Of a stretch of DNA of 64,000 nt, positions 1-64,000 are shown piece after piece. The stretch is from contig JAPLME010000008.1 in the NCBI GenBank assembly GCA_026387175.1, positions 13,091 to 77,090 on the forward strand, in the 5' to 3' direction. Position 1 is the first letter of the stretch. Each line of letters begins with the position of its first letter. Position numbers and translations under genes: made by a program. The notes beneath the pieces were generated by a model. It had not been told where the DNA came from. It saw nothing but the letters and a program-made list of their open reading frames with translations, and did not search any database. This DNA is from Candidatus Omnitrophota bacterium. Its GTDB lineage: Bacteria > Omnitrophota > Gorgyraeia > 2-01-FULL-45-10.

Positions 1-635
1 AAGATTATGATGAAGCCATTAAGCGGATCAGTGTCCGGTATCTTGGAATGCCTACGGGTTCTATGCTCATATCCTGGATGAAGAGCTATGTCGGCGAAAA
101 AGGCAAAACGATAGACAATGGCGCCTCTGCCATATTAAAAGAACTCGAGGGTAATGATCTGTCTTATCTTTCGCAGGAACTGGACAAATTAGTTACATTT
201 ATAGGCTCGAGGAAAGAGATAAGCTCGGATGACGTGGAAGAGCTTGTCGGCAAAAGCCTGGTCATCTCCGCATTCGACATAACCGATGCGATAGGCCGAA
301 GGAATATAACCGATGCCATAAAGATAAGTTCGAATTTGACCTCTAACGGCAAGAAAGAATATGAGATAATAGGTATCCTCTCCTGGCACCTTAAGAGGAT
401 GTTAAAAGCCAAGACCTTAAAAGAAAGGGGCGAAAATGACTATACTATTGCCTCTATTTTAAGGATCGGCCGGAGATTTCAGGATGAGTTTTTCAGGCAG
501 CTTGCCGGATTTAATATGGGAAAGATAAGATCGAATATAGAGCTTCTGCTGCGGGCAGATCTGGATATAAAAAGATCCAAATTTAGCCCCGGAACGGTCC
601 TGGAACTCGCTCTTATAAGGTTATGCCTTCTTTAG
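1..635 (+). CDS. holA: DNA polymerase III delta subunit (HolA), C-terminal part. The 5' end lies outside the window.
   Basis: The ORF is open from the window edge. The translation shows the conserved HolA C-terminal helical-domain pattern (LSQELDKL...EISSDDVEELVG...). Confidence 0.65.
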   Translation, partial: DYDEAIKRISVRYLGMPTGSMLISWMKSYVGEKGKTIDNGASAILKELEGNDLSYLSQELDKLVTFIGSRKEISSDDVEELVGKSLVISAFDITDAIGRRNITDAIKISSNLTSNGKKEYEIIGILSWHLKRMLKAKTLKERGENDYTIASILRIGRRFQDEFFRQLAGFNMGKIRSNIELLLRADLDIKRSKFSPGTVLELALIRLCLL

Positions 636-890
636 AGATGAGAATTTCTTCATAAGGCGGGTTATCTTTCTGGATGCGGTATTACTCTTTAAAACCCCTT
701 TTGACGCGGCCTTATCTATTTTAGAAACAACCGTATTAAGCGCTTTTTTGGCTTCATCCGGTTTTTTGTCTGCTACGAGCTTTTCGAAGCCCTTGACAAG
801 GGTCCTTATTTCGGTCTTTGTGGATATGTTCTTGAAATGCCTGAGTTTGGCTTTCCTGAGCTCTTTATACGCGGTTCTTTCGATTGGCAC
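621..890 (-). CDS. rpsT: 30S ribosomal protein S20
   Basis: A basic, about 89-aa product (PIERTAYKELRKAKLRHFKN...) matches the S20 family. The likely start is the GTG at 890, preceded by AAGGAG at a 7-nt spacing. The listed ORF runs on to a TTG at 926. Confidence 0.75.
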   Translation of the reverse strand: MPIERTAYKELRKAKLRHFKNISTKTEIRTLVKGFEKLVADKKPDEAKKALNTVVSKIDKAASKGVLKSNTASRKITRLMKKFSSLKKA

Positions 891-979
891 TTTTCGACTC
901 CTTAGATTTGAAATATCTTTTATCAACTGAATTAAATCGTGTAATTATAACATTTAGGGTATTTGAGGTCAACCTTTTT

Positions 980-2518
980 ATGAGTAATAAAAGTATGATG
1001 CGTTCGACAGGCGTTATCGGCTTCGCGACGGCCCTGAGCAGGGTGTTGGGCTTTATAAGGGACATTGTATTCGCGAATTTTTTCGGCACGAGCATGATCG
1101 CCCAGGCTTTTGTAGTAGCGTTCAGGATCCCGAATACGCTTAGAGACCTTGTCGGCGAAGGGGCGATGAATTCGGCCATAGTGCCCGTCCTTTCCGAGTA
1201 TAAGGCCCTGGGAGATGAAAAAGAGTTCGTTCGCGCATCGAGGGTCCTATTCAATATATCGCTGGCAACCCTTTCGGTATTGACCGTTCTGGGTATAATA
1301 TTCTCACCTGTTATTGTCCGGGTCATGGCGCCCGGTTTTATGGCCGATCCCGAGAAATTTCAGATGACGGTCATGTTAAACCGCATGATGTTCCCGTATC
1401 TTATTGTAATAGGGCTCACAGCGTACTCGATGGGAATATTGAATTCGCTTAAGCATTTTGCCGCGCCGGCATTCGGGCCGTGCCTGATGAACCTGTTACT
1501 GATCGTCTCGACAGTATGGCTATATCCGAGGATAGGCGTGATGGGCCTTGCCATAGGAGTGCTGGCCGGGGGAGCTGTTCAACTGGCATTGAATATGCCG
1601 TTCATGTATGGACACGGGATCAGCATAAGGTTAAAAGACGGGTTCAGGCATCCGGCCGTGAAGAGGATAGGGAAATTGCTGATGCCCCGCGCGCTCGGTT
1701 CCGCCGTATATCAGATAAATATATTCGTCGATACGATACTTGCTTCTCTCTCTTCAGTGGTCGGAGCAGGCGGTGTCGCGGCATTATATTACGCGAACAG
1801 GCTCATACAATTTCCGCTGGCCATATTCGGGCTTGCGCTTGCTCAAGCCGCGCTTCCTAAGATGAGCAGGGAATTCGCTTCGAACGATATAGAGCAGATG
1901 AAGGGGACTCTTTCGTTTTCTCTTCGGACAGTTTTCTTAATAATGACGCCCGCGAGTTTTGCTCTGGCCGTGCTTGGGCTGCCCATAATAAGGATACTAT
2001 TTCAGAGGGGCGCGTTTACGGCCTATTCCACCTCCATAACCGAAAGCGCCCTCTTCTTTTACTCATTCGGATTATTATCATACGGCGGCATAAAGTTATT
2101 GGTTACTGCTTTCTATTCGATGCATGATACCAGAACCCCTGTAAAAACCGCCTTTGCGGCCGTGCTTATAAATATAACCTTTAGTCTGATATTGATGTGG
2201 CCCATGAAGCTGGGAGGATTAGCGCTAGCCACGAGCATAAGCGCAAGCTTCAACTTCATAACGCTCTACATTTTACTCAGGAATAAACTGGGTGACTTCG
2301 GTACTAAAGCCATAATCGATTCGTTCTTAAGAGTATTGGCCGCCAGCCTTGTTATGACGGCGGTCTTAAAAGCATTATCGATAATGCTGGCGCATTTAGG
2401 CCCTGTTGGTCTTTGTGTCACGATAGCGTCTGGTATGATCTCATTTCTCGCGGTCGGGTATATTATCGGCGTGAAAGAGATAAGAGGTTTTTCTACATGG
2501 ATATCAGAGAGAAGGTAA
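980..2518 (+). CDS. murJ: Lipid II flippase MurJ (MviN family)
   Basis: A polytopic membrane protein with the MurJ N-terminal signature (GFIRDIVFANFFG, RIPNTLRDL, NSAIVPV). The ATG at 980 is preceded by GAGG. Confidence 0.85.
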   Translation: MSNKSMMRSTGVIGFATALSRVLGFIRDIVFANFFGTSMIAQAFVVAFRIPNTLRDLVGEGAMNSAIVPVLSEYKALGDEKEFVRASRVLFNISLATLSVLTVLGIIFSPVIVRVMAPGFMADPEKFQMTVMLNRMMFPYLIVIGLTAYSMGILNSLKHFAAPAFGPCLMNLLLIVSTVWLYPRIGVMGLAIGVLAGGAVQLALNMPFMYGHGISIRLKDGFRHPAVKRIGKLLMPRALGSAVYQINIFVDTILASLSSVVGAGGVAALYYANRLIQFPLAIFGLALAQAALPKMSREFASNDIEQMKGTLSFSLRTVFLIMTPASFALAVLGLPIIRILFQRGAFTAYSTSITESALFFYSFGLLSYGGIKLLVTAFYSMHDTRTPVKTAFAAVLINITFSLILMWPMKLGGLALATSISASFNFITLYILLRNKLGDFGTKAIIDSFLRVLAASLVMTAVLKALSIMLAHLGPVGLCVTIASGMISFLAVGYIIGVKEIRGFSTWISERR

Positions 2519-3753
2519 GGGGGCTCCCCGTATCGCCGGGAGTATATATAATGAAGGACTCGTCCGGCAGTGTCCTTTATGTGGGGAAAGCGATAAATTT
2601 AAGGAAGAGAGCCTCTAGCTATTTTTATCCGCATCGTGCGCTTGCCGAAAGGACCAGGGTTATGGCCGGCAAGGTGGCGGATATAGCGTATATCGGAACA
2701 TCGACGGAGGCAGAGGCGCTCATATATGAAAATAGCCTTATCAAACAGCTTGCGCCTAAGTACAACGTCGCGCTGAAAGATGATAAGAGCTACCCGAGGC
2801 TGAAACTTACCATGAACGAAGAATTTCCCCGTTTATTAATTACGCGCAAGAAGGCCGATGACGAAGCGCTCTATTACGGCCCTTATACAAGCGCGAAGCT
2901 TCTTAGGGAAGCGCTCGTAATGCTTCGCAGGATGTTTCCGCTCCGTACATGTGTCAGGATGCCCAAGAGTGTCTGTCTGAATTATCATATTAAGCAGTGT
3001 CCGGGCCCGTGCGCGAAGAAAGTGGACTGGAAGAGTTACATGGATACGGTTGCGGAACTTAAGTTATTCCTTGAAGGAGACAGGTCAGCCCTTATAAAAC
3101 ATCTGGCTGGGAAGATGATGGAGGCCTCAAAAAGAGAGGACTATGAAGAGGCGGGCCGGTTAAAAGCCAGGATAGAGGCCCTGAGCTCGATCAAAGAGAA
3201 AGCGATAAGCTATCTGCCTCGCGAGGAGGTTGAAGAGCTAAGGGACATGCTCGGCATAAAGGGATCGATCGAGATCATAGAGGCATTTGACGTGTCGAAT
3301 ATAATGGGTGAGGCCGCTGTAGGGTCTATGGTCTATTTTTATAAAGGCAGGCCCAGGAAGAGCGAGTATAGAAGGTTCAAGATAAAAAATGTGACGGGAG
3401 TGGATGATTATTCGATGATGCGCGAGATCGTAAGGCGGCGCTACTCTCGGTTGCTTAATGAAAACAAGAGATTGCCCGATCTTATCCTGATAGACGGCGG
3501 CAAGGGCCACCTGGCTGCTGCGTCAGTAGAATTGACGAGGTTGGGGCTCTCGGATATACCGATAATCGGTCTGGCGAAAGAATTTGAGCATATATATTCG
3601 AAAGAGAGGCCCGACCCGATAATACTGCCGAGAGATTCCAAGGCGCTGCACCTATTGGAGCGCATACGCAATGAGGCCCATCGCTTTGCTATCACATACC
3701 ATAAGCATGTTCGCTCACGGAAGATATTACCGGGATTTAGGAGGCATAGATGA
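2497..3753 (+). CDS. uvrC: Excinuclease ABC subunit C-like protein. It has the GIY-YIG, Cys-rich, UvrB-interacting and RNase-H-like endonuclease domains but lacks the C-terminal (HhH)2 domain.
   Basis: N-terminal GIY-YIG motif (GVYIMKDSSGSVLYVGKAINLRKR) and a CPGPC Cys cluster are present. The C-terminal endonuclease domain is recognisable (LILIDGGKGHL...NEAHRFAITYH). The product is only 418 aa and ends right after the RNase-H-like domain. Confidence 0.75.
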   Translation: MDIREKVRGLPVSPGVYIMKDSSGSVLYVGKAINLRKRASSYFYPHRALAERTRVMAGKVADIAYIGTSTEAEALIYENSLIKQLAPKYNVALKDDKSYPRLKLTMNEEFPRLLITRKKADDEALYYGPYTSAKLLREALVMLRRMFPLRTCVRMPKSVCLNYHIKQCPGPCAKKVDWKSYMDTVAELKLFLEGDRSALIKHLAGKMMEASKREDYEEAGRLKARIEALSSIKEKAISYLPREEVEELRDMLGIKGSIEIIEAFDVSNIMGEAAVGSMVYFYKGRPRKSEYRRFKIKNVTGVDDYSMMREIVRRRYSRLLNENKRLPDLILIDGGKGHLAAASVELTRLGLSDIPIIGLAKEFEHIYSKERPDPIILPRDSKALHLLERIRNEAHRFAITYHKHVRSRKILPGFRRHR

Positions 3754-4028
3754 TAAGCGATTTTGAACGCAAAGTGTACAGAGCGACCCTTGATATTCCA
3801 AAAGGCGAAACCCGTTCGTATAAATGGATTGCCGCACGAATAGGAAAACCCCGCTCGTCAAGGGCGGTTGGTAACGCCCTCAATAAGAATCCGTATTCTG
3901 GAATCGTGCCGTGCCATAGGGTGGTGAGGTCGGACCATTCCATAGGCGGGTTCGCTAAAGGCCCTGCTCTGAAGCGTAAGATGCTGGAGCGTGAAGGCGT
4001 TGACTTGAGCCTGTTTAAGCTGTTATAA
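3750..4028 (+). CDS. Minimal (92 aa) O6-alkylguanine-DNA alkyltransferase-like protein. It has only the MGMT C-terminal DNA-binding domain, with the active-site PCHRV retained.
   Basis: PCHRV active-site motif and the helix-turn-helix region (RSYKWIAARIGKPRSSRAVGNAL) are present. The start overlaps the UvrC stop (ATGA) and AGGAGG sits 5 nt upstream. Confidence 0.6.
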   Translation: MISDFERKVYRATLDIPKGETRSYKWIAARIGKPRSSRAVGNALNKNPYSGIVPCHRVVRSDHSIGGFAKGPALKRKMLEREGVDLSLFKLL

Positions 4029-4054
4029 TCATCGAAAAGGAGATTTGCGCCCAA

Positions 4055-5150
4055 ATGATAGAAGAGTTGAAAGAAGCCATCAAGACGATCGAAGAGAAGC
4101 TGAATAACCTAAGAGGTTATCTTTGACGTCGACCTTAAAGATAAGAGGATAAAAGAGCTCGAGGCCGAGATATCCGGCTCCGATTTTTGGAATGATGAGG
4201 CGCATGCCAAAGAAGTTATTAAGAATTTAAAGGACTTCAAATCTACAGCCGATCCCTTCCTTAAGATAGCAAATGAATTCAAAGACATAAAGGAGATCGT
4301 AAGCATCGCCGGGCCGGACGACCAGGAGTCTTTAAAACATTTCAGGGACGAGTTGACGAAGCTCTCCGGGAAGCTCGACCGCCTTGAGTTTAACAGCTGG
4401 CTTTCTGAGGATGCGGACAGAAATAATGCCATACTCAGCATAAATGCCGGAGCCGGCGGAACGGAATCCTGCGATTGGGCAGAGATGCTCCTCAGGATGT
4501 ATTATAAATGGGCTGAAGGAAAGGGTTACACGATAGATACGATAGATCAGATGCAGGGCGAAGAGGCGGGGATAAAGAGCGTAACCGTTATGATAAAAGG
4601 GGATTATGCTTTCGGCCTTTTGAAGTCGGAATCAGGTGTCCACCGCCTTGTCAGGATATCGCCGTTCGATTCGAACAAACGGCGGCATACCTCGTTCGCA
4701 TCGGTCGACGTAATTCCGGAGATATCGGACGATATCCAGATAGATATAAAAGAGCCGGATCTTAAAATAGACACATACAGGGCCGGCGGCAAGGGCGGAC
4801 AGCATGTAAACAAAACAGACTCTGCGGTCCGTATCACGCACATACCCAGCGGTATCGTTGTCCAATGCCAGAATGAAAGATCGCAGTTTAAAAATAAGCA
4901 GGTCTCCATGAAGATACTGAAGGCGAAATTATACGAAAGGGAGAGGCAGAAGAAAGTGAAGAAGATCGAGAGCGCCTACGAGGCAAAGAAGGAGATAGCG
5001 TGGGGAAGCCAGATACGGTCTTATGTGCTGCATCCTTATTCGATGGTTAAGGACCATAGGACGGATTGCGAGACGGGTAACGCGCAGGCCGTCTTGGACG
5101 GGAAGATAGATAATTTCATAGAAGCATACCTTAAGATGACGAAAAATTAG
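4055..5150 (+). CDS. prfB: Peptide chain release factor 2, with a programmed +1 ribosomal frameshift at the CTT TGA C site (4121-4127).
   Basis: A short frame-1 ORF (ATG 4055) ends at an in-frame TGA at 4124-4126 inside the canonical CTT-TGA-C shift site. An SD-like AGAGG lies just upstream. The downstream frame carries the RF2 core ([38 protein letters not shown]). Confidence 0.85.
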
Positions 5151-5158
5151 AGGCGAAA

Positions 5159-7909
5159 ATGGTAAATTTTATATTGAAGAAGATAATCGGCACACAGAAC
5201 GAGAGAGCGCTGAAGGACGTCAGGCCGGTCGTCGAACAGATAAACTCGCTGGAGAGCGCGGTCTCGGGATTATCCGATACTGATCTCCGCAATAAGACGG
5301 CCGAGTTTAAGATAAAGATAGCGGAGAAGTATAAAGACTTGAGAGAAGAGCTCGAGGAGATTGACGCCGCTTACAAGGCGGCGACATCACCGGGTGAGAA
5401 GGAGAAATTCAGGCGTAAGTACAGAGATGTTAAGAATGGCATATTCGAAGAGGTGCTACCCGAGGCCTTTGCGGTCGTGCGCGAGGCATCTAAAAGGACC
5501 GTCAAGATGCGCCATTTTGATGTGCAGCTGATGGGAGGCTTGGTCCTGCATCGGGGGAAGATTGCCGAAATGGCCACAGGAGAGGGAAAGACGCTTGTCG
5601 CGACGCTGCCTGTCTATCTGAACGCGCTTACGGGCGAAGGAGTGCATGTAGTCACGGTGAATGATTATCTGGCCAAGAGAGACCGTAACTGGATGGGGCC
5701 GATTTATGAATTTCTGGGCTTGAGCGTAGGGACCATACAGCATGATATGGACCAGCGTTCAAGAAAAGAGGCCTATGCCTGCGATGTGACATATGGAACG
5801 AACAACGAGTTCGGTTTCGATTATCTCAGGGATAATATGGTCATACATAAAGACGACATGGTTCAGCGCCCTTTAAATTACGCGATAGTGGACGAGGTTG
5901 ATTCTATACTCATAGATGAATCAAGGACTCCGCTCATCATATCGGGGCCGGCCGAAGAATCCACCGATAAGTATTATATAATCAACAAGATAGTGCCGAA
6001 ATTGAAAGGCAAGACGATAACCGACAAGGAAGAGATCGAGGCAAAACATAAAGGGCTCGATATAGAGAAGGGCATAGATTATGTGGTGAACGAAAAGAAC
6101 CATACGGTCAACCTTACCGAAGAGGGAGTGGTCCGCTGCCAGGATCTGATCGGCGTCAAGAACCTATATGAGGATATCCAGTCCGAGTGGGAACACCACA
6201 TAAGGCAGGCCATAAGGGCGCATGCGCTTTATGAGAAAGACGTCGATTATGTCGTGAAAGACGGCGAAGTTATGATCGTCGACGAGTTTACCGGGCGCCT
6301 TATGCCGGGGAGGAGATGGTCCGACGGCCTGCATCAGGCTGTTGAGGCTAAGGAGAACGTGAAGATAGAGAGGGAGAACCAGACCCTCGCCACGATAACA
6401 TTTCAAAATTATTTCAGGATGTACAAGAAGCTTGCCGGTATGACCGGTACTGCGGAGACCGAGGCCGTCGAGTTCGGAAGGATATACGGCCTTGACGTAG
6501 TGGTGATGCCGACCAACAGGCCGATGAAAAGGGCCAATCATCCCGATGTCATATATAAAACGGAGCGGGAGAAATTTAACGCGGTTTGCAATGAGATAGC
6601 CCAGCTTCATCAGGCCGGAAGGCCGGTCCTGGTCGGAACCATTTCGATCGAGAAGTCGGAGCACTTGAGCGGCTTGTTGAAGCGGATGAGCGTGCCGCAC
6701 CATGTGCTGAACGCGAAGTACCATGAGATGGAAGCCGAGATAATCGCGAAGGCCGGACAGAAATACAGCGTAACGATCGCGACCAACATGGCGGGCCGCG
6801 GCACGGATATTGTGCTGGGCGAATCGGTCGCGAACCTCGGCGGCCTTCATGTGCTCGGCACGGAACGGCACGAGGCTCGGCGCATCGATAATCAGCTGCG
6901 CGGCCGATCAGGCAGACAGGGCGATCCGGGCTCGAGCCGGTTCTACCTCTCATTGGAAGATGATCTTATGAGGATATTCGGCTCGGACAAGATAAAGGCG
7001 GTCATGGAGAGGATGGGGATGGAAGAGGGACAGGATATCCAGCATCCTTTCATAACGAAGGCCATTGAGACCGCCCAGAAGCGGGTCGAATCGCATAACT
7101 TTGAAATACGAAAACATCTTCTCGAATACGATAATGTGATGAATAAGCAGAGAGAGGTAATTTACGATGAGCGCCGCAAGGTGCTTTTCGGCGATGACCT
7201 TAAAGAATATATATACGAGATAATGGAAGAGGTCCTGGATGGCGCGCTCGAGACATATGTAAATGAGAAGATGAGCGCCGATAACTGGGATTTTGAGGGA
7301 TTTAGGCAATATCTGGATTCAAGATTCGCGCTTAAGACAGGAGGCCTGAATCTCGAAGAGATGAGAGTCCCGGAGATACGGGATGTTTTGCTGGAAAAGT
7401 TAAGAGCCTCTTACGAAGAGAAGGAGAAGGAGCTCGGTCCGGAGATGGCCAGATACCTCGAAAGGATGATATTGCTTCAAGTGGTCGATACGAGATGGAA
7501 GGACCATCTCTACGCCATGGATGCTTTGAGGGAAGGTATAGGCTTAAGGGCTTACGGCCAGCGAGATCCTTTGATAGAGTATCAGCATGAAGGCTACAAT
7601 ATGTTCATGGACATGATAAATCGTATTAAGGAAGAGGTGGTCGAATATCTTTTCAAAGTAAAAGCCGTAAAGGAAACAAAGAAGGAGTCTTCGGTGTTTG
7701 ACTTCTCGAAACAGCAGCTTATGCATGAAGAGAAGACTCAGTTCGCTGATTCACTGGCACAAGCTGATCCCGAAGCCGCCGCGAACTATTCAGGGCAGTT
7801 GCCGGAACAACACACCGTCCCTTTCAAGAGAGAAGAGCCTAAGGTCGGCAGAAACGATCCGTGCCCGTGCGGGAGCGGAAAGAAATACAAAAAATGCTGC
7901 GGAAGATAG
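5159..7909 (+). CDS. secA: Preprotein translocase ATPase SecA
   Basis: Full-length SecA with a DEAD-like motor ([10 protein letters not shown]) and the C-terminal Zn-finger [14 protein letters not shown]. Confidence 0.95.
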
Positions 7910-7911
7910 GA

Positions 7912-9447
7912 ATGCGGATATTTCTTGCCACACTCTCTTCGACCCTGCTTATAATATCATTCCCTGATTACAATTTATGGTTATTTGCCTGGGCGGCCCT
8001 TGTGCCGCTATTCTTCGCTGTCGAAGGGCAAAAGCCGTTAAGGGCATTCGCGGCGGCCTATTTTACCGGGGTGTTGTTTTTCTTCGGGACCGTATATTGG
8101 CTGATACATGTAACTCTCCCCGGGATGGTAGCGGCCATTTTATACCTGGCTGTCTACTTTGGCATATTCGGGCTTATTATTTCGCCGGCCGTTTCCTGTC
8201 CATCGCACCTATCGTTATTTGTGATCCCTTCTGTATGGACGGCGCTTGAATATTTCAGATCGCATGTCTTTAGCGGCTTCGGATGGAATCTTCTGGCCCA
8301 CTCTCAAAGTCACAATCTTCCGATGATACAGATAGCGGATACCGTGGGCAGTTACGGCGTAAGCTTTCTTATAGTCCTGGTTAACACCGCCATATTCTTC
8401 ACTATTAAAGACATGCGGAAGAGGAAGTACTCGACGCTTTATCCAGTTATTGCCCTTGCATTCGTATTTCTTGCCGCCGGATACGGTGTATTGAGGTTAA
8501 ATAATATCTTTACGGGCCAGCGGCTTAAGGTCGCCGTGGTGCAGGGTAACATAGCTCAGGATGAAAAATGGGATTCCGCGTTCCGGCAGTCGATAATAGA
8601 TAAGTACGAGGCGCTGACCGCGGCCGCGGCAAAAAATTCTCCCGATCTTATCGTATGGCCCGAGTCATCGGTTCCTGGTTTTCTTGAGACAGAAGAAGAC
8701 CTGTTTCAGCGGGTTACGGGAGCGGCAAGAAGTGCACATGCCGCCCTGCTGGTCGGAGAGCCAAGACAGGGATCCGGCGGCGAAGATGTCTATTACAACA
8801 GCGCCACGCTATTCGATAAAGACGGAAAGTTGTTGGACAGTTATGATAAGATCCATCTCGTTCCTTTTGGTGAGTTCATTCCGGCTAAGAATATATTTTC
8901 ATTTGTAGAAAAATTCACAAAGGCGACCATAGGGGATTTCTCGCCCGGCAAAGAATATACGGTCTTTAAATTTATCGTGCAGCGGAACCTGAAGACCGAC
9001 GATTATAATTGGAAGCTCGTAAAGAAGGTGAAGTTCGCCGCCCTGATATGTTTTGAGGATATATTTCCTGAGATTTCCAGACAGTTTGTGAAGAACGGCG
9101 CCAACTTTCTTGTAAATATCACCAATGACGCCTGGTTCGGGAATTCGTGCGCGCCGAATCAGCACGTTCAAAGTTCCGTATTCAGGGCCGTGGAGAACAG
9201 GGTCAACGTTGTAAGGGCCGCCAACACTGGAGTCTCCTGCTTCATAGACCAGAAGGGCAGGATCACCGGCTCGGTGAGTTCTGAAGGCAAGAGTACATTT
9301 GTCGATGGCTTTAAAGTTGATGATATTGTCCTCACTAATACAAGGACGTTTTATACGATTTACGGTGACCTATTTGCATATCTATGTATATTGGTTGCTG
9401 CTCTGTATCTATTTTCCCTCGCTGTGCCTCAAATCAAAAAACTGTAA
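7912..9447 (+). CDS. lnt: Apolipoprotein N-acyltransferase Lnt
   Basis: N-terminal multi-TM region followed by a CN-hydrolase domain (VVQGNIAQDEKW, LICFEDIFPE). The start is placed at the ATG at 7912, just after the secA stop. An alternative start is 7894. Confidence 0.8.
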   Translation: MRIFLATLSSTLLIISFPDYNLWLFAWAALVPLFFAVEGQKPLRAFAAAYFTGVLFFFGTVYWLIHVTLPGMVAAILYLAVYFGIFGLIISPAVSCPSHLSLFVIPSVWTALEYFRSHVFSGFGWNLLAHSQSHNLPMIQIADTVGSYGVSFLIVLVNTAIFFTIKDMRKRKYSTLYPVIALAFVFLAAGYGVLRLNNIFTGQRLKVAVVQGNIAQDEKWDSAFRQSIIDKYEALTAAAAKNSPDLIVWPESSVPGFLETEEDLFQRVTGAARSAHAALLVGEPRQGSGGEDVYYNSATLFDKDGKLLDSYDKIHLVPFGEFIPAKNIFSFVEKFTKATIGDFSPGKEYTVFKFIVQRNLKTDDYNWKLVKKVKFAALICFEDIFPEISRQFVKNGANFLVNITNDAWFGNSCAPNQHVQSSVFRAVENRVNVVRAANTGVSCFIDQKGRITGSVSSEGKSTFVDGFKVDDIVLTNTRTFYTIYGDLFAYLCILVAALYLFSLAVPQIKKL

Positions 9448-9544
9448 CGGCCCAGCCACCAGAATTACCCCCGTCGTTATTGCGATCCCGCCCGCAGTTT
9501 TCCTATAGGCGGGAGAAGCAATCTCAACAATGTTAGGCAGAAAA

Positions 9545-9590
9545 AAGATAGCTATCTTTCTATTAATTTAACATAAATATATGATATAAT
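9545..9590 (+). promoter_or_regulatory. Perfect 14-bp palindrome AAGATAGCTATCTT (9545-9558) followed by an extended -10 TGaTATAAT (9582-9590), directly upstream of the 1475-aa ORF.
   Basis: Read directly from the sequence. The ATG at 9601 is about 10 nt after the -10 and has no SD, which suggests a leaderless transcript or a start further downstream. Confidence 0.4.
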
Positions 9591-9600
9591 CTCTCTACAT

Positions 9601-12600
9601 ATGTTAATATCCAGGAAAGGCCATAGTTTTTTATATAGAGCTACAATATCAATTGTAGTCTCTATTTTTGTGATCAATGACTTAGCTTTCGGGAATCTCC
9701 TGCTTTCACAGGAGGCCAATAAATCTGTATTGGCCCCGCCCTTAGCTACAAAACTCCAGGGCGCTTTCCGTGATAGATGGGCGCTAATTGATATAGGTTA
9801 CATTATCGGTAGGATGCTGGTACTTGCCAGAGATCACAAACTCCAAAACCCAAAAAGCATTCTGATCCCTGTCATTAAGAGCCATATCCGCGATGGATCC
9901 GGTGAATCTGAAATGCTGCTCCAAGGATACGATATTGATGGCATAGAGGAGATTAGGGAGGATGGAGAGATAGTAGGCTTTGGCCTCCCCGTCACAGAGA
10001 ATGGTGTCATAATACATAAGCTTGTTTATAATCTGCAAAGCGGTGGCAACTTCTTAGAAATGAGTGATGGAACGAAAGTTTATGTGAGGACAGAAAAATA
10101 TACAACTGCTTTTGTAAAAAGGCTGATAGCCCATCCCGAAAGAAAACGTGAAATTCTTGCGGGTTTAACTGATGCTCAGAAAGAAGAGGTAATGCATAGA
10201 GCAGTTGAAGCATTACAATCTCAAATCAGGCAAGTTCCGAAAGTATATTTTGAAGATCACATTAAAAACTATGTTATACGGCTCAAGATACTTGCTATCC
10301 TGGGTATTTTAGACGGCATAGCTGTATATCCAATGATGGGGATAGATGTTTTCCCCGCCCAGTTTTGCCGGACCGTCGGTATAAATAGCGGGAATTACAT
10401 CGACTACATGTTTCATGAAATTGAAGTTACAAAGCCTGAAGTGTACAATGCCGCGGGAGTGGATCCCTCCATTATACGTAATTCTCTGATCTATGAAAAA
10501 GACGATATCCTCGATATAAATGGGATAATAAGCCATGTGAATAGAAATAGAATTTCCGGCGAGGACCATACGGCCTTGATCCTTAAGGGGGTCTCATGGC
10601 TGAAGAAATACGGATTTAATCCTAAATGGTCGCTTAATGCGGCAGAAACATGTAGGGAGTATTTGATTCCGCTGTGCGATAAACTGCTTAAGGCCGGCGA
10701 CCATATAGTGGCATTTAACGAAGATATGGAATACTGCGACTGGTTGATAAAAACCGGAGAGTATGAAGAGGTGGATTTAGGTATCGATAAAGATATTCTG
10801 ATGAGCCCTGATATGAAATCATTGGCGCAACCCGTTAATGACAAAGGTGAGCTATCCAGAGATGTATTTGAGGTAGGGGCTGATTTTATTGTTTTACGAA
10901 AGAAGCCGAAGATTTTGCCGCAACTCACATCAGGTAAAGGTGCGGCACTCTCGGAACATGTCGGCATAGAAGCTCCTCTGTTATCCGAAGACGGCAAGTC
11001 GGATGTAGGATCTACAGCTTTATCATTCGAAGATAAATCACAGGCAGAGTCATTTCCCGTCATAGAACGCGGACGCGTCAATAATATCGATTATAAAATA
11101 TGTTGGGCGAATCCAAAAGGCAAAGTATTCAGAGAAGACCGTAACCCCATACGTCAAAAACTCATAAAATTTTTAGAAGACCCAGGAAGAGTCGAGGCTG
11201 TCTTAAAAAATATAGGCAGTGACATAACATATAAAGAAATTGCCGTTGTAAATATTCAATATTTGAGAGCGTCTGAAAGAATAGTGTTCAGGATAAAATT
11301 ATCACTGATCGATGGGGTTACAAACCGCACAGGGTTTCATGTCAATAGGCCAATCTTCGAAATGGCTGTCAAAAGCGCAAGAACATCCAATATGAATCAA
11401 GCTGAAGTATTTAAGGGGCTCAAAGGGATGGGCTTCGCACCCGAGTTTGGTGAACTGTTTGATGACATTTACTATGAGGAATGGATAAAAGGCCCGACAG
11501 TCCACGCAGGCGCGAAAAATGGCCTGAACAGTGAAGAAATCCGAAAAATAACGGCTACATGGATGAAAGTCGTAAGATATCTGTCAAATGGTAACAGCTA
11601 TACTCAGTATCCTATAGATGTTAACCCGTCAAATATCATGTATAGGAACATAAGTAAAGAACCTGAATTTGTCGTTGTCGATATCCTTGAACGTAGACCC
11701 AAATATAATAACCCCGCGCTTTTTATACATAGCATAGTGAAATTTTATATCTATGGAAAGGGTTTCGGTATAAAATCTATAATCCCCAACGATATTAAGC
11801 CTATCTTAGAAGGTATATATGAGGGCCTTGGTTATGACAAAGCCAAGACGACAACTTTCCTTAAAGATGCCTTAAATCTTTGCGTGAATAAATTATACGA
11901 TCCTATGGTACGTTCTGCTATAGAAGAATTTCTCGTGAAACTAGAACTTGATAATACTCGTCCACCAACTGCTGCGTTTGCTGCCAATGGGGCATCTGTG
12001 CCTGATATGTTTATGAAAAAGTATATTTCGATTGTTAAAATATTCATGCATCTGGGGATCGTGCCGGTGGACTCCGTTGAGATAATGAAGACGGTTTATA
12101 GCCCGGGCGTGGGTGAAGTCTGCCGTCTCATTGAAAAGGACCCCTCCTTGGAAGAAGAATTATTCGGAGTGACACCTAAATCTTTTCCCGTCATTCATAA
12201 GGAGATTAGGAAGATCGTTATCTTTTCGGATGGTTCTGCTGTTTTAGGTATGGGGACAAAAGGGCCTCATGTTATGCGAGCTGTCTCAGAGGGCAAGAGG
12301 ATGCTCCTTAAGTGGTTCGGCGGAGTCGACGCGGACATAGCCTTTGTCGACACAAAGAAGCTGTGGAAACTATACAAAAAAGAAAGAGATCCCAAGAAAC
12401 GGGCATTCCTGGCTAAAAAGATTGAGGATAAAGTCTTTGGGTCCGTGAAAAGCTATGTAGAGCGCGTGAAGCAGAAGGAAGGGCTTAAAACAGTTGTCAT
12501 GCTAGAGGATATAGCCGCGCCTGTCTGCTTTAGCTTAGAGGAGCGTTTGAATGGTTCAGCGATCCCTACCATTCACGATGATCAGCATGGCACGGCCATT

Positions 12601-14028
12601 GTATTTGCGGGAGGGCTTTTACGCGCGGCAAGAGAGACTGGCAGAGAAAATAATATAGGTGCGATGAAAATTGTTATAGCTGGTGCGGGCTCAGCCGGGA
12701 TAGCGACAGCGAGACTATTACATCGTTTAGGATTTGGCATCGATTTAAAAAATGGCGGGAATATAATAATGTTGGATAGTAAAGGCGCCTTGCATTCAGG
12801 CAGGACGGACATAAACGGGGAGAAGTCAGAAATGGCGGCTCTTAATATTCAAGGATTTTCGGGGAATAATATGGAAGATATACTTAAAGGCGCCGATGCT
12901 TTTATAGGATTAGCCGAGCCGGGATATTTGTGGGGCAAGGAGAAGGTTTTTGAAGGCATGAATAAAGATAGCGTTGTTTTCCTTGGAGCGAATCCTAAGC
13001 CTGAAGCGGATCCTGCCGTGTTGAAAAATATGCCGAATATTAGGTTCATCGCCACGGGAGCATTTGGCTACCCCCAGGGAAGCACTTTTAATAACAGCTA
13101 TTCTTTCCCTGCGATCTTTCGGGCGCTTAGAGATGCTCCTCCTACATTGGAAAATTTTGATATCATGAAGATAGAAGAATCCGCGGCCTGGGCAATCTCG
13201 CGCCTTCCTCTTTCGCGGGATGACTTAATTGCCGGCCGGCTTTTGCCTCCGACATTCAGTGAAGGCAAATTTAATACCGCCGTATTTGCGAGTATTTTTC
13301 AAGAGGTCTCCCACGAAATCGGATCGAACGTCAACGTAGAAAGCGTTTTACGAAACATAGAGGGGCAGCACATGAGAGCATATGCGGCATTAACTGAAAG
13401 TGAGCGGGAAGCTTTAGCGATTACAGCGGCGCCCGCTCCTGCATCGCCTGAATCCGAAAGCATTCACTCCACAAACTTCCAAGATATCATTAACTACATC
13501 CAGGCACAACCACAAAGCCAGCCTCTTATAATAGCCCTAGGTACAGACTGGATGAGAGGATATGAGAAGGGAAAAACTCAGTACAATGCCCTTAACCCGC
13601 TTATAAGCTCGATACGTAACTACTGTGAATCAAAGGGTATACCGTTCATTGTCGACGAAGATAACAATCTGCCTGGCCGAATAAATACTGAAAAAACAAG
13701 AGACGGCAAGTCAAACGCGAAAGTAATCGTGTTAGCTGGAAAAGATACGGTCAAGTTGCCTGAATTTGCGCCACTGAGGGATGATAAGAACGTTGTAGTA
13801 GGAATTAGTAAGCAGGAGCCTGCAACCGACGAATATATATATATCCGACTGATGGAGATGTTAACACTTGCTCTAAAATTATCCGTAGGCATAGAAACCA
13901 TCCCCGATAATACTCCAATAAAGATTGTAAAAGACGATAAGCTCCATATATACATATTTATTCCTCCCGCCCAGCCAATGGATTACGAGAAACTTAAGGC
14001 TATCTACAGAGTCCAGGAGTTCGCGTAA
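9601..14028 (+). CDS. Giant 1475-aa protein: N-terminal signal-anchor helix, about 800 aa of unknown function, an apparently intact NAD(P)-malic-enzyme domain (about nt 12050-13260), and an unknown C-terminal region of about 255 aa.
   Basis: Single uninterrupted ORF. Malic-enzyme motifs are present in order (YSPGV, DGSAVLGMG, SEGK, LEDIAAPVCF, HDDQHGTAIV, AGAGSAGIA, LDSKGAL, GANPKPE, FPAIFRALRD). The N- and C-terminal regions are not recognisable. Local GC is visibly lower than the flanks. Confidence 0.7.
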   Translation: MLISRKGHSFLYRATISIVVSIFVINDLAFGNLLLSQEANKSVLAPPLATKLQGAFRDRWALIDIGYIIGRMLVLARDHKLQNPKSILIPVIKSHIRDGSGESEMLLQGYDIDGIEEIREDGEIVGFGLPVTENGVIIHKLVYNLQSGGNFLEMSDGTKVYVRTEKYTTAFVKRLIAHPERKREILAGLTDAQKEEVMHRAVEALQSQIRQVPKVYFEDHIKNYVIRLKILAILGILDGIAVYPMMGIDVFPAQFCRTVGINSGNYIDYMFHEIEVTKPEVYNAAGVDPSIIRNSLIYEKDDILDINGIISHVNRNRISGEDHTALILKGVSWLKKYGFNPKWSLNAAETCREYLIPLCDKLLKAGDHIVAFNEDMEYCDWLIKTGEYEEVDLGIDKDILMSPDMKSLAQPVNDKGELSRDVFEVGADFIVLRKKPKILPQLTSGKGAALSEHVGIEAPLLSEDGKSDVGSTALSFEDKSQAESFPVIERGRVNNIDYKICWANPKGKVFREDRNPIRQKLIKFLEDPGRVEAVLKNIGSDITYKEIAVVNIQYLRASERIVFRIKLSLIDGVTNRTGFHVNRPIFEMAVKSARTSNMNQAEVFKGLKGMGFAPEFGELFDDIYYEEWIKGPTVHAGAKNGLNSEEIRKITATWMKVVRYLSNGNSYTQYPIDVNPSNIMYRNISKEPEFVVVDILERRPKYNNPALFIHSIVKFYIYGKGFGIKSIIPNDIKPILEGIYEGLGYDKAKTTTFLKDALNLCVNKLYDPMVRSAIEEFLVKLELDNTRPPTAAFAANGASVPDMFMKKYISIVKIFMHLGIVPVDSVEIMKTVYSPGVGEVCRLIEKDPSLEEELFGVTPKSFPVIHKEIRKIVIFSDGSAVLGMGTKGPHVMRAVSEGKRMLLKWFGGVDADIAFVDTKKLWKLYKKERDPKKRAFLAKKIEDKVFGSVKSYVERVKQKEGLKTVVMLEDIAAPVCFSLEERLNGSAIPTIHDDQHGTAIVFAGGLLRAARETGRENNIGAMKIVIAGAGSAGIATARLLHRLGFGIDLKNGGNIIMLDSKGALHSGRTDINGEKSEMAALNIQGFSGNNMEDILKGADAFIGLAEPGYLWGKEKVFEGMNKDSVVFLGANPKPEADPAVLKNMPNIRFIATGAFGYPQGSTFNNSYSFPAIFRALRDAPPTLENFDIMKIEESAAWAISRLPLSRDDLIAGRLLPPTFSEGKFNTAVFASIFQEVSHEIGSNVNVESVLRNIEGQHMRAYAALTESEREALAITAAPAPASPESESIHSTNFQDIINYIQAQPQSQPLIIALGTDWMRGYEKGKTQYNALNPLISSIRNYCESKGIPFIVDEDNNLPGRINTEKTRDGKSNAKVIVLAGKDTVKLPEFAPLRDDKNVVVGISKQEPATDEYIYIRLMEMLTLALKLSVGIETIPDNTPIKIVKDDKLHIYIFIPPAQPMDYEKLKAIYRVQEFA

Positions 14029-14071
14029 TCGTTTCGACATTTGTAGATAGTTCATGGTATATTGATAAAAC

Positions 14072-15514
14072 ATGGGTATCCCATCAAATAAAAAGAAGCT
14101 CCTGATAGGCTTCGTTCTTATCTCCGCTATATTTCTCTTCCTAAGGCTTAAAACATTAGGCCATCTCCTGATGTGGGACGAGGCATGGAATATCCTTTCA
14201 TTGAGAGCGTTCCTGAGTAACGCTAAAGCGGATCCTTTCTACTGGGGATATTTTTTCCACCCTCCTTTTTACATGACTTTCGCGCGGTTCTTCGCGCCGT
14301 TTCAAGCGGGATTCGATATAAGGCTGGAGTCGCTTTCCTTAGTATTTTCATATGCGACGTTATTAGTCACCTATCTATTGAGCGCAAGGATAGGGGGATG
14401 GAAATACGCATGGATGAGCGGGCTCTTATTGAGCCTGATGCCCGCGTCAATAGGCTATGACACATGGATAAAGAGGGACGGCCTGGCATCGGTGTTATGC
14501 TACCTTGCCATTTTACTATTATTAAAGAGAAAATTCTTCTGGTGCGCCATAGCGCTTTCCTTCGCTTTATTAAGTAAGGAGAGCGCGCTATTTTTTATCG
14601 TTGCCGTCGTGCCGATATTGTTTCTATTGAAAGAGAGGATCACTATAAAAAAGATTACGGTAATGTGCGCGACGATATTTATCCTTACATCATGGTGGTA
14701 TATATTATTTAGCTCTCTCACCAAAACAGTTTTTAAAATTTATTTTCAAGCAACAGATTATTATACATTGTGGGCAAATTCCCCTATATATTATTTCAAG
14801 AAATTACTGCCGGACCTGGGAGCGGCAATGCTTCTCTTTTTCATAATAGGAGCATTCTATATTTTATATCTGATATTCCATAATAAGCAATTCAGGTGGG
14901 GCATACCGCTCATCATTGTAGCGGCCGTATACATTCCAAGCTCTTTCTTCATCACGGCTAAGGCCCCGTGGCTATGTTTATCCGCCCGCCCGGCTCTGGC
15001 AATGGCCGCCGGCGCAGGGATGCTGCTCTTAATAAAGATGACGAAAAGATCGAGATTAATTTTAGCGATCCTGATCCTATCTTTTATGTACACTCTTTAT
15101 ACCGGACTGGCCTTCTCATATCCGCAATATCATATGGAAACGCATCCGAACGGTTGGCCGGGAGCAGACGCCTCGAAAAAGCTTGCCTGCTACCTCAATG
15201 AACATATGAAGGACGACGATAGATTGATGATCACGGAATTTGCTTATTGGAGCATGCCTGTCTGCGCAGTATTCTTATATTATTGGAAAGGATGCCCGAT
15301 AGAGATAATAAAAGGGGAGCAGAAGGCCGAGAATGTAATAAAAGAGATAGCTATGAATAAAATATCATGGTTTGTGATAGCCGACTCACCTCATCCAACT
15401 CTCAATTTTCATCCGCTGGTAAAAGATGCAAGCAATTCAGTATTGGGAAAACCCGTTCCAGTCGGCTGGTCATATGTCTGGAATACAAAGAAATTATGGT
15501 CAAGTGATAAGTAG
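14072..15514 (+). CDS. Polytopic GT-C-fold glycosyltransferase-like membrane protein (PMT/ArnT-like, family 39/83-type)
   Basis: At least ten predicted TM helices. A DE motif sits in the first extracytoplasmic loop (MWDEAWN). The overall hydropathy layout matches GT-C enzymes. It lies 43 bp after the giant ORF. Confidence 0.5.
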   Translation: MGIPSNKKKLLIGFVLISAIFLFLRLKTLGHLLMWDEAWNILSLRAFLSNAKADPFYWGYFFHPPFYMTFARFFAPFQAGFDIRLESLSLVFSYATLLVTYLLSARIGGWKYAWMSGLLLSLMPASIGYDTWIKRDGLASVLCYLAILLLLKRKFFWCAIALSFALLSKESALFFIVAVVPILFLLKERITIKKITVMCATIFILTSWWYILFSSLTKTVFKIYFQATDYYTLWANSPIYYFKKLLPDLGAAMLLFFIIGAFYILYLIFHNKQFRWGIPLIIVAAVYIPSSFFITAKAPWLCLSARPALAMAAGAGMLLLIKMTKRSRLILAILILSFMYTLYTGLAFSYPQYHMETHPNGWPGADASKKLACYLNEHMKDDDRLMITEFAYWSMPVCAVFLYYWKGCPIEIIKGEQKAENVIKEIAMNKISWFVIADSPHPTLNFHPLVKDASNSVLGKPVPVGWSYVWNTKKLWSSDK

Positions 15515-15531
15515 TTATTCTTAGCTATTCT

Positions 15532-15554
15532 AACCTGGTTAGATTTGCCAGGTT
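15532..15554. terminator. Hairpin AACCTGG-N9-CCAGGTT between the convergent GT-C gene and comM.
   Basis: A 7-bp perfect inverted repeat was read from the sequence at the convergent gene ends. Confidence 0.3.
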
Positions 15555-17091
15555 ACCCCCACAGATTCCTGTCAAGGCTCCTGTAAGAGATCGCCTCCGA
15601 GATATGATGTGCTTCGATGACGTCTTTTCCGTCCAGATCGGCTATAGTGCGCGATACCTTCAAGATCTTGTCATAGGCCCTTGCGGAAATGCCGAGCTCC
15701 AGGATCGCGAGCTTTAGCAATTCCTCACTCTCTTTATCGAGCATACAGTATTTTTCAAGCTCGGCAGATTCCAAGCGCGCGTTGAAATATAGGCCATCGT
15801 TTTTGTAACGCGATCTCTGGATCTCCCGCGCCTTATCTACACGCTTTCTTATCTCTTCCGACGGCTCACCACGGCGCTTTTCCGTAAGATGCTCCATTTT
15901 AAGCCGGGGGACCTCCAAGTGTATGTCGATCCTGTCCAGAAGCGGCCCTGATATTTTTGAGAGGTAGTTCTGTATCTGCATCGGCGAGCAGTGACATTCC
16001 CGTTTCGGGTCCGTGAAGTAACCGCACGGGCAGGGGTTCATTGCCGCGACAAGCATAAACTTGGCGGGGTAGGTGAGTGTGTTGGCGACTCTTGCTATGG
16101 TCACCGAGCCTTCCTCTATAGGCTGCCTTAATGCCTCGAGTACGTTCTTCCTGAATTCCGGAAGCTCATCTAGAAAGAGGACGCCGTTATGTGAGAGGCT
16201 TATCTCCCCGGGGCTTGGATTAGTTCCTCCCCCGACAAGCGTGGCGTCCGATATAGTATGATGCGGAGAGCGAAACGGCCTGGTGCCCATAAGGACTCTA
16301 TTTGTCGGAATCAGCCCGGCCACGCTGTGTATCTTCGATGTCTCGAGCGACTCTTCGATCGTCATCTCAGAAAGGATCGTGGGCAGCCTTTTAGCAAGCA
16401 TGCTTTTTCCGGAGCCGGGAGGGCCTATTAAGAGGACGTTGTGTCCGCCGGCAGCCGTGACCTCGAGCCCGCGCTTGACGTGTTCTTGGCCTTTTACATC
16501 ACGAAAGTCTATCTTATACTTTGAATTTCTCTTTAATAGTTGTTCGCTATTAGAAAACTCTCTTTTTATTTCGATCTTTTTGTTTATAAAGTCAACGACC
16601 TCTTTAAGCGTTCTGGCAGGGTAGACCTCGATATCTTTTACTGCAGCAGCCTCCTTTGCGTTATGGCCTGGCAGGATGAAATTCGTCTTATCCATAGATT
16701 TTAGTCCCAGGGCAATGGCAAGGGCGCCTTTTATCGACTTCAGCTTACCGTCCAGAGATAGCTCTCCGCAGAATATATATTCTTTCAACTCCGCGCATTC
16801 GATGACGCCTTCACATAAAAGCACCGATAGGGCGATAGGCAGGTCGAGATCCGCACCCTCTTTTTTTATATATGCCGGTGCGAGATTTATCGTTATCTTC
16901 TTAGCCGGAAATGAATACCCCGAATTTCTTATCGCGGCTTTTATCCGATCCCGGGACTCCCTTATCGCGGTGTCCGGCAGGCCCACGATATTGAAGGCCG
17001 GTAACCCTCCGCCGATGTCCGCTTCGACAGTAACTTCATAGGCATTGATCCCTAAAACACAGCTTGAATATATTTTCGCGATCATCGACAC
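15553..17091 (-). CDS. comM: Mg-chelatase-like AAA+ ATPase ComM/YifB
   Basis: N-terminal Lon-like domain followed by an AAA+ core (LLIGPPGSGKSMLAKRL) and a C-terminal Mg-chelatase domain. Confidence 0.85.
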   Translation of the reverse strand: MSMIAKIYSSCVLGINAYEVTVEADIGGGLPAFNIVGLPDTAIRESRDRIKAAIRNSGYSFPAKKITINLAPAYIKKEGADLDLPIALSVLLCEGVIECAELKEYIFCGELSLDGKLKSIKGALAIALGLKSMDKTNFILPGHNAKEAAAVKDIEVYPARTLKEVVDFINKKIEIKREFSNSEQLLKRNSKYKIDFRDVKGQEHVKRGLEVTAAGGHNVLLIGPPGSGKSMLAKRLPTILSEMTIEESLETSKIHSVAGLIPTNRVLMGTRPFRSPHHTISDATLVGGGTNPSPGEISLSHNGVLFLDELPEFRKNVLEALRQPIEEGSVTIARVANTLTYPAKFMLVAAMNPCPCGYFTDPKRECHCSPMQIQNYLSKISGPLLDRIDIHLEVPRLKMEHLTEKRRGEPSEEIRKRVDKAREIQRSRYKNDGLYFNARLESAELEKYCMLDKESEELLKLAILELGISARAYDKILKVSRTIADLDGKDVIEAHHISEAISYRSLDRNLWG

Positions 17092-17099
17092 TCTCCTTA

Positions 17100-17477
17100 T
17101 TAGTAATAAATTTCCTCTACAGCATTTTCAATGTGTTCTATCTTCTCCAATGCGTGTTGACAGTCTAATTTCACAGAGATCACATCTATCCTCCAGCTTG
17201 AATCGACGCGTCCGTATCTTTTTAAATAGAACAGGGCATTTTTTATGATATGAGCCTGCTTGACCCTCGTCACGGACAGGAAGGGTGGGCCGAGAGAAGA
17301 AGTAGTCCTGGTTCTTACTTCTATAAAGACTATTGAACCTTCGTGTGTTGTCACTATATCCAGTTCGCCGAAAGGCGTTCTGAAATTTACGCACTTAATT
17401 CTATAGCCTTTAGCTTTTAAGAACTCCAAGGCAAGTTTTTCGCCCAGGCTTCCTATCTCTTTTTTCTCCCGGCCCAT
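17100..17477 (-). CDS. yraN: YraN-family (UPF0102) endonuclease
   Basis: SLGEKLALEFLKAKGYRI...ELDIVT...VFIEVRTR is the typical UPF0102 core. Confidence 0.8.
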   Translation of the reverse strand: MGREKKEIGSLGEKLALEFLKAKGYRIKCVNFRTPFGELDIVTTHEGSIVFIEVRTRTTSSLGPPFLSVTRVKQAHIIKNALFYLKRYGRVDSSWRIDVISVKLDCQHALEKIEHIENAVEEIYY

Positions 17478-17481
17478 CTAT

Positions 17482-17754
17482 TTATCCTCCGTAGGCTTCC
17501 AACACCACCTTTTCTATCTCGTCCTTGATCTCCCGGCTTAACGGGATGACGGTGTTGTACCACTTACCATCCTTACCGGCCTCGCGAGGCATGCTCACGA
17601 AGAGGCCGTCCTTACCCTCTACCACCCTCAGGCCGTTTATGACCAGGCTATCCATGACCGACATGTCACAGAAAGCTTTTGTGGCACCCTCGCCGTCCAG
17701 CTTATGTATGCGCGTTACGGCAAGCTTCAGATCTTCCTTTACCATTTGATTCAC
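17482..17754 (-). CDS. spoVG: Septation protein SpoVG
   Basis: The 90-aa product aligns along its whole length with SpoVG (RIHKLDGEGATKAFCDMSV...INGLRVVEGKDGLFVSMP). Confidence 0.8.
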   Translation of the reverse strand: MNQMVKEDLKLAVTRIHKLDGEGATKAFCDMSVMDSLVINGLRVVEGKDGLFVSMPREAGKDGKWYNTVIPLSREIKDEIEKVVLEAYGG

Positions 17755-17787
17755 CTCCTTTCAAATGAGCGCATTGCGTGCTCCCAC

Positions 17788-17953
17788 TATATAAAGACGC
17801 TGAAAGTGCCAAAATTGTTGCAATTTATTTTAAAATAAATTGCATCCCGTGGGTTTTCCGCAAAGGGATTGCAAAATTCTCAACAATATTTTATTCCAAT
17901 TTTGTCCCGAGCTCGCATCTAAGTGGCCGAGGGGCAAACTTTTTTAAAATAAT
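17788..17953. repeat. Copy 1 of a duplicated intergenic element. It holds a perfect 26-bp palindrome TGCAATTTATTTTAAAATAAATTGCA (17819-17844) and a GC-stem hairpin (GCATCCC...GGGATTGC). Compared with copy 2 it has an insertion of about 60 bp before the AAACTTTTTTAAAATAAT tail.
   Basis: About 90 bp are near-identical to 18452-18555. It sits between the anti-sigma stop and the spoVG start. Confidence 0.7.
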
Positions 17954-17991
17954 TTTATCCCGGGACAGGGCAGAGGAGCGGGTTTTATGGG

Positions 17992-18441
17992 TTATGATCT
18001 CTTGTTGCGGTCTATATCAAGCGTCTCAAGGGCGTCACCTGCGCCTCTTGCGCCGTCTCTTTTCCACGCTTCATATATCATGACGAGCATTCTGGTAGAT
18101 TTCGAGTCCGCTACCCACTTCATGCCCAAGAGTAGAGTAGCTACCAGCAACTGTATAAAAAATCGCGGGGTTATGAATGAGAAAGAGAATGATATTATGG
18201 CCAGCAGAAGGTAAATATTTATTTTTTTCATAGTAATTTCCCTCAATTTTTTAAATGGTCTCTTTTTGTCGAATGCAGTAACAGCTTCATGGGCCGCCAC
18301 GATTATATTCAGACATTGATCGCAAGAGCTTAGGTGCTTTTCCAGCTGCTCCCGCTTATCTTTCGACAGGCCTCCGGCAAGAAAATCCGCAAGCACATAC
18401 TCTGCAGGATGCGCGGTTATTTTTGTATTCAGATTGACCAT
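17992..18441 (-). CDS. Membrane-anchored anti-sigma factor (zf-HC2 type)
   Basis: H-x3-C-x2-C motif (HLSSCDQC) followed by two TM helices. It lies immediately downstream of an ECF sigma gene on the same strand. Confidence 0.6.
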   Translation of the reverse strand: MVNLNTKITAHPAEYVLADFLAGGLSKDKREQLEKHLSSCDQCLNIIVAAHEAVTAFDKKRPFKKLREITMKKINIYLLLAIISFSFSFITPRFFIQLLVATLLLGMKWVADSKSTRMLVMIYEAWKRDGARGAGDALETLDIDRNKRS

Positions 18442-18451
18442 ATATCCTCCA

Positions 18452-18555
18452 TATATAAAGACGCTAAAAAGGCCAAAATTGTTGCAAATTATTTTAAAAT
18501 AATTTGCATCCCGTGGGCTTTCCGCAAAGGGATTGCAAACTTTTTTAAAATAATC
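18452..18555. repeat. Copy 2 of the duplicated element. It has the palindrome TGCAAATTATTTTAAAATAATTTGCA (18483-18508), a GC hairpin and an AAACTTTTTT run.
   Basis: Near-identical to copy 1. The two palindromes differ by compensatory substitutions that keep perfect dyad symmetry. It sits between the sigma stop and the anti-sigma start. Confidence 0.7.
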
Positions 18556-19111
18556 ATTTGAACTCCTCTAAATGTTTCTTCAATTTACCCTTAGCCCTTT
18601 TTATATAATTGGAAACAGTCCCTTTTGGCAGGTTTAATATATCGGCTATCTCTTCGTATTTTTTATCATGCAGGAGATTCAATTTTATAATGAGCCTTTC
18701 CTTGGGAGGCAGTCTCTCCATAGCTTCGTCTATTTTTTCAGAAAGCTCATCCTTGCCCAGCTCTTCAGGGGGAGTCGGACCGGAAGAGGGGATAAGCTCT
18801 ATGAGCTCAGTTTCTCCTATCTTATCAGACAGAGAGACCATCTTTTCAGGTTCTATGCGCCGCCTATTACGCATATATTGCATCGCGGCATTGCCCGATA
18901 CTATGGCAATCCAGTAAGGGATACTGTCAGGGTTCCTGACATTATTGAGTTTCTTACCTGCGCATATCGAGGCAAGGATGTCCTGCTGGATATCCAGTAT
19001 TTCTTCATGACCCAGCGTAATGCCGCATCCTCTCAGCCGTTTTTCAATAGCCGTATATACGAGTTTTACGTATTTTTTAACGAATTGGCTGGTAAAAGGG
19101 TCTTTGTCCAT
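18554..19111 (-). CDS. ECF (RpoE-like) RNA polymerase sigma factor
   Basis: Sigma-70 region 2 (HEEILDIQQDILASI...IPYWIAIVSGNAAMQYMRNRRR) and region 4 (LPPKERLIIKLNLLHDKKYEEIADILNLPKGTVSNYIKRA) are present. Confidence 0.85.
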   Translation of the reverse strand: MDKDPFTSQFVKKYVKLVYTAIEKRLRGCGITLGHEEILDIQQDILASICAGKKLNNVRNPDSIPYWIAIVSGNAAMQYMRNRRRIEPEKMVSLSDKIGETELIELIPSSGPTPPEELGKDELSEKIDEAMERLPPKERLIIKLNLLHDKKYEEIADILNLPKGTVSNYIKRAKGKLKKHLEEFK

Positions 19112-19199
19112 GATGGCACTTTAGCATAAAATATGCTAAAAAGTCAAATAAATTTAATCTTTTATCAATTTAACATAATCGGCTAAATTACCCCATCAT

Positions 19200-19227
19200 T
19201 TGACTTATTCCGTTTATATAGTATAAT
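19200..19227 (+). promoter_or_regulatory. Sigma70-like promoter TTGACT-N16-TATAAT for the large GGDEF/HD-GYP gene.
   Basis: Hexamers were read from the sequence. An AGGAG SD at 19262-19266 precedes the TTG start at 19275. Confidence 0.5.
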
Positions 19228-19274
19228 TACTGTAATATTGGCGGATTGTCTAAAAACGCAAGAGGAGCCACACA

Positions 19275-22200
19275 TTGGCGGATACCGATAATAAAGATTC
19301 AGGGCCTTTAAACGAATATCTGGTAGATGGCAAATATTCGATAAAGGACCTTGTCGACATTAAAGGGCTGCGCCCTATATTCGAAATGCTGTCTGAATTG
19401 ACCGGAGTCGCGATAGGGCTTAACTCATATCCGGATGAGGAGATCCTGGTAGCTACGGCATGGTCGGATATCTGCACAAAATTCCATAGAGCCAACCCCG
19501 AATCGGCCAAGGCCTGCCTTAAGAGCAATTTGGCTTTGAGCGGTAAACTGAAAAAAGCCGGCGACATTAACATCGAGTATTGCGATAACGGGTTGGTGGA
19601 CGGCGGGACGCCTATAATAGTTAAAGACAAGCATATCGCGACGCTTTTCGCGGGGCAGGTCTTTTTTCATAAGCCCGATATTGAAAAATTCAAAGAGCAG
19701 GCCCGAGTTTTCGGATACGATACTGAGAGATACCTGGAAGCCGTTAATAAAGTAAGTGTTATTACGAGCGAGAGATTCAAGTCAGTCCTTTCATTGCTTG
19801 GCAGGATAGCCTCATTAATCGCGGAGTTGGGCTATAACAACCTGGAAGTCAAGAACAGAAATCTGGGGCTTCGGGATGATGTGCTCTACCGCGAGAAGGC
19901 CGAAGCCAGGATAATACATCTTAACTCCATCCTTAGAGCAATCAGCAGCGTATCCCAGCTTATGATAAAAGAAAAGGACAGGAGCGCACTTCTCGCAAAA
20001 ACTTGCCGTATATTGGTCGATAGCAGGAATTACCGTCTGGCATGGATAGGGTTGATCGAAAATGGGACGTTTGAGATAAAGCCTGCTGCTTGCGCGGGCT
20101 TTGATGATGGATATCTTGAAAGTATTCATGTCACCTGGGATGATTCACCGAACGGCCAGGGTCCTACAGGTATAACCGTAAAGACAAGAAAACCGTCTAT
20201 AGCAAACGATATTGCCACCGATCCAAGTTTCGCGAACTGGCGGGGTGAGGCGATAAGACGCGGTTATCGTGCTATGGTCTCAGTGCCCGTAGTCATGGAG
20301 GAGCGTATTTACGGTGTCATAAATGTATATTCCGATCACCCTAATGCCTTTGACGAACAGGAGGTCAGCCTGCTTGCCGAATTGGCCGGAGATCTGGGAT
20401 TTGCTTTATACACCGCGGAGATCGAATCAGAGAGGCGGGAATCTGAAAAGGCCCTGGTTGTGTCGGAGGAGAGTTATCGTTCCATATTCGATTCGGCAAA
20501 TGACGCGATCTTCATCCAAGACATAGAAACGGGCCGAATAATAGACGTCAACCAGAAGGCCTGCCAGATGTATTTGTACAGTGAGAATGAGATGCTGCAC
20601 CGCAGCATAGGAGACTTGAGCCTTGGCGAGAGCCCGTATACACAGGAAGACATGATCAATGTAATAAATAAGACTTCCAGCGGAGAGCCGCAGCTGTTTG
20701 AATGGGTCGCGAAAGACAGGGCCGAGAGGCTCTTCTGGGTGGAGATCAATCTGAAACGGGCCGTAATAAACGGAAAATACCAGATACTGGCGATTGTGCG
20801 CGATATCACCGATCGTAAAAATACGGAAGAGAGATGGGAGAAGATACACGAGACATTCCTGAGCTTCGGGCCCGACCCTTCTGAAAACATTAACAAGCTT
20901 ACCGCCTTGTGCGGAGAGATCATGGGCGCCGACTGTGCCATGTATAACAGGCTCGAGGGCGAAACATTGCATTCATGCGGACAATGGAACGTGCCGCCCG
21001 GGTTTCAGGAGATGGATATGGCTCAGGGCCATATCTGTTACGATGTTATTAAGAAAGGCTCCGATGATATAACCGTTATAAGCAATCTTCAGGAGAGCGG
21101 GTATGCCGAGACCGATCCCAACGTTAGAAGCTACAATCTCCATACATATGTCGGGCAGGCCGTAAAAGTCGGCGGCGAATATATCGGCACATTATGCGTG
21201 GTATACCAGCAGGATATCGAGCCTTCGGATGAAGACAAAGAGATAATGGGCTTCATCGCGCACGCCATAAGCGTCGAAGAGGAGCGCAAGAGCTCGGAAG
21301 AGATAAACCAGATGGCGCAGTTCGCGATCGAGCGTTCCGGCAGCTCTGTATTCTGGATAGGTCCGGATGCCCGGATCCTGCATGTCAATGATATGGCGTG
21401 CACATCCTTAGGATATTCACGCGAAGAGTTATTGGCCATGACCGTATCCGATATAGATCCGAGTTATTCCGGAGATGTCTGGCCGCGGCATTGGAAAGAG
21501 ATCAAAGATCGCGGTTCCTTCCTTATTGAGACGCAGCATCGCCGGAAAGATGGCACTACATTTCTGGTGGAGGTCTCTGTCAATTATCTTGAGTTCCAGG
21601 GCAACGAATATAATTTCGCGTCCGCCCGGGATATAACAGAACGAAAGGCCCAGGAGGAAGAGCTGGTCAGGCGCGACTATCAGCTCGAGATCCTTTCGCG
21701 CACCAGCCAGCATATTAACGCGATCCTGGAAGTGCCGACGATATTGAGAACGCTGATAGCCGCGGCTATAGAGCTTGTCGATGCCACCGCCGGAACGGCG
21801 GGAGTGGTGGTGGGCGATAATGTGGTATTCAAAGAATACCACAAGGATGGCAAAATTTATTCTGTCGATTATACATTTAAGCCCGGCGAGGGCCTGTGCG
21901 GATGCATAACAAAGTCGTTGAGGACGTATATCTCCAATGACGTTGAACATGATCCCAGCGTGCTTCCTGAATTTAAGGAGATGCTCGGGCTGCATAACCT
22001 GATCAGCATACCGATATTGAACAGGGAAGGAAAACTGCTCGGATGCCTGGAGCTATATAACAAGAAGGATGCCAGGCAGTTCGATGCCCAGGATGTCTTT
22101 ATGCTTCAAGGCATGGCGGCTGGAGCGGCCGTAGCGCTCGAGAACGCCAATATGCTCGTGCAGCGTAATAAGAGCCAGGAAGAGCTCGCGTGGCAAAAGA

Positions 22201-23846
22201 TGTTTTATGAGAATCTTCTGAACGAAGCGAATATATGGATAGAGGTTGTGGATAAGGAAGGGAAGACCCTGCTGTGGAATAAAAAAGCTGAGGAGATCAC
22301 CGGTTTTAAAAGAGAAGAGATCATAGGTAATCTGAAAAAATGGGAGCTGGAATATCCGGATCCGAAGCAGAGGGGCAGGCTTATTAATTTTGTAAAAAAG
22401 TTAATACCCTCAGGTAAAAATATAAAAGATCTCGAGACCGAGATAGCGACGTTGGTGAACGGTACGAAGACGATGTCATGGTCTTCCACGATAATCTGCG
22501 ACAGCTATGGCAAGATAATAGGCAGCATGTTTCTCGGTAACGATGTTACGGAACGCAAGGCTATCGAGAAGGAAAGGGAATCCCTCAATAAAGAGCTTAC
22601 CAAGACTAACAAGAGATTGAGCCAGCTTGCCCTGAAAGACTTCGAGACAGGACTGCATAATCACCACTATCTGATGGAAGCGATAGAGCCGGAACTCTAT
22701 CGGGCCAAGCGTTACGTCCATCCGCTATCGGTGGTAATGATAGATATCGATTATTTCAGGTCCATCAACGACCTTTATGGCCACGAATTCGGCGACATGG
22801 TATTGAAGCAGTTTGCGACTCAGCTGAAAAAGATGGTGCGCCGCTATGACATAGTGGTGCGTTTCGGGGGAGAAGAGTTTATAATACTCTCTTCCGGCGC
22901 GGACAGGACAAGGGCCATTGCCCTCGCGCACAGGCTCATGGAAGCGTTATCCATCTACAATTTCGGCGACGACAAACATTCCGTGAAGATCAGGATGAGT
23001 ATGGCGGTGGCATCATATCCGGATGACCCGATCGAGAACGGGATGGATCTCGTGCATCTTGCCGAGAAGCTGCTGGACAAGGCGAAGGAGGCCGGCGGGA
23101 ACAAAGTATTTTCTTCGATAGACACTAAGAACGGCAAAAAACACGTACCTGTCGAAAGCGAGCCGACCGATATCCAGTATCTCAAAAAGAAGATATCGAG
23201 CCTTACGAAACGCGGAAGGCAGAGCCTGATGGAGTCTATCTTCGCTTTTGCCAAGACTATCGAGATGAGGGACCATTATACGGGCGAGCACGCTGATTCC
23301 ACCGTCCACTACGCGACCCAGATAGCGAGGGCATTGAAGCTCGAACAGGAAGAGATAGACCATGTGAGGCAGGCTGCAATATTGCATGACCTGGGCAAGG
23401 TTGGCATAAGCGACAAGATCCTGCTGAAGAGATCCAAGCTCACCAAAAAAGAATTTGATGAGATTAAAAAACATCCGCAGATCGCGGCTGATATAATAAG
23501 GCCGATACAGTTTATGAAAGATATAATACCGCTCATTCTTTATCATCATGAAAAATGGAACGGTACCGGTTACCCTATGGGTATAAAGGGCCAGTCGATC
23601 CCCGTGGGCGCAAGAATAATATCGATAGCGGACGTTTACCAGGCGTTGACTTCGGACAGGCCTTATAGAAAAGCTTTCTCGAAGAAAGAGGCGATGAAGA
23701 TATTAAAAGAGAACGTGGGGATACAATTCGATCCGAAGATAGTCAGGATATTTCTCAATATATTAAAAGGGGAAAAAGACAGGCGTCGTCCTGCGGTACC
23801 CGCAGGCAATGAACATGAGCATGAGAGGGCAAAGGGAAAGGTATGA
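19275..23846 (+). CDS. 1523-aa multi-sensor c-di-GMP signalling protein with a Cys-containing N-terminal sensor region (possibly PocR-like), several PAS and GAF domains, a GGDEF domain (GGEEF intact) and an HD-GYP domain.
   Basis: RFGGEEF lies at about nt 22860. The HD-GYP signature HDLGKVG...HHEKWNGTGYP lies at about nt 23385-23590. PAS-like repeats are followed by TERK/DITERK linkers. Confidence 0.85.
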   Translation: MADTDNKDSGPLNEYLVDGKYSIKDLVDIKGLRPIFEMLSELTGVAIGLNSYPDEEILVATAWSDICTKFHRANPESAKACLKSNLALSGKLKKAGDINIEYCDNGLVDGGTPIIVKDKHIATLFAGQVFFHKPDIEKFKEQARVFGYDTERYLEAVNKVSVITSERFKSVLSLLGRIASLIAELGYNNLEVKNRNLGLRDDVLYREKAEARIIHLNSILRAISSVSQLMIKEKDRSALLAKTCRILVDSRNYRLAWIGLIENGTFEIKPAACAGFDDGYLESIHVTWDDSPNGQGPTGITVKTRKPSIANDIATDPSFANWRGEAIRRGYRAMVSVPVVMEERIYGVINVYSDHPNAFDEQEVSLLAELAGDLGFALYTAEIESERRESEKALVVSEESYRSIFDSANDAIFIQDIETGRIIDVNQKACQMYLYSENEMLHRSIGDLSLGESPYTQEDMINVINKTSSGEPQLFEWVAKDRAERLFWVEINLKRAVINGKYQILAIVRDITDRKNTEERWEKIHETFLSFGPDPSENINKLTALCGEIMGADCAMYNRLEGETLHSCGQWNVPPGFQEMDMAQGHICYDVIKKGSDDITVISNLQESGYAETDPNVRSYNLHTYVGQAVKVGGEYIGTLCVVYQQDIEPSDEDKEIMGFIAHAISVEEERKSSEEINQMAQFAIERSGSSVFWIGPDARILHVNDMACTSLGYSREELLAMTVSDIDPSYSGDVWPRHWKEIKDRGSFLIETQHRRKDGTTFLVEVSVNYLEFQGNEYNFASARDITERKAQEEELVRRDYQLEILSRTSQHINAILEVPTILRTLIAAAIELVDATAGTAGVVVGDNVVFKEYHKDGKIYSVDYTFKPGEGLCGCITKSLRTYISNDVEHDPSVLPEFKEMLGLHNLISIPILNREGKLLGCLELYNKKDARQFDAQDVFMLQGMAAGAAVALENANMLVQRNKSQEELAWQKMFYENLLNEANIWIEVVDKEGKTLLWNKKAEEITGFKREEIIGNLKKWELEYPDPKQRGRLINFVKKLIPSGKNIKDLETEIATLVNGTKTMSWSSTIICDSYGKIIGSMFLGNDVTERKAIEKERESLNKELTKTNKRLSQLALKDFETGLHNHHYLMEAIEPELYRAKRYVHPLSVVMIDIDYFRSINDLYGHEFGDMVLKQFATQLKKMVRRYDIVVRFGGEEFIILSSGADRTRAIALAHRLMEALSIYNFGDDKHSVKIRMSMAVASYPDDPIENGMDLVHLAEKLLDKAKEAGGNKVFSSIDTKNGKKHVPVESEPTDIQYLKKKISSLTKRGRQSLMESIFAFAKTIEMRDHYTGEHADSTVHYATQIARALKLEQEEIDHVRQAAILHDLGKVGISDKILLKRSKLTKKEFDEIKKHPQIAADIIRPIQFMKDIIPLILYHHEKWNGTGYPMGIKGQSIPVGARIISIADVYQALTSDRPYRKAFSKKEAMKILKENVGIQFDPKIVRIFLNILKGEKDRRRPAVPAGNEHEHERAKGKV

Positions 23847-25306
23847 TAGGGGATATAGAAGAGAATGAATTGGTAAGGCAGAGGAAAGAGAAACTTAAGG
23901 CAATTACGGATTCCGGCGTTTACGCATACGGCGGAAAATTCCAGACAACTGCGAATATCGGGGGTTTGAGGGCTGACTTTGTCGAAGGCAAGACCATTGT
24001 CGCGGCCGGCCGTGTAATGGCGGTCAGGCTGCACGGCAAGAGCATGTTCTATGATCTGAAAGACTCCTCAGGCAAAATACAGGCGTATATAAAAGAAGAC
24101 ACCATCGGAGCCGATAACTTCGCCTCAATAAAGAACAATATCGATATAGGCGATTTCGTAGGAGTGTCCGGCGAGACCTTTAAGACGCGCACCGGAGAGC
24201 CTACGATCGTTGTAAAAGAGTTCAGGATACTATCGAAATCCTTGAGGCCGCTTCCGGAGAAGTGGCACGGCCTTAAAGATGTCGAGACGCGGTATCGTCA
24301 GCGTTACGTCGATCTTATAGTCAATGATGATGTTAAAAATATATTCATCGCCCGTTCAAAGATAGTAGCGGGTATCCGCAAATTCCTGGATTCGAAGGGC
24401 TTTTTAGAGGTGGAGACGCCGATGATGCAATCGATAGCCGGCGGCGCGGCAGGCAAGCCTTTCAAGACCCATCACGAGGCGCTCGACATAGATCTCTTCT
24501 TAAGGATAGCTCCGGAGCTTTACCTGAAGAGGCTTCTCGTAGGAGGATTCGAGAAGGTTTACGAGATCAATAGGAACTTCCGCAATGAAGGCATCTCGAT
24601 AAAACATAACCCTGAATTCACAATGCTCGAAGTCTATGAAGCCTATTCCGATTGCGCGGGCATGATGAAGCTTACGGAAGATATGATCACCTCGCTTGCC
24701 CGTGATGTGCTGGGCAAGACGGAGCTTGAATATGGCGGCAAGGTCATCGATCTCTCGAAGTGGGAGAAAGTCTCCTTTGCGGAGCTGATGAAAGCGGAGT
24801 TCGGTATAGCCCCGGAAGATCCGCCGCAAATGTGGATAAAGAAGCTCAAAGATAAAGGCATAGAGATAGAAGGAAAAGAGGTCTCGAGAACCCAGGTGAT
24901 CAATATAGTGGGTGAACTGGTTGAGCCCAAAGCGCATAACCACCCTGTCTTTGTCGTAGATATGTTTAAAGAAATGTGCCCGCTGGCTAAGACCAAGGCC
25001 GATAACCCCGCGCTCTCGGACCGTTTCGAGCTCTATATGGGCGGTATGGAGATAGCGAATGCCTATTCTGAATTGAACGATCCGATCGAACAGAGGAGCA
25101 GGTTAATGGAGGACCTCGCTGCCGCCAACGATAAGCGGCGGGTCATTGACGAGGACTTTGTCACGGCCCTGGAATACGGTATGCCTCCCGCGGGAGGCCT
25201 CGGTATAGGCATAGACAGGCTGGTCATGATACTTACGAATTCCCTATCAATACGGGATGTGATACTTTTCCCGCAATTAAAACCCCTCGCTCCCGGAAAA
25301 TTTTAG
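23843..25306 (+). CDS. lysS: Lysyl-tRNA synthetase (class II)
   Basis: OB-fold anticodon-binding N-terminus plus class II motifs (FRNEGIS, GGLGIGIDRLVMIL). Confidence 0.9.
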   Translation: MIGDIEENELVRQRKEKLKAITDSGVYAYGGKFQTTANIGGLRADFVEGKTIVAAGRVMAVRLHGKSMFYDLKDSSGKIQAYIKEDTIGADNFASIKNNIDIGDFVGVSGETFKTRTGEPTIVVKEFRILSKSLRPLPEKWHGLKDVETRYRQRYVDLIVNDDVKNIFIARSKIVAGIRKFLDSKGFLEVETPMMQSIAGGAAGKPFKTHHEALDIDLFLRIAPELYLKRLLVGGFEKVYEINRNFRNEGISIKHNPEFTMLEVYEAYSDCAGMMKLTEDMITSLARDVLGKTELEYGGKVIDLSKWEKVSFAELMKAEFGIAPEDPPQMWIKKLKDKGIEIEGKEVSRTQVINIVGELVEPKAHNHPVFVVDMFKEMCPLAKTKADNPALSDRFELYMGGMEIANAYSELNDPIEQRSRLMEDLAAANDKRRVIDEDFVTALEYGMPPAGGLGIGIDRLVMILTNSLSIRDVILFPQLKPLAPGKF

Positions 25307-25314
25307 GAGATTTA

Positions 25315-26544
25315 ATGTCGACTCACTGGCAGCTTCTGGTAAGCCTGCGGTATCTCACTTCAAAGCATAAAGAGAAGTTCATATCCGCGATAAGCCTCAT
25401 ATCCATACTCGGAGTTGCCATCGGAGTGGCGGCGCTCATAATAGTGATAGCCGTTATGAGCGGGTTCGATGAGGACCTGAAGTCGAAGATTATAGGCACG
25501 TATGCTCACCTGGAAGTGGTATCCGACTATGGGGTCACTCCTTCAAAGGCCCTCACCGACAAGATTCTTGGTACTAGGAATGTCAGGGCCGCCGCGTATT
25601 TTTTAAATACCCAGGCGCTCATACGGCATAACGAAAGCGTCACAGGCGTTATCATTAAAGGCATAGAACCTAAGAATGAGATCCGGATAAATAAACTTGG
25701 TGACTATGTGAAGAAGGGGTCTCTCGATCTGGGCAATAGCGGCATAGTTATCGGAAGCGAGCTTGCCGATAAGCTGGGTGTTAAGCTGGGCGATTTTATA
25801 TCCCTGATAGCGCCGTCCTCGATCGATCTGAAAAAGATAGCCTTCCCGGGGACATTTAAAGTCGAGGGCAGGAACTACAGGGTCTCCGGAATATTTACAT
25901 CCGGCATGTATGATTATGATATGAACCTGGCCTATGTCAGCATTCCGGAGGCTCAAGGCCTTGCAGGCGTTGCCTCGGATATCGTTAGTGGAGTGGCCAT
26001 CAAAGTCGATAACTCCGACGACGTCGATAGTACGAGGAGGGCGCTTCAGGCGATGCTGGGGCTCCCGTATGATGTGCGGACCTGGGTAGATATGAATAAG
26101 AATCTGCTCGCGGCGCTCAAGCTCGAGAAGACGGTGATGTTCATAATACTTACGCTTATCGTCATGGTCGCCTGTTTCAATATAGCGAGCGCTCTTATTA
26201 TGACGGTCCTTGAGAAGACCAAAGATATTGGAATATTAAAGGCGATAGGCGCGACTAATTTCAATGTGATGGCTATATTCGCTCTTCAGGGCTCATTCAT
26301 AGGGGTACTCGGGACATCATTGGGGACCGGCCTTGGCATAGGAATGTGTTATTTATTGAAGAGATACAGATTTATTACCCTTCCGAAAGAGATATATTAT
26401 ATCGATAAACTTCCGGTGAAGCTTGAGCAGTGTGATATACAGCTTATTGTGCTATCGAGCATATTGATAAGCTTGATCGCCACGATATACCCTGCGTACA
26501 AAGCATCGAAGCTCCAACCTGTGGAGGCGCTTAGATATGAGTAA
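25315..26544 (+). CDS. lolC: Lipoprotein-releasing system permease LolC/LolE (FtsX family)
   Basis: Four TM helices with a large periplasmic loop. The canonical Lol permease N-terminus is present (LRYLTSKHKEKFISAISLISILGVAIGVAALI). Confidence 0.8.
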   Translation: MSTHWQLLVSLRYLTSKHKEKFISAISLISILGVAIGVAALIIVIAVMSGFDEDLKSKIIGTYAHLEVVSDYGVTPSKALTDKILGTRNVRAAAYFLNTQALIRHNESVTGVIIKGIEPKNEIRINKLGDYVKKGSLDLGNSGIVIGSELADKLGVKLGDFISLIAPSSIDLKKIAFPGTFKVEGRNYRVSGIFTSGMYDYDMNLAYVSIPEAQGLAGVASDIVSGVAIKVDNSDDVDSTRRALQAMLGLPYDVRTWVDMNKNLLAALKLEKTVMFIILTLIVMVACFNIASALIMTVLEKTKDIGILKAIGATNFNVMAIFALQGSFIGVLGTSLGTGLGIGMCYLLKRYRFITLPKEIYYIDKLPVKLEQCDIQLIVLSSILISLIATIYPAYKASKLQPVEALRYE

Positions 26545-27208
26545 TATCATACTCCGGGCGCATAATGTCTCAAAGTCTTATTGTATGACCGGGACGAAGT
26601 GCGTCAGGGCTGTCGATAAGGTGAGCCTCGAGATAAAAAGGACTGAGTCTCTTTGCATTGTAGGCCCAAGCGGCGCGGGTAAGTCGACTCTTCTACAGTT
26701 ACTCGGCGGATTGGACTTTCCGACCACAGGTAATGTCACGCTCGACGGCATCGACATATATAAACTCTCGGATAAGGAGAGGGCAAAGATCAGGAATAAG
26801 CGCGTCGGCTTTGTCTTCCAATTTTACCATCTCCTGCCGGAATTCAGCGCTCTTGAAAATGTGATGCTTCCCGCCATGATAGGCGGCAAGTGCGTGAAAG
26901 AGAAAGCCCGCGGGATATTGAAGTCGGTGGGGCTGGGGGACAGGGCCTTTCACAGGCCGGGCGAGCTTTCCGGCGGCGAATCGCAGAGAGTCGCGATAGC
27001 GAGGGCCCTCATAAACGATCCCGAAGTCCTGTTATGCGATGAGCCGACAGGTAATCTAGATTCAAAGACCAGCGAATCTATCTATCAGCTGCTCTTCGAT
27101 ATAAAGTCAAAGTCCAGCGCCGCGCTCGTAATTGTCACTCACGATGAAAACCTCTCCAAACGCACAGACTCAATCATCCGTCTCAAGGATGGCCACATCG
27201 TCAGCTAG
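26537..27208 (+). CDS. lolD: Lipoprotein-releasing system ATP-binding protein LolD
   Basis: ABC ATPase with Walker A GPSGAGKST and signature LSGGESQR. It overlaps the lolC stop. Confidence 0.9.
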   Translation: MSNIILRAHNVSKSYCMTGTKCVRAVDKVSLEIKRTESLCIVGPSGAGKSTLLQLLGGLDFPTTGNVTLDGIDIYKLSDKERAKIRNKRVGFVFQFYHLLPEFSALENVMLPAMIGGKCVKEKARGILKSVGLGDRAFHRPGELSGGESQRVAIARALINDPEVLLCDEPTGNLDSKTSESIYQLLFDIKSKSSAALVIVTHDENLSKRTDSIIRLKDGHIVS

Positions 27209-27231
27209 CCCAGTAATTTTTGCCTTCGCCA

Positions 27232-27260
27232 TTGACTTAATATTAGACGTTATATATAAT
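27232..27260 (+). promoter_or_regulatory. Sigma70-like promoter TTGACT-N17-TATAAT upstream of ilvE.
   Basis: Near-consensus hexamers at the optimal spacing were read from the sequence. Confidence 0.5.
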
Positions 27261-27293
27261 AATTAGACTATATTATATTAGGGAAATTACGCT

Positions 27294-28160
27294 ATGAAAA
27301 TATATATGAACGGTGAGCTGGTGGAAAAGGAGAAGGCCGTTATCTCGGTCTTTGACCACGGCCTATTATACGGGGATGGTGTCTTCGAGGGGATACGCAT
27401 CTATGATAATCTCATATTCAGGCTGAATGAGCATATCGACAGGCTATATCGATCCGCTGATGCCATTCAGCTTAAGATTCCTATGACGAAGACAGAGATG
27501 ATCGAGGCCGTCATCCTGACCCTTAAGGCAAATAATCTGAGTAACGGTTATGTCAGGCTCGTTGTCACCAGAGGTCCGGGAGACCTGGGGCTAGATCCGA
27601 GAAAATGCAGGAAAGCCACTATCTTTATCATTGCCGATAAGATCGCGCTTTATCCGAATGAGTTCTACCAGAAAGGCCTGTCCATAGTGACGGCCGCTAC
27701 AAGGCGTAATTTTCCGCGGTCTCTTGATCCCAGGATAAAGAGCCTGAACTATCTGAATAACATCCTGGCGAAGATCGACGCGATAAAGGCCGGCACCGAG
27801 GAAGCGATAATGCTGACGCACGACGATTATGTCGCCGAGTGCACGGGCGACAATATATTCGCTGTGCGTGGCGGCGAGCTCCTGACGCCTCCAGTGAGCG
27901 TGGGCGCTCTCGAGGGGATAACGCGTGACGCAGTGATAGGCCTGGCGCAGAAGATACATATACCGTTTTGCGAGAAGATGCTCAGGATGGATGACCTCTA
28001 TAACTCAGAGGAGGTTTTTCTTACGGGCACTGCCGCGGAGATAATCCCCGTTATTGCCATAGATGGCCGCAGGATCAACGGCGGCAAACCCGGCGATAAA
28101 ACGCTGAAGCTTATGGTGGAGTTTAAGAAACTGACTAAAACGGACGGAGTTAAATATTAA
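27294..28160 (+). CDS. ilvE: Class IV aminotransferase (branched-chain amino acid or D-amino-acid aminotransferase)
   Basis: Fold-type IV PLP enzyme motifs are present (FDHGLLYGDGVFEGIR, catalytic Lys region RIKSLNYL). Confidence 0.8.
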   Translation: MKIYMNGELVEKEKAVISVFDHGLLYGDGVFEGIRIYDNLIFRLNEHIDRLYRSADAIQLKIPMTKTEMIEAVILTLKANNLSNGYVRLVVTRGPGDLGLDPRKCRKATIFIIADKIALYPNEFYQKGLSIVTAATRRNFPRSLDPRIKSLNYLNNILAKIDAIKAGTEEAIMLTHDDYVAECTGDNIFAVRGGELLTPPVSVGALEGITRDAVIGLAQKIHIPFCEKMLRMDDLYNSEEVFLTGTAAEIIPVIAIDGRRINGGKPGDKTLKLMVEFKKLTKTDGVKY

Positions 28161-28175
28161 GAGAGGGGCGGCGAA

Positions 28176-28691
28176 ATGCTCTGCAATATATGCGGTAAAA
28201 ATGAGGCTACAGTACATCTTACGGAGATAGTGAACGATAAGATGACCAAGCTCCATCTGTGCGAAGCTTGCGCCAAAGAGAAGGGCGCGGAGATGGAAGA
28301 GCATTTTGGAATGAGCGATCTCCTTGCGGGCCTTGCGGACATGGGCGCGAATCTTGAGCCCGGGGTCCTCGATGATGTAAAGTGCCCTGTTTGCGGGTTC
28401 ACATATCAGGATTTTAAAAAGGTGGGAAGGCTTGGCTGCGGAGATTGTTACGAGGCATTTAAAAAACAGCTGGACCCGCTCTTAAAAAGGATACATGGCG
28501 CAAATCGCCATGTCGGAAAGGTTCCTCTCATGGTAGGAAAGAACGTAAAAGAAAAAAGAACATTGCAGGAAATGAAGGTGCAGCTTGAGAAAGCTATAAT
28601 GGCTGAAGAGTTTGAGGAGGCCGCTAAGCTCAGAGATATGATCAGGGATCTGGAGAATAAGAAAGCTGTTAAAAATGATAACGATAAATGA
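28176..28691 (+). CDS. mcsA: Protein-arginine kinase activator McsA (CxxC zinc fingers plus a UVR domain)
   Basis: Four CxxC pairs and a C-terminal UVR motif (EEFEEAAKLRDMIRDLE). Confidence 0.75.
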   Translation: MLCNICGKNEATVHLTEIVNDKMTKLHLCEACAKEKGAEMEEHFGMSDLLAGLADMGANLEPGVLDDVKCPVCGFTYQDFKKVGRLGCGDCYEAFKKQLDPLLKRIHGANRHVGKVPLMVGKNVKEKRTLQEMKVQLEKAIMAEEFEEAAKLRDMIRDLENKKAVKNDNDK

Positions 28692-29724
28692 TTTATTAAG
28701 ACAGGATAGCGAATGGCTTAAGGGCACCGGCCCCAACTCGGATATAGTGATGTCGTCGCGCACGCGTCTGGCGCGAAATATCGAAAAGGCGCCATTCTCC
28801 AACCATGCGAACCCGAAACAGCTTGAGGATGTGCTGAACCAGGTCAAGGACGCGGCCCTTTCCGTTAACTTTCTGAAGAACGCGACGTTCTTTCGTCTTA
28901 AGGACCTTAGCGAGGTGGACAGGCTCTTTCTGGTCGAGCGCCACCTGATGAGTCCTGAGCATGCCAGAGATGCGGAATATAAAGGCCTTATAGTGGATCC
29001 CAAAGAGATCGTAAGCATAATGATCAACGAGGAGGACCATTTAAGGATACAGATTTTACAGTCAGGCTTAAACCTGATGGAGTGCTGGAGGATAACGGAC
29101 GAATTAGATACGGAACTTTCTAAGAGGCTGCCATATGCCTACTCGCCGAAATGGGGATATCTTACGGCATGCCCAACCAATTCAGGAACGGGCTTAAGAG
29201 GGTCTGTGATGCTTCATCTTCCGGCCCTGGTCTTCGCCGGGCAGATAAATAAGATACTTCAGGCGATCGGGAAGCTTGGGCTTAATATCAGAGGGTTTTA
29301 CGGGGAAGGGACCGAGGCGACGGGAAATATATTCCAGGTATCCAATCAGGCCTCAATGGGAATGACCGAAGAAGATTTGATCGATAGCATAAACAAGATA
29401 ATAAACCAGACGGTCTACAGGGAGGAGATGACGAGGAAGTCGCTTATCCTGAAGAGTAAAGATGCCCTCACGGACCGTGTGTCGAGGGCTTACGGGACGT
29501 TAAAGAGCGCCCATATAATTTCGAGCAATGAGACGATAACGCTACTTTCCGCGATACGGCTGGGCATAGACCTTGGGGTGGTAAAAAATCTGGACAGAAG
29601 GATGATCAACGAACTTTTTATCCTGACCCAGCCGGCGCACCTGCAGAAGCTGGAAGGCAAGGCCCTGAACGCCAGTGAGCGCGACATAAAACGCGCGGAC
29701 CTGATTCGCGAAAAGATCAAATAA
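28675..29724 (+). CDS. mcsB: Protein arginine kinase McsB (ATP:guanido phosphotransferase)
   Basis: Phosphagen-kinase core (CPTNSGTGLRGSVMLHLPAL). It overlaps the mcsA stop. Confidence 0.85.
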   Translation: MITINDLLRQDSEWLKGTGPNSDIVMSSRTRLARNIEKAPFSNHANPKQLEDVLNQVKDAALSVNFLKNATFFRLKDLSEVDRLFLVERHLMSPEHARDAEYKGLIVDPKEIVSIMINEEDHLRIQILQSGLNLMECWRITDELDTELSKRLPYAYSPKWGYLTACPTNSGTGLRGSVMLHLPALVFAGQINKILQAIGKLGLNIRGFYGEGTEATGNIFQVSNQASMGMTEEDLIDSINKIINQTVYREEMTRKSLILKSKDALTDRVSRAYGTLKSAHIISSNETITLLSAIRLGIDLGVVKNLDRRMINELFILTQPAHLQKLEGKALNASERDIKRADLIREKIK

Positions 29725-29749
29725 TTTTTATTACGGAGGATAACTAAAG

Positions 29750-32179
29750 ATGCCGATGTTCAATCGTTTTACTGAGAGAGCCAGAAAAGTGATACTTCTA
29801 GCCAAAGAGGAAGCGAAGAGGTTCAATCATGACTATATAGGGACGGAACATATATTGCTGGGGCTGGTAAGGGAAGGCGAAGGAGTTGCCGCCGCGGTGC
29901 TGGCAACCTTCGGATTGAGCCCCGACAAGATAAGGCTGGAAGTCGAAAAGCTTGTGCAGCCCGGCCCCGCGACCGTTGTTTCAGGAGACCTTCCGTTCAC
30001 GCCCAAGGCTAAGAAGGTTATCGAGCTTGCCATAGATGAGGCCAGGTCATTAGGACATAATTACATCGGAACAGAGCATCTGCTGCTGGGGCTTATCAGG
30101 GAGGGGGAGGGAGTTGCCTCTCAAGTCCTGATGAACTTAGGGCTGGAGCTCGATAAGGTCAGAGAAGAAGTTATGAACCTGCTCGGCTCAGAGGTCCCGG
30201 GATATGAAATGGGACAGAAAGTTTCGCAGGCGAAGACCCCGGCCCTTGACGCATTTGGCCGCGACCTGACGAAGCTCGCCAAGGATGATAAACTCGATCC
30301 GGTCATCGGCAGAAAGAACGAAATAGAGCGCGTGATACAGATATTATCAAGGCGCACTAAAAATAATCCTGTACTACTGGGAGAGGCGGGAGTGGGAAAG
30401 ACCGCCATAGTCGAAGGGCTTGCCCTTAAGATAATAGCGGGAGAAGTGCCCGAGACGCTTAGAGAGAGACGTATAATTATACTTGATCTTGCGCTGATGG
30501 TTGCCGGAACGAAATACAGGGGCCAGTTCGAAGAGAGGATCAAGGCGGTGATGGACGAGATAAAGCGCTCTAAAGATATCATCATATTTATAGATGAGCT
30601 TCACACGCTTGTCGGAGCCGGCGGCGCGGAGGGAGCGATCGACGCGTCCAATATAATGAAGCCCGCGCTTTCAAGGGGCGAGATACAATGCATCGGCGCC
30701 ACCACGCTCGATGAATACAGGAAGCATATTGAAAAAGACGCGGCGCTCGAAAGACGGTTCCAGACGATCATGGTCGAACCGCCGAGTGTCGATGAAACCA
30801 TCGAGATATTAAAGGGCTTGCGCGACAGATACGAAGCTCATCACCGCGTAAAATTCACGGATGAGGCGATCGAGGCGGCGGCTAAGTTTTCAGACAGGTA
30901 TATAAGCGGTAGATATCTGCCGGACAAGGCCATAGATCTCATAGATGAGGCCGGCGCCAGAGCGCGTTTATCGGTTATGACGGCTCCGCCGGACGTTAAG
31001 CATATCGAGGAGAAGGCTGAGAAGGTGCATCAGGAAAAGGAGGCCGCTGTAAAGAATCAGGACTTTGAGAAGGCGGCCAAGTTCAGGGACGAGGAGAGGA
31101 AGATCAAGGATGAATTAAATAAGACGAAGAGGGAGTGGAAAGAGTCTAAAGGAAAATTTGAGCCGAAGGTGGTCGGCGATGATATAGCGGTGATAGTCTC
31201 TAAGATAACCGGCATACCTATAGTCAGGATGGAGGAGAAGGAGCAGGATAAATTTCTCAAGATGGAAGAGATACTTCATAAACGCGTTATAGGCCAGGAC
31301 GAGGCCATATCGGCGATAGCTCATGCCGTGAGACGTTCACGCGCCGGTATCAAAGATCCGAGAAGGCCTATAGGCTCTTTCGTATTTCTTGGCCCGACCG
31401 GTGTCGGCAAGACTTTAGTCGGGCGCGCCCTCGCGGAGTTCATGTTCGGCGACGAAGACGCTATCATACAGATAGATATGTCCGAGTATATGGAGAAGTT
31501 CAATGTCTCAAGGCTCGTCGGAGCGCCTCCCGGATATGTCGGATATGAGGAGGGCGGGCAGCTGACTGAAAAAGTGAGGAGAAGGCCCTATTCCGTGGTG
31601 CTGCTGGACGAGATAGAAAAGGCTCATCCCGACGTATTCAATTTACTTCTGCAGATGCTCGAGGAAGGCCGTCTTACCGATTCTTTCGGCAGGAAGGTTG
31701 ATTTTAAGAATACCATTATCATCATGACTTCAAATATAGGCGCTGAGATGCTGAAGAAACAGGGCTCTATAGGGTTTAAGTCTCAGGCCGAGGATGTGAC
31801 ATACCAGTCGATGAAAGAGAGGCTTCTGGACGAAGTCAAGAAAGCATTTAAACCCGAATTCCTGAACAGGGTCGATGACATAATAGTCTTCAGGTCGCTC
31901 ACGAAAGAGGACCTCATCCGGATCGTCGAGCTTGAGGTAAAGGATGTCGAATCGCGCTTGAAAGAACAGCACATCACGATAGAGCTGACCCAGGAAGCAA
32001 AAGAGTTCCTTATCGAGAAAGGATTCGACAGAAATTTTGGCGCTCGCCCGTTAAAGAGGACGATACAGCGTTTTCTGGAAGATCCCATGGCCGAAGAGAT
32101 AATAAAAGGCACGTTCAAGAAGGGCGGTAATGTTAAAATATCCGCGAAGGTGGACCATCTGGTATTTGACTTAAGCTGA
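29750..32179 (+). CDS. clpC: ATP-dependent Clp protease ATP-binding subunit ClpC
   Basis: Clp N-domain repeats, two AAA+ modules ([18 protein letters not shown]) and a UVR-like middle domain. Confidence 0.9.
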
Positions 32180-32188
32180 AGCAGGTAG

Positions 32189-33658
32189 TTGCTCATGCGC
32201 CATATAAGAACAAGAAGACGCTACAAGGTAATCTTAATACTGCTCTGTATTATATGCTTTACTGTATTCGTTGAAAACAGAGTCGAGGATCTGATCCCTC
32301 AGCTGAAGAGCCTTGCGGAAGCTAAGGTTGAAGACGCCCTCGGAGGCAAGGCCAGCTTCTCCATCGGATCGATAGACGGAGGCATAATTCATCCTATAGT
32401 GCTGAACGATATACGGATAAAGCGGATGGACGCTTCACAATTCGCTCAGAGTTTTGCGATAGACAGCATACGTACCAACTATTATATTAAAGACGTCATA
32501 AGGGCAGTGAGCGGTTCGGAGTTGTCGCCGCTTCTGGATAAAAATTCCACGACGTATGTGAAGTTCTCGGTTAAGAACGGCGACGTAAAAGGGTTCGTCG
32601 GGTTACATGGAGACCTCAGCGATTCGAGGATCGACGGGTACCTGACCCTGTTTCACGATGATAGGATAAATTTCAGCGGTTACATAAAGAATGGTAAATT
32701 CTACGCGGAGATCAAGCCCGGCAGACCCGGCATGGGATCGGTCAGGGCATTCGGAACCATATCTGCCGATAGCACGTTTATAGTGAATTTTAAATTTGAC
32801 CACTTGAAGGTATCCGGGTTCGATATAGCCTGCGATGCCGTTTTAAAGAATGAATTTATAAAAAATTCAGATACGAATGCTTTGGACCGTATAGAGGGCG
32901 AGTTTGAAGCTCATAATCTGATATTGAACTTTAAGCCGTTTATCGATATCAAGACAAGCTATAAGATCATGCGCGATTCTGTCGAGGTGACAGACCTTAG
33001 TCTTGGAGAGGTATTTAAGGCTTATGGAAAAATCTCTCTGAAGAATCCGAGAGATATGGAGCTGACGCTTTTGGCCAATAATGTCAGCTTAAGCTGGCTC
33101 ATGCTGACATTCGGCAAGAAAGAGGCGACATCGGCGCTTACCGGCACAATGAGCGGCAAATTTGAGCTCAAGGGGCCCCTCAGGAAGGTGAAGGTGACCT
33201 CCCATTTCGATATAAAAGGCGGAACGATAGGGGGCCTCAATTTCGATTATATGACAGCAACCCTGAACGGCGAACTTCCGTTTTTAAAGATAGAGGATTC
33301 CAGGATAACCAGAAATAGCGGATACTTTGCTCTCGCGGGCGAGCTTGATTTAAGGCGTCTCGGTAAGGATAATATGTTCGATAACGTAAAACTTGTCACC
33401 GATGATACGGCGATAACCTGGGACGAATGGAATTCAACGAAGAACAAAGACGGCCAGGAGCTTAATATGAAGAAGAATCTGGTCGGGCATTTCGGTTTTG
33501 GGTATAAAAAATTCGTAAAAGAGGATAAAATAGACGAGTCTCTCAGGGATTCGGATGAGGTGCATTTTGATTACAATCTGCAGGCCAATGACAGTATCAA
33601 GGTCACGGTAGGGCAGGATAAAGATTTTTTCGGTTTCGAACATAAGGACAAATTTTAA
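32189..33658 (+). CDS. Hypothetical membrane-anchored, beta-rich protein, possibly AsmA/TamB-like, upstream of mlaEFD.
   Basis: N-terminal signal anchor followed by a repetitive beta-strand-rich sequence. Its position next to the Mla genes is the only functional hint. Confidence 0.45.
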   Translation: MLMRHIRTRRRYKVILILLCIICFTVFVENRVEDLIPQLKSLAEAKVEDALGGKASFSIGSIDGGIIHPIVLNDIRIKRMDASQFAQSFAIDSIRTNYYIKDVIRAVSGSELSPLLDKNSTTYVKFSVKNGDVKGFVGLHGDLSDSRIDGYLTLFHDDRINFSGYIKNGKFYAEIKPGRPGMGSVRAFGTISADSTFIVNFKFDHLKVSGFDIACDAVLKNEFIKNSDTNALDRIEGEFEAHNLILNFKPFIDIKTSYKIMRDSVEVTDLSLGEVFKAYGKISLKNPRDMELTLLANNVSLSWLMLTFGKKEATSALTGTMSGKFELKGPLRKVKVTSHFDIKGGTIGGLNFDYMTATLNGELPFLKIEDSRITRNSGYFALAGELDLRRLGKDNMFDNVKLVTDDTAITWDEWNSTKNKDGQELNMKKNLVGHFGFGYKKFVKEDKIDESLRDSDEVHFDYNLQANDSIKVTVGQDKDFFGFEHKDKF

Positions 33659-33660
33659 AG

Positions 33661-34464
33661 ATGAAAAATATTATGTCGAAAGCATCGGGATTTACCGGAA
33701 TGCTGGGCCGCAGGTTCCTGAATATGATAAGGTACGCCGGCGGCGTATCGGTGCTTATGGGGCAGACGCTCTTCTGGATCCCGATACCTCCATTGAGGCT
33801 ACGCCATATAGTGGAGCAGATGTCCAGGATCGGCGTGGACTCTCTCCCGATAGTTTCAATGATAAGCCTTTTCACCGGTATGGTGCTTGCGCTTCAGAGC
33901 GCGTATCAGCTTCAACGTTTTGCGGCCGAGATGTATGTGGCTTCGCTGGTCGCGTTTTCGATGACCAGGGAGCTGGCGCCCGTCCTGACGGCGCTTATCA
34001 TAGCGGGAAGGGTCGGAGCGTCGATCACCGCGGAGCTTGGCACCATGAAGGTGACGGAACAGATAGACGCGCTCGAAACTCTGGCGACAAATCCTGTAAA
34101 GTACCTTGTCGTGCCGCGTTTTATGGCCCTTGTGATAACGGCGCCGATCCTTACTTTGTATGCTGACTTCATCGGTATTGTCGGCGGATACCTGGTAGGT
34201 GTATACAAGCTCGGAGTATCTCATGCCATGTATATGAAGAATACGTGGGATCCGCTGAAATATAAAGATATATGGACGGGGCTCGTGAAGAGCCTTGTCT
34301 TCGCGATAATAATTTGCATAGTGGCCTGCTATGAAGGTATGAAGACCGAAGGAGGGGCTGAAGGCGTGGGCCGGGCCACTACGGCGAGCGTCGTCGTAAG
34401 CTTCATATTGATAATAGCGTCCGACTGTTTCATGACGGCGCTTTTCTATTTTATCGGAAGGTAA
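33661..34464 (+). CDS. mlaE: Phospholipid ABC transporter permease MlaE
   Basis: MlaE/Ttg2B signature (ELAPVLTALIIAGRVGASITAELGTMKVTEQIDAL). Confidence 0.85.
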   Translation: MKNIMSKASGFTGMLGRRFLNMIRYAGGVSVLMGQTLFWIPIPPLRLRHIVEQMSRIGVDSLPIVSMISLFTGMVLALQSAYQLQRFAAEMYVASLVAFSMTRELAPVLTALIIAGRVGASITAELGTMKVTEQIDALETLATNPVKYLVVPRFMALVITAPILTLYADFIGIVGGYLVGVYKLGVSHAMYMKNTWDPLKYKDIWTGLVKSLVFAIIICIVACYEGMKTEGGAEGVGRATTASVVVSFILIIASDCFMTALFYFIGR

Positions 34465-34474
34465 TGCGGGAAAT

Positions 34475-35233
34475 ATGATAGAGATAAAAAACGTTCACAG
34501 GTCTTTCGACGGCAATCAGGTGCTGGATGGCGTAAACCTTACTATAAATACGGGGGAGACGACCGTAATCATAGGGCGCTCGGGTTGCGGTAAGAGCGTG
34601 CTCTTAAAGCATATCATAGGGCTTCTCAAGCCCGACTCGGGTCAGATATTGGTTAACGGTAAAGATGTGACGAAGATGGACGATAAAGAGCTTAGCGCCT
34701 TGCGTATGAAGTTCGGAATGTTATTTCAGGGCGCCGCGCTATTCGATTCACTGAACATATTTGAGAATGTGGCCTTCTCAATGATCGAACATACCACCAC
34801 CGACCGCGAGACTATGAGAAAAAGGGTGAAAGAGTGCCTTGCGCTTGTCGGCCTTAAGGGGATAGAGGCTAAGAAACCTGCCGAACTTTCCGGAGGCATG
34901 CGTAAAAGGGTGGGGCTGGCGCGCGCTATTGCCAGATGGCCGCAGATAATGCTCTACGATGAACCGACCACCGGCGTCGACCCGATAATGGGAGACGCGA
35001 TAAACGACCTGATAGTGGATCTTCATAATAAACTGAAGGTAACGTCGATCGCCGTTACGCACGATATGACGAGCGCTTACAAGATAGCGGACAGGATAGC
35101 GATGTTGTACAAAGGCAAGATAATAGTTGTCGGTACCCCGGAAGAGATCAAGAACACTAAGGACCCGGTAGTAAAACAATTCATTACCGGCGCCAGTAAA
35201 GGGCCTATAACTGAAGGTATGGATTTCGATTAA
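34475..35233 (+). CDS. mlaF: Phospholipid ABC transporter ATPase MlaF
   Basis: Walker A GRSGCGKS, signature LSGGMRKRV, Walker B LYDEPT. Confidence 0.85.
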   Translation: MIEIKNVHRSFDGNQVLDGVNLTINTGETTVIIGRSGCGKSVLLKHIIGLLKPDSGQILVNGKDVTKMDDKELSALRMKFGMLFQGAALFDSLNIFENVAFSMIEHTTTDRETMRKRVKECLALVGLKGIEAKKPAELSGGMRKRVGLARAIARWPQIMLYDEPTTGVDPIMGDAINDLIVDLHNKLKVTSIAVTHDMTSAYKIADRIAMLYKGKIIVVGTPEEIKNTKDPVVKQFITGASKGPITEGMDFD

Positions 35234-35278
35234 CCGATTTCGTACCATTTAAAAGAGAGGTAAAATTCGGAGGTATTA

Positions 35279-35950
35279 ATGGAGACGACGAAGGCATTTG
35301 AAATTAAGGTGGGCGCGTTCATACTAGCGGGCGTCGTGATAGGATTTCTGATAATTTTTTCGATCGGCGACATCAACCTGTCGAAAACAGGTTATAAGAT
35401 AGCCGTGAAATTCGATTTCGCGAGCGGTATAGGGGCCGCGGCTCCTGTAAGGCTCTCCGGAGTCGGCGTGGGCAGGGTGGACGGCGTGAATGTTGTATAT
35501 AGCGATAAGGAAAAAAAGTCATATGCCGAGGTGCGCGCCTGGATACAATCTGACGCGAGGATCGAAGAGGACGCCAAGATCACTATAAATACGCTCGGCC
35601 TCCTTGGCGAAAAATATCTTGAGATATACCCCGGCACACCGGGCGCGAGCCTTGTGAAAGACGGGGCTGTCCTCGTAGGGCAGAATCCGGTAGTCATGGA
35701 AAAACTTACGGAGAATCTGGTGGATCTCTCAAATTCCGTAACAACTATAGTGAAGCGCCTTGAAAACGGCGAGGGCACGATAGGTAAGCTTTTAGTCGAG
35801 GATGGAGTTTATAATGATCTGCGATCGATCATGGGTAACGTTAAAGATTTCAGCAGTGATCTTAAATCTACGGGTACGAATTTTAAAGATTTCAGCGAAG
35901 ATCTTAAGAAACACCCCTGGAAGCTGTTAGCGAGGCCAAGGGGAGAATAA
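35279..35950 (+). CDS. mlaD: MCE-domain protein MlaD
   Basis: N-terminal TM helix followed by an MCE domain (AAPVRLSGVGVGRVDGV). Confidence 0.8.
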   Translation: METTKAFEIKVGAFILAGVVIGFLIIFSIGDINLSKTGYKIAVKFDFASGIGAAAPVRLSGVGVGRVDGVNVVYSDKEKKSYAEVRAWIQSDARIEEDAKITINTLGLLGEKYLEIYPGTPGASLVKDGAVLVGQNPVVMEKLTENLVDLSNSVTTIVKRLENGEGTIGKLLVEDGVYNDLRSIMGNVKDFSSDLKSTGTNFKDFSEDLKKHPWKLLARPRGE

Positions 35951-35952
35951 GG

Positions 35953-35973
35953 GCCGATGTCAGAGACATCGGC
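35953..35973. terminator. Perfect hairpin GCCGATGTC-aga-GACATCGGC immediately after the mlaD stop.
   Basis: A 9-bp perfect stem was read from the sequence. There is no T-run after it, so this may be an attenuator or an RNA-processing site rather than an intrinsic terminator. Confidence 0.3.
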
Positions 35974-36012
35974 ACTTAGCTTGTAATACGGCTGAATAAA
36001 CTAGGAGAGAGC

Positions 36013-37038
36013 ATGACGATAACATTTTTAAGGTTATTCTTTGTATTCTTGAGCTGTATAGTAGGTTATTATGTAGGGTCTCTGTTAACAGGTTTTAGCG
36101 CCAAAGGCTCTTATATGGGCGCCAGTATGGGAGGATTCGGCTCTCTCGCGATAATTCTGCTGGAGCTGGGCATGAAAAGGCTTTCGATAAGGAACCTTTC
36201 CGCTGCGGTCTTTGGACTCATCTTCGGGTTCTTCATGGCGTGGATCGTGACAAGCGTGCTTCGTCTTATCCCGATGTCGATAGAACTATTCGCATCGCTG
36301 CAGATAATAATGATATTAATCTTTTGCTATCTGGGTATGGTGATCGCGATGAGAGGGAAGGATGAATTCAATCTGATCATACCCTATGTCAAATTTGTGA
36401 GGCAGGATAAGAAAGACGATATAATTCTTTTGGATACAAGTGTTATTATTGACGGCAGGGCTGCCGACATGCTGCATACTAAATTCATCGAGGGCAGGCT
36501 GGTTATCCCGCGTTTTGTTCTGAGGGAGCTTCAGCAGATAGCCGATTCGCAGGATGCCTTGAAGCGTAACCGGGGGCGCCGAGGCCTCGATATATTGAAT
36601 AAGCTGCAGAAGTCCACTGATTTCGATGTGCGTATCCAGGAAGAGGATTTTCCTGATGTAAAAGAAGTAGATGCGAAGCTCGTTAAATTGGCGAAGCTTC
36701 TTGGAGCCAAAGTATTGACCAACGATTTCAACCTGAATAAGGTTGCTGAACTGCAGGGCGTGACTGTGCTGAATATAAATGAGCTTGCCAATGCCCTGAG
36801 GCCGGTGGTGCTGCCGGGTGAGGTGATGGAAGTCAGGATCAGCAAAGAAGGCAAGGAGCATAACCAGGGCATCGCTTACCTCGATGACGGCACTATGATC
36901 GTGATCGATAACTCCAAACATTTAATATCTCAGTCTGTCAATGTCGTTGTTACGAGCGTGCTTCAGACCTCCGCCGGTAGAATGATATTCGCGAAACTTG
37001 AAGATCCAGCAAAGGCCGGCAGCGGAAAGCAGAGATGA
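36013..37038 (+). CDS. yacL: PIN/TRAM-domain membrane protein YacL
   Basis: N-terminal TM helices, a PIN domain (ILLDTSVIIDGR) and a C-terminal TRAM-like domain. Confidence 0.75.
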   Translation: MTITFLRLFFVFLSCIVGYYVGSLLTGFSAKGSYMGASMGGFGSLAIILLELGMKRLSIRNLSAAVFGLIFGFFMAWIVTSVLRLIPMSIELFASLQIIMILIFCYLGMVIAMRGKDEFNLIIPYVKFVRQDKKDDIILLDTSVIIDGRAADMLHTKFIEGRLVIPRFVLRELQQIADSQDALKRNRGRRGLDILNKLQKSTDFDVRIQEEDFPDVKEVDAKLVKLAKLLGAKVLTNDFNLNKVAELQGVTVLNINELANALRPVVLPGEVMEVRISKEGKEHNQGIAYLDDGTMIVIDNSKHLISQSVNVVVTSVLQTSAGRMIFAKLEDPAKAGSGKQR

Positions 37039-37712
37039 GCTTAGCTCGGACGGTAGCGATAGTACCGGCTGCCGGTTACGGCAGCCGACTGGCCCTCAAG
37101 ACCAAGAAACCTTTTGTTCTTCTGAAGGGAAAGCCCATTATAGCGCATACGCTCGAAGCGCTCGAAAGATGTAAGGCGGTAGATGAGATTGTAATAGCCT
37201 CCGAATCGTCCTGTGTTGGTAGATTCAAGGACCTGGTTAGAAGATACCGTTTCGGCAAAGTGAGCGGTATCGTCATTGGCGGCAAGACGCGCTTCGAATC
37301 CGTGAAAAATTGCCTGATGAAGATAGGCCCCTCATTTGATATAGTGATAGTTCATGATGGCGCGCGGCCGTTCGTAGATGATACCGCTATCTCCGAATCA
37401 GTAAGGCTGGCTCGAAAGTTCGGCGCCTGCATTGTGGGGACGCCTGAGACCGACACGGTCAAGCTTGTTGACAAGAGGCTTTTTATAAAGAAGACGCTTA
37501 ATAGAAACAGAATATTCCGCGCCGAGACGCCGCAAGTTTTTAAATATGACATCATAAAAAAAGCTTACGCGACTACGGATAAGGCCAAAATAACAGACGA
37601 CGCTGGCCTTGTGGAGCATTTAGGAATGCCGGTTAAAATCTTAATCGGAACGCGTAATAACATGAAGATCACCACGAAAGAGGACTTGAGATTAGCGGAG
37701 GCGCTATTATGA
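37035..37712 (+). CDS. ispD: 2-C-methyl-D-erythritol 4-phosphate cytidylyltransferase IspD
   Basis: VAIVPAAGYGSRL nucleotide-binding motif. It is followed by ispF with overlapping stop and start codons. Confidence 0.85.
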   Translation: MSLARTVAIVPAAGYGSRLALKTKKPFVLLKGKPIIAHTLEALERCKAVDEIVIASESSCVGRFKDLVRRYRFGKVSGIVIGGKTRFESVKNCLMKIGPSFDIVIVHDGARPFVDDTAISESVRLARKFGACIVGTPETDTVKLVDKRLFIKKTLNRNRIFRAETPQVFKYDIIKKAYATTDKAKITDDAGLVEHLGMPVKILIGTRNNMKITTKEDLRLAEALL

Positions 37713-38185
37713 GGGTCGGCATAGGTTACGATATACACAGGCTGGTCGAGGAACGGAAACTTTTTCTGGGGGGAGTTGAAATACCGTATATTAAGGGGCT
37801 TCTGGGATATTCGGACGGTGATGTCGTTATGCACGCGATAGCGGACGCGATGCTGGGCGCTCTTGCCCTCGGCGATATAGGGCAGCATTTTCCCAATACC
37901 GATCCCAAATACAAGGGCATATCCAGCGGTGAACTGGTTAAAAAAGTGCTTATAATGGTTAAAGAGAAAAACTTTGTGGTGAATAACGTTGACACTATGA
38001 TACTTGCCGAAGAGCCGAAGGTATTTCCGTTCAGAGACAGGATGGTCGAGGTATTATCAGCAGTATTGGGTGTCGCTAAAGATAGGATTAACATAAAAGC
38101 AACTACCGCCGAAGGCGTCGGCGCGATAGGCAAAGGCGAAGCGATATCCGCATATGCCGTAGTGACACTGGAAGAGAAGGAGTGA
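37709..38185 (+). CDS. ispF: 2-C-methyl-D-erythritol 2,4-cyclodiphosphate synthase IspF
   Basis: [11 protein letters not shown]...[19 protein letters not shown] is the IspF core. Confidence 0.9.
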
Positions 38186-38189
38186 CAAT

Positions 38190-38876
38190 ATGACCGTATG
38201 CATACATGTGGTATTTAATATTCTGCTGATCTTTGTCGCGTTCTGGGCCATTATCGCGATATCTTTTCGCGGAGAGATAAAGGCCGTTTTCGATCGCGAT
38301 CCCGCGGCGGTTAATTTTCTCGAGGTACTGCTAACGTATTCGGGCCTTCACGCGATAATCTTCTACAGGATAGCCCACTCGCTCCGGCGATTTAAAATAC
38401 CGTTCTTCCCGAGGTGGCTGTCTCAAGTAGGGAAGTTCTTTACCGGTATCGAAATACATCCCGGCGCCGAAATAGGCAGCGGGTTCTTCATCGACCACGG
38501 CATGGGCGTGGTCATAGGCGAGACTACGGTGATAGGTGATAACGTGCTTCTATACCAGGGCGTTACGCTCGGGGGAACTGGCTTGCAGAAAGGCAAGAGA
38601 CATCCCACTATCGGGAATAACGTTGTCATAGGCGCGGGCGCCAAAGTCCTCGGCAATATAACTATAGGTGATAGCTCATATATCGGAGCGAACGCGGTTG
38701 TCATTAGAGATGTGCCGCCCAACTCTACGGTAGTGGGAGTGCCCGGACGCGTTACGAAACAGGACGGAAAAAAGCTGGATGTGAGCCTTGACCACATGCA
38801 TGTGCTCGATCCGATACTTCAGGAGATAGACGAGCTTAAGAAGAAGATCGAAACGTTGGAGAAGAGGGGAGATTAA
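38190..38876 (+). CDS. cysE: Serine O-acetyltransferase CysE
   Basis: Left-handed beta-helix hexapeptide repeats carrying the CysE signature ([31 protein letters not shown]). Confidence 0.85.
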
Positions 38877-38883
38877 GCGCGCC

Positions 38884-40335
38884 GTGAAGGTATATAATTC
38901 GCTCACAAGGAAGAAAGAAGAACTTGTGACGATAGCGAAGGATAAAGTAGGCATATATGTTTGCGGCCCCACCGTATATGACGAACCTCATATAGGACAC
39001 GCCAGGAGCGCTTACATATTCGATGTCATAAGACGTTACTTGAAGCACAAGGGCTACCAGGTGAAATTTGTGCGTAACGTCACGGATGTCGACGACAAGA
39101 TTATCAATAAGGCTAAAGAAGCTGTCAGCCATCAGCCATCAGCTTTCAGCTTGGTGGAGGCCTCGAAAGAGGTCTCGAAGAAATACCTCGACTCATACCA
39201 TCGCGACATGGATCTCCTTGGCATCGGCCATCCCGATAAAGAACCAAAAGCCACAGAGTATATTCCGAAGATGATACGGTTCATCGAGAACCTGATAGAG
39301 AGGGAGGCCGCTTATATTGCCGATGGAGACGTATATTTTGATATAAAGAAAGCGAAAGATTACGGTAAGCTCTCCAATCAGAATATAGAGAAGATGGAGA
39401 CGGGCGCCCGTATTTTGCCGGGAGAGAAGAAGAAGGATGGCCTGGATTTCGCCCTCTGGAAAAGCGCAAAAGAGGGCGAGCCCTGTTGGGACAGCCCGTG
39501 GGGAAAAGGGCGGCCCGGATGGCATATCGAATGCTCGGTTATGAGCTCCGATATCCTTGGGGATGAATTCGATATACACGGCGGCGGTATAGACCTTATA
39601 TTCCCCCATCATGAGAATGAAGTGGCGCAGTCCGAAGGAGCCGGCAAGGCTTTCGCGCGTTATTGGATGCATAATGGTCTATTAACTATCGATAGCGAGA
39701 AGATGGCGAAGTCCCTTGGCAATTTCATATCCATCCAGGATTTCATGAAGAAATATAAAGACGCGGATTATCTGAAGCTGTTATTCCTGAATACGCACTA
39801 CCGCCATCCCGTCGACTACACCGAAGAAAAGATAGGCGAGATGAAGGCCCAGAAGGAAAGGTTCGCCATTCTTTTTGATAAGATCGACAGGATCGCGAAA
39901 GCGGCCCCGGGCCTCCGGGATGCGGCAACCCGGGCTGCGGGCGAGGGGGATGAATTCAGGAAGAAATTCGATGAGGCCATGGACGATGATTTCAATACGC
40001 CTCTTGCGCTCGCGTCGCTATTCGACATCGTGACATCCGCTAATAAATTGATGCAGGATAAAGACGATTTCACCCGGGGCGAGATAGAAGAATTATTGGC
40101 CATCAAGAAACTCATAGCGGACCTTGGCGCTGTGCTCGCGCTCGATCTCGAAAAAGACCTCACCAGACAAGACGTCGACGAGGCTAAGATCCTTCGGCTC
40201 ATCGAAGAGAGAAATACCGCCCGGGATAATAGAGATTTTAAGACCGCGGATCATATACGAAAGAAGTTATCGGAAGAGATGGGCGTTATTCTCGAGGATG
40301 AAAAAGGCGGCACCGTATGGCGAAGAAGAACTTAA
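38884..40335 (+). CDS. cysS: Cysteinyl-tRNA synthetase
   Basis: HIGH motif (PHIGHARS), KMAKS (KMSKS variant) and a Zn-binding Cys. The start is GTG. Confidence 0.9.
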   Translation: MKVYNSLTRKKEELVTIAKDKVGIYVCGPTVYDEPHIGHARSAYIFDVIRRYLKHKGYQVKFVRNVTDVDDKIINKAKEAVSHQPSAFSLVEASKEVSKKYLDSYHRDMDLLGIGHPDKEPKATEYIPKMIRFIENLIEREAAYIADGDVYFDIKKAKDYGKLSNQNIEKMETGARILPGEKKKDGLDFALWKSAKEGEPCWDSPWGKGRPGWHIECSVMSSDILGDEFDIHGGGIDLIFPHHENEVAQSEGAGKAFARYWMHNGLLTIDSEKMAKSLGNFISIQDFMKKYKDADYLKLLFLNTHYRHPVDYTEEKIGEMKAQKERFAILFDKIDRIAKAAPGLRDAATRAAGEGDEFRKKFDEAMDDDFNTPLALASLFDIVTSANKLMQDKDDFTRGEIEELLAIKKLIADLGAVLALDLEKDLTRQDVDEAKILRLIEERNTARDNRDFKTADHIRKKLSEEMGVILEDEKGGTVWRRRT

Positions 40336-40949
40336 AGCGCGGAATATTTATAACGTTCGAGGGCATAGAGGGCTGCGGCAAGAGCACGCAGTCGAAATTG
40401 CTTTACGACAGCTTAAAGGCCGCCGGATATGCTTGCGTATATACACGCGAGCCTGGAGGGACATCTCTCGGTGAAAAGATACGGGAGATTATTTTACATT
40501 CGGACGGCATAAAGATATCGGACCTGTCCGAGCTCTTTCTCTTCGAGGCCGCGCGCTCTCAAATAGTAAAAGAGGTAATATCTCCTGCTCGTAAAGCGAA
40601 TAAGATAGTCATCTGCGACCGTTTCAGCGATGCCACATTCAGCTACCAGGGCTATGGCGGGAAGATTCCGATAGAGATAATAAAAATTCTGGACCATGTC
40701 GCGACAGCCGGGCTAAAACCTGATCTTACGATACTTCTTGACGTGGATACGCTGACGGGCCTCGAGCGCGCCAAGCGGAAAGGCACCGACAGGATGGAGA
40801 AGAAAGATATTGCTTACCATAAGAGGGTGCGCTCCGGCTACCTGGACCTTGCCCGTCGTTATCATAAAAGAATAAAGGTTATCAGGACCTCCGGTACTAT
40901 TGAAATGACCCGGCGTGCGGTGGCCTTGGAGGTGAAGCATGTCATTTAA
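40317..40949 (+). CDS. tmk: Thymidylate kinase
   Basis: P-loop FITFEGIEGCGKST plus the DRF motif. Confidence 0.9.
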   Translation: MAKKNLKRGIFITFEGIEGCGKSTQSKLLYDSLKAAGYACVYTREPGGTSLGEKIREIILHSDGIKISDLSELFLFEAARSQIVKEVISPARKANKIVICDRFSDATFSYQGYGGKIPIEIIKILDHVATAGLKPDLTILLDVDTLTGLERAKRKGTDRMEKKDIAYHKRVRSGYLDLARRYHKRIKVIRTSGTIEMTRRAVALEVKHVI

Positions 40950-41931
40950 TCCACACGTGACCGAAGGGAGGAAGCCCCGCGGGGGCTTCACAGATATAAG
41001 AGGCCATGACGCGGCAATATCTTTTCTTAAAAGATCCGCCTGTAGCGGAAGGTTAGCGAACGCCTATATTTTCTGCGGTCCCGGCGGCATAGGCAAAAAG
41101 CTCACGGCACTCAATTTTGCGAAGATGGTGAATTGCCTGGAACCGAATGAAGGACTGGGGTGCGACAACTGCTCTTCCTGTAAAAAGATAGACTCGTTTA
41201 ATCATCCGGATGTGCATTTAGTGGCCCCGGACAAGAAAGGCGCGTCGGTAAAGATAGACAACATCAGGGCTATCATAAAAGATATCGGTTTAAAATCGTA
41301 TGAAGCGAAGACGAAATTTTATATAGTAGACTCGGCCGACAGCCTTACCGAGGAAGCGGCTAACGCGCTCTTAAAAACACTCGAAGAGCCTTCCGGCGAT
41401 TCAACGCTTATCCTGATAACGGAAAACCCCAGACGGCTGGCTCCGACCATAAGATCGCGTTGTCAGTTCGTGAAGTTTCTTCCGCTCGATGCGGCGACCG
41501 TCGAAGAGATATTGGCTGTATCGCATAATGTGGATAGGGTGAAGGCGCGTGTGCTCGCGAAGATCTCCTGCGGTAGAGTCAGCGAAGCGCTTGAGTTGAA
41601 CGATGAAGACTACTTTAATAAAAGAGAACATATAATAAAAACGCTCTTATCCAGAACTTTGTCGGATCTGGAGTTCGACAAGGTATCCAAGGTTGATATG
41701 AAGGCTATCCTGAACATAATGCTGACATGGTATCGTGACATACTGGCGGCAAAAGCTGGCGGCCAAGATTTTGTGAATATTGACAAAAGAGATCTCGTTT
41801 TAATCGAGGCGGGTAAAACAGGTTTCGAGAAATTGGATAATCTCTTAAAAGGCATAATTTCGACTCAAGGTTATTTAGATCAGAACGCTAATCCCAAGCT
41901 TGCCATGACGGCGCTGGGATTGATGTTGTAA
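40939..41931 (+). CDS. holB: DNA polymerase III delta' subunit HolB
   Basis: AAA+ clamp-loader fold with a degenerate P-loop (FCGPGGIGKK) and a Zn-module (CDNCSSCKKI). Confidence 0.8.
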   Translation: MSFNPHVTEGRKPRGGFTDIRGHDAAISFLKRSACSGRLANAYIFCGPGGIGKKLTALNFAKMVNCLEPNEGLGCDNCSSCKKIDSFNHPDVHLVAPDKKGASVKIDNIRAIIKDIGLKSYEAKTKFYIVDSADSLTEEAANALLKTLEEPSGDSTLILITENPRRLAPTIRSRCQFVKFLPLDAATVEEILAVSHNVDRVKARVLAKISCGRVSEALELNDEDYFNKREHIIKTLLSRTLSDLEFDKVSKVDMKAILNIMLTWYRDILAAKAGGQDFVNIDKRDLVLIEAGKTGFEKLDNLLKGIISTQGYLDQNANPKLAMTALGLML

Positions 41932-41940
41932 GGAGCACAT

Positions 41941-42726
41941 ATGCATGAAGTGATACAGGTAAAATTAAGAGAGTCCGGTAAGATCACATATTTCTCTACG
42001 GGTGGGGTGATTTTTAAGGCCGGCGATTACGTTATAGTCGAAGCCGACAGGGGGCTTGATTACGGGCAGGTATTGTCAGAGACCGAGGCGATCGTCGATT
42101 CCGATCTCGAAGAGCCTTTGCGAAAAATTATACGTAAAGCAAACCCGTGGGACATGAACCAGGTCGACAAGAACAAGAAGAAGATAAGAGAGGTCATGGA
42201 ATCCTGTTCCAAAAAGATAAAGGACAGGAAGCTCGCAATGAAGCTGATCTACGCCGAGTTCTCCTTCGACCGCTCAAAGATAGTCTTCTATTTCACCTCA
42301 GAGGGAAGGGTCGATTTTAGGGATCTGGTGAAGGACCTCGCAAGCGCTTTTAAGACCAGGATAGAGCTTAAGCAGATAGGCGTGAGGGACGAGGCGAAGA
42401 TGCTGGGAGGCCTGGGCCCATGCGGAAGGGCGCTCTGCTGCGCGACTCATCTTAAAGATTTTGAGCCCGTGACCATAAAGATGGCGAAGGAGCAGAACCT
42501 GCCGCTCAACCCGACTAAGATATCGGGCCTCTGCGGACGGCTCATGTGCTGCCTCGGATACGAGTATAGTACGTATAAAGACCTGATGAAGGGCCTTCCA
42601 CGAGAAGGAGAGATGATAAAAACTCCGAAGGGTAACGGCAAAGTGATAAGCATAAATGCGTTAAGACGCGCCGCGATGGTAGAGCTTGAGGATGGAAGCC
42701 AGATAGAAGTGCCATACAATAAATAA
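41941..42726 (+). CDS. PSP1 C-terminal domain protein (RicT/YaaT-like)
   Basis: The PSP1 domain is conserved in the holB-neighbouring position, as in many bacteria. The Cys cluster CGRALCC...CGRLMCC is typical of RicT. Confidence 0.75.
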   Translation: MHEVIQVKLRESGKITYFSTGGVIFKAGDYVIVEADRGLDYGQVLSETEAIVDSDLEEPLRKIIRKANPWDMNQVDKNKKKIREVMESCSKKIKDRKLAMKLIYAEFSFDRSKIVFYFTSEGRVDFRDLVKDLASAFKTRIELKQIGVRDEAKMLGGLGPCGRALCCATHLKDFEPVTIKMAKEQNLPLNPTKISGLCGRLMCCLGYEYSTYKDLMKGLPREGEMIKTPKGNGKVISINALRRAAMVELEDGSQIEVPYNK

Positions 42727-42740
42727 ACTCCAGGGATAAG

Positions 42741-44303
42741 ATGTCTAAAAAATACTACATAACCACTCCGCTTTACTATGTAAATTCCAAACCGCACATA
42801 GGGCACTCCTACACTCAGGTAGCCTGCGATACGCTGGCGAGATTCCTGCGCCAGAGCGCGCGCGACGTATTCTTTATGACCGGCACCGATGAGCATGGCG
42901 AGAAGATCGAGAAAGCCACGATCGCCGCAGGCCTTAAAGAAGGCGAAGAACAGAAATTCGTAGATGGGATCGTCCCCGTATTTAAGGGTCTCTGGGAAAA
43001 GCTTAATATCAAATACGATTACTTTATCCGCACCACAGACGCCTATCACATAAATACGGTACAGTCTTTCCTCGATAGGCTGTACAAGGACGGGAAGATA
43101 TATAAGAAGGATTATAAGGGATGGTTTTGCACGCCCTGCGAGACTTTCTGGACCCATACCCAGAGTCCCGACGGTATCTGCCCCGACTGCAAGCGTCCGC
43201 TCGAGAAACTCGATGAGTCAAATTATTTCCTTAAGACATCGGAGCATCAGAAGTGGCTCATTGATCATATAAATAATAATCCCGGCTTTATAAAACCCGA
43301 CTTCCGGAAGAATGAAGTGCTGGGATTTCTTAAGAATGAGGAACTCATGGATCTGTGCGTCACCAGGCCGAAGGCGAGGATGAGCTGGGGCATAGAGGTG
43401 CCTTTCGACAAAGACTATGTCACATATGTATGGTTCGACGCGCTCATCAATTACGTATCCGGGATAGGCTATCCGCACGACATGGAAAGGTTTGTGCAGA
43501 TGTGGCCCGCCGATGTCCATGTAATAGGCAAAGATATACTGAGGCATCATGCTGTATACTGGACGATAATGCTGCATGCGCTCGGTCTAGAGTTGCCGAA
43601 GACGATATTCGCGCACGGGTGGTGGGTAATAAAGGGCGAGAAGATGTCGAAGTCGAAAGGTAATGTCGTAGATCCGATCGATATCGTTTCGCGGTTCGGA
43701 GTGGATCCGTACAGGTATTTTCTTTTGAGAGAAGTGCAATTCGGAATGGACGGGACATTCAGCGAAGAGGCACTCATCACCAGATATAACAGCGATCTTG
43801 CCAATGACATCGGGAATTTACTTAGCAGGACTCTCACAATGGCGGATAAATATTTTGCGGGCGTTGTCCCTGACGTATCAAATATAAAAATTAATAATTC
43901 CGCAGCCGAAGAGATAAGGACCAAAGCGATACAAGCTGCTCACGAAATGGAGAACTTGATTCCGAATTTCGATTTCGCCACCGCTCTGGCCAGGATATGG
44001 GAAGTGATAGGCTTATCTAATAAATTTATTGAGAATTCAAAGCCCTGGACACTTGCAAAAGAGAAGAAAGAGGACGAACTGGCGCTGGTGATCTACACGC
44101 TTTTGGAGGCGTTAAGAATAGTGGCCATAGAGATATATCCGTTTATGCCCGAAACCTCGGAAAAGATGCTCACGCAATTAGGGGTGAAAGAGAAAGCCGA
44201 TAATCTATTTTCTAACGCAAAAATCTGGGGCAAACTTGCCAGTGGTATAAAAGTCAGCAAGTCCGGCCCACTCTTTCCGCGTATCAATACTAAGCATGAT
44301 TAG
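42741..44303 (+). CDS. metG: Methionyl-tRNA synthetase (short form, without the C-terminal dimerisation domain)
   Basis: HIGH (PHIGHSY), KMSKS and a Zn-knuckle (CTPCETF...CPDC). Confidence 0.9.
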   Translation: MSKKYYITTPLYYVNSKPHIGHSYTQVACDTLARFLRQSARDVFFMTGTDEHGEKIEKATIAAGLKEGEEQKFVDGIVPVFKGLWEKLNIKYDYFIRTTDAYHINTVQSFLDRLYKDGKIYKKDYKGWFCTPCETFWTHTQSPDGICPDCKRPLEKLDESNYFLKTSEHQKWLIDHINNNPGFIKPDFRKNEVLGFLKNEELMDLCVTRPKARMSWGIEVPFDKDYVTYVWFDALINYVSGIGYPHDMERFVQMWPADVHVIGKDILRHHAVYWTIMLHALGLELPKTIFAHGWWVIKGEKMSKSKGNVVDPIDIVSRFGVDPYRYFLLREVQFGMDGTFSEEALITRYNSDLANDIGNLLSRTLTMADKYFAGVVPDVSNIKINNSAAEEIRTKAIQAAHEMENLIPNFDFATALARIWEVIGLSNKFIENSKPWTLAKEKKEDELALVIYTLLEALRIVAIEIYPFMPETSEKMLTQLGVKEKADNLFSNAKIWGKLASGIKVSKSGPLFPRINTKHD

Positions 44304-44315
44304 TAGGAAAAAATA

Positions 44316-44368
44316 GGGACTGTCCCCAGACCGTAATCTAAGCGAGGTGGGGACTGTCCCATTTTTTC
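44316..44368 (+). terminator. Rho-independent terminator after metG. The stem is formed by GGGACTGTCCCC and GGGGACTGTCCC (one central mismatch) around a 21-nt loop, followed by a T-run (ATTTTTT).
   Basis: Read directly from the sequence at 13 nt after the metG stop. Confidence 0.55.
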
Positions 44369-44389
44369 CAAGCAATCTTCTTCTAGCTA

Positions 44390-44417
44390 TTGACATTCTG
44401 GTATTATATGATATACT
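44390..44417 (+). promoter_or_regulatory. Sigma70-like promoter TTGACA-N16-TATACT in the AT-rich leader of the giant ORF.
   Basis: Hexamers were read from the sequence. About 130 nt of AT-rich leader lie before the first in-frame ATG. Confidence 0.45.
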
Positions 44418-44547
44418 TAAGTTAGGATAAAGGTTGTTATAAGTGTGTGTTTTTATGCAGTATCCCGCCTTAAATAAATAAATCAAAACGATTAACCAAA
44501 GGGGTTAGTGTAGCTATAATAACGTTTAACATGCTCAGGGTTTATTC

Positions 44548-47500
44548 ATGTTAAGCGCTAAAAAAGATAGCTATGCTTCTATTGACTTAACCACTCCATA
44601 TGCTATACTGAATACTATGTATATCTTCAAAATGCAGTATAGTATTCTATTTAGAGCTATAGCGCTATTTGTCGCATGTTTATTCCTGGCCAATGATATA
44701 AGTTGGGCTGTTCCTTCCAGTTATTCAAATTATTTAGAAACTACTACCACTCTTGCCGTAGAATCCAGGCTCAAACCTTTCTTCGAAAAACACGGTTTAG
44801 ATTTCCAGAATATGTTTAGCGTATATTGTGTAACTGCTGAACTGCGAAACCTGATCATGAAGAGAGAAGTAAGAGATAGCGATATTGTAAGGCTGAACAG
44901 GAATTTACCCCAAGATGAAATCCAGATAGAAAGAGAAACCGTAAAATCCAAATTCATTAAAGCCGCTTCCTTTGAGTCTACCGGAAAAGATTACAAATAC
45001 GCTATCCTCAATTTTAAAAAATCCGGAAAGCGGATTAAAATGGCATTTGTCGACAGTAAACTCGAAAGCAGTGAGCGATTAGAGCTCGGGATCAAAACCG
45101 AAAATGATATAGATCATTTTTCTAGTCCAGGCCTTGAGGGAGTCTGGTTTATTAATATTAAGCCTTCATCGAACTTCGGTTCTGGAAATGCAGCGCAGAC
45201 CATTTATGAAATGCTATCTTCTTACGGTGATAAAGAAGACATTCTGTCTGATCATGGCAAGAGGGTGCTTGCCTGTATACGAGACGGCTCTGTTTCATCT
45301 GATATTCTAGGTTTTGATATCAATAAGCTTCGCGGCTCAACGTTGCCGCAGGCCATCGAGCAGTTGGTCTTGCCGGTGGAACATGGTGGCTTAAATAACG
45401 GCAAAAACTCTTTCTTCATATCGCCCGAAGAATATCTTGAAAAGAACCCACAATGGGCGTCTTCAAGATTTTCAATCTTCCCCAAATCGATTCGATTGGT
45501 AAAAGGTTGTAATAATGATTGCCTCTTTTGCCTGGCTGAGGGACGTAGATCTGTTCAGTCTCTACCTTACCCGATTGCCGCACAGCGCATTCTACGAACA
45601 CATTTTAAAAGGGATGGTATGAGAGGTCGAGCAAGAGCTGTAGCCTATTACCACGGAGATGAGGATATTTTTCACTATATCGATAAAATATGCGGCGCCA
45701 ATATAGCTGACCTGATCTCCTTTGAGCAAAAATTCCCGAGTCCAGTCCGATTTTATACCGAAATGTACACGGCGGGATATTCTCCGTTCGACCCTTCGAT
45801 GGCGTATGTTAAAGATGCGATCGGACAATTACGGGGACAGAAGATCAATGAAAGAACGTACAGAATCTTTATCACATATCATCTATTCAGGCCTGAAATC
45901 GAAGAAGCGATTCTGCAAAAGGACAAAGGTAAGTTAATAAGGGCCGTGAGGGCGTATATGCGGATGTATAAAGAACTTTTTCTTTGCCAGCCCGGCCTGG
46001 AAGTATTGAATAGATCGGCTCTCGAAGAAGATGCGAACTCTTCAAGGGTCATAAAGACGATCGCCGCGATACAGGCTCAGGTGCTGAAGCATCTGAAGAA
46101 TGAAGATGAGACTAAAGAAGCATCTCCGGTATTCTATGATAGATGTATTAATTGGACGCGAGGCCATAAAGCGAAATCCGAGTTTGAGCGCCTGCGTAAA
46201 GCCGAATCCGAAGATCCTGAACTGACCGCCTTTTTAGATAGTTTGGTTATCGAAGAAATTGTGGCAGGATGGGGCGCCCCGCCGAACGCCGGCCCTGAAA
46301 GCCCAGCACAGAAAGGTATGTCCACACACGACACGCCCTCTATAGATACTGGTAAGCTTATTGAGGCAAACGAAGCGTTATCAAGAGTTGAAAATTACCT
46401 CAGATCCGATAAAATTGTTATTTTTGGGGATATGCATCGCGGAGAACTAAAGCCACAGGATGATGAAGTTTGGGATCGCGAACTTTTTCTCGATTATGTT
46501 GAACAGATGGGAAAGCTCTCGATGAATTTTTCGGTTGCGCTGGAGTTACCTTATCAACTCGAAGATAAACTTAACGATCCTTCCGTTTCAGTAGAAGAAT
46601 TTCTGGATGAATACTATAAACTTATAGCTAATGAATATTCTGATGAAATTACCAGAATAAATAGCGAAATACGAGGACCTTACTTATATCGGTTGTTAAC
46701 TGCTCTGAAACACTTCAAGATACCCGTTATTCTTATTGGTGACATTAATGGCCAGCTCAATGGCGGGTTTACAACCATAGATAGAATAGAACAATCCAAT
46801 GAAGATATGACGCGGAAACTTTTGGAAGGACGAAAGAAATATTCGAATGATTCTGTCTTAGTGATGGTAGGGAGAAACCATGTGGTGCCAAAGGTTAATC
46901 CTATCTGGCTCGGTGGGCGTGAGATAAATTCCATACCAGAAATGTTACGAGAGTCTGCAACCAATGTTAAATTAATCCGACCCGATGATATTCAACATGA
47001 CGAAGAGGATTTGGCGAAATTTGACCTGGTCATAAAAGTCGATGGGGAGCGCCAAAATGAATACCTGGCAAGGCAGAAAGACATGTCTATGCGTGATGCA
47101 TCTCCTATAGATAGAAACGGGCTCAGCTCTTTACTTTTTACGCGAAACCGAGATGGCGAGATATTTTTGAATATACCGGTTTTTGAAAAGATCGTTAATA
47201 GCGTTCATTCCAGCCGGGTTTTGGGTAGCGCGCGGTATTTATCTGATCTTGAGGGGTTTGTCCCGTTATCAAAATGTAAGAACGACATAGATATAATGCT
47301 ATTTAATCAGATTGGCGCAAAAGATAAGAGCGCGATAATAGCCAAACTTGTTACGGAACTTGAAAAATATGGAATTGTGAAGATAGGACAAAATGGGGAA
47401 TCCGTCACCGTAAGATTTCCCGGTTCCGAAGAGAACGCGGTCCTTCACATAACGGATCAATGGAATCTTAATACCATCATATACGATATTGTAAGATACC

Positions 47501-50500
47501 AAGGCAACTGTTTATCGATGCTGCAGAAAATAAGGGAAGGTGATATAGGGCCTTCCCTGTCGGATAAAACCGTAAAGATATACCTTTCGGTAAGCTACTA
47601 TTTTGGCGATCCTGAGCTTTACAGAAGTAGGCTACGGGAGTTTTTGGACTGCAAAAACGAACATGAATTTGAAAAACTAAAAGACATTATATTCCGTCAG
47701 GATTTGGATACCCTTGCCGAAAGAATGCACAGTCTTTTGGACGAAGAGAAGCTGGGGGTGGTAAGAGAACGGATTAATATGAAAGAGCCTTTAGAGTCTT
47801 CAAGAATGGGTACAAATTCAGCTTTGGATCTGACCGCGCTTGTTAATAAGTTGGTCGAGGAAATAAGCTCAAAGCAAGCACCCGAGTGGATGGCTCAAGC
47901 TTATCGGCCCGGGCGAGTACTTGTCAGCGCAGAGCGCGAAGGGAATGACACAATTGACGCCAAAATTAAACAGGCCAAACAGCATATTATGCTGGCCACA
48001 CAAGACCCTATTTTGCAAGCCAGGGCCGAACAAGCATTAGAGTTATTACGCCGACATCCACGAGTGCCTGAGCTCATGATTTTAGAGTTTGAAGGAGTTG
48101 CTCACCGTTTGATCAAACTTATTACAGGAAACGAACAGGCTTATCAGGAATACAAGAGAAAGCTGGATGAGGCGATCCAGCCTCTATATCTACAAATCCG
48201 TGATCAGATTCTCAAAATTCCAGATCGAAAGGAAGCGCTTCGTACTGCAGTAATTTACGCCGGTATTGTAAATCTTCTGGATATTACACATGCGGCTTCT
48301 ATACAGGAGATAGCTGATGGCCTAGGGGTAAAAATCGATTTTAGTAAAGGATTGCCTTCGCCTACAGATATTCAATATGTGCTCAATAAAGTATATGAAT
48401 ATGTTGTCAATGAAAAGGCTATTATTATCGATGAACTGGAAGATTTTCTGGCCCGTCTGGAAAAAAATCCGCCGGGAGGAACGATCCTTTACTTTACCGA
48501 TAATCATGGAGAGTTCACTTTCGATCAATTAGTTATCGAACAACTTCTCTTAGCCGGCTATAAGGTTGCCGTAGTTAGCCGCGGCGAGACCGTACGTGAT
48601 GACGTAACGCGGGATGAGGCTACCACGCTTTTGAAAGCTAACCCTAATTTTAGAGCTTTTTTTGCCGACGGCCGCCTAACTGTAACAACAGACGGTTCCT
48701 ACTTTCTCGGGGCAGATTTAAATCAGTCCACCCAGCACCCTGATTTTCTTGCCGCCTGGCGTCAATCCGTTGGATATATTTCCAAAGGTGCCGGGAACTT
48801 CCACACATTATTTGGTCAGCGCCTTTCTTTGCCTGGCCTTTATATTCGCATGATGAAAAAGTCACAAAATTCGTATCAACTTCTTGAAGAGGCACGCGGC
48901 CTGACATTTTCTAAAAAAACGCCGTATGATTTAGCATTAGTTTATCAGCCCGAGGTCTCTTCAAATGGAGTGTCCCCGCGCCCTGGATGGGCTCCGCTTG
49001 CTGGAACCGACGAGTCGACTATCTCTCGTTACGGTTTTCAAGGGAAGCTCATTGCGACGGATCTTGACGGGCTCTTTGAAAAAATCGGTGACATGGTTGC
49101 GGAAAAAGATGGCAGGCTCTTAGCCGTGGACGGGCTGGCTTCTGCGGGGAAAACGACACTGGTAAAAGGCAATAACGCGCTTCAGGTTAAAGGGCTTAAA
49201 ACATATCTGGAAAACCGGTTTGGCCGGCCGGTCATATGTCTTGAAAGAGATTGGTTCTTGAAAAGTCGAGAAGAACGAAAAGCTGTTTGTGCCCACCTGC
49301 ATCCCGATGAAATTTTTACAGAAGAAGCAGAAACACATTTTGATAATGAAGCCTATGTGCAAAAACTTACCGAAGTCCTTGAGTTTTTAAATACAAAAGG
49401 GCCTCCGGGAGAAACATATCAACTGAAAGGAAAGGCTTATAATTGGATTTCCGAAAAAGTAGATGCCGATCTTTCCGATATGGGTTATGTTCCGCCCATT
49501 CCCCGCAACGCCATAGTGATTGTTGAAGGACAACATACTCTTGCAAAAACAAATCCAGGCTTTTTTGACGTGAAAGTATTTGTCGATGTTGCGGATACTG
49601 GTAAGACTCTCGAGAGGGCTGTCCAAAAAGAAATGGGAAGGGATGAAGTTCGCCGGCGAAGCGCGGATGACATCAGAAAAAGAATGAGGCAAGTAGACAT
49701 CCCATCTTCTCGGGCGCTTCAGGAGCGCGGAAATTACATGGAGCATATGGACTTTGTTGTTATGAACGATGACCTTAGCCGACCGTTGATTTATCAATCC
49801 ATGGGAGGAGACGCTCTGCTGAAGGCAAATGAGGGCGATGTATCCTTGCCAATTTCTGGGAAAATTTCGCCTGCCGGGTCGATATATAGCGTATTCGAAT
49901 ATCTTTGCGAACATAATATAACGGATAAGTACCATGCTATCAGTGGCAACATACTGGCAAAAGCCGTAGGAGAGGAACATGTGGTAAGGCAGAAAGCCCT
50001 ATCTCCCAAAAGCATAGAAAGGGACCTGAGAGCATTATTGCGCCTGCGTCTTATTAAAAAAGGACCCAGGATCGGCACTGCTAAAGACGCGCCATATTAT
50101 GTTCCGGAAGCTGTTAAGAAGAAGGCCTATAGAATACTTCCTGTCCTTGAGCAATTCAGAGGCCGCGATCTCCGGCCTACAATACCCCGCCTTGATGATG
50201 TTTATAAAAATCAAATATTACCAATTCTTACAGAGTCCGATATCGGCAGCGCTACGCTGGCGTTCCGGTTAATGAATGCGTTGACATATGCAGATGTAAA
50301 AGAAGATTTTAATGTCATGGTTACTTATAAATGCCCTTTTAATTGCTCCCATTGTCTGGCGAAAGACGCACTAAGGGTTGGCAAGGGAAAGGATGCTGAA
50401 AAAGGCCAGTTGTTCGCGTTATTCGATCAGCTTAAAGGATTTAAGAGGATACACATCGTTGGTCCGGGTGAACCTCTGGCATATGGTAAAGATAAACTGC

Positions 50501-52836
50501 TAAAGCCCGGCATCAGTAAAGATTTTCTCGAGGTCATTCGATATGCCGCGGAACGTATAGAGGAAATTCGCATTGTCACTAACGGTTATCTTTTTCCGGA
50601 AGATATAGATGAAGCAAGGCGATTTTTCGCGCAATTCCCAAAAAATATATTATGGCAACTTTCCGTTGATAAATTTCATGAAGAGCAGTTTGCGCGTATG
50701 CCGGGCAGGGACAAAGATTCCCTTCAAAGAGTGGTAAAGGTTATGGAGCAATTAGCCGAGGAAGGTTTAATAAAGACCGCATATATAGCGCGGATCGAGC
50801 CGGGCGAATCCAGCAGGAATCTTATAGGGTATTTCGATTTGGAGAGTAAATATTATTCCGACTACAAGAGTATTTTTATAAACAAGGTTGTAGCTCAAGG
50901 CAGCGCCATTGCGAATATAGCTACTGCGAAGCCGCTTGATAATGAGGACGTTAGAAATCACGGCTTTGTTCCCAGTAAGCTCTTTCCTTTTATTGACACC
51001 GAGGGCAATTTCGTTACATCAGATCATGTGGCGTATATGACGGGAAATCAGAGAAAAGAGCTATCAAAGAAAATTCCTAAGAGAGCTATGGTAGTAGGCA
51101 ATATCAATTCTTCTCCATTAGGGAAGATCATCGCGGATAGACTCATATTTGGTAATTACAAAGACTGGATTTACATAGAAGAACTTGACCGGGTTACCTT
51201 TAAAGATGTGGTAAGAGCCCTGATACTCTATCAAAATGGGGATAAGAAGACGGCCATGTCAACCATGTTAAGTTTATTCAGGAAAAGCATAGAAAGCCCA
51301 AAGGAAATATTAAAAATCACCCACCATCTCACGGATCGCTTAAAAGACATCTCACTAATAAATTTTATCGAAGATTGTGAAAATAACGGGATTACTATTA
51401 TTGAAAGACAGGGAAAGAATAAAATTGATTTAGCTATGGCTGTGGGGATATTTCAGAAAAGGACAGACGTTTACCGTGACTTTGCAGAAGCGTTCGCTGA
51501 AGAGTATGAGGCTGAAGAAAGTAAGATACCTCTTCTTTATTTTTATGGTCCCTGTCCGATTTATGGTGTCTCATCAGGGTACTTTCAATTTCGAAATGAT
51601 AATGAGAGATTCTTCTCCGGAAGAGATCGCGGTTTTTATATTTCTATGCGCACAGGTTCGCCCGATGTTATTGAGGAACGTTTTATTAAAGATATGGAAC
51701 TTGCCGCGGATGGTATTGTGCACCATCCTGTTGGAGCGCTATATGATAAAAGAGATAGAAACTATCATTATGTAGTGGTGGAAGAAAATGGCGTAGACGT
51801 AGATGATGCGACTGAAATCAATGAGTTTGTCAGTGAGGCAGTTTTAGTGAACTACCACAAAGATAGTAAAATAGGCTGGAATATTAAAAAAATAGGCGAA
51901 TTTGCGGCAAAGCTCGATAAACACAATGTTAGTATAACAGCTAATGACTGCCGCAGATACAATACTATGCTATTACAGCGTAACAATGGCGATATTATGC
52001 TCTGGGGCCATTACACAGTTAAACGTGATCCTTGGGCGCCTAGCGCAAAAGACATGTTTAATGAACTGTTTCATGAAACACTTGAACGCGCATTTTCTCC
52101 GAAAGATAATAGATTAAAGTATTTAATGAAAATAGTGGACACCAATTTTATAAAAGGATATAACTCCGAATTTAATAAAGGTGGCATAGTGCGCTCGAAG
52201 GATATTATGCCACAGCCGCTCTTGGTATCAGTCCAAGAAGAAGCGTCCAAAATACATGCTGAAAATCTTGAGCATACCCCAGCTATACCGGATAAGACAA
52301 TAATATGCCACATCATCGCGGGTTCGATACTCCCTGCAGGGCAAAGAAATGTGCTAAAGACGCTTGAACAGAATATGAGAGATGAGAAATACAGCGAGAA
52401 AGTGGTGTCGCTATCAGTCGAAGATTCGGGCAGCCCGGAAGAGTTTATGAAGGAATTGGAAATCATAAAGGCCCGCGAGGAAGCCAAATATCCAGGTTAT
52501 AAAGTCCAATTCGACGTCGCCTGTCCTGATAAAGATCTTGTGAGTGCGATACAGGACAAAGGAATGCGCGCGCTCGCTTTCGCTAAAGAAGGAGACGGTG
52601 ATATAGTCCAGGTTGAAGGCATTATCTTGGCCTTGCGGGCTCTCCAGACAGGAAGCATAGATAATCTTATTAAGGTTTACAAGCTTCTCACAGGCAAAGA
52701 ATTCTCGCCAGGTACGAATGATATCAATGAATTAGCAAGGATGATGCTATTTATCCTGCCTGTTCGAAAAGTAGATCTTAACGCCCTCAGTGCACTGAAC
52801 AAAATTATAGAAGAGAATATCAAAACCGCGGCATAA
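44548..52836 (+). CDS. Giant 2762-aa multi-domain protein. Order of elements: signal anchor; radical-SAM core 1 (CNNDCLFC, residues about 321-328); a ChaN/Tiki-like region; a DUF89/ARMT1-like phosphatase-like region (DNHGE and KGAGNFHTL motifs); a PRK/uridine-kinase-type P-loop kinase (GLASAGKTT and VEG...VFVDVADTGKTLERAVQKEMGRD); radical-SAM core 2 (CPFNCSHC, GPGEPL, TNG, residues about 1929-2015); and a C-terminal region of about 600 aa of unknown function.
   Basis: Single uninterrupted ORF of 8.3 kb in a visibly AT-richer island. The motifs were read from the translation. The true start is uncertain (44548, or internal Mets at about 44620 or 44632) because there is no clear SD. Confidence 0.75.
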   Translation: MLSAKKDSYASIDLTTPYAILNTMYIFKMQYSILFRAIALFVACLFLANDISWAVPSSYSNYLETTTTLAVESRLKPFFEKHGLDFQNMFSVYCVTAELRNLIMKREVRDSDIVRLNRNLPQDEIQIERETVKSKFIKAASFESTGKDYKYAILNFKKSGKRIKMAFVDSKLESSERLELGIKTENDIDHFSSPGLEGVWFINIKPSSNFGSGNAAQTIYEMLSSYGDKEDILSDHGKRVLACIRDGSVSSDILGFDINKLRGSTLPQAIEQLVLPVEHGGLNNGKNSFFISPEEYLEKNPQWASSRFSIFPKSIRLVKGCNNDCLFCLAEGRRSVQSLPYPIAAQRILRTHFKRDGMRGRARAVAYYHGDEDIFHYIDKICGANIADLISFEQKFPSPVRFYTEMYTAGYSPFDPSMAYVKDAIGQLRGQKINERTYRIFITYHLFRPEIEEAILQKDKGKLIRAVRAYMRMYKELFLCQPGLEVLNRSALEEDANSSRVIKTIAAIQAQVLKHLKNEDETKEASPVFYDRCINWTRGHKAKSEFERLRKAESEDPELTAFLDSLVIEEIVAGWGAPPNAGPESPAQKGMSTHDTPSIDTGKLIEANEALSRVENYLRSDKIVIFGDMHRGELKPQDDEVWDRELFLDYVEQMGKLSMNFSVALELPYQLEDKLNDPSVSVEEFLDEYYKLIANEYSDEITRINSEIRGPYLYRLLTALKHFKIPVILIGDINGQLNGGFTTIDRIEQSNEDMTRKLLEGRKKYSNDSVLVMVGRNHVVPKVNPIWLGGREINSIPEMLRESATNVKLIRPDDIQHDEEDLAKFDLVIKVDGERQNEYLARQKDMSMRDASPIDRNGLSSLLFTRNRDGEIFLNIPVFEKIVNSVHSSRVLGSARYLSDLEGFVPLSKCKNDIDIMLFNQIGAKDKSAIIAKLVTELEKYGIVKIGQNGESVTVRFPGSEENAVLHITDQWNLNTIIYDIVRYQGNCLSMLQKIREGDIGPSLSDKTVKIYLSVSYYFGDPELYRSRLREFLDCKNEHEFEKLKDIIFRQDLDTLAERMHSLLDEEKLGVVRERINMKEPLESSRMGTNSALDLTALVNKLVEEISSKQAPEWMAQAYRPGRVLVSAEREGNDTIDAKIKQAKQHIMLATQDPILQARAEQALELLRRHPRVPELMILEFEGVAHRLIKLITGNEQAYQEYKRKLDEAIQPLYLQIRDQILKIPDRKEALRTAVIYAGIVNLLDITHAASIQEIADGLGVKIDFSKGLPSPTDIQYVLNKVYEYVVNEKAIIIDELEDFLARLEKNPPGGTILYFTDNHGEFTFDQLVIEQLLLAGYKVAVVSRGETVRDDVTRDEATTLLKANPNFRAFFADGRLTVTTDGSYFLGADLNQSTQHPDFLAAWRQSVGYISKGAGNFHTLFGQRLSLPGLYIRMMKKSQNSYQLLEEARGLTFSKKTPYDLALVYQPEVSSNGVSPRPGWAPLAGTDESTISRYGFQGKLIATDLDGLFEKIGDMVAEKDGRLLAVDGLASAGKTTLVKGNNALQVKGLKTYLENRFGRPVICLERDWFLKSREERKAVCAHLHPDEIFTEEAETHFDNEAYVQKLTEVLEFLNTKGPPGETYQLKGKAYNWISEKVDADLSDMGYVPPIPRNAIVIVEGQHTLAKTNPGFFDVKVFVDVADTGKTLERAVQKEMGRDEVRRRSADDIRKRMRQVDIPSSRALQERGNYMEHMDFVVMNDDLSRPLIYQSMGGDALLKANEGDVSLPISGKISPAGSIYSVFEYLCEHNITDKYHAISGNILAKAVGEEHVVRQKALSPKSIERDLRALLRLRLIKKGPRIGTAKDAPYYVPEAVKKKAYRILPVLEQFRGRDLRPTIPRLDDVYKNQILPILTESDIGSATLAFRLMNALTYADVKEDFNVMVTYKCPFNCSHCLAKDALRVGKGKDAEKGQLFALFDQLKGFKRIHIVGPGEPLAYGKDKLLKPGISKDFLEVIRYAAERIEEIRIVTNGYLFPEDIDEARRFFAQFPKNILWQLSVDKFHEEQFARMPGRDKDSLQRVVKVMEQLAEEGLIKTAYIARIEPGESSRNLIGYFDLESKYYSDYKSIFINKVVAQGSAIANIATAKPLDNEDVRNHGFVPSKLFPFIDTEGNFVTSDHVAYMTGNQRKELSKKIPKRAMVVGNINSSPLGKIIADRLIFGNYKDWIYIEELDRVTFKDVVRALILYQNGDKKTAMSTMLSLFRKSIESPKEILKITHHLTDRLKDISLINFIEDCENNGITIIERQGKNKIDLAMAVGIFQKRTDVYRDFAEAFAEEYEAEESKIPLLYFYGPCPIYGVSSGYFQFRNDNERFFSGRDRGFYISMRTGSPDVIEERFIKDMELAADGIVHHPVGALYDKRDRNYHYVVVEENGVDVDDATEINEFVSEAVLVNYHKDSKIGWNIKKIGEFAAKLDKHNVSITANDCRRYNTMLLQRNNGDIMLWGHYTVKRDPWAPSAKDMFNELFHETLERAFSPKDNRLKYLMKIVDTNFIKGYNSEFNKGGIVRSKDIMPQPLLVSVQEEASKIHAENLEHTPAIPDKTIICHIIAGSILPAGQRNVLKTLEQNMRDEKYSEKVVSLSVEDSGSPEEFMKELEIIKAREEAKYPGYKVQFDVACPDKDLVSAIQDKGMRALAFAKEGDGDIVQVEGIILALRALQTGSIDNLIKVYKLLTGKEFSPGTNDINELARMMLFILPVRKVDLNALSALNKIIEENIKTAA

Positions 52837-52887
52837 AGAGTCCCCTTATTGCTTTTCGTATAGAGTTAGCATATAATTGTATCTATT

Positions 52888-54258
52888 ATGCTGATAGATA
52901 CACATTGCCATCTCGACTTCAAGGATTTCGATCCTGACCGGGATGATGTCATAAATAGAGCATTGAAAGCCGGCGTGATGAAGATAATCAATGTCGCCAG
53001 CTCCATCGAAGGGTCACACCGCTCCGTCGAGCTTGCCAATAAATACGATATGGTCTACGCGACTGTCGGTGTTCATCCGCACGACGCGAAATCTGTTACC
53101 GATAGCGCTATCTCCGAACTCAAAGCGCTTGCCAAAGATAAGAAGGTGGTGGCGATAGGCGAAGTCGGATTGGATTATTATCGCAACCTTTCCCCCAAAG
53201 AAGACCAGGCCTCCGCTTTTAAGAAATTCGTATATCTTGCGCTCGATCTCGATCTGCCGCTTATTATCCACGCGCGGGAAGCCGATCGCGATGCGCTGGA
53301 TATGCTGAAAAGCGAGAAAAGAGATGCCTTGCGCGGCGTCATACACTGTTTTTCTGGCAATGCCGATTTTATGAAAGAATGCCTCGACATAGGATTCTTC
53401 ATATCCTTCACCGCCAATATAACTTTTAAGAAAGCCGACGATTTAAGAATGGTGGCGAGGGATATTCCGCCGGAGAGGCTCTTGCTGGAGACAGACGCGC
53501 CGTTCCTCGCGCCGCAGGCGATGCGCGGCAAGCGCAACGAGCCGGCGTATCTCACTCATCTCGTAGGTGAATGGTCGCGACTCCTCGACCTCTCCAAGGA
53601 TGATGTTGCCAGGATCACTACACATAACGCAAATTCACTGTTTAAGCTCAAACTGGACGAATCATCGAAGATCGCTTATGAGATCAGGGATTCGCTTTAC
53701 TTCAATATAACCAATAGGTGCACCAACTCCTGCGATTTCTGCGTGAGAAATCAGACCTCTTTTGTCAAAGGCCATAATCTTAGGTTGGATGAAGAACCGT
53801 CCGCTGAAGAGATAATAAAAACTATAAACCCCGCGAAGAAATATAAAGAGATAGTATTCTGCGGCTATGGTGAGCCGACCATGCGCCTGGACGTGATAAA
53901 AGAGGTTGCTGGCGCCCTGAAGGCCCGCGGGGGCGTTAAGATCAGGGTTGTGACTAACGGACACGGAGATCTGATAAATTCCAGAAATATCGCCAAAGAG
54001 CTTGCGGGGCTTGTGGATAAAGTTTCGGTGAGCTTGAACACCGATACGGCTGAAGCATATAACAAATACTGTAAGCCTGAATTCGGCCCGGACGCCTATG
54101 GCGCCGTGATCAATTTCATAAAAGACTGCGTAAAAAATAAGATCGAAGTCGAAGTGACGTGCCTGGACCTGCCGGGGGTCGACTTAAAGAGATGTGAAAC
54201 GATAGCGAAAGAGCTGGGTGGTATATTCCGTCCCAGATCGCTCGGGGTGGTCGGATGA
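52888..54258 (+). CDS. TatD-family metal-dependent hydrolase fused to a C-terminal radical SAM domain (TatD-associated rSAM family)
   Basis: N-terminal TatD motifs (IDTHCHLD, GEVGLDY, LPLIIHAR, LETDAPFL). The C-terminus carries CTNSCDFC (Cx3Cx2C), a CGYGEPT motif and VVTNGHG. Confidence 0.8.
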   Translation: MLIDTHCHLDFKDFDPDRDDVINRALKAGVMKIINVASSIEGSHRSVELANKYDMVYATVGVHPHDAKSVTDSAISELKALAKDKKVVAIGEVGLDYYRNLSPKEDQASAFKKFVYLALDLDLPLIIHAREADRDALDMLKSEKRDALRGVIHCFSGNADFMKECLDIGFFISFTANITFKKADDLRMVARDIPPERLLLETDAPFLAPQAMRGKRNEPAYLTHLVGEWSRLLDLSKDDVARITTHNANSLFKLKLDESSKIAYEIRDSLYFNITNRCTNSCDFCVRNQTSFVKGHNLRLDEEPSAEEIIKTINPAKKYKEIVFCGYGEPTMRLDVIKEVAGALKARGGVKIRVVTNGHGDLINSRNIAKELAGLVDKVSVSLNTDTAEAYNKYCKPEFGPDAYGAVINFIKDCVKNKIEVEVTCLDLPGVDLKRCETIAKELGGIFRPRSLGVVG

Positions 54259-55310
54259 GCAGGCTTTCCGGTTTTCTTAAAAGAGAGCGGCTCTACATAC
54301 TTCTTCTCGTATTTGTAACGATAGTGACTGCGTTGATATTGTTTACGCCGTCTGATAAAGTCAAACCTTCAGTCAATGTCGCAGATAAGCCCGCATCCGT
54401 AATGCCGGGAGAGAAGGCTTCAAGTGACCGCGAAGCCGTAGAAAAGGCATTGGCCAAAAATAAATATCTCTCTTTCACCCTCACTCTAATATCGCTTCTT
54501 GTGATTGCGCTATTTTTGCTGGGGGTCATAATAGACACGCTTCTTATATTATCCCGGTCAGAGAGAAATAAGGCTGATATAAGCACTTATAAAGCGCAGA
54601 AAGCAAAGTGGGGAATATGGGACGTTTTCAAAGTCGTCATTCTCTATCTTTTCTTCGTATATATACTACTGATCTCCGAAACTTCTCTTGTACGCGTCTT
54701 TAAGATGCTGAAGGATGATAACTTCAGGATGATCTTGAACACATCAATAATGGACATCCTTGGCATTGCTTTCATATTAAATTTTGTTGTCGTGCAGTAC
54801 AAAACGGGTCTTATATCGCTGGGATTATCGGTAAAGAACTTTTTTAGAAATGTATATTACGGGATCGTCGCCTATATAGCGCTGATACCCGTCCTTATAG
54901 GCATAATATCGGTGATAGCCATCGTGATAAGCCTGACAAAATACTCTCCGCAAAAACAGGCTGTAGTGGAGCTGTTCTTCAAGGAGAAGGACGTGTCGTT
55001 TTTATTATATACGAGCCTCTTCGCGGCTGTGGCCGGCCCGATAGTCGAGGAGATATTCTTCAGGGGGTTTCTTTACAGCGCTATAAAAAAATATATCGGG
55101 ATATTCTGGGCGACGCTTATTTCTGCAGCGTGTTTCGCGCTTCTCCATGCGCACCTGGTCGGGTTCCTGCCTATACTGGCGCTCGGCATTCTTCTCGCAT
55201 ATTTGTATGAGAAGACGGGGACTCTTGTGTCGTCGGTCACTGTACATATGATACATAATATTGGAATGGTGCTTTTAGTCTTTCTTGTAAAGCAGCTGGG
55301 AGTCTATTGA
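54255..55310 (+). CDS. CPBP-family intramembrane metalloprotease (CAAX protease / Abi domain)
   Basis: Multi-TM protein with the EExxxR motif (VEEIFFRGFLY) and conserved FxxxH/H motifs (FALLHAHL, HMIHN). Confidence 0.7.
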   Translation: MSRLSGFLKRERLYILLLVFVTIVTALILFTPSDKVKPSVNVADKPASVMPGEKASSDREAVEKALAKNKYLSFTLTLISLLVIALFLLGVIIDTLLILSRSERNKADISTYKAQKAKWGIWDVFKVVILYLFFVYILLISETSLVRVFKMLKDDNFRMILNTSIMDILGIAFILNFVVVQYKTGLISLGLSVKNFFRNVYYGIVAYIALIPVLIGIISVIAIVISLTKYSPQKQAVVELFFKEKDVSFLLYTSLFAAVAGPIVEEIFFRGFLYSAIKKYIGIFWATLISAACFALLHAHLVGFLPILALGILLAYLYEKTGTLVSSVTVHMIHNIGMVLLVFLVKQLGVY

Positions 55311-55313
55311 TCG

Positions 55314-56417
55314 ATGCCAAAGGTGGCGCTTGCGCGGTGCGAAGATTACGACCTGGACAATGTATATAATGCCGTAAAGAAGTCTATAGATCTTCTAGGC
55401 GGTATCGAGAAATTTGTAAGACCAGGGATGAATGTGCTTCTCAAGCCCAATCTGTTGACTGCCAAGGCCCCCGAAGACGCGGTCATTACTCATCCGGAGG
55501 TTGTAAGGGCCGTTGGCAGGCTCGTACAGAAAGCTGGCGGCGTAGTGTGGGTCGGAGATGCGCCCGGCGGATATGGTAAAAATATTGACGAAATATTTGA
55601 AAAGTCAGGCTTAAGGCATATCGCCAGCGAAGAAGATTTCGAGCTTGTGAAGTTCACGACCGCGAACTTCGTCGATGGTATTCCGATAGCGAAGCAGGTC
55701 TTCGACGCAGACTTTATGATATCGATACCAAAGCTCAAAACCCATTGCGTAACGGTAATGACAGCGGCTATCAAGAATACATTTGGCACGGTGACGGGCC
55801 TTTACAAGGCCGAGTGCCATTCCCGCGCGCCGAGAGAGAGGGAACTGGCTGAGATACTGGTGAAGGTGCACTCGATATCGAAGCCGGGGCTCACCGTGAT
55901 CGATGGCATAGTCGGCATGGAGGGCGATGGGCCGTCCGGCGGCAGTCCAAAGGCGATGAGCGTTGTTATGGCTGGCGAGGATGCGGTAGCGATCGATTCC
56001 TGTATCGCGAAGATGATCGGTTTAAATCCGCTCGATATAGAAGTCACAAAGAAAGCATATGAAGCGGGGCTGGGCGAGGCAGACCTTTCGAAGATAGAAA
56101 TAGCCGGGGACAGCCTCGAAGGTTTCATTGTCAAAAATTTTAAGCTTCCGCAAACTATGCCCTTAAATATTATACCGAGGCCTATATTGAAGTGGCTCTT
56201 AAGCATGGTAGGTTTTAAGCCTGTTATCGATGAGGGGGTATGCGTTCGGTGCGGCCTTTGTAAGACGGCATGTCCGACAGATTGTATAAATATCGAAGAA
56301 CACGCTTGCGGTATCGATTATAAAAAATGCGTCAGGTGCCTGTGCTGCCACGAGGTCTGCCCTTATAAGGCGATCTCGATCAAGCGCAATTTGCTGACCA
56401 AATTAATATGGGGATAG
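55314..56417 (+). CDS. DUF362-domain protein with a C-terminal 2x[4Fe-4S] ferredoxin domain
   Basis: DUF362 N-terminal part (VKPNLL...GDAPGG) and two CxxCxxCxxxCP clusters at the C-terminus. Confidence 0.7.
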   Translation: MPKVALARCEDYDLDNVYNAVKKSIDLLGGIEKFVRPGMNVLLKPNLLTAKAPEDAVITHPEVVRAVGRLVQKAGGVVWVGDAPGGYGKNIDEIFEKSGLRHIASEEDFELVKFTTANFVDGIPIAKQVFDADFMISIPKLKTHCVTVMTAAIKNTFGTVTGLYKAECHSRAPRERELAEILVKVHSISKPGLTVIDGIVGMEGDGPSGGSPKAMSVVMAGEDAVAIDSCIAKMIGLNPLDIEVTKKAYEAGLGEADLSKIEIAGDSLEGFIVKNFKLPQTMPLNIIPRPILKWLLSMVGFKPVIDEGVCVRCGLCKTACPTDCINIEEHACGIDYKKCVRCLCCHEVCPYKAISIKRNLLTKLIWG

Positions 56418-56449
56418 AAATGTTTACTACTAACAATAGGAGAGGCGAG

Positions 56450-56860
56450 ATGAAAAAAATTATCGTGTTATTGGCGGCGTGCGCATTGCTGAGCGGCTGC
56501 GCGACGCCGGGCGATGTCTGGAAAGAGTTCGTAGGCGCCTCCACTAAGGGGATTGAACAAGCAAGGGCGGACGCCATGACGAAGGTCTTCGATTACGATT
56601 ATAAGACGTGCTATGAAAAAGTAGAAGCGTTTGTAAAAACGATGCCCAATGTATCGATATACTCGAAGGATAAGGGTATGATAGCAATATATGTGATCAA
56701 TCCCAATACGACGCCGGCCGGTATCTTTTTCAAGGAGATAGATTCAACCCATACGCAGGTGGATGTATCATCAGAGAGCACGCCTACTAAGGAGTGGGTG
56801 GCTAATAGCATCTTTTCCGAAACAGTTCTGAAGCAGGAGAAGTCGGATATAAAATTCTGA
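56450..56860 (+). CDS. Small lipoprotein of unknown function
   Basis: Signal peptide with lipobox LLSGC. AGGAGAGG SD lies 4 nt upstream of the ATG at 56450. Confidence 0.6.
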   Translation: MKKIIVLLAACALLSGCATPGDVWKEFVGASTKGIEQARADAMTKVFDYDYKTCYEKVEAFVKTMPNVSIYSKDKGMIAIYVINPNTTPAGIFFKEIDSTHTQVDVSSESTPTKEWVANSIFSETVLKQEKSDIKF

Positions 56861-56879
56861 TAACAGACAAGGAGATCGG

Positions 56880-57920
56880 ATGCCGGTAGAGACGATCAAT
56901 TGGAAAAATGGGAAAATAAGATTTATAAACCAGGCTCTACTGCCCGGACAGATGAGGTTCGTCGATTGCGATAATACGGCGAGGCTCTGGAAGGCGATAA
57001 AGACTCTCGAGATACGAGGCGCTCCAGCCATAGGTATCGCGGGCGCGCTTGGGGTAGCACTGGGAGCCAATGCTTCAAAAGAGAAGCGTCCGGACTTATT
57101 TTTGCGTTCCTTGCGCAAAAATATAAAGTATCTCGCGTCGTCGAGGCCTACCGCCGTGAATCTATTCTGGGCGCTGGCAAGAATGGAACGTGTCGCGGAA
57201 TCCAATCTTCATAAACCGGTGGATGCGATAAAGAGATTACTGCTAAAAGAGGCGCTTCAGATACTTGAGAATGACAGAAAGAGCTGCAGGGCGATGGCCC
57301 GTTATGGCACGCGCCTGGTGAATACCGGCGATACGATCCTTACTCACTGTAACGCCGGCGGCCTTGCCACGGCCGATTATGGGACCGCTCTCGGCGTATT
57401 ATTCGAATCGAAGAGGCTCGGTAAGCGCATAAAGGTTTATGCTGACGAGACGCGGCCGTTACTGCAGGGCGCGCGCCTGACAACCTGGGAGCTTCTTCAT
57501 GAAGGTATCGACACCACGCTCATATGCGATAATATGGCGGCGAGCCTTATGGCCAAAGGCAGGATCGATAAGATATTTGTAGGGGCGGACCGCATAGCTT
57601 CTAATGGCGACGCCGCGAATAAGATAGGCACATACTCTCTTGCGGTGCTTGCGAAGTATCATAAAGTGCCTTTTTATGTGGTGGCGCCTGTCTCGACATT
57701 CGATCTTGGCATTAAGACGGGCAGAGAGATCCCTATTGAAGAACGTGACGGTGATGAAGTAAGGACTGTCATGGGTAAAAGGGTGGCTCCGAAGAATGTG
57801 AAAGTTTACAATCCCGCGTTTGATGTTACGCCGAACGGGCTGATAAGCGCGATAGTTACCGAAAAAGGGATATTTAAAAAACCGTACACAAAGACTTTAA
57901 CTAAACTGCGAAGTAAATAG
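56880..57920 (+). CDS. mtnA: Methylthioribose-1-phosphate isomerase (eIF-2B alpha/beta/delta family)
   Basis: IRGAPAIGIAGALG, CNAGGLAT and the full-length MtnA pattern. Confidence 0.8.
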   Translation: MPVETINWKNGKIRFINQALLPGQMRFVDCDNTARLWKAIKTLEIRGAPAIGIAGALGVALGANASKEKRPDLFLRSLRKNIKYLASSRPTAVNLFWALARMERVAESNLHKPVDAIKRLLLKEALQILENDRKSCRAMARYGTRLVNTGDTILTHCNAGGLATADYGTALGVLFESKRLGKRIKVYADETRPLLQGARLTTWELLHEGIDTTLICDNMAASLMAKGRIDKIFVGADRIASNGDAANKIGTYSLAVLAKYHKVPFYVVAPVSTFDLGIKTGREIPIEERDGDEVRTVMGKRVAPKNVKVYNPAFDVTPNGLISAIVTEKGIFKKPYTKTLTKLRSK

Positions 57921-57933
57921 TCAGGGCCGTTGT

Positions 57934-58860
57934 ATGAAGATAAAGGATGTTGGCGAGATAAAGCTGATCGAGCGAATCTCTAAAGGGATAAAGCTGGACG
58001 CCTCGGTGATAAAGGGTATCGGCGACGATACTGCCGTTATGGCCTGGCCCGGCCAGGCTACGGTGGCGGGCAAGTATCTGCTCTACACTTGTGACATGCT
58101 TGTCGAAGATGTCCATTTTACGCGCCAGCGGACTACGCCTTTTCAGATAGGATGGAAAGCCATGGCCCGAAACCTGAGCGACATAGCGGCGATGGGAGGT
58201 GTGGGGCGGTACGCGGTCGTTTCGATTGGCGTGGATCCCGGGAAGGGCCTCTCTTTTGTCGATGAGGTTTATAAAGGCATCAAAGCCGTTTGCAGTAAAT
58301 TTAAAGTCAATATCGTCGGCGGAGACATGTCAAGGTCCAAAAAGACAATTATAGATATATCGCTTATCGGAGAAGTTGAGAAACGGAAACTTGTGACGCG
58401 CTCGGGAGCGAAAAAGGGAGACCTTATTCTAGTTACAGGGTCTTTTGGCGGTTCCATAAAACGTAAGCATCTGAATTTTACTCCGAGGATAGATGAGGCG
58501 AGACAACTTGTGAATAATTTCAGGGTCAACTCGATGATCGATGTGACGGATGGCCTTGTTCTGGACCTCTCCCGAATACTCAAAGCAAGCCGCATGGGCG
58601 CCAGGATACACCAAAGCCTGATCCCGGTATCTGAAGATGCCGAGTCTTTTGAGAGCGCGATCACCGATGGGGAGGATTTCGAGCTTCTATTCACGATGGG
58701 CGCCAATGAAGCCCGGCGTTTCTTTAAGACGGGCTTCGCGAAGATGAAGACGCCGGTCACTCTTATAGGCGAGATTACCGGTAAAAGAGACGGTTTTACG
58801 CTGGTCACAGATGATGCTAAGGAGAAGAATATAAAACCGATAGGATATCTGCATTTTTAG
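57934..58860 (+). CDS. thiL: Thiamine-monophosphate kinase
   Basis: AIR-synthase-related fold (GEIKLIERI...GIGDDTAV...VGGDMS). Confidence 0.8.
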   Translation: MKIKDVGEIKLIERISKGIKLDASVIKGIGDDTAVMAWPGQATVAGKYLLYTCDMLVEDVHFTRQRTTPFQIGWKAMARNLSDIAAMGGVGRYAVVSIGVDPGKGLSFVDEVYKGIKAVCSKFKVNIVGGDMSRSKKTIIDISLIGEVEKRKLVTRSGAKKGDLILVTGSFGGSIKRKHLNFTPRIDEARQLVNNFRVNSMIDVTDGLVLDLSRILKASRMGARIHQSLIPVSEDAESFESAITDGEDFELLFTMGANEARRFFKTGFAKMKTPVTLIGEITGKRDGFTLVTDDAKEKNIKPIGYLHF

Positions 58861-59280
58861 ATGTTATTAATATCAAAAAGCGTTGAAGAGACGATCAAAA
58901 CGGGAGAGCGCCTCGCCCGAAAATTAAAGCCGGGCGACGTTGTTGCTCTCATAGGCAACCTTGGCGCCGGTAAGACGGTCCTGACTAAAGGTATTGCTAA
59001 AGGCCTTGGCGTAAAAGACGTCCGCTATGTTAATAGTCCGACGTTCGTCACAATAAAGGAGTATAAGGGAAAGATACCTCTGTATCACTTCGATATTTAT
59101 AGGCTGAATAATGCGAATGTTCTGGATTCCGAAAGCTATGAAGAATATTTTTACGGTGACGGAGTGACTGTGATAGAATGGGCCGATAAGATCCGCGGTA
59201 TCCTGCCGAAAAAATATATTGAAGTGAAATTATCCGTGGCGGGCGAAGGCAAGAGAAGAATTGAGATAAAGACGAGATGA
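58861..59280 (+). CDS. tsaE: tRNA threonylcarbamoyladenosine biosynthesis protein TsaE
   Basis: P-loop LIGNLGAGKT plus the TsaE C-terminal pattern (YHFDIYRL). Confidence 0.8.
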   Translation: MLLISKSVEETIKTGERLARKLKPGDVVALIGNLGAGKTVLTKGIAKGLGVKDVRYVNSPTFVTIKEYKGKIPLYHFDIYRLNNANVLDSESYEEYFYGDGVTVIEWADKIRGILPKKYIEVKLSVAGEGKRRIEIKTR

Positions 59281-59945
59281 AGCTTTTAGCTATAGACACA
59301 TCCACTGATTATTTAAGCCTCGCCGTGATGCGTGATGATAGGGCTCTTGCGCGCATACACAGGAAAGTCCCCAGAAGCCATTCAAGCCTCTTGATGCCGA
59401 CGATTGACAGTATCCTTAAGAGATCAAAAACCGCTATCAAGGATCTGGACGGATTCTGTTTAAGTATCGGCCCCGGATCATTTACAGGACTGCGCATAGG
59501 AGCGGTGACTGTTAAGGGCCTGGCGTTTGTAACGAAGAAACCGATCGTCGCGGTGCCGACGCTTGACGCGATTGCCATCAATGGGAAGAGGTTTTGTGGT
59601 ATAATATGTCCGGTGCTTGATGCGAGAAAGAATAAGGTCTACGCCGCGATCTACAAGTCTGATGGTAGTAATGTAAAGAGAATCTCGGCCTTTCTTCTGG
59701 TTAAGACAGCCGATTTATTGAAGAGGCTGGAAAGATACGATGACGTGCTATTTTTAGGGGATTTTGCCGAAAGGATCGTAGGCCTCTTACCAGGCGCTAA
59801 GATAGCGGCGAAATCCTGGCAGCCGAGGCCCGAGGTTGTCGGAGCGTTAGGCGCGGACTATTTTAAGAAGGGAAAATTTATCAAAGTCGAAGATCTGGAA
59901 CCTCTCTATATTTATTCGAGAGAGTGCGATATAACCGGCAAATGA
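59277..59945 (+). CDS. tsaB: tRNA threonylcarbamoyladenosine biosynthesis protein TsaB
   Basis: LAIDTSTDYLSLAV is the inactive Kae1/TsaD-homologue N-terminus. Confidence 0.8.
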   Translation: MKLLAIDTSTDYLSLAVMRDDRALARIHRKVPRSHSSLLMPTIDSILKRSKTAIKDLDGFCLSIGPGSFTGLRIGAVTVKGLAFVTKKPIVAVPTLDAIAINGKRFCGIICPVLDARKNKVYAAIYKSDGSNVKRISAFLLVKTADLLKRLERYDDVLFLGDFAERIVGLLPGAKIAAKSWQPRPEVVGALGADYFKKGKFIKVEDLEPLYIYSRECDITGK

Positions 59946-61096
59946 GAGATTTAGCTGTAAGAACAAAAAACGGTGTTACTCATACCCACCATCGCCCTAC
60001 CTGGGCGGAGATAGACCTGAAAGCTATCGAATACAACTATAGGCAGGTCCGTAAGCTGGTCGGCAAGGGTGTCAATATAATGGCCGTTGTAAAGGCCAAT
60101 GCATACGGACATGGCACGGTCGAGGTCTCTAATGCGCTTGAGCACGTCGGAGTCGACTATCTTGGCGTTGCGACAACAGATGAGGCTGTGCGTTTAAGGG
60201 ATTACGGCATAAAGAGCCCTATTCTCGTTCTGGGTTCGGTCCTTCCTCCCGAAGTCGGTGTTGCCGTTGAAAAAGATATTACTCTCACACTTTGCGATGA
60301 GGAGCTCTTCGGCGCCATAAGAAAAGAGTCGAAGAATGGCGGCAGGTTGAAGGTCCACATTAAGATCGACACCGGTATGGGCCGCGTCGGAGTCTGGCAT
60401 GAAGACGCCCTTGACTTTGTAAAGAAAGTCTCTTCGGAAAAAGACGTGATCTTAGAAGGGATCTATACGCACTTTTCGAGCGCGGGGCGCGACGATTTCT
60501 TTACCGCTTACCAGATAGAGGCATTCGAGAAGCTGCTCTCGTCTGTCGAGAAGAATTGGATAAAGATACCTCTCAGGCACGCCGCGAATTCCATAGCGAC
60601 CGTCGATTTTCGCAGAGCTTACCTTAATCTCGTCCGACCCGGGCTTGTCATATACGGGATGTATCCGAAGCATACGTTTCCCAAGATAATAAAGCTGAAA
60701 CCCGCGCTGGAGCTTAAGACAAAAGTGGTATTTATAAAGGACACCCCTCCGGGCCGTTCTATCAGTTATGGCCGCACATTCATCACGCAGAAGCACACGA
60801 GGATCGCAACCCTTCCGATAGGCTACGCTGATGGTTACGGCAGAAAACTCTCCAATAAGGGCGAGGTCTTGATAAGGGGCCATAGAGCCCGCGTGGTTGG
60901 CAAGATCACGATGGACCAGACCATGATCGATGTCGGGCACATAAACGGAGTAAGGGTGGGTGATGAGGTTGTGCTAATAGGCAAGCAGGGCAAAGAGGAG
61001 ATAAGAGCCGAAAACCTTGCCCGCACAGCCGAATCGATAGCCTACGAAGTCGTTTGCGGCATATCAAACCGTGTTCCCCGCGTATATAAGCGCTAA
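59942..61096 (+). CDS. alr: Alanine racemase
   Basis: PLP-lysine motif AVVKANAYGHG and the C-terminal beta-domain. Confidence 0.85.
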   Translation: MRDLAVRTKNGVTHTHHRPTWAEIDLKAIEYNYRQVRKLVGKGVNIMAVVKANAYGHGTVEVSNALEHVGVDYLGVATTDEAVRLRDYGIKSPILVLGSVLPPEVGVAVEKDITLTLCDEELFGAIRKESKNGGRLKVHIKIDTGMGRVGVWHEDALDFVKKVSSEKDVILEGIYTHFSSAGRDDFFTAYQIEAFEKLLSSVEKNWIKIPLRHAANSIATVDFRRAYLNLVRPGLVIYGMYPKHTFPKIIKLKPALELKTKVVFIKDTPPGRSISYGRTFITQKHTRIATLPIGYADGYGRKLSNKGEVLIRGHRARVVGKITMDQTMIDVGHINGVRVGDEVVLIGKQGKEEIRAENLARTAESIAYEVVCGISNRVPRVYKR

Positions 61097-61129
61097 AAAC
61101 CCCCGCAAATAGCCCTATTTTTTAATCAT

Positions 61130-61159
61130 TTGACAATATATGAGCTAATATTATATAAT
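61130..61159 (+). promoter_or_regulatory. Sigma70-like promoter TTGACA-N18-TATAAT upstream of ilvD-ilvB.
   Basis: Read from the sequence. A second TTGACA lies at 61178. GGAGG SD lies 4 nt before the ATG at 61195. Confidence 0.45.
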
Positions 61160-61194
61160 CTAAGCTCTATTTAATTATTGACATGGGAGGATCT

Positions 61195-62850
61195 ATGCGT
61201 AGCGATAAGATTAAAAAAGGTATCGAAAGGGCAGGCGCCAGGAGTCTTTTATATGCCACAGGCATATCCAAGGAGGATATGGCCAAGCCCTTTATAGGCG
61301 TTGTCACTTCCAGGACCGATCTGATCCCGGGTCATATTCATATGCCCAGATTGGAGCGTTTCATTGAGCGCGGCATAGCTGCCGGAGGCGGTGTTCCATT
61401 CTTCTTTGGCGTTCCGGGAATATGCGATGGCATAGCGATGGGACATGGCGGTATGCGGTATTCCCTTGCCTCGCGCGAGCTGATAGCCGACATGATAGAA
61501 TGTGTAATGAAGGCCCATTGCCTGGACGGGCTCGTCTGCCTGACTAACTGCGATAAAATTACGCCGGGTATGTTAATGGCAATAGGGCGGCTCAATGTGC
61601 CGGCTATAGTCGTAACTGCAGGGCCCATGATGAGCGGCAACCTGAAAGGCAGAAGGCTGTCGCTGGTCAAAGATACGTTCGAAGCTGTGGGAAGATGTAA
61701 GAAGGGCGATATCTCACAGGATGAGCTTGCTACCCTAGAAATGTGCGCATGTCCCGGGGCAGGTGCCTGCCAGGGGCTCTACACGGCCAATTCGATGGCA
61801 TGCGTGACCGAGGCACTCGGCATGAGCGTTCCGGGGTGCGCTACGGCGCTTGCGGTATCGGCGAAGAAGGATAGGGCCGCTCAGGAGTCGGGCGAGAAGA
61901 TCGTGAATCTGGTGAGGCGCAATGTCCTGCCCAGAACGATCTGTCGCCGCGAGGCGTTCGAGAACGCCATAAAGGTCGACATGGCGCTCGGTGGCTCCAC
62001 AAATACGGTTTTACACGTGATTGCGGTTGCGAAGGAGTTCGGAGTGGAGATCCCTCTCGACATGTTCGACAAGATCTCCAGGTCGACGCCGCATATCACG
62101 AACATATTGCCCGGCGGCGAGCATTTTATGGAAGATCTGGAATCAGCCGGCGGCATTCCGGCCGTCATGAAGCGCATGAAGAATCAATTGAACGATGTGA
62201 TGACGGTTAGCGGCAAGCTGATAAGCCAGATCGCTAACGAGGCGCAGATACTCGATGAGGACGTGATACGCGACTACAAGACGGCTTATCACAGCGAGGG
62301 AGGTATAGCGGTATTAAAAGGCAACCTGGCCCCCGAAGGCGCCGTTATAAAGCAGACTGCGGTTTCTGAGGCGATGATGAAGTTCAAGGGCCGCGCCCGT
62401 GTATTCGATTCGGAAGAGGCCGCCATGCAGGCTATAATGGCCGGCAAGATAAAGAAGGGCGATTGCGTCGTTATCCGTTACGAGGGTCCGAAGGGCGGAC
62501 CCGGGATGAGGGAGATGCTCTCTCCGACGGCGGCCATTGTCGGCATGGGACTGGCAGATGACGTCGCGCTTATTACGGACGGCAGGTTCTCGGGCGGGAC
62601 ACAAGGGCCGTGCATAGGTCATCTATCGCCTGAGGCGGAAGTCGGAGGCCCGATCGCCATCGTTCAGGAAGGCGATGAGATAATTATAGATATTCCGGCC
62701 AGAAAGATAGAATTAAATATTAGTGCTTCGGAAATAAAGGCGCGTCTCGCGAAATGGAAAGCTCCGGAGCCGAAAGAGAGCGAAGGATACCTGGCGCGTT
62801 ACCGTAAGGCGGTCGGTTCCGCGTCCGAAGGAGCGGTGCTGAAGGCATGA
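61195..62850 (+). CDS. ilvD: Dihydroxy-acid dehydratase
   Basis: IlvD/EDD family motifs ([11 protein letters not shown], Fe-S Cys ligands, SGGTQGP). Confidence 0.9.
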
Positions 62851-64000
62851 AGATGACAGGCGCGCAGATTCTAATAGAGTGTCTTAAGAAAGAGAAAGTC
62901 GAAGTGTTGTTCGGCTATCCCGGCGGACAGGTATTGCCGATATTCGACAAATTATACGACGCTCCGATAAAATTTATTCTCGTCCGGCATGAACAGGCCG
63001 CTGCCCACGCCGCGGACGGCTATGCCCGCGCGACGGGTAAGACAGGCGTCTGCATCGCGACCTCGGGGCCCGGCGCGACTAACCTGGTCACGGGCATCGC
63101 GACAGCCTATATGGATTCGATACCGATGGTGGCCATTACCGGACAGGTCAAATCATTTCTGATAGGTAATGACGCTTTTCAGGAGGCCGACATTACGGGA
63201 ATAACCAGGCCCATTACAAAACATAATTACCTGGTCGAGGACATTAAGGACCTGGCGCGTATAATGAAAGAGGCGTTCCATATAGCTTCGACGGGCCGTC
63301 CCGGGCCTGTGCTTGTCGATATACCGTCCGACATACAGATGCAGGAGGCTGAATTCGAGTATCCGGAAAAGGTTTCGATACGCGGTTACAATCCGACTTA
63401 TGCCGGCCATCCCGGACAGATTAAGAGGGCCGCTAAAGCCATCTCGGATTCGAAGAAGCCTATACTTTATGTCGGCGGAGGAGCTATAATATCCGACGCT
63501 TCAAAAGAGGTTACGGATCTTGCGATAAATAACGAGATACCTGTTACGATGACCCTTCTCGGGCTGGGGGCGTTTCCGATCACTCATGAGCTGTCGCTGG
63601 GCATGCTAGGTATGCATGGCACCGCGTACGCAAATCATGCGATAATGGACTCTGACCTGATAGTGGCTGTGGGCGCCAGGTTTGATGACAGGGTGACAGG
63701 GAAGCTCGATGCGTTCGCGCCGCATGCAAAGGTTATTCATATCGATATCGACCCGGCCAGCGTCTCGAAGAACGTTGATGTCGATATCCCGATAGTCGGC
63801 GACGCGAAGACGATCCTGCGGGAATTGAATAAGCATGTGAAGAAGCCGGATACGCAAGAATGGGTAAAGACGATCGCGGAATGGAAGAAGAAGTATCCTT
63901 TGAAATATAAAGAGGACGACGCCTTAAGGCCTCAGTACATATTGGAACAGATATTTGAGGCGACGAACGGCAATGCCATAATTTGTACGGAAGTTGGCCA
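62847..64000 (+). CDS. ilvB: Acetolactate synthase large subunit, N-terminal part. It runs off the window end.
   Basis: The ATG overlaps the ilvD stop (ATGA). The ThDP-enzyme N-terminus is present ([12 protein letters not shown]...[14 protein letters not shown]). There is no stop codon before position 64000. Confidence 0.85.

What the first reader, a model, noticed from the sequence alone, without database searches (positions are those of the whole stretch)
9601..14028. Malic-enzyme catalytic domain embedded in a 1475-aa signal-anchored protein with about 1050 residues of unknown sequence, in a second low-GC island
Residues about 820-1220 carry every hallmark of NAD(P)-malic enzyme in order, including the catalytic EGK lysine and the E/D/D metal ligands (LEDIAAP, HDDQHGT) and the Rossmann GAGSAG. 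Known bacterial malic enzymes are about 400 aa, or about 760 aa when fused to a phosphotransacetylase-like domain. Here the domain is flanked by an N-terminal region of about 815 aa beginning with a hydrophobic signal anchor and by a C-terminal region of about 255 aa reached through an Ala/Pro/Ser-rich linker. Neither flank resembles PTA or anything I recognise. The gene has an AT-rich leader with a perfect palindrome and an extended -10 but no SD, so it may be leaderless. It is immediately followed by a GT-C-type glycosyltransferase. Both genes are AT-richer than their neighbours. A secreted or membrane-tethered protein containing a malic enzyme would be unusual.
Basis: partly seen in the sequence, partly recalled or inferred. 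Interest (0 to 1): 0.75.

Follow-up and report, generated by a model that had tools for sequence, protein, structure and literature searches.

The report
Malic enzyme inside exported bookended protein
A real 1,475-residue gene of an uncultured Omnitrophota bacterium carries an intact malic-enzyme domain as one of several swappable payloads between a conserved head (with a signal peptide) and a conserved tail, and these two ends define a large protein family absent from the libraries and papers I could search, which suggests that these tiny host-dependent bacteria export ordinary cytoplasmic-type enzymes.

Summary
ORF 9601-14028 (+) is one uninterrupted 1,475-codon gene. It has a malic-enzyme (ME) domain at residues about 816-1265 with all catalytic, metal and NAD(P) motifs intact, and flanks that match no Pfam, NCBIfam or PDB entry.

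The flanks are not random. The head is a Sec-type signal peptide, an LAPPLATK motif and a domain I call N1. The last 193 residues form a domain I call C, ending ...YRVQEFA. Together they bracket the protein. An exhaustive profile search found the C domain in 633 protein clusters. It was always at the extreme C-terminus, on proteins of 200 to 6,923 aa. All 15 genomic loci recovered came from Omnitrophota-type MAGs.

Between N1 and C lie 18 to about 5,300 residues of payload: HATPase_c, methyltransferases, GNAT, HAD, radical SAM, and here two undescribed modules plus ME. AlphaFold2 models the C domain confidently as a Rossmann-like α/β fold, and models N1 and C together as a two-domain scaffold, with no solved homologue.

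Two independent metagenome contigs confirm the ME fusions, and dN/dS is 0.09-0.20. My best reading is an exported carrier protein, related by payload types to the giant Omnitrophota multi-enzyme proteins. Export itself and the site of action are inferred, not shown.

The parts
9544..9559 (+). 16-nt perfect palindrome AAAGATAG/CTATCTTT in the AT-rich upstream region (possible operator; function untested)
9582..9590 (+). Extended -10-like element TGATATAAT. It ends 10 nt before the ATG and there is no Shine-Dalgarno sequence, so the mRNA would be leaderless or nearly so (inferred).
   Evidence: Sequence; upstream regions of 27 window genes compared. The consensus promoter scan did not call it because there is no -35.
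9601..14028 (+). Whole gene, 1475 codons plus stop. It is 100% identical to NCBI 'hypothetical protein NTY76_04480, Candidatus Omnitrophica bacterium', which is annotated 43 codons shorter.
9601..9693 (+). Residues 1-31: Sec-type signal peptide. It has a positive n-region (R5, K6, R13), a 12-residue hydrophobic core and a c-region NDLAFG.
   Evidence: The region is conserved from residue 1 in P0005 and others, which supports the 9601 start over the NCBI TTG at 9730.
9730..9753 (+). Residues 44-51: the LAPPLATK motif, the family's conserved short linear motif in the linker after the signal peptide. That linker has low model confidence (pLDDT < 50) in the P0057 model.
9754..10110 (+). Residues 52-170: N1 'head' domain (helices followed by an antiparallel beta sheet in the P0057 model). 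It is shared with 99 of the 157 sequences analysed.
10111..10920 (+). Residues 171-440: payload module N2, undescribed. It is shared (27-47% identity) with P0006, P0007, P0087 and P0128.
10921..12045 (+). Residues 441-815: payload module N3. Its motifs resemble a small protein-kinase-like fold: an invariant Lys in 'AxK', YYEEWIxG, D-x-[HN]-x-x-N-I and VVD. This is my reading of the motifs and is not confirmed by any HMM. N3 is shared with P0029 and P0157 and with the stand-alone P0158 and P0159, which have signal-peptide-like N-termini.
12046..13395 (+). Residues 816-1265: malic-enzyme payload (PF00390 + PF03949) with the catalytic Tyr/Lys, the Glu/Asp/Asp metal ligands and GAGSAG all intact.
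   Evidence: under purifying selection (dN/dS 0.09)
13396..13446 (+). Residues 1266-1282: Ala/Pro/Ser-rich linker, evolutionarily unconstrained (47% identity to the ortholog against 83% for the flanking domains).
13447..14025 (+). Residues 1283-1475: C 'tail' domain, a 3-layer alpha/beta fold ending in a helix with the family tail Y-x-V-Q-x-F-A-COOH.
14072..15514 (+). Downstream 480-aa polytopic membrane protein with a 'WDEAW' motif after the first hydrophobic segment. The same adjacency is kept in ortholog contig L023. It is possibly a GT-C-like glycopolymer or glycosylation enzyme (unverified).

Best explanation
SHOWN. This is one genuine gene under purifying selection from an Omnitrophota bacterium. 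Its product is built as: signal peptide, LAPPLATK motif, N1 domain, [payload: N2, N3, malic enzyme], Ala/Pro/Ser linker, C domain. N1 and C are the two ends ('bookends') of a large protein family that all 15 recovered genomic loci place in Omnitrophota-type MAGs. The shortest member (P0057, 373 aa) is just signal peptide + N1 + C, and AlphaFold2 models it with a global confidence (pTM 0.79) that suggests the two domains pack as one unit. In other members 165 to about 5,300 residues of unrelated, cytoplasmic-type enzyme domains sit between N1 and C. The malic enzyme here has every catalytic residue.

INFERRED. The Sec-type leader takes the protein out of the cytoplasm. The N1+C pair is a common handle, recognised only once both ends are present and folded. 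The handle would be used for onward secretion, anchoring or delivery. The variable middle is cargo that works outside the producer's cytoplasm. All cargo types need ATP, SAM, acetyl-CoA, NAD(P) or Fe-S clusters, so the most coherent site of action is the cytoplasm of, or the contact zone with, a host or prey cell. On this view the protein is a small modular relative of the giant Omnitrophota multi-enzyme proteins. The ME cargo would convert host malate (or oxaloacetate) to pyruvate + CO2.
For: Gene reality: a single 1475-codon ORF. Ortholog L023 has the same ME-linker-C fusion and the same downstream gene, with dN/dS of 0.09 (ME) and 0.20 (C). L024 has signal peptide-N1-ME, with N1 profile E 9e-18 and ME 56% identical.

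ME intact.

Family: the C profile hits 633 clusters at E<=1e-3 and 134 at E<=1e-30. All 148 proteins with a complete C domain have it within 8 aa of their C-terminus. 85 of the best hits also have a complete N1, with N1-to-C gaps of 18 to 5,278 aa. All 15 genome loci come from Omnitrophota-type MAGs, with up to 3 copies per MAG. No relative was found in viral contigs.

Payloads: HATPase_c in 14 of 43 members, plus SAM methyltransferases, GNAT, HAD, LMW phosphatase, ARMT1, epimerase, radical SAM, AIRS and PPDK_N. This overlaps the domain list reported for Omnitrophota giant proteins (10.1101/2023.11.21.568195; 10.64898/2026.06.07.730766).

Export signal: in 61 full-length members the n-region net charge has median +3 (positive in 60 of 61). 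The hydrophobic run has median 12 residues, and the next 15 residues have median charge -1. By eye, many of the c-regions listed are AXA-like, such as SYA, AFA and AFG.

No curated family matches N1, N2, N3 or C.
Against: No signal-peptide predictor, topology experiment or proteomics was available, so export is inferred from sequence rules only. NAD(P)-, ATP-, SAM- and Fe-S-dependent enzymes (for example the intact CX3CX2C motif in P0004) are not expected to work in a periplasm or outside cells, and Sec export of a radical-SAM protein is awkward. That paradox can equally mean the proteins stay on the cytoplasmic side. No secretion-system gene, and no other conserved partner, lies next to family members in independent loci. 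The window gene sits among housekeeping genes. The conserved polar residues of the C domain sit at the C-terminal ends of its strands, as in ligand-binding or catalytic Rossmann-like domains, so C may be an enzyme or binding module rather than a sorting handle. The N1-C packing rests on pTM only; I could not inspect PAE or coordinates. An AGGAGG 13 nt upstream of the TTG at codon 44 (the NCBI start) leaves open a second, leader-less isoform.
Confidence: 0.5

Rival explanations
1. Self-serving membrane-associated enzyme scaffold. The N-terminal hydrophobic segment is not cleaved and simply tethers the protein to the inner membrane, with the bulk remaining in the producer's own cytoplasm (or with an alternative start at codon 44 giving a soluble form). 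N1+C would be an oligomerisation or docking unit that gathers different enzymes, here ME plus a kinase-like module, into a membrane-proximal metabolon.
For: All payload domains need cytoplasmic cofactors. A possible SD (AGGAGG) precedes the TTG at codon 44, which NCBI chose as the start. The 2026 preprint reads many long Omnitrophota proteins as membrane-anchored with cytoplasmic enzyme content. No secretion genes are adjacent.
Against: The charge distribution (positive before and negative after the hydrophobic core in 60 of 61 members) predicts N-in/C-out, the opposite of what this model needs. The hydrophobic core has a median of 12 residues, too short for a stable transmembrane helix, and is often followed by AXA-like sites. 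The leader is conserved from residue 1 across the family, so it is not an annotation accident.
Confidence: 0.22
2. Flagellin-like display. N1 and C pack together and polymerise, or insert into a surface layer or fibre, so that the variable middle is displayed on the cell surface as an enzyme-decorated structure. The conserved LAPPLATKP motif would dock onto a neighbouring subunit.
For: Conserved termini with a hypervariable insert of 18 to >5,000 aa, and an 'empty' 373-aa member, are the hallmark of flagellins, some of which carry enzymes in the variable region (my own knowledge: flagellinolysin). The conserved motif lies in a low-confidence, probably flexible linker, as expected for an inter-subunit contact. 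The conserved crevice on C could be its receptor.
Against: There is no coiled-coil or beta-solenoid polymer fold, and C is an ordinary globular alpha/beta domain. No multimer modelling was possible. The cofactor paradox remains for surface-displayed ME, radical SAM and kinases.
Confidence: 0.12
3. Recently acquired or decaying island gene with no coherent function. On this view a low-GC horizontally transferred or rapidly shuffling gene happens to have captured an ME domain, and the architecture reflects recombination noise rather than a mechanism.
For: GC3 of 0.43 against 0.54-0.64 for most neighbours. Family members sit in unrelated contexts, some next to a serine recombinase, Abi_2 or AAA_14/DUF4143 genes. 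An internally deleted C-domain remnant exists in L004.
Against: dN/dS of 0.09-0.20 between orthologs, conserved synteny with the downstream gene, all ME catalytic residues intact, and the ME payload recurring at 56% identity in a differently built member. The low GC3 is shared with the other long leader-bearing ORF in the window, which suggests a property of this gene class rather than a single transfer.
Confidence: 0.08
4. Artefact. A frameshift, a mis-assembly or a wrong start fuses an ordinary ~400-aa malic enzyme to neighbouring ORFs.
For: The sequence comes from a MAG. NCBI's own start differs from the longest ORF.
Against: The frame is uninterrupted for 1475 codons. Both ME junctions are reproduced in independent metagenome contigs (L023, L024). 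There is no clear SD before the internal Met codons. Dozens of relatives have the same N1...C layout in single ORFs.
Confidence: 0.03

Closest known systems
Small prokaryotic NAD(P)-malic enzymes (for example PDB 5cee; the ME domain of Bdellovibrio MaeB, 6zn4)
   Same: Both Pfam domains are present in order, with the catalytic Tyr and Lys, the Glu/Asp/Asp metal site, GxGxxG, ANPxPE and NNxxxFP. Best PDB E-values are 2e-44 and 5e-43.
   Different: The domain is embedded at residues 816-1265 of a 1475-aa leader-bearing protein. There is no PTA domain. The segment before LEDI is longer (about 20 extra residues by my estimate). The score is far below the NCBIfam family cut-offs (121 against 1178 bits). 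Known malic enzymes are cytoplasmic or organellar.
Giant Omnitrophota multi-enzyme proteins ('Archaeovorins', West-Roberts et al. 2023 preprint; long-protein catalogue of the 2026 preprint)
   Same: Same phylum, N-terminal signal peptides, and strings of divergent cytoplasmic-type enzyme domains (HATPase_c, radical SAM, methyltransferases, GNAT, HAD, PPDK_N) separated by Pfam-dark sequence. The same localisation paradox applies.
   Different: This protein is 1.5 kaa rather than 30-147 kaa. It has no internal transmembrane helices and no SecA-like, C39 or S8 domains. The N1 and C bookend modules did not appear in my term searches of those papers. I could not test whether the giants end in the C domain.
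Secretion substrates with a conserved terminal export domain and a variable passenger (type V autotransporters; type IX cargo with a C-terminal domain)
   Same: Sec signal peptide, hugely variable passenger, and a conserved domain fixed at the very C-terminus with a conserved last few residues.
   Different: The C domain is a ~190-aa alpha/beta Rossmann-like fold, not a beta-barrel or an Ig-like beta-sandwich. A second conserved domain sits at the N-terminus. The passengers are cofactor-dependent cytoplasmic-type enzymes rather than adhesins or hydrolases.
Flagellins with hypervariable or enzymatic central domains (my own knowledge)
   Same: Conserved N- and C-terminal parts that are modelled as packing together, a central insert ranging from almost nothing to thousands of residues, and enzymes among the inserts.
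   Different: There is no sequence or fold relation. The leader is Sec-type rather than a type III export signal, and there is no evidence of polymerisation.
Polymorphic toxin/effector families of predatory and competitive bacteria
   Same: A constant trafficking part plus swappable enzymatic modules; paralogs scattered in the genome; remnants of cassettes.
   Different: The variable part is internal, not C-terminal. No immunity genes or Rhs, PAAR or MIX-type markers were seen. The payloads are metabolic or regulatory enzymes rather than nucleases, deaminases or pore-formers.

Membership tests
Malic enzyme (malate oxidoreductase, decarboxylating) superfamily | PF00390 N-terminal domain above Pfam gathering score | tested here: met
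   64.8 bits against 23.1, residues 826-983
Malic enzyme (malate oxidoreductase, decarboxylating) superfamily | PF03949 NAD-binding domain above gathering score, with a GxGxxG motif | tested here: met
   29.5 bits against 23.5, profile positions 3-126 of 258. The PDB alignments extend through the whole domain and GAGSAG is aligned.
Malic enzyme (malate oxidoreductase, decarboxylating) superfamily | Catalytic Tyr and Lys and the Glu/Asp/Asp divalent-metal ligands conserved | tested here: met
   VYSPGV, EGK, LEDI and HDDQHGT align with the same motifs in 5cee and 6zn4
Malic enzyme (malate oxidoreductase, decarboxylating) superfamily | Malate decarboxylating activity and cofactor use | not testable with these tools
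   Needs an enzyme assay. A malolactic or oxaloacetate-decarboxylase variant cannot be excluded (weak NF041582 hit, E 7.6e-5).
Canonical bacterial ME architectures (~400-aa stand-alone, or ~760-aa ME-PTA MaeB) | ME domain at the N-terminus, protein ~400 aa or followed by a PTA-like domain; NCBIfam family cut-off reached | tested here: not met
   The ME domain lies at residues 816-1265 of 1475. There is no PTA hit. NF009501 scores 121 bits against a cut-off of 1178.
Omnitrophota 'bookended' family (defined here) | C domain (~190 aa) at the extreme C-terminus, ending Y-x-[VLA]-Q-x-[FS]-A | tested here: met
   Residues 1283-1475 end in YRVQEFA, 63-74% identical to P0002-P0005 and P0008. All 148 complete C domains are C-terminal.
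Omnitrophota 'bookended' family (defined here) | N-terminal Sec-like leader, L-[AS]-P-P-L-x-T motif, N1 domain | tested here: met
   Residues 1-170 match: 60-63% identity to P0002 and P0004 over residues 52-169, and the leader aligns from residue 1 with P0005. The window protein lacks the ~35-residue 'PPCEIV...' segment present in most members.
Omnitrophota 'bookended' family (defined here) | Actual export and cleavage of the leader | not testable with these tools
   Only charge and hydrophobicity statistics were possible.
Omnitrophota giant proteins (Archaeovorin type, West-Roberts 2023) | Length >30,000 aa with many transmembrane helices and SecA-like, C39 or S8 domains | tested here: not met
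   1475 aa. There is one N-terminal hydrophobic segment, plus a hydrophobic stretch at 224-242 that I read as buried rather than transmembrane. No such Pfam domains were found.
Omnitrophota giant proteins (Archaeovorin type, West-Roberts 2023) | Strings of divergent cytoplasmic-type enzyme domains behind a signal peptide | tested here: met
   ME plus the kinase-like N3 here. HATPase_c, radical SAM, MTase, GNAT, HAD and PPDK_N occur in family members, compared with the domain lists.
Type V autotransporters | C-terminal 12-stranded beta-barrel translocator | tested here: not met
Type IX secretion cargo | C-terminal ~80-100-aa Ig-like beta-sandwich CTD (as described in PMC11285876) | tested here: not met
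   Different fold and size; no Pfam or NCBIfam CTD hit.
Protein-kinase-like fold (RIO/Kdo/APH-type) for module N3 | Beta3 Lys, hinge hhE-h-h-x-G, catalytic D-x-x-x-x-N, metal-binding Asp | tested here: inconclusive
   Invariant K113, YYEEWIxG, D195...N200 and VVD216 in a 4-sequence alignment.
GT-C glycosyltransferases (neighbour gene 14072-15514) | Polytopic membrane protein with an acidic motif in the first external loop; family HMM match | tested here: inconclusive
   At least 7 hydrophobic segments and 'WDEAW' after the first. No Pfam hit even at E<=5. NCBIfam NF046093 scores E 9e-5 but is far below its cut-off.

The most novel reading that the evidence does not exclude
N1+C is the recognition handle of a phylum-specific delivery route. 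Through it, ultrasmall host-dependent Omnitrophota would export, and pass into host or prey cells, a modular arsenal of ordinary cofactor-dependent enzymes (malic enzyme, kinases, methyltransferases, radical-SAM enzymes, HK-type ATPases) that rewire host metabolism. The 30-147 kaa giant proteins would be concatenated versions of the same cargo logic. A sub-variant: the exported ME works without external cofactor turnover, as a malolactic or oxaloacetate-decarboxylase-type enzyme with tightly bound NAD.
Probability: 0.22. Interest if true: 0.88.

Novelty: new variant of a known kind. Interest (0 to 1): 0.7.

Why it matters
Three reasons.

(1) It gives a handle on the unexplained multi-enzyme proteins of Omnitrophota. 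Instead of 30-147 kaa giants that cannot be expressed or modelled, there is a family of at least 633 clusters. Its members are 0.4-7 kaa, share two short, confidently foldable terminal domains, and carry one to a few payload domains. That size range is suitable for heterologous expression, topology mapping and structure work.

(2) It defines protein modules absent from Pfam-A and NCBIfam. N1 and C are abundant; N2 and N3 are rarer. The rule that C is always the last domain and ends in Y-x-x-Q-x-F-A is the kind of regularity that usually marks a sorting or assembly signal.

(3) A malic enzyme, radical-SAM enzymes and ATP- or SAM-dependent enzymes behind Sec signal peptides contradict the usual expectation about where such enzymes work. 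Resolving the contradiction would show either a new way of manipulating a host or a new way of organising cytoplasmic enzymes at a membrane.

Tried and rejected
- **Paralogs in the window.** tblastn of all five modules against the window found none. Only the 2762-aa ORF shares the leader.
- **C domain of the 2762-aa ORF.** hhalign of the C profile against its C-terminus gave probability 0.3%, and hmmsearch gave E 0.04. Homology of its tail is not supported.
- **Word-index search with the C domain alone.** It returned only 3 fragments. The exhaustive profile search was needed.
- **Profile searches of N2 and N3 against PDB sequences.** Nothing significant. My impression that N2 resembles a methyltransferase (VYPxxGxDxF, LLKxGDHIV, FIVLxKK) therefore stays an impression.
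- **Disulfide between the Cys of 'TKPPC' and the conserved Cys of the C domain (121 of 144 sequences).** There is no co-occurrence (Fisher p = 1.0), so the idea is rejected.
- **Conserved gene neighbourhood.** All-against-all comparison of ORFs from the fetched loci found no partner gene shared by independent loci.
- **Phage or mobile origin.** No relatives in IMG/VR.
- **Chimeric N1+C alignment for structure prediction.** Full-length natural sequences were used instead.
- **Literature.** Searches on Omnitrophota/Omnitrophica with malic enzyme, giant, C-terminal, effector and signal peptide found no description of these modules.

Full report
**1. Observation**

The window holds a single ATG-initiated ORF at 9601-14028 (+) of 1475 codons. 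It is 100% identical to an NCBI 'hypothetical protein' of a Candidatus Omnitrophica MAG. That record is annotated 43 codons shorter and comes from a 237-kb contig.

Pfam finds only PF00390 (residues 826-983) and PF03949 (997-1114), both above their gathering scores. NCBIfam finds only ME-type models, far below their family cut-offs. Against PDB sequences the best matches are small prokaryotic malic enzymes (5cee at 2e-44; 6zn4, the ME domain of Bdellovibrio MaeB, at 5e-43). In those alignments the catalytic Tyr (VYSPGV) and Lys (EGK) are conserved. So are the metal ligands (LEDI, HDDQHGT), GAGSAG, ANPxPE and NNxxxFP. The segment before LEDI is longer than in those enzymes, by about 20 residues on my estimate.

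The first 815 residues have no PDB sequence match. No flank segment hits Pfam or NCBIfam even at E<=10.

- a 16-nt perfect palindrome at 9544-9559;
- TGATATAAT at 9582-9590, ending 10 nt before the ATG;
- no Shine-Dalgarno motif, although most other genes in the window have AGGAG or GGAGG.

The gene has GC 0.430 and GC3 0.426. Most other long ORFs in the window have GC3 of 0.54-0.64. These neighbours are housekeeping genes: MurJ, UvrC, RF2, SecA and Lnt upstream; ComM, LysS, ClpC, CysS and MetG downstream.

**2. The flanks are modular and belong to a family**

Apart from the self-hit, every homologue of the full protein matched only its two ends: residues ~52-169 (60-63% identity) and ~1283-1475 (63-64%). 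One further pair matched residues 162-438. The middles of these homologues carried other Pfam domains: HATPase_c; radical SAM with a B12-binding domain; PCC with radical SAM.

I call the parts as follows.
- **Leader + N1:** residues 1-170.
- **N2:** residues 171-440.
- **N3:** residues 441-815.
- **ME:** residues 816-1265.
- **Linker:** residues 1266-1282.
- **C:** residues 1283-1475.

A 7-sequence profile of C was searched exhaustively against 1.84 billion representative proteins. It hit 633 proteins at E<=1e-3, 400 at 1e-10 and 134 at 1e-30, with lengths from ~200 to 6,923 aa. All 148 hits with a complete C domain have it within 8 residues of their C-terminus. The last residues follow [KR]-x-[IL]-Y-x-[VLA]-Q-x-[FS]-A-COOH.

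Local iterative searches among the retrieved proteins show that 99 sequences also carry the leader or N1, and 85 have a complete N1 and a complete C. The distance between N1 and C ranges from 18 residues (P0057, 373 aa, an 'empty' member) to 5,278 residues (P0036).

The other modules recur in different combinations.
- N3 is the only payload of P0029 (leader-N1-N3-C, 729 aa). It also occurs in P0157 and as the stand-alone ~388-aa proteins P0158 and P0159, which have signal-peptide-like N-termini.
- N2 occurs in P0006, P0007, P0087 and P0128.

Pfam on 43 members gives HATPase_c in 14. It also finds SAM methyltransferases, GNAT, HAD, LMW phosphatase, ARMT1-like, epimerase, radical SAM, AIRS and a sigma-70 region 4. 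Larger members add PPDK_N and a weak Pkinase hit.

All 15 loci found in one-genome-per-species contigs are from Omnitrophota MAGs, or from MAGs labelled 'uncultured Planctomycetia'. Up to three copies occur per MAG. Nothing was found in viral contigs.

**3. Structure**

P0057 was modelled with 42 full-length relatives as its alignment and gives pLDDT 86.9 and pTM 0.79. Its features are:
- a hydrophobic helix at residues 7-28;
- a low-confidence segment at 30-53 that contains the conserved L-S-P-P-L-L-T-K-P motif;
- N1, made of three helices plus a five-stranded sheet;
- the C domain.

**4. The leader**

I analysed 61 full-length members.
- The segment before the hydrophobic core has a median net charge of +3, and is positive in 60 of 61.
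- The hydrophobic run has a median of 12 residues.
- The next 15 residues have a median charge of -1.

Judged by eye from the sequences listed, many cores are followed by AXA-like sites: SYA, AFA, AFG, SFA. About 10 residues later comes (S/T/A)-L-A-P-P-L-A-T-K-P-P-C. This is the profile of a cleavable Sec signal peptide with N-in orientation, not a membrane anchor.

In the window protein the leader is MLISRKGHSFLYR-ATISIVVSIFVI-NDLAFG. It aligns from residue 1 with P0005, so 9601 is the biologically conserved start. The NCBI start, TTG at codon 44, follows an in-frame AGGAGG and would remove the leader, so a second isoform cannot be excluded.

**5. Reality of the fusion and selection**

Contig L023, from a different JGI metagenome, carries the 3' 1.39 kb of an ortholog (ME from GAGSAG onwards, linker, C). 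It is followed by the same 480-aa membrane-protein gene behind a nearly identical intergenic spacer. Nei-Gojobori estimates against the window give 82% amino-acid identity. dN/dS is 0.09 for ME and 0.20 for C, while the linker is unconstrained at 47% identity.

Contig L024, from another metagenome, encodes leader, a degenerate motif (STLATPSEF), N1 (profile E 9e-18), then ME directly. Its ME is 56% identical to the window's and has a similar long segment before LEDI. The gene lies downstream of a prolyl-tRNA-synthetase-like ORF, identified by my reading of the sequence only.

So ME is a recurrent payload of this family, and N2 and N3 are extra payload in the window's lineage. None of the internal Met codons at 803, 805, 816 or 829 has a clear SD. 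Frameshift, chimera and internal-start explanations are therefore rejected.

**6. Mechanism**

Shown: the architecture, the family, intact ME catalytic residues, purifying selection and a Sec-like leader.

Inferred: the protein is exported, and N1 and C form a two-part handle that exists only when both ends of the chain are present and folded. The payload inserted in the N1-C linker is cargo.

All payload types need ATP, SAM, acetyl-CoA, NAD(P) or Fe-S clusters. P0004, for example, keeps an intact CX3CX2C motif. The leader has no twin-arginine motif. The most coherent place for these enzymes to work is therefore a cytoplasm other than the producer's, or a sealed contact zone with a host. This fits the host-dependent or predatory lifestyle proposed for Omnitrophota. 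It also mirrors the localisation puzzle already noted for their giant multi-enzyme proteins. The ME cargo would turn malate or oxaloacetate into pyruvate + CO2.

The adjacent, syntenically conserved polytopic membrane protein has an acidic WDEAW motif after its first hydrophobic segment and a weak 'glycopolymer formation' hit. It could glycosylate the Ser/Pro-rich linker of an exported protein, as GT-C protein mannosyltransferases do. That comparison is my own knowledge and was not tested.

The rivals are:
- a membrane-tethered scaffold whose enzymes remain in the producer's cytoplasm;
- a flagellin-like displayed polymer;
- a functionless shuffling island gene;
- an artefact.

They are weighed in the Rival explanations section. 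The first is the serious one, because the cofactor argument cuts both ways.

**7. Comparison and novelty**

As an enzyme domain the middle is a member of the malic-enzyme superfamily. As a protein it is neither of the known bacterial ME architectures. As a system it works like passenger-plus-constant-domain secretion substrates (autotransporters, T9SS cargo), or like flagellins with variable middles, but it fails the defining fold tests of each.

Its nearest biological relatives are the long and giant Omnitrophota multi-enzyme proteins described in two preprints. My term searches of those texts found no mention of the N1 and C bookends, the LAPPLATKP motif or an ME payload. No other paper found in the searchable library describes them.

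I therefore rate it a new variant of a known kind. It includes protein modules that are undescribed in Pfam-A (2025 copy) and NCBIfam 20.0. InterPro member databases beyond these two could not be checked.

Noticed in passing
window 44548-52836 (+): A 2762-aa ORF is the only other gene in the window with very low GC3 (0.406). It carries ARMT1-like and radical-SAM domains in otherwise Pfam-dark sequence. Its N-terminus (residues 24-80, '...ILFRAIALFVACLFLANDISWA...') matches the family leader profile (E 4e-12). Its C-terminus (ending ...IKTAA) is not significantly similar to the C domain (hhalign probability 0.3%, hmmsearch E 0.04). It is probably a second leader-bearing multi-enzyme protein of a related class.
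   Followed up: partly
L004 7516-7824 (also present in L005): A 102-aa ORF is an internally deleted C domain ('...GKQGAKV|YEVRKFA'). It lies ~2 kb upstream of the full-length family member P0004, and an AAA_14/DUF4143 gene sits between them. This is a decayed cassette and suggests recombination or turnover at these loci.
   Followed up: partly
window 9711-9732: The NCBI annotation starts the protein at the TTG of codon 44 (9730). That codon is preceded by an in-frame AGGAGG 13 nt upstream, and this start would delete the conserved signal peptide. It is either a mis-called start or a possible leader-less isoform.
   Followed up: partly
window 14050-14071 and 52868-52887: Two more genes (the 480-aa membrane protein and the TatD/radical-SAM fusion at 52888) have a -10-like TATATT or TATAAT about 8-11 nt before the ATG and no SD. 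Leaderless-type starts may therefore be used repeatedly in this genome.
   Followed up: no
window 4121-4127, upstream of ORF 4353-5150: The release-factor-2 gene is split. The Pfam PCRF match starts only at profile position 75 in the 4353 ORF, and the canonical CTT TGA C programmed +1 frameshift site lies at 4121-4127.
   Followed up: partly
window 19275-23846 (+): A 1523-aa signalling protein combines PocR, GAF, several PAS, GGDEF and HD-GYP-type (HD_5) domains: a large c-di-GMP turnover sensor.
   Followed up: no
window 52888-54258 (+): A single 456-aa ORF fuses a complete TatD-type DNase domain (residues 3-253) to a radical-SAM domain (273-441), an unusual combination.
   Followed up: no
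L001 12837-16000: The HATPase_c-bearing family member P0003 is followed by a MerR-like gene, a large serine recombinase (Resolvase/Recombinase/Zn_ribbon_recom) and a GIY-YIG gene, so this copy may sit on or beside an integrative element.
   Followed up: no
P0158, P0159 (stand-alone N3 proteins), P0007: Proteins outside the N1/C family that share payload modules also have signal-peptide-like N-termini followed by a related short motif (S-x-L-R-V-P-[LI]; A-L-R-P-I-A-T). The motif after the signal peptide may therefore be a broader Omnitrophota sorting or processing signal.
   Followed up: no

Follow-up and report, generated by a model that had tools for sequence, protein, structure and literature searches.

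An 8.3-kb gene of an uncultured Omnitrophota bacterium encoding a multi-enzyme protein with conserved terminal modules

Omnitrophota are widespread, uncultured and ultra-small bacteria that are suspected to be parasites or predators. Their giant multi-enzyme proteins pose a recognised puzzle: predictions place enzymes that depend on ATP, SAM or Fe-S clusters beyond the cytoplasm. A locus in a 64,000-nucleotide stretch of Omnitrophota DNA (hereafter the window) raised this question on a smaller scale: is a single ORF that appears to encode several enzymes behind an N-terminal signal a genuine gene and, if so, what kind of protein does it specify and where would its enzymes act?

Integrity and setting of the gene

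The ORF (44548..52836, plus strand) comprises 2762 codons plus the stop, is the sole long ORF there, and contained no internal stop on that strand across 8.3 kb. Its source is a metagenome-assembled genome (MAG), its GC content at third codon positions (GC3) is atypical and large stretches of it lack any match, all of which would be compatible with an assembly chimera, with genes fused via sequencing errors or with a decaying pseudogene. However, positions 43630-55113 of the window were found in an independent Logan assembly (L019, run ERR15302166; 11,484 nt) with 1 mismatch and 0 gaps, and its translation yielded the same 2762-residue protein, which is also present in identical form in NCBI, in a Candidatus Omnitrophica MAG (236,877-bp contig). 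This independent copy, the lack of internal stops, the intact catalytic motifs and a head-cargo-tail layout common to family members leave an artefact with a negligible chance. The 8.3-kb ORF is a genuine, intact gene of an uncultured Omnitrophota bacterium, encoding 2,762 residues. The initial, sequence-only reading was correct in describing one uninterrupted ORF of 2762 codons, now reproduced with 1 mismatch in 11.5 kb, and all of its motifs lay at exactly the residues given, from CNNDCLFC (321-328) through IVTNG, with the modules in the order claimed. The first residue of the homologues aligns with Met24 of the query, and the ATG at 44617 is likely to be the true start.

The gene sits in a housekeeping cluster, with metG and tatD as neighbours. 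A hairpin followed by a U-run, of the intrinsic-terminator type, was located 3' of metG (44306..44369, plus strand; RNA fold dG = -36.2 kcal/mol, z = -5.9), and equally good folds arose in 0 of 200 shuffles. On the minus strand the scan likewise called a site resembling a terminator at 44306-44369 and, since an A-run flanks the hairpin, the terminator is possibly bidirectional. Beyond it lies a sigma-70-like promoter, TTGACA-16-TATACT with a TG extension (44390..44417, plus strand), which matches 11 of 12 positions as a consensus match only. This strong hairpin and near-consensus promoter bore out the terminator and promoter that had been claimed upstream of the gene. A second promoter-like site, TTGACT-16-TATACT (44582..44609, plus strand; 10 of 12 positions), ends 8 nt before the Met24 ATG, and a leaderless transcript starting near Met24 might possibly arise from it.

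The GC content of the gene was 0.426, compared to a mean of 0.487 in the 34 other genes, and its GC3 was 0.406 versus 0.577 ± 0.044 (z = -3.9). GC1 and GC2 were normal, the shift in composition being confined to third codon positions, and a low-GC3 trend was also seen in family genes at 7 of 11 other loci. We found no tRNA genes within the window, no integrase gene flanking the ORF, no direct repeats around it and no internal nucleotide repeats. Of the AT-rich island that had been proposed, the AT shift at synonymous sites stands, but a classical island is not supported, there being neither tRNA, integrase nor flanking repeat, and the neighbours being housekeeping genes.

Conserved terminal modules and the family that they define

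The segment from Met24 to Ala54 (44617..44709, plus strand) shows the n/h/c pattern of a Sec-type signal peptide, with an n-region of net charge +2, a 12-residue hydrophobic core and the sequence N-D-I-S-W-A, and it is the sole hydrophobic segment in the protein. The pattern is common to 18 family members, in which the n-region carries a net charge of +1 to +6, the core measures 12 residues in most cases, N-D-I-[SA]-[WFY]-[AS] follows, and S, A or T occupies position -3 and A or S position -1. Such conservation supports the N-terminal signal or anchor proposed initially. Other leader types were considered and rejected. A lipoprotein signal was discarded because, although a lipobox pattern can be fitted around Cys44 of the query, most relatives have Val at -1; a Tat signal lacked the twin arginine, and a type IV pilin-like leader the G/F-T-L-I-E motif. 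Residues 55-205 (44710..45162, plus strand) carry the invariant ESRLKPFFEKHGLDFQN and end in PGLEGVWF. The predicted signal peptide and this domain of about 150 aa, which includes ESRLKPFF, constitute the N-module, for which no match was found in Pfam, NCBIfam or among PDB sequences and folds.

At the opposite end, residues 2556-2762 (52213..52833, plus strand) form the C-module, the family-defining alpha/beta domain of about 200 aa, which ends in NIKTAA-COOH; Ala-Ala-COOH are the last residues in almost all members. The Cys in FDVACP and the Gln and Glu in QVEG (C120, Q149 and E151) are invariant, and a Cys-His following strand 1 is mostly conserved, three members having Tyr, Arg or Leu in place of the His. 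The predicted model is of alpha/beta type, with five strands alternating with helices, and neither sequence nor fold comparisons retrieved a match in Pfam, NCBIfam or PDB. Assignment to the clan-CD proteases was also rejected, because the His varies and fold comparison lent it no support. The C-module was detected in 25 more proteins and at 18 GTDB loci, every one of which came from Omnitrophota or from a MAG labelled PVC, and one stand-alone C-module gene without a signal peptide was found.

The invariant Cys and Gln/Glu at the sheet edge, together with the mostly conserved Cys-His, would suit a polyprotein that is cut into separate enzymes, with the C-module as a processing or regulatory domain, an arrangement that fits either cellular location. 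The protein does consist of discrete modules with low-complexity linkers between them, and cleavage of Omnitrophota giant proteins by peptidase domains has been proposed (10.1101/2023.11.21.568195). However, the C-module is unlike any known peptidase in sequence or fold, its His varies as described, and no recurring linker motif was found on reading the module boundaries, which makes processing of this kind quite improbable.

Judged by sequence comparison, the query is a member of an Omnitrophota-restricted family bracketed by the N- and C-modules. About 50 members were seen, ranging from 650 to 4,527 aa, and these two modules, which appear to be previously undescribed, are the only parts common to them, while the intervening enzymes vary. 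Six long proteins match the query only at aa 24-205 and aa 2556-2762. Both modules occurred in one ORF at L001, L002, L005, L008, L009 (two genes), L010, L011 and L012, and in a further set of proteins (P0002-4, P0006, P0007 and P0051); HMMs of the two modules matched 15 complete relatives with E < 1e-60. Three C-module proteins have no full N-module, two of them with a signal-like segment only (L016 and P0057) and the other with no N-module detected (L006). The architecture, initially without known counterpart, is not isolated but one instance of a family with conserved ends. Part of the more than 1000 residues initially listed as unrecognised corresponds to these conserved modules, and other stretches still have no match.

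Enzyme-like cargo between the modules

Five Pfam matches had been predicted for the region between the ends and two of them were obtained directly, PF01937 and the second PF04055; the first PF04055, PF04187 and PF00485 were not. The cargo begins with module A, a divergent radical-SAM-type segment with the CNNDCLFC motif (aa 214-581; 45187..46290, plus strand). The query module gave no direct match to PF04055 and its profile gave no significant match against PDB sequences (E = 0.3-0.5 at the motif), but the Cys triad (C116, C120, C123) is invariant in 16 relatives, 11 of which match PF04055 (best E = 2.7e-6), so the first radical-SAM claim is supported through the relatives and not through the query itself. 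Module B (aa 594-848; 46327..47091, plus strand) is ChaN/Tiki-superfamily-like, with the motifs GDMH and VGRNH, and G38, D39, H41, G186 and H189 (GDxH, GxxH) are invariant in 7 relatives. Here too the query lacked a direct match, in this case to PF04187, and the profile retrieved nothing significant among PDB sequences; two distant relatives scored just below the gathering score of PF04187 (E = 4e-6 and 1e-5; 25.8 and 27.4 bits, cut-off 27.7), so that the ChaN/Tiki claim is backed by invariant motifs and near-threshold relatives and not by the predicted Pfam match. Module C (aa 859-1098; 47122..47841, plus strand) is a mobile module that adjoins the C-module in other family members. It carries a Pol-beta nucleotidyltransferase-like motif, GS-x-R ... 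D-I-D, with G44, S45, R47, D64 and D66 invariant in 6 relatives; sequence and profile searches of Pfam, NCBIfam and PDB gave no significant match, and from this motif the module may be called NTase-like.

Next in order is a DUF89/ARMT1-like metal-dependent phosphatase domain (aa 1140-1438; 47965..48861, plus strand), which matched PF01937 with E = 1.8e-22 (80.4 bits, cut-off 25; profile positions 10-296 of 311), in full agreement with the DUF89 phosphatase claim. The score with the NCBIfam equivalog 'damage-control phosphatase' was below threshold (37.9 bits, cut-off 440), and on these scores the domain is a member of the superfamily, not the equivalog. A P-loop kinase-like segment follows (aa 1519-1727; 49102..49728, plus strand), with a Walker A sequence, GLASAGKTT, and VIVEG. 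Six NCBIfam models, of nucleoside/nucleotide kinases and phosphoribulokinase, matched it collinearly but below threshold (about 21 bits or less, cut-offs 173-281; E = 7e-5 to 4e-2), and it gave no match to PF00485 or the rest of Pfam, also when searched as an isolated segment, or to PDB. Walker A and the sub-threshold matches agree with the PRK-type kinase that had been claimed, but PF00485 is absent and a PRK-type identity is weakly indicated.

The contiguity of the DUF89 domain and the kinase-like segment had been likened to PanK4, a eukaryotic protein in which a pantothenate kinase of type II (actin fold) and a DUF89 phosphatase are fused. Both proteins do combine DUF89 with a kinase or kinase-like domain in a single chain. 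The query might accordingly be read as a dedicated pathway enzyme for one metabolite family, in which a PanK4-like damage-control unit of kinase and DUF89 has been joined by two radical-SAM enzymes; from established family knowledge, the kinase, the NTase-like module, the phosphatase and a MoaA/viperin-type radical-SAM enzyme could all use nucleotides. Nevertheless, the domain order is the opposite of that in PanK4, DUF89 preceding the kinase-like segment, the kinase belongs to a different fold class (P-loop) and PanK models of Pfam and NCBIfam did not match the query. The kinase-DUF89 pair is kept in no relative, DUF89 being combined in P0005 with methyltransferases and an IMPase, and every module recurs in other combinations. 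The PanK4 analogy was therefore abandoned, and we give a dedicated pathway enzyme very little credence.

A module of about 130 aa (aa 1765-1897; 49840..50238, plus strand) occurs twice in P0007, another family member (37-39% identity), and matched no family in Pfam, NCBIfam or PDB. It precedes radical-SAM core 2 (aa 1925-2079; 50320..50784, plus strand), where PF04055 matched with E = 2e-14 (54.5 bits, cut-off 29.5) and the CxxxCxxC cluster motif CPFNCSHC (1929-1936), the glycine-rich VGPGEPL (1971-1977) and IVTNG are present. The second radical-SAM claim was thereby confirmed; the best NCBIfam matches were weak and came from mycofactocin maturase, MoaA and viperin-type models. The remaining stretch of about 475 aa (50785..52212, plus strand; aa 2080-2555) gave no match in Pfam, NCBIfam, PDB or the homologue search.

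Elsewhere in the family, the cargo includes methyltransferases, DnaJ, HATPase_c, GNAT, GlcN6P isomerase, MurB, radical SAM, WD40, CheR, protein kinase, HAD, epimerase, PRTase, IMPase and DUF89. Among 1.84 billion representatives, a search with aa 206-1140 of the query retrieved just 30 proteins, which split into three separate modules located in different long proteins. The homologue comparison suggested initially thus showed the modules of the query recurring in different combinations in other long proteins, and the enzyme set of the query has the look of a single sample from a pool of shuffled modules rather than of a dedicated pathway.

Export, alternative readings and relation to known systems

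From the predicted features of the protein, export as an enzyme carrier is our best inference. With moderate confidence we propose an Omnitrophota family composed of a Sec signal plus N-module, shuffled enzyme cargo and the C-module, functioning as an exported carrier. Sec would translocate the protein, the signal peptide being cut after S-W-A, and the N- and C-modules would be shared devices for its handling, that is, for targeting, anchoring or processing. From such translocation and handling it would follow that the cargo enzymes act outside the cytoplasm of the producer, the most plausible site being the surface or interior of a host or prey cell with which it is in contact. In the query, this cargo would comprise, in order, the divergent radical-SAM, ChaN/Tiki-like, NTase-like, DUF89 phosphatase and P-loop kinase-like modules, the small module, the MoaA/viperin/mycofactocin-type radical-SAM core and the 475 or so residues without match.

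Radical-SAM Fe-S clusters and enzymes dependent on ATP, SAM, NAD(P)H or acetyl-CoA are not expected to function in the periplasm or outside the cell, and every cargo domain seen in the family requires cytoplasmic cofactors. This favours a membrane-tethered cytoplasmic scaffold, in which an uncleaved N-terminal anchor would leave the bulk of the protein inside, where the fused enzymes would work, and the terminal modules would dock to a common membrane platform. The existence of a stand-alone C-module without signal peptide points in the same direction, and many long Omnitrophota proteins are placed as inner-membrane-anchored with cytoplasmic content in a 2026 preprint (10.64898/2026.06.07.730766). 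However, a hydrophobic core of just 12 residues is too short to span the membrane, a conserved -3/-1 small-residue site follows it, and the hydrophobic segment has its positive charges on the N-terminal side, so the predicted orientation is opposite to that of the scaffold, which we regard as somewhat doubtful.

A more specific form of the exported carrier, unlikely in our estimate, is that the N-module and the AA-COOH C-module serve as recognition elements of a phylum-specific route that delivers intracellular-type enzymes to host or prey, in which case the C-terminal Ala-Ala might mark unexported copies for degradation, as a fail-safe degron. No secretion-system genes adjoin this gene and none were prominent beside the family genes examined, which counts against export in either form, as do the stand-alone C-module gene and the three C-module proteins lacking a full N-module. 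If true, such a route would be a new modular effector system following the logic of T9SS and MARTX with unrelated parts, and, should the terminal modules prove to be sorting signals, the cargo region would amount to a list of candidate effectors.

T9SS cargo of Bacteroidota carries a Sec signal, variable extracellular-type enzymes and a conserved C-terminal beta-sandwich domain of about 80-100 aa. The query family resembles it in the (here predicted) Sec signal, in central enzymes that vary and in a C-terminal domain that is conserved among many proteins of one phylum with little else in common, but its C-module is an alpha/beta domain of about 200 aa that no Pfam or NCBIfam model matches, it has a conserved N-domain that T9SS cargo does not, and its enzymes are not of the extracellular type. 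MARTX toxins have conserved terminal regions around variable effector domains plus a cysteine protease domain (CPD); their ends are long glycine-rich repeats and they leave by type I secretion, with no Sec signal. They share with the query family the conserved ends and a shuffled middle of enzymes that require the target-cell cytoplasm and vary between strains, whereas the query has no repeats, RTX motifs or recognisable CPD.

Multi-enzyme giant proteins of Omnitrophota have been described that have overlapping domain repertoires and for which signal peptides or membrane anchors are predicted. The surveys concerned proteins of at least 10,000 or at least 30,000 aa, with numerous TM helices, HEAT/TPR scaffolds, SecA-like domains and peptidase domains of the C39/S8 type (West-Roberts et al. 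2023, 10.1101/2023.11.21.568195; a 2026 preprint, 10.64898/2026.06.07.730766). The query is a small relative of these giants, in line with the initial remark that giant multidomain genes mark some candidate phyla, its own phylum being known for them. Archaeovorin-type or 'multi-enzyme metabolic cluster' giants are likewise single Omnitrophota ORFs tiling unrelated intracellular-type enzymes, with radical SAM, methyltransferase, HAD, HATPase_c, GNAT and sugar-phosphate enzymes in common with the query family, and they pose the same localisation paradox of such enzymes behind a signal peptide or anchor. Unlike them, the query is 2,762 aa long with a single hydrophobic segment, and Pfam detected no HEAT/TPR, SecA-like or C39/S8 domains in it. 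In the sections consulted and by term searches, no description of a conserved N-/C-terminal bracket was found in either report.

The family may offer insight into the way in which these minute and perhaps predatory bacteria manage or export enzyme 'cargo'. It offers a tractable handle on the giant-protein puzzle, with members down to about 650 aa that keep the head-cargo-tail layout, and compact, well-conserved and apparently undescribed N- and C-modules that can be used for expression, for localisation and as search probes. It also yields a clear testable prediction, export with cleavage after S-W-A.

Within the window, a second long ORF of low GC3 (9601-14028) was considered as carrying a divergent C-module and rejected (hhalign probability under 1%); its signal-like segment is the only part that resembles the family (E = 6e-4 over 31 aa).

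Integrity, start and surroundings of the ORF

The sequence-only reading had proposed that a single uninterrupted gene at 44548-52836 (+) encodes a multi-enzyme fusion. The ORF was confirmed: it runs for 2762 codons, neither strand has a competing long ORF, and each of the quoted catalytic motifs was located exactly at the residues given. NCBI lists an identical protein, encoded on a contig of 236,877 bp, under the name 'MAG: ARMT1-like domain-containing protein [Candidatus Omnitrophica bacterium]', and the same gene was found on an 11,484-nt contig in the independent Logan assembly of run ERR15302166. Because this contig aligns to 43630-55113 with one mismatch and no gap, an assembly chimera or a string of genes fused by sequencing errors is very unlikely.

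The dedicated terminator and promoter expected upstream were both present: a hairpin with a U-run lies 3' of metG (dG = -36.2 kcal/mol, z = -5.9), and a promoter-like TTGACA-16-TATACT site with a TG extension occupies 44390-44417. The hairpin stem (44314-44361) is made of two copies of GGGACTGTCCC, each itself nearly palindromic, and given the A-runs and T-runs on both its flanks, it could act as a bidirectional terminator. A second promoter-like site, TTGACT-16-TATACT, also with a TG extension, lies within 44582-44617 and stops 8 nt short of the Met24 ATG. Since all homologues begin at the position of Met24, the true start is probably 44617; the first 23 annotated codons may be untranslated, and a leaderless mRNA is possible.

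The ORF is set among housekeeping genes. It is preceded by cysS, tmk, holB, a gene of the PSP1/RicT family and metG and followed by a tatD-radical-SAM fusion and by Rce1-like protease, DUF362/ferredoxin, mtnA-like and thiL-like genes, with murJ, uvrC, secA, lnt, lysS, clpC, alr and ilvD farther away. The fusion gene, directly 3' of the ORF at 52888-54258 (+), encodes a complete TatD-family DNase domain (aa 3-253) and a radical-SAM domain (aa 273-441), and is also found on the independent contig. Many bacteria have metG next to tatD (metS-yabD in Bacillus subtilis), so the gene under study looks inserted between them. Its GC3 was 0.406, compared with 0.577 ± 0.044 across 34 further genes in the window (z = -3.9), but GC1 and GC2 were ordinary, so that the reported AT-richness holds for synonymous sites only. 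The proposed low-GC island retains the GC3 deviation and the apparent insertion, but the neighbours are housekeeping genes and no tRNA, integrase or flanking repeat was found around the gene.

Enzyme modules of the query protein

Direct Pfam matches were obtained for PF01937 (DUF89/ARMT1; aa 1140-1438, E = 1.8e-22) and PF04055 (radical SAM; aa 1925-2079, E = 2e-14); in NCBIfam, the latter domain resembles models of the mycofactocin maturase, MoaA and viperin types, but weakly and non-specifically. No further Pfam match appeared, even when segments were scanned alone, which left PF00485, PF04187 and PF04055 on the first radical-SAM core, all three predicted, without a direct match. When aa 206-1140 were searched against 1.84 billion representative proteins, only 30 matches were returned, and their pattern divides this region into three separate modules, A, B and C. 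In module A (aa 214-581), a CxxxCxxC motif is invariant across 16 relatives, 11 of which individually match PF04055 (best E = 2.7e-6); judged by these relatives, the module is probably a divergent radical-SAM-type domain, although the query itself gave no Pfam match there. For module B (aa 594-848), the suggested ChaN/Tiki likeness is plausible, since GDxH and GxxH are invariant among relatives and two distant ones match PF04187 (ChaN, Tiki superfamily) with E ~1e-5, narrowly missing the gathering score. The residues conserved in module C (aa 859-1098) are GS-x-R ... D-x-D, as is typical of Pol-beta-type nucleotidyltransferases; Pfam, NCBIfam and PDB sequence searches gave no match backing this assignment.

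The segment at aa 1519-1727, described as a PRK-type kinase, contains a Walker A motif and is matched collinearly by six nucleoside/nucleotide-kinase and phosphoribulokinase models of NCBIfam, all scoring ~21 bits or less against cut-offs of 173-281; neither Pfam nor PDB gave a match. It is a probable P-loop kinase of the nucleoside/nucleotide-kinase/phosphoribulokinase superfamily and at most a candidate member of the PRK family. A small module at aa 1765-1897 occurs twice in another member of the family to which the protein belongs, and aa 2080-2555 matched nothing in the searches made.

A family with conserved ends and shuffled cargo

The closest relatives share with the query only its two ends, and both the enzymes between them and their order differ. 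Six proteins of 1,726-4,527 aa align at aa 24-205 (N-module, a signal-peptide-like segment plus a domain of ~150 aa; 35-43% identity) and at aa 2556-2762 (C-module; 39-73%), with an intervening Pfam content entirely unlike that of the query. The C-module alone, used as a probe, recovered a further 25 proteins, most of them fragments, and in GTDB species representatives it recovered 18 loci, all from Omnitrophota or from MAGs labelled 'uncultured Planctomycetia'. At the complete-ORF loci (L001, L002, L005, L008, L009, L010, L011 and L012), the two modules form the ends of one ORF of 657 to 2,114 aa, and L009 holds two family genes in tandem. Only the signal-like part of the N-module remains in L016 and in protein P0057, and no N-module was detected in L006.

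The cargo enclosed by this bracket includes SAM methyltransferases, DnaJ, HATPase_c, GNAT, glucosamine-6-phosphate isomerase, MurB, radical SAM, WD40, CheR, protein kinase, HAD, epimerase, PRTase, IMPase and DUF89 domains, in sets that vary between members. Modules A, B and C reappear in other combinations in further long proteins, module C directly adjoining the C-module in L001 and P0008. Because of this variation and recurrence, the enzyme set of the query resembles a single draw from a shuffled pool and not a conserved pathway. The DUF89-kinase pair is not kept among relatives, and the analogy with PanK4 was therefore dropped. We regard it as practically certain that the gene is real and that its head-cargo-tail architecture is common to a phylum-restricted family with shuffled enzyme cargo. 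Of 11 other loci, 7 had family genes with a lower GC3 than the genes beside them, and the loci without this difference were mostly from low-GC hosts; the pattern is compatible with inter-genome exchange or relaxed codon selection but proves neither.

Multi-enzyme giant proteins of Omnitrophota have been reported in two preprints (10.1101/2023.11.21.568195; 10.64898/2026.06.07.730766), and their domain repertoires overlap those of the bracket family, with which they share a localisation paradox. However, those surveys begin at 10,000 or 30,000 aa, compared with 2762 aa here, and the query lacks the size, TM helices, HEAT and SecA features of the giant proteins; it is for this reason a related, smaller variant and not a member. 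In the sections of the preprints consulted, neither a conserved domain at the N-terminus nor a C-terminal domain ending in AA is mentioned. T9SS cargo has a similar signal-cargo-CTD logic and MARTX toxins also combine conserved ends with a variable middle, but in both cases the parts are without homology. The particular enzyme combination of the query is of modest interest, and the part worth following is the bracket family with its two undescribed domains.

Predicted localisation and possible sister proteins

The start of the N-module fits a textbook Sec signal, with an n-region net charge of +1 to +6 among members, a hydrophobic core that in most of them spans 12 residues and, after it, N-D-I-[SA]-[WFY]-[AS], which places small residues at -3 and -1. 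This head would direct the protein to Sec for export and be cleaved off behind Ala54, while the N- and C-modules would be handling devices common to the family. Family cargo domains all need cytoplasmic cofactors (Fe-S, SAM, ATP, NAD(P)H, FAD, acetyl-CoA), a requirement better matched by a cytoplasmic, membrane-tethered scaffold, the main rival to export; yet such a scaffold is contradicted by the way the charges are distributed, by a core of 12 residues and by the conserved site of cleavage type, and we consider export somewhat the better bet. A polyprotein would agree with either. If exported, the enzymes would be useful only in the cytoplasm of another cell, given their cofactors. Such an effector-like role agrees with the host-dependent or predatory lifestyle proposed for Omnitrophota (10.1101/2023.11.21.568195), but we hold actual delivery into another cell to be unlikely.

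Family proteins almost always end in ...N-I-K-x-A-A-COOH. Among the 28 otherwise unrelated long proteins found via modules A-C (P0036-P0063), 8 end in Ala-Ala-COOH, far more than expected by chance, several others have A, AL or AV at the C-terminus, and many start with the same N-D-I-x-W-A signal pattern. The Ala-Ala ends recall the terminus of the ssrA tag. In the window, an ORF of 1,475 aa at 9601-14028 (+) encodes a malic-enzyme core (PF00390/PF03949; aa 826-1114) embedded in a far longer protein. Apart from the query, it alone in the window has a low GC3 (0.426), and it shows a family-like signal pattern (…SIFVINDLAFG) and the C-terminus …YRVQEFA. The protein is a possible member of a sister family of the bracket proteins, but comparing the profile of its C-terminus with that of the C-module gave no significant result. 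A 1,523-aa signalling protein encoded at 19275-23846 (+), with PocR, GAF, several PAS, GGDEF and HD-type domains, has a normal GC3.

Family genes cluster at L009 5639-13615, L005 62-14998, L001 2879-5164 and L007 6086-11950. In the last three, other long ORFs flank the family gene; most of them have a signal-like N-terminus, and each ends in …MWAA, …MQFA, …MWSV, …LTAA or …LRDA. This clustering points to a broader superfamily or to neighbourhoods of genes for such proteins. A stand-alone C-module gene at L020 7030-8487, located downstream of a PAS/HisKA sensor kinase, encodes P0016 (273 aa, without a signal peptide, ending …SAL). The spacer preceding it translates into a repeated RGATRASAREMPRPEG-like unit, which indicates a tandem DNA repeat with a period of ~45-50 nt.

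Follow-up and report, generated by a model that had tools for sequence, protein, structure and literature searches.

A probable functional pair of TatD nuclease and radical SAM domains in Omnitrophota, and the lineage-specific giant gene beside it

In the stretch of Candidatus Omnitrophota DNA analysed here (64,000 nucleotides, the window), a gene encoding a TatD hydrolase fused to a radical SAM (rSAM) domain lies directly downstream of a giant gene whose product also contains rSAM cores. The question that this locus raises is whether both genes constitute one functional unit with a shared, duplicated radical SAM chemistry, as a sequence-only reading had proposed, or whether the fusion gene belongs to another context. 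We favour, with a probability of roughly 0.6, that the fusion protein is an Omnitrophota housekeeping TatD of the YcfH/YabD type, encoded in its ancestral slot and fused to a single-cluster rSAM domain of the TIGR04038 family, that this TatD-rSAM pair is the functional unit, and that the giant gene is unrelated to it. The coordinates of all features are collected in Table 1.

The fusion gene, its two halves and its neighbourhood

The product of the fusion gene carries two Pfam domains, TatD_DNase and, at residues 273-441, Radical_SAM (E 3e-18). Together with the NCBIfam matches and the one intact ORF, this bears out the earlier description of a complete TatD hydrolase joined to a compact rSAM domain, and the two parts are not separate ORFs split by a sequencing error. 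An identical protein is called on 7 contigs, the 6 contigs listed coming from 6 different sequencing runs, and the TatD plus Radical_SAM architecture is common to 120 of the 120 protein clusters among the matches listed (64-100% identity). For these two reasons the fusion is not a sequencing artefact. An AF2 model of the full-length protein (pLDDT 86, pTM 0.75) has an ordered linker. The same protein is also present in NCBI under the name 'YchF/TatD family DNA exonuclease'.

Table 1. Features of the metG to CPBP region, in positions of the window
Feature	Coordinates	Strand	Remarks
metG, ancestral upstream neighbour of tatD-rSAM	42741..44303	+	NF008900, 700 bits
Giant ORF	44548..52836	+	2762 aa; lineage-specific insert between metG and tatD-rSAM
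tatD-proximal promoter-like element	52846..52887	+	TTGCTT, 17-nt spacer, TATAAT (-10 at 52872-52877)
tatD-rSAM fusion gene	52888..54258	+	456 aa; single unbroken ORF
TatD metal-dependent nuclease domain, YcfH/YabD-type, 'HxH' Group II	52894..53646	+	aa 3-253; PF01026, E 6e-88
HCH (HxH) active-site motif, TatD half	52903..52911	+	motif position; invariant in alignment of relatives
TIGR04038 'TatD-associated' radical SAM domain	53668..54243	+	aa 261-452; minimal core of ~190 aa
CTNSCDFC (Cx3Cx2C motif)	53719..53742	+	C278/C282/C285 kept in 96-98% of 81 family members
CGYGEPT (GGE-type motif)	53860..53880	+	G326 and G328 at least 95% conserved; E329 and P330 80-95%
CPBP/Rce1-like intramembrane protease gene	54255..55310	+	PF02517; overlaps the tatD-rSAM stop by 4 nt

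In NCBIfam the TatD half matches TIGR00010 (YchF/TatD) with 294 bits, the cutoff being 206, and by sequence it comes closest, in the PDB, to 1j6o, 2gzx and YcfH (6l25/1yix). The motifs listed from the sequence were all located, HCH at residue 6, GEVGLD at 91, HAR at 128 and ETDAP at 201. The ligand set of TIGR00010-type enzymes consists of HxH, the E of GEVGLD, the H of HAR, the H of HCF and the D of ETDAP, and the predicted metal ligands H6, H8, E92, H128, H153 and D203 are present here and invariant in 46 relatives. Given the HxH motif, which defines Group II (PMC10085689), we place the TatD half in this group together with YcfH. The E. coli YcfH protein is a Mg2+-dependent 3'-5' exonuclease with AP endonuclease activity (PMC10085689), and the activities demonstrated for the TIGR00010/YcfH-type family are nucleolytic (PMC10085689, PMC4176340). 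Assignment to QatD, the TatD nuclease of the Qat anti-phage system, was rejected (102.2 bits against a cutoff of 230).

The rSAM half matches TIGR04038 (tatD_link_rSAM) with 251.4 bits against a cutoff of 129.7 and covers model positions 1-191 of 192. The 'TatD-associated radical SAM' family of TIGRFAMs to which the sequence-only reading pointed exists (TIGR04038 / IPR023821), and the fusion is already catalogued as a member of this curated family, which has no assigned function. A literature search on TatD with radical SAM and on TIGR04038, IPR023821 and TIGR04100 retrieved, in the library searched, one text that names the family in passing and no study of its function. Membership of TIGR04100 (rSAM_pair_X) was rejected at 196.1 bits, below the cutoff of 262, and the domain scores far below every equivalog cutoff in NCBIfam. 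The four motifs noted for this half were found at residues 278 (CTNSCDFC), 325 (CGYGEPT), 354 (VVTNGHG) and 379 (VSVSLN). We take the Cx3Cx2C cysteines to be the ligands of a single [4Fe-4S] cluster, and the GGE-type motif is presumably SAM-binding. Among the 81 family members C325 is kept in 94% and the remaining Cys positions in less than 60%, so no auxiliary cluster is indicated. The AF2 model of the domain (pLDDT 90, pTM 0.87) retrieved generic rSAM cores only from the PDB with Foldseek (BlsE, NifB, TYW1, viperin and MoaA, at most 22% identity) and no specific structural neighbour, and a profile search of the PDB with the family placed MoaA best (32 bits, E 9e-7). The pI of the domain, taken as a proxy for nucleic-acid binding, has a family median of 7.0 and is uninformative.

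Gene order in the window is cysS-tmk-holB-ricT-metG-[giant insert]-tatD-rSAM. In 23 loci, drawn from Omnitrophota, Clostridia and Endomicrobia, the rSAM gene has a metG homologue on its own strand no more than 6 kb upstream. The fusion gene directly follows metG, in the order tmk-holB-ricT-metG-tatD and with no giant gene, in five loci (L007, L013 and L091-L093), and the same order, with TatD-rSAM after metG and again no giant gene, is also found in 18 Clostridia/Endomicrobia loci. The Omnitrophota relatives with this arrangement have TatD-rSAM proteins of 62-79% identity. In Clostridia the order is metG-tatD-rSAM-ksgA, and in E. coli tmk-holB-ycfH. In a census of neighbouring genes, metG and TatD alone recurred across phyla and no third conserved partner emerged; whatever else lies nearby (ksgA, S13 peptidase, PrmA and CPBP, for instance) is housekeeping and specific to a lineage. 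The 4-nt overlap with the CPBP gene recurs in L090, L091 and L093, and this gene was found beside the family in Omnitrophota loci only and not in the other phyla sampled.

Upstream of the fusion gene, the -10 box of the promoter-like element lies 10 nt ahead of the ATG, and a Shine-Dalgarno sequence is absent. The element aligns and is kept in the window, L090, L091 and L093 regardless of the upstream content; a consensus scan did not report it because its -35 box matches in only 3 of 6 positions. An Rfam scan at gathering threshold of the window and three relatives gave no match, and the folding of the conserved post-metG element as RNA was not better than that of shuffled sequences (z = -0.39).

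Partners of the radical SAM domain and the reaction it may perform

In Omnitrophota, Nitrospirota, Ignavibacteriota and Kryptoniota a single protein carries both TatD and rSAM. In Clostridia and Endomicrobia the two are adjacent, typically overlapping genes; in 23 loci of these groups a separate tatD precedes the rSAM gene, with a median spacing of -11 nt. Since the two are fused in some phyla and encoded by separate overlapping genes in others, we consider them a real functional pair. The fetched loci contain 81 family members, of which 47 are fused and 29 stand-alone. The family is represented in Omnitrophota, Thermodesulfovibrio, Melioribacter/Ignavibacteria, Clostridia, Endomicrobia, Methanosarcinaceae and Smithella/Syntrophaceae, a set of lineages that we count in favour of a restriction to anaerobes. 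The pairing is not strict in either direction. Many archaeal and Syntrophaceae rSAM members of ~205 aa stand alone (no TatD is found within 10 kb in L081 and L083), and in Methanomethylovorans-like archaea a GGACT/AIG2-like domain takes the place of TatD, either fused to the rSAM or encoded beside it. Conversely, in the Omnitrophota loci L056 and L057 the same slot contains a TatD of 255 aa and no rSAM. The rSAM is therefore not strictly dependent on TatD, nor TatD on the rSAM.

As to what the pair does, it may process a nucleotide or nucleic-acid substrate in anaerobes by coupling radical chemistry with hydrolysis, though we hold this only tentatively. The rSAM domain would reductively cleave SAM at its single [4Fe-4S] cluster, and the resulting 5'-deoxyadenosyl radical would take a hydrogen from the substrate. 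Purely conjectural candidates for this substrate are 3' ends that carry damage or a block, and modified nucleotides. The adjoining two-metal TatD site would then hydrolyse the phosphoester, and the pair would thereby process or repair nucleic acids or nucleotides in two steps, in anaerobes only. Lacking any substrate-binding extension at its C-terminus, the rSAM core probably depends on the partner domain to bind the substrate. In a more specific and unlikely version, the enzyme would perform radical-based nucleic-acid end-processing or repair in anaerobes, the minimal rSAM domain using the 5'-deoxyadenosyl radical to turn a lesion or blocked terminus into something that the fused YcfH-type exonuclease/AP endonuclease can excise. 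If true, TatD-rSAM would be the housekeeping counterpart, in anoxic lineages, of the repair of oxidative damage by TatD.

The stand-alone members and the GGACT partners argue that the role is more general or that the substrate is a small molecule. It could be that the TIGR04038 domain acts on a metabolite other than a nucleic acid (a damaged cofactor, say, or a compound that is phosphorylated or bears a gamma-glutamyl group) and that its partner, a TatD-fold hydrolase in bacteria or GGACT in some archaea, performs the follow-up cleavage. Besides the many members that stand alone, this would suit the GGACT-rSAM fusions (9 clusters) and adjacent GGACT genes of Methanosarcinaceae, which lie beside a gene for a GGR-like flavoprotein, and the nearest solved relatives (MoaA, viperin, BlsE and NifB), which act on small molecules or nucleotides. 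However, the TatD half is a full-scoring member of the TIGR00010/YcfH type, whose nucleolytic activities are cited above, and it occupies the conserved holB/metG-linked slot, as does E. coli ycfH, so that we regard a metabolite substrate as rather unlikely.

A role directed at proteins appears quite improbable. The minimal rSAM domain would then be an activase or maturase like PflA or NrdG, putting a radical or a modification on its partner (TatD, or GGACT in archaea) instead of working on the substrate of that partner. Glycyl-radical activases are similarly compact; the domain has ~190 aa, a single cluster and no substrate-binding extension, pairs with different partner proteins, and finds PflA weakly in the profile search (3c8f, E 0.008). 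But PflA and NrdG are not among the best 50 structural matches, stand-alone members have no consistent partner, and TatD relatives work with no rSAM partner, as in L056/L057 and in E. coli YcfH (PMC10085689).

The giant gene and the junction between metG and tatD

The sequence-only reading joined positions 44548-54258 into one functional unit, in which the TatD-linked rSAM would be a paralogue of the second rSAM core of the giant protein (core 2). The motifs reported for core 2 do exist, CPFNCSHC at residue 1929, VGPGEPL at 1971, IVTNGYL at 2009 and LSVDK at 2038, but the 'same motif series and spacing' goes no further than a chance or generic resemblance: the spacings are 47/29/25 residues in the TatD-linked rSAM and 42/38/29 in core 2, and the motifs Cx3Cx2C, the GGE-type element, TNG and SxS/SxD belong to the core of MoaA/viperin/NifB-like radical SAM enzymes in general. 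The pairwise BLASTP alignment of core 2 with the TatD-linked rSAM reaches 26.6 bits, with 22.5% identity over 111 aa, and two unrelated control rSAMs from other genomes outscore it (30.4 and 29.6 bits). An HMM of the TatD-linked family, built from 81 members, gives at least 186 bits for these members and 11.2 bits for the giant protein. The NCBIfam models nearest to core 2 are those of mycofactocin, MoaA, W-maturase and viperin; TIGR04038 and TIGR04100 are absent among the matches listed (25 of 28 NCBIfam families).

A phmmer search with core 2 against 1.84 billion representatives gave 95 matches, the best being internal modules of long, multi-domain proteins of 1,052-7,503 aa, and the 95 include neither a TIGR04038-like protein nor the neighbouring TatD-rSAM. 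The relatives have 35-67% identity to core 2 over ~240 aa, and none exceeds 32 bits with the TatD-linked family HMM. Only hhalign of the family profile against core 2 (probability 93%, E 3e-7, 20% identity) is slightly better than with three control rSAMs (89%, 51% and 32%). A specific paralogy with core 2 is thus not borne out by BLASTP, family HMM, NCBIfam or phmmer; judged on these comparisons, the two domains are homologous at the superfamily level only, and the rSAM cores of the giant protein belong to rSAM families other than TIGR04038. Long Omnitrophota proteins with rSAM domains have been described (bioRxiv 10.64898/2026.06.07.730766).

Gene content likewise contradicts a single unit, the giant gene being missing from the relatives' loci or present in a version that lacks the cores. 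The closest relative, L090, has a giant-family member in the same slot and a TatD-rSAM of 90% identity, and yet its upstream protein is a 781-aa version in which both rSAM cores are missing. Elsewhere, giant-family members adjoin transposase or toxin-antitoxin genes, with no TatD-rSAM there, and the inserts in L010 and L011 have no relationship to the giant family. In the window the giant gene has a GC content of 41-45%, against 46-50% in its flanks. Homologue N-termini align with the giant protein from residue ~24, and its true start is probably M24, at 44617. The two genes are on the same strand, and since the 51-nt gap between the giant stop and tatD contains no terminator-like site, tatD-rSAM may be co-transcribed with the giant gene by read-through in this strain. 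In spite of this adjacency, of the occupied slot in L090 and of the hhalign score, one unit with shared, duplicated chemistry is extremely improbable in view of the core 2 comparisons, of metG-tatD-rSAM loci without a giant gene in the relatives and in three other phyla, and of the other surroundings of its family. The drop in GC and the conserved promoter-like element that tatD-rSAM has to itself also speak for the independence of the two genes. Lower in GC and specific to its lineage, the giant gene is unrelated to the TatD-rSAM pair and has been inserted into a variable slot that separates metG from tatD. As a weaker corollary, the metG/tatD junction of Omnitrophota may be a hotspot of recombination at which large cargo genes are captured again and again beside a conserved promoter and palindrome element.

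The practical value of this result is that of negative evidence: the giant gene is to be analysed alone, with neither a TatD-rSAM partner nor a duplicated chemistry assumed. Knowledge of the fusion itself is little changed, as it is a typical member of a curated family. Why a minimal radical SAM enzyme is joined to the conserved YcfH/YabD nuclease in so many strict anaerobes is the wider question.

Relation to known systems

The TatD half resembles YcfH/YabD (TIGR00010; 1yix, 6l25, 1j6o and 2gzx) in its HxH Group II site, in all metal ligands, over the whole domain length and in its genomic place after holB/metG; the difference is the C-terminal radical SAM domain of ~200 aa, absent in YcfH and YabD. 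With QatD it has the TatD fold in common, whereas the gene context here is housekeeping and not a defence island. The rSAM half shares the partial-barrel core of MoaA/viperin/NifB-type enzymes, which are its best fold matches (TM 0.6-0.72) and its best profile matches, but unlike MoaA and NifB it has no C-terminal extension and no auxiliary cluster. The core 2 module family of the giant protein falls in the same broad branch of radical SAM cores as this half but is a different family. In relation to TIGR04038 / IPR023821, an NCBIfam subfamily_domain named for its association with TatD, there is no difference at the family level, the protein described here being its fused form in Omnitrophota.

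A TatD nuclease and a radical SAM domain in one protein

The gene tatD-rSAM encodes a TatD hydrolase and a radical SAM (rSAM) domain in a single uninterrupted translation (see table), and the ORF listing shows no rival long ORF over it on either strand. The product matches TIGR00010 ('YchF/TatD family DNA exonuclease') with 294 bits (NCBIfam cutoff 206), and its aa 261-452 cover positions 1-191 of 192 of TIGR04038 ('TatD family nuclease-associated radical SAM protein') with 251 bits (cutoff 129.7). Membership of TIGR04100 (196 bits, cutoff 262) and of QatD (102 bits, cutoff 230) was rejected. The sequence-only reading had described this fusion, quoted motifs that we located as stated, and rightly named a 'TatD-associated radical SAM' family. 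An identical protein is found on 7 contigs, the 6 shown coming from 6 different sequencing runs, and the same architecture is present in 120/120 protein clusters listed (64-100% identity; nearly all Omnitrophota, where the source is named). On these grounds an assembly artefact is rejected as the origin of the fusion, and a split of the two parts by sequencing error is discarded. NCBI already lists the exact protein under the name 'YchF/TatD family DNA exonuclease [Candidatus Omnitrophica bacterium]'. The observed fusion is real, and belongs to a known, curated family.

Features of the tatD-rSAM locus and of relatives; percentages are identity to the TatD-rSAM of the window
Feature	Position	Strand	Description
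tatD-rSAM ORF	52888-54258	+	ATG 52888, stop ends 54258; 456 aa (ORF listing)
TatD_DNase domain	aa 3-253 of TatD-rSAM		Pfam, E 6e-88
Radical_SAM domain	aa 273-441 of TatD-rSAM		Pfam, E 3e-18
Giant ORF	44548-52836	+	2762 aa
Region upstream of tatD	44304-52887		Usually the metG-tatD junction
Element 3' of metG	44390-44553		Conserved, non-coding
TTGACT-16-TATACT	44582-44609		Ends 7 nt ahead of ATG 44617
tatD-rSAM stop/CPBP start	54255-54258		4-nt overlap
Long ORF	9601-14028		1475 aa
Long ORF	19275-23846		1523 aa
TatD without rSAM, L056	10001-10768		255 aa, same syntenic slot
TatD without rSAM, L057	5070-5831		255 aa, same syntenic slot
rSAM with GGACT/AIG2-like domain, L085	7194-8198		Fused or directly adjacent
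rSAM with GGACT/AIG2-like domain, L083	9591-10600		Fused or directly adjacent
metG to tatD-rSAM, L007 (69%)			Nothing, 76-nt gap
metG to tatD-rSAM, L013 (62%)			Nothing, overlapping genes
metG to tatD-rSAM, L091/L092 (79%)			Gene-free 432-nt gap
metG to tatD-rSAM, L093 (76%)			Gene-free 665-nt gap
metG to tatD-rSAM, L011			1648-aa and 208-aa ORFs (both without Pfam match), AbiEii toxin gene
metG to stand-alone TatD, L056/L057			Class-V aminotransferase
metG to tatD-rSAM, L090 (90%)			781-aa giant relative, then 1565-aa SGL_GH162 ORF

The rSAM half and the giant protein

The rSAM half is a minimal core of ~190 aa. Among 81 family members from related loci, C278/C282/C285 are kept in 96-98% and C325 in 94%; since every other Cys is conserved in <60%, only one [4Fe-4S] cluster would be expected. 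Further residues conserved family-wide are Y264, Y271, N273, T275, L298, P304, Y319-K320-E321, F324, G326, G328, R353, G358, D377, S382, F410 and R450. AF2 gave pLDDT 86 and pTM 0.75 for the full-length protein, with the linker ordered in the model, and pLDDT 90 and pTM 0.87 for the rSAM domain alone. Foldseek of the domain model against the PDB returned generic rSAM cores only (BlsE, NifB, TYW1, SkfB, viperin, MoaA, anSME; TM 0.6-0.72, <=22% identity), and the top PDB sequence match to the family profile, MoaA, reaches just 32 bits, so the domain has no close characterised homologue. A literature search found no functional work on the TIGR04038 family.

This half had been proposed as a paralogue of the second rSAM core (core 2) of the giant protein encoded upstream. 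When aa 255-456 were compared with the giant protein by BLASTP, core 2 did align (22.5% identity, 111 aa, 26.6 bits), but two unrelated rSAMs in the loci collected scored higher (30.4 bits in L069, 29.6 in L027). A family HMM built from the 81 members gives each of them at least 186 bits and the whole giant protein 11.2, below incidental rSAMs (21.5 and 18.3). For giant residues 1900-2140 the top NCBIfam models are mycofactocin maturase, MoaA, tungsten-cofactor maturase and viperin (E 3e-8 to 1e-6), TIGR04038 and TIGR04100 being absent among the best 25 of 28 families. The reciprocal phmmer test is decisive against the paralogy: core 2 has 95 matches among 1.84 billion representative proteins at E <= 1e-3 (23 with E <= 1e-30), and the neighbouring TatD-rSAM is absent from them. 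The best are internal modules in long proteins (1,052-7,503 aa; 35-67% identity, ~240 aa), and all 94 non-self matches score <=31.8 bits against the HMM of the TatD-linked family. In hhalign the family profile reached a probability of 93% with core 2 (20% identity) and of 89%, 51% and 32% with three control rSAMs; judged by these alignments, the homology is real at superfamily level only. As for the 'same motif series and spacing', the series is present in both, but it is the generic rSAM core pattern and the spacings are 47/29/25 residues in the rSAM half versus 42/38/29 in core 2. Core 1 of the giant protein (around C321) is related to a different long protein, P0005 (37% identity, 295 aa).

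Gene order and the metG-tatD junction

Scanning GTDB representative genomes provided 80 loci with relatives, whose order was mapped by tblastn and by look-ups of closer relatives. The real unit is TatD with the TIGR04038 rSAM, a fusion/fission (Rosetta-stone) pair. The two are fused in Omnitrophota, Nitrospirota, Ignavibacteriota and Kryptoniota, and separate in Clostridia (order metG-tatD-rSAM-ksgA) and Endomicrobia, with tatD upstream (median spacing -11 nt); the neighbour comparison found no third gene recurring beside them across phyla. The coupling is not obligatory. Stand-alone rSAM members of ~205 aa are many in Methanosarcinaceae and Syntrophaceae, and a few archaeal members are fused to or adjoin a GGACT/AIG2-like domain, a different partner for the family, with a GGR-like flavoprotein next to it.

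In L085 and L083, from Methanomethylovorans and Methanohalophilus, the rSAM is fused to, or directly follows, this gamma-glutamyl cyclotransferase domain, with a geranylgeranyl-reductase-like flavoprotein upstream; L083 has no TatD within 10 kb. In two Omnitrophota genomes TatD occurs alone in the same slot (L056/L057), and therefore the rSAM add-on was gained or lost within this phylum.

The proposal that 44548-54258 forms one functional unit is refuted together with the paralogy. metG is followed by tatD-rSAM without the giant gene in L007, L013 and L091-L093, and directly by tatD + rSAM in 18 Clostridia and Endomicrobia loci; the giant gene was seen only on contigs with the identical TatD-rSAM protein (L001-L005). 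The 781-aa relative in L090 is made up of three modules of the giant, the N-terminal one (aa 21-252, 60% identity), ARMT1 (aa 1081-1484, 79%) and the C-terminal one (aa 2506-2762, 63%), and both rSAM cores are missing despite a 90%-identical TatD-rSAM. Other homologues have the terminal modules alone in common and lie elsewhere, away from any TatD-rSAM, beside Y1 transposase, Gp49/HTH toxin-antitoxin or M78+HTH genes. GC is 41-45% in the giant gene and 46-50% in its flanks. Two Omnitrophota loci carry other genes upstream of tatD-rSAM, without metG being seen: in L008 a glycosyltransferase/rSAM cluster (no metG within 10 kb), in L010 an 876-aa HAD fusion protein, on a contig that ends ~3 kb upstream.

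The region upstream of tatD is variable across Omnitrophota. The giant protein belongs to a small 'bookended' mosaic family (with homologues P0002-P0007 and L087-L090), in which an N-terminal module (about aa 20-250, with a ESRLKPFFEKHGLDFQN motif besides a TM or signal-like segment) and a C-terminal one (about aa 2556-2762, ending NIK(S/T)AA) enclose an enzyme cargo entirely different in each member, among others methyltransferases and kinase; HAD, epimerase and rSAM; ARMT1; PRTase and HATPase. The L090 protein is a mini-version with the ARMT1 module as its only cargo. Two more long ORFs of the window (see table) show no match to the terminal modules at E <= 1e-3; the first corresponds to a further region of low GC (0.40 at 10001-12000).

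A promoter-like element just upstream of tatD (TTGCTT, 17-nt spacer, TATAAT, 10 nt before the ATG) is kept in the window, L090, L091 and L093, regardless of the upstream genes. Since a terminator-like site is absent after the stop of the giant gene, read-through into tatD-rSAM may occur in the window strain. Homologues of the giant protein align from residue ~24 and TTGACT-16-TATACT lies shortly before ATG 44617, which suggests translation from M24, the mRNA being leaderless or nearly so. The tatD-rSAM start is similarly arranged: it lacks a Shine-Dalgarno sequence, and 10 nt separate the -10 box from the ATG.

The conserved element 3' of metG carries a strong predicted promoter (TTGACA-16-TATACT), a second TATAAT and then a perfect palindrome, TTAACATG-N13-CATGTTAA, within which the first ATG of the giant ORF (44548) lies. 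It is kept in L090, L091 and L093, including relatives without the giant gene, has no Rfam match, and its fold does not beat those of shuffled sequences. A role as repressor operator or as small RNA is possible.

Downstream of tatD-rSAM follow genes for a CPBP protease, a DUF362/ferredoxin protein, a hypothetical protein, mtnA and thiL. The overlap with the CPBP/Rce1-like intramembrane protease gene is kept in L090, L091 and L093, and the block continuing with the DUF362+2x[4Fe-4S] protein gene and mtnA was seen in Omnitrophota loci only.

Possible activity and known counterparts

Catalytic motifs are intact in both halves, the rSAM core has no substrate-binding extension, its gene is tightly linked to a YcfH-type nuclease, and TIGR04038 relatives are distributed in anaerobic lineages. 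A tentative mechanism, to which we give a probability of roughly 0.3, is that SAM cleavage would yield a 5'-deoxyadenosyl radical that acts on a nucleic acid or a nucleotide; hydrolysis of the phosphoester at the adjoining TatD site would follow. Two main rivals have to be weighed against it: the rSAM may act on a non-nucleotide small molecule, as its GGACT partners and stand-alone members suggest, or it may be a protein-directed maturase, a role consistent with the minimal size of the domain. More unusual than this pair are its neighbours, namely the modular bookended giant-protein family, the variable metG-tatD slot and the promoter and palindrome element 3' of metG.

The HxH motif of the TatD half is H6-C7-H8, which, by sequence, assigns it to 'Group II' with E. 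coli YcfH, YjjV and human TATDN3; of these, YcfH acts as a 3'-exonuclease and AP endonuclease (PMC10085689). Its best solved sequence relatives are Thermotoga 1j6o, S. aureus 2gzx and YcfH 6l25/1yix, with E. coli TatD and YjjV ranking behind; H6, H8, E92, H128, H153 and D203 are invariant among 46 relatives. In the window, cysS, tmk, holB, ricT (yaaT) and metG lie upstream of tatD-rSAM. TatD occupies an ancient housekeeping slot, because the order in E. coli is tmk-holB-ycfH and that in B. subtilis metS-yabD.
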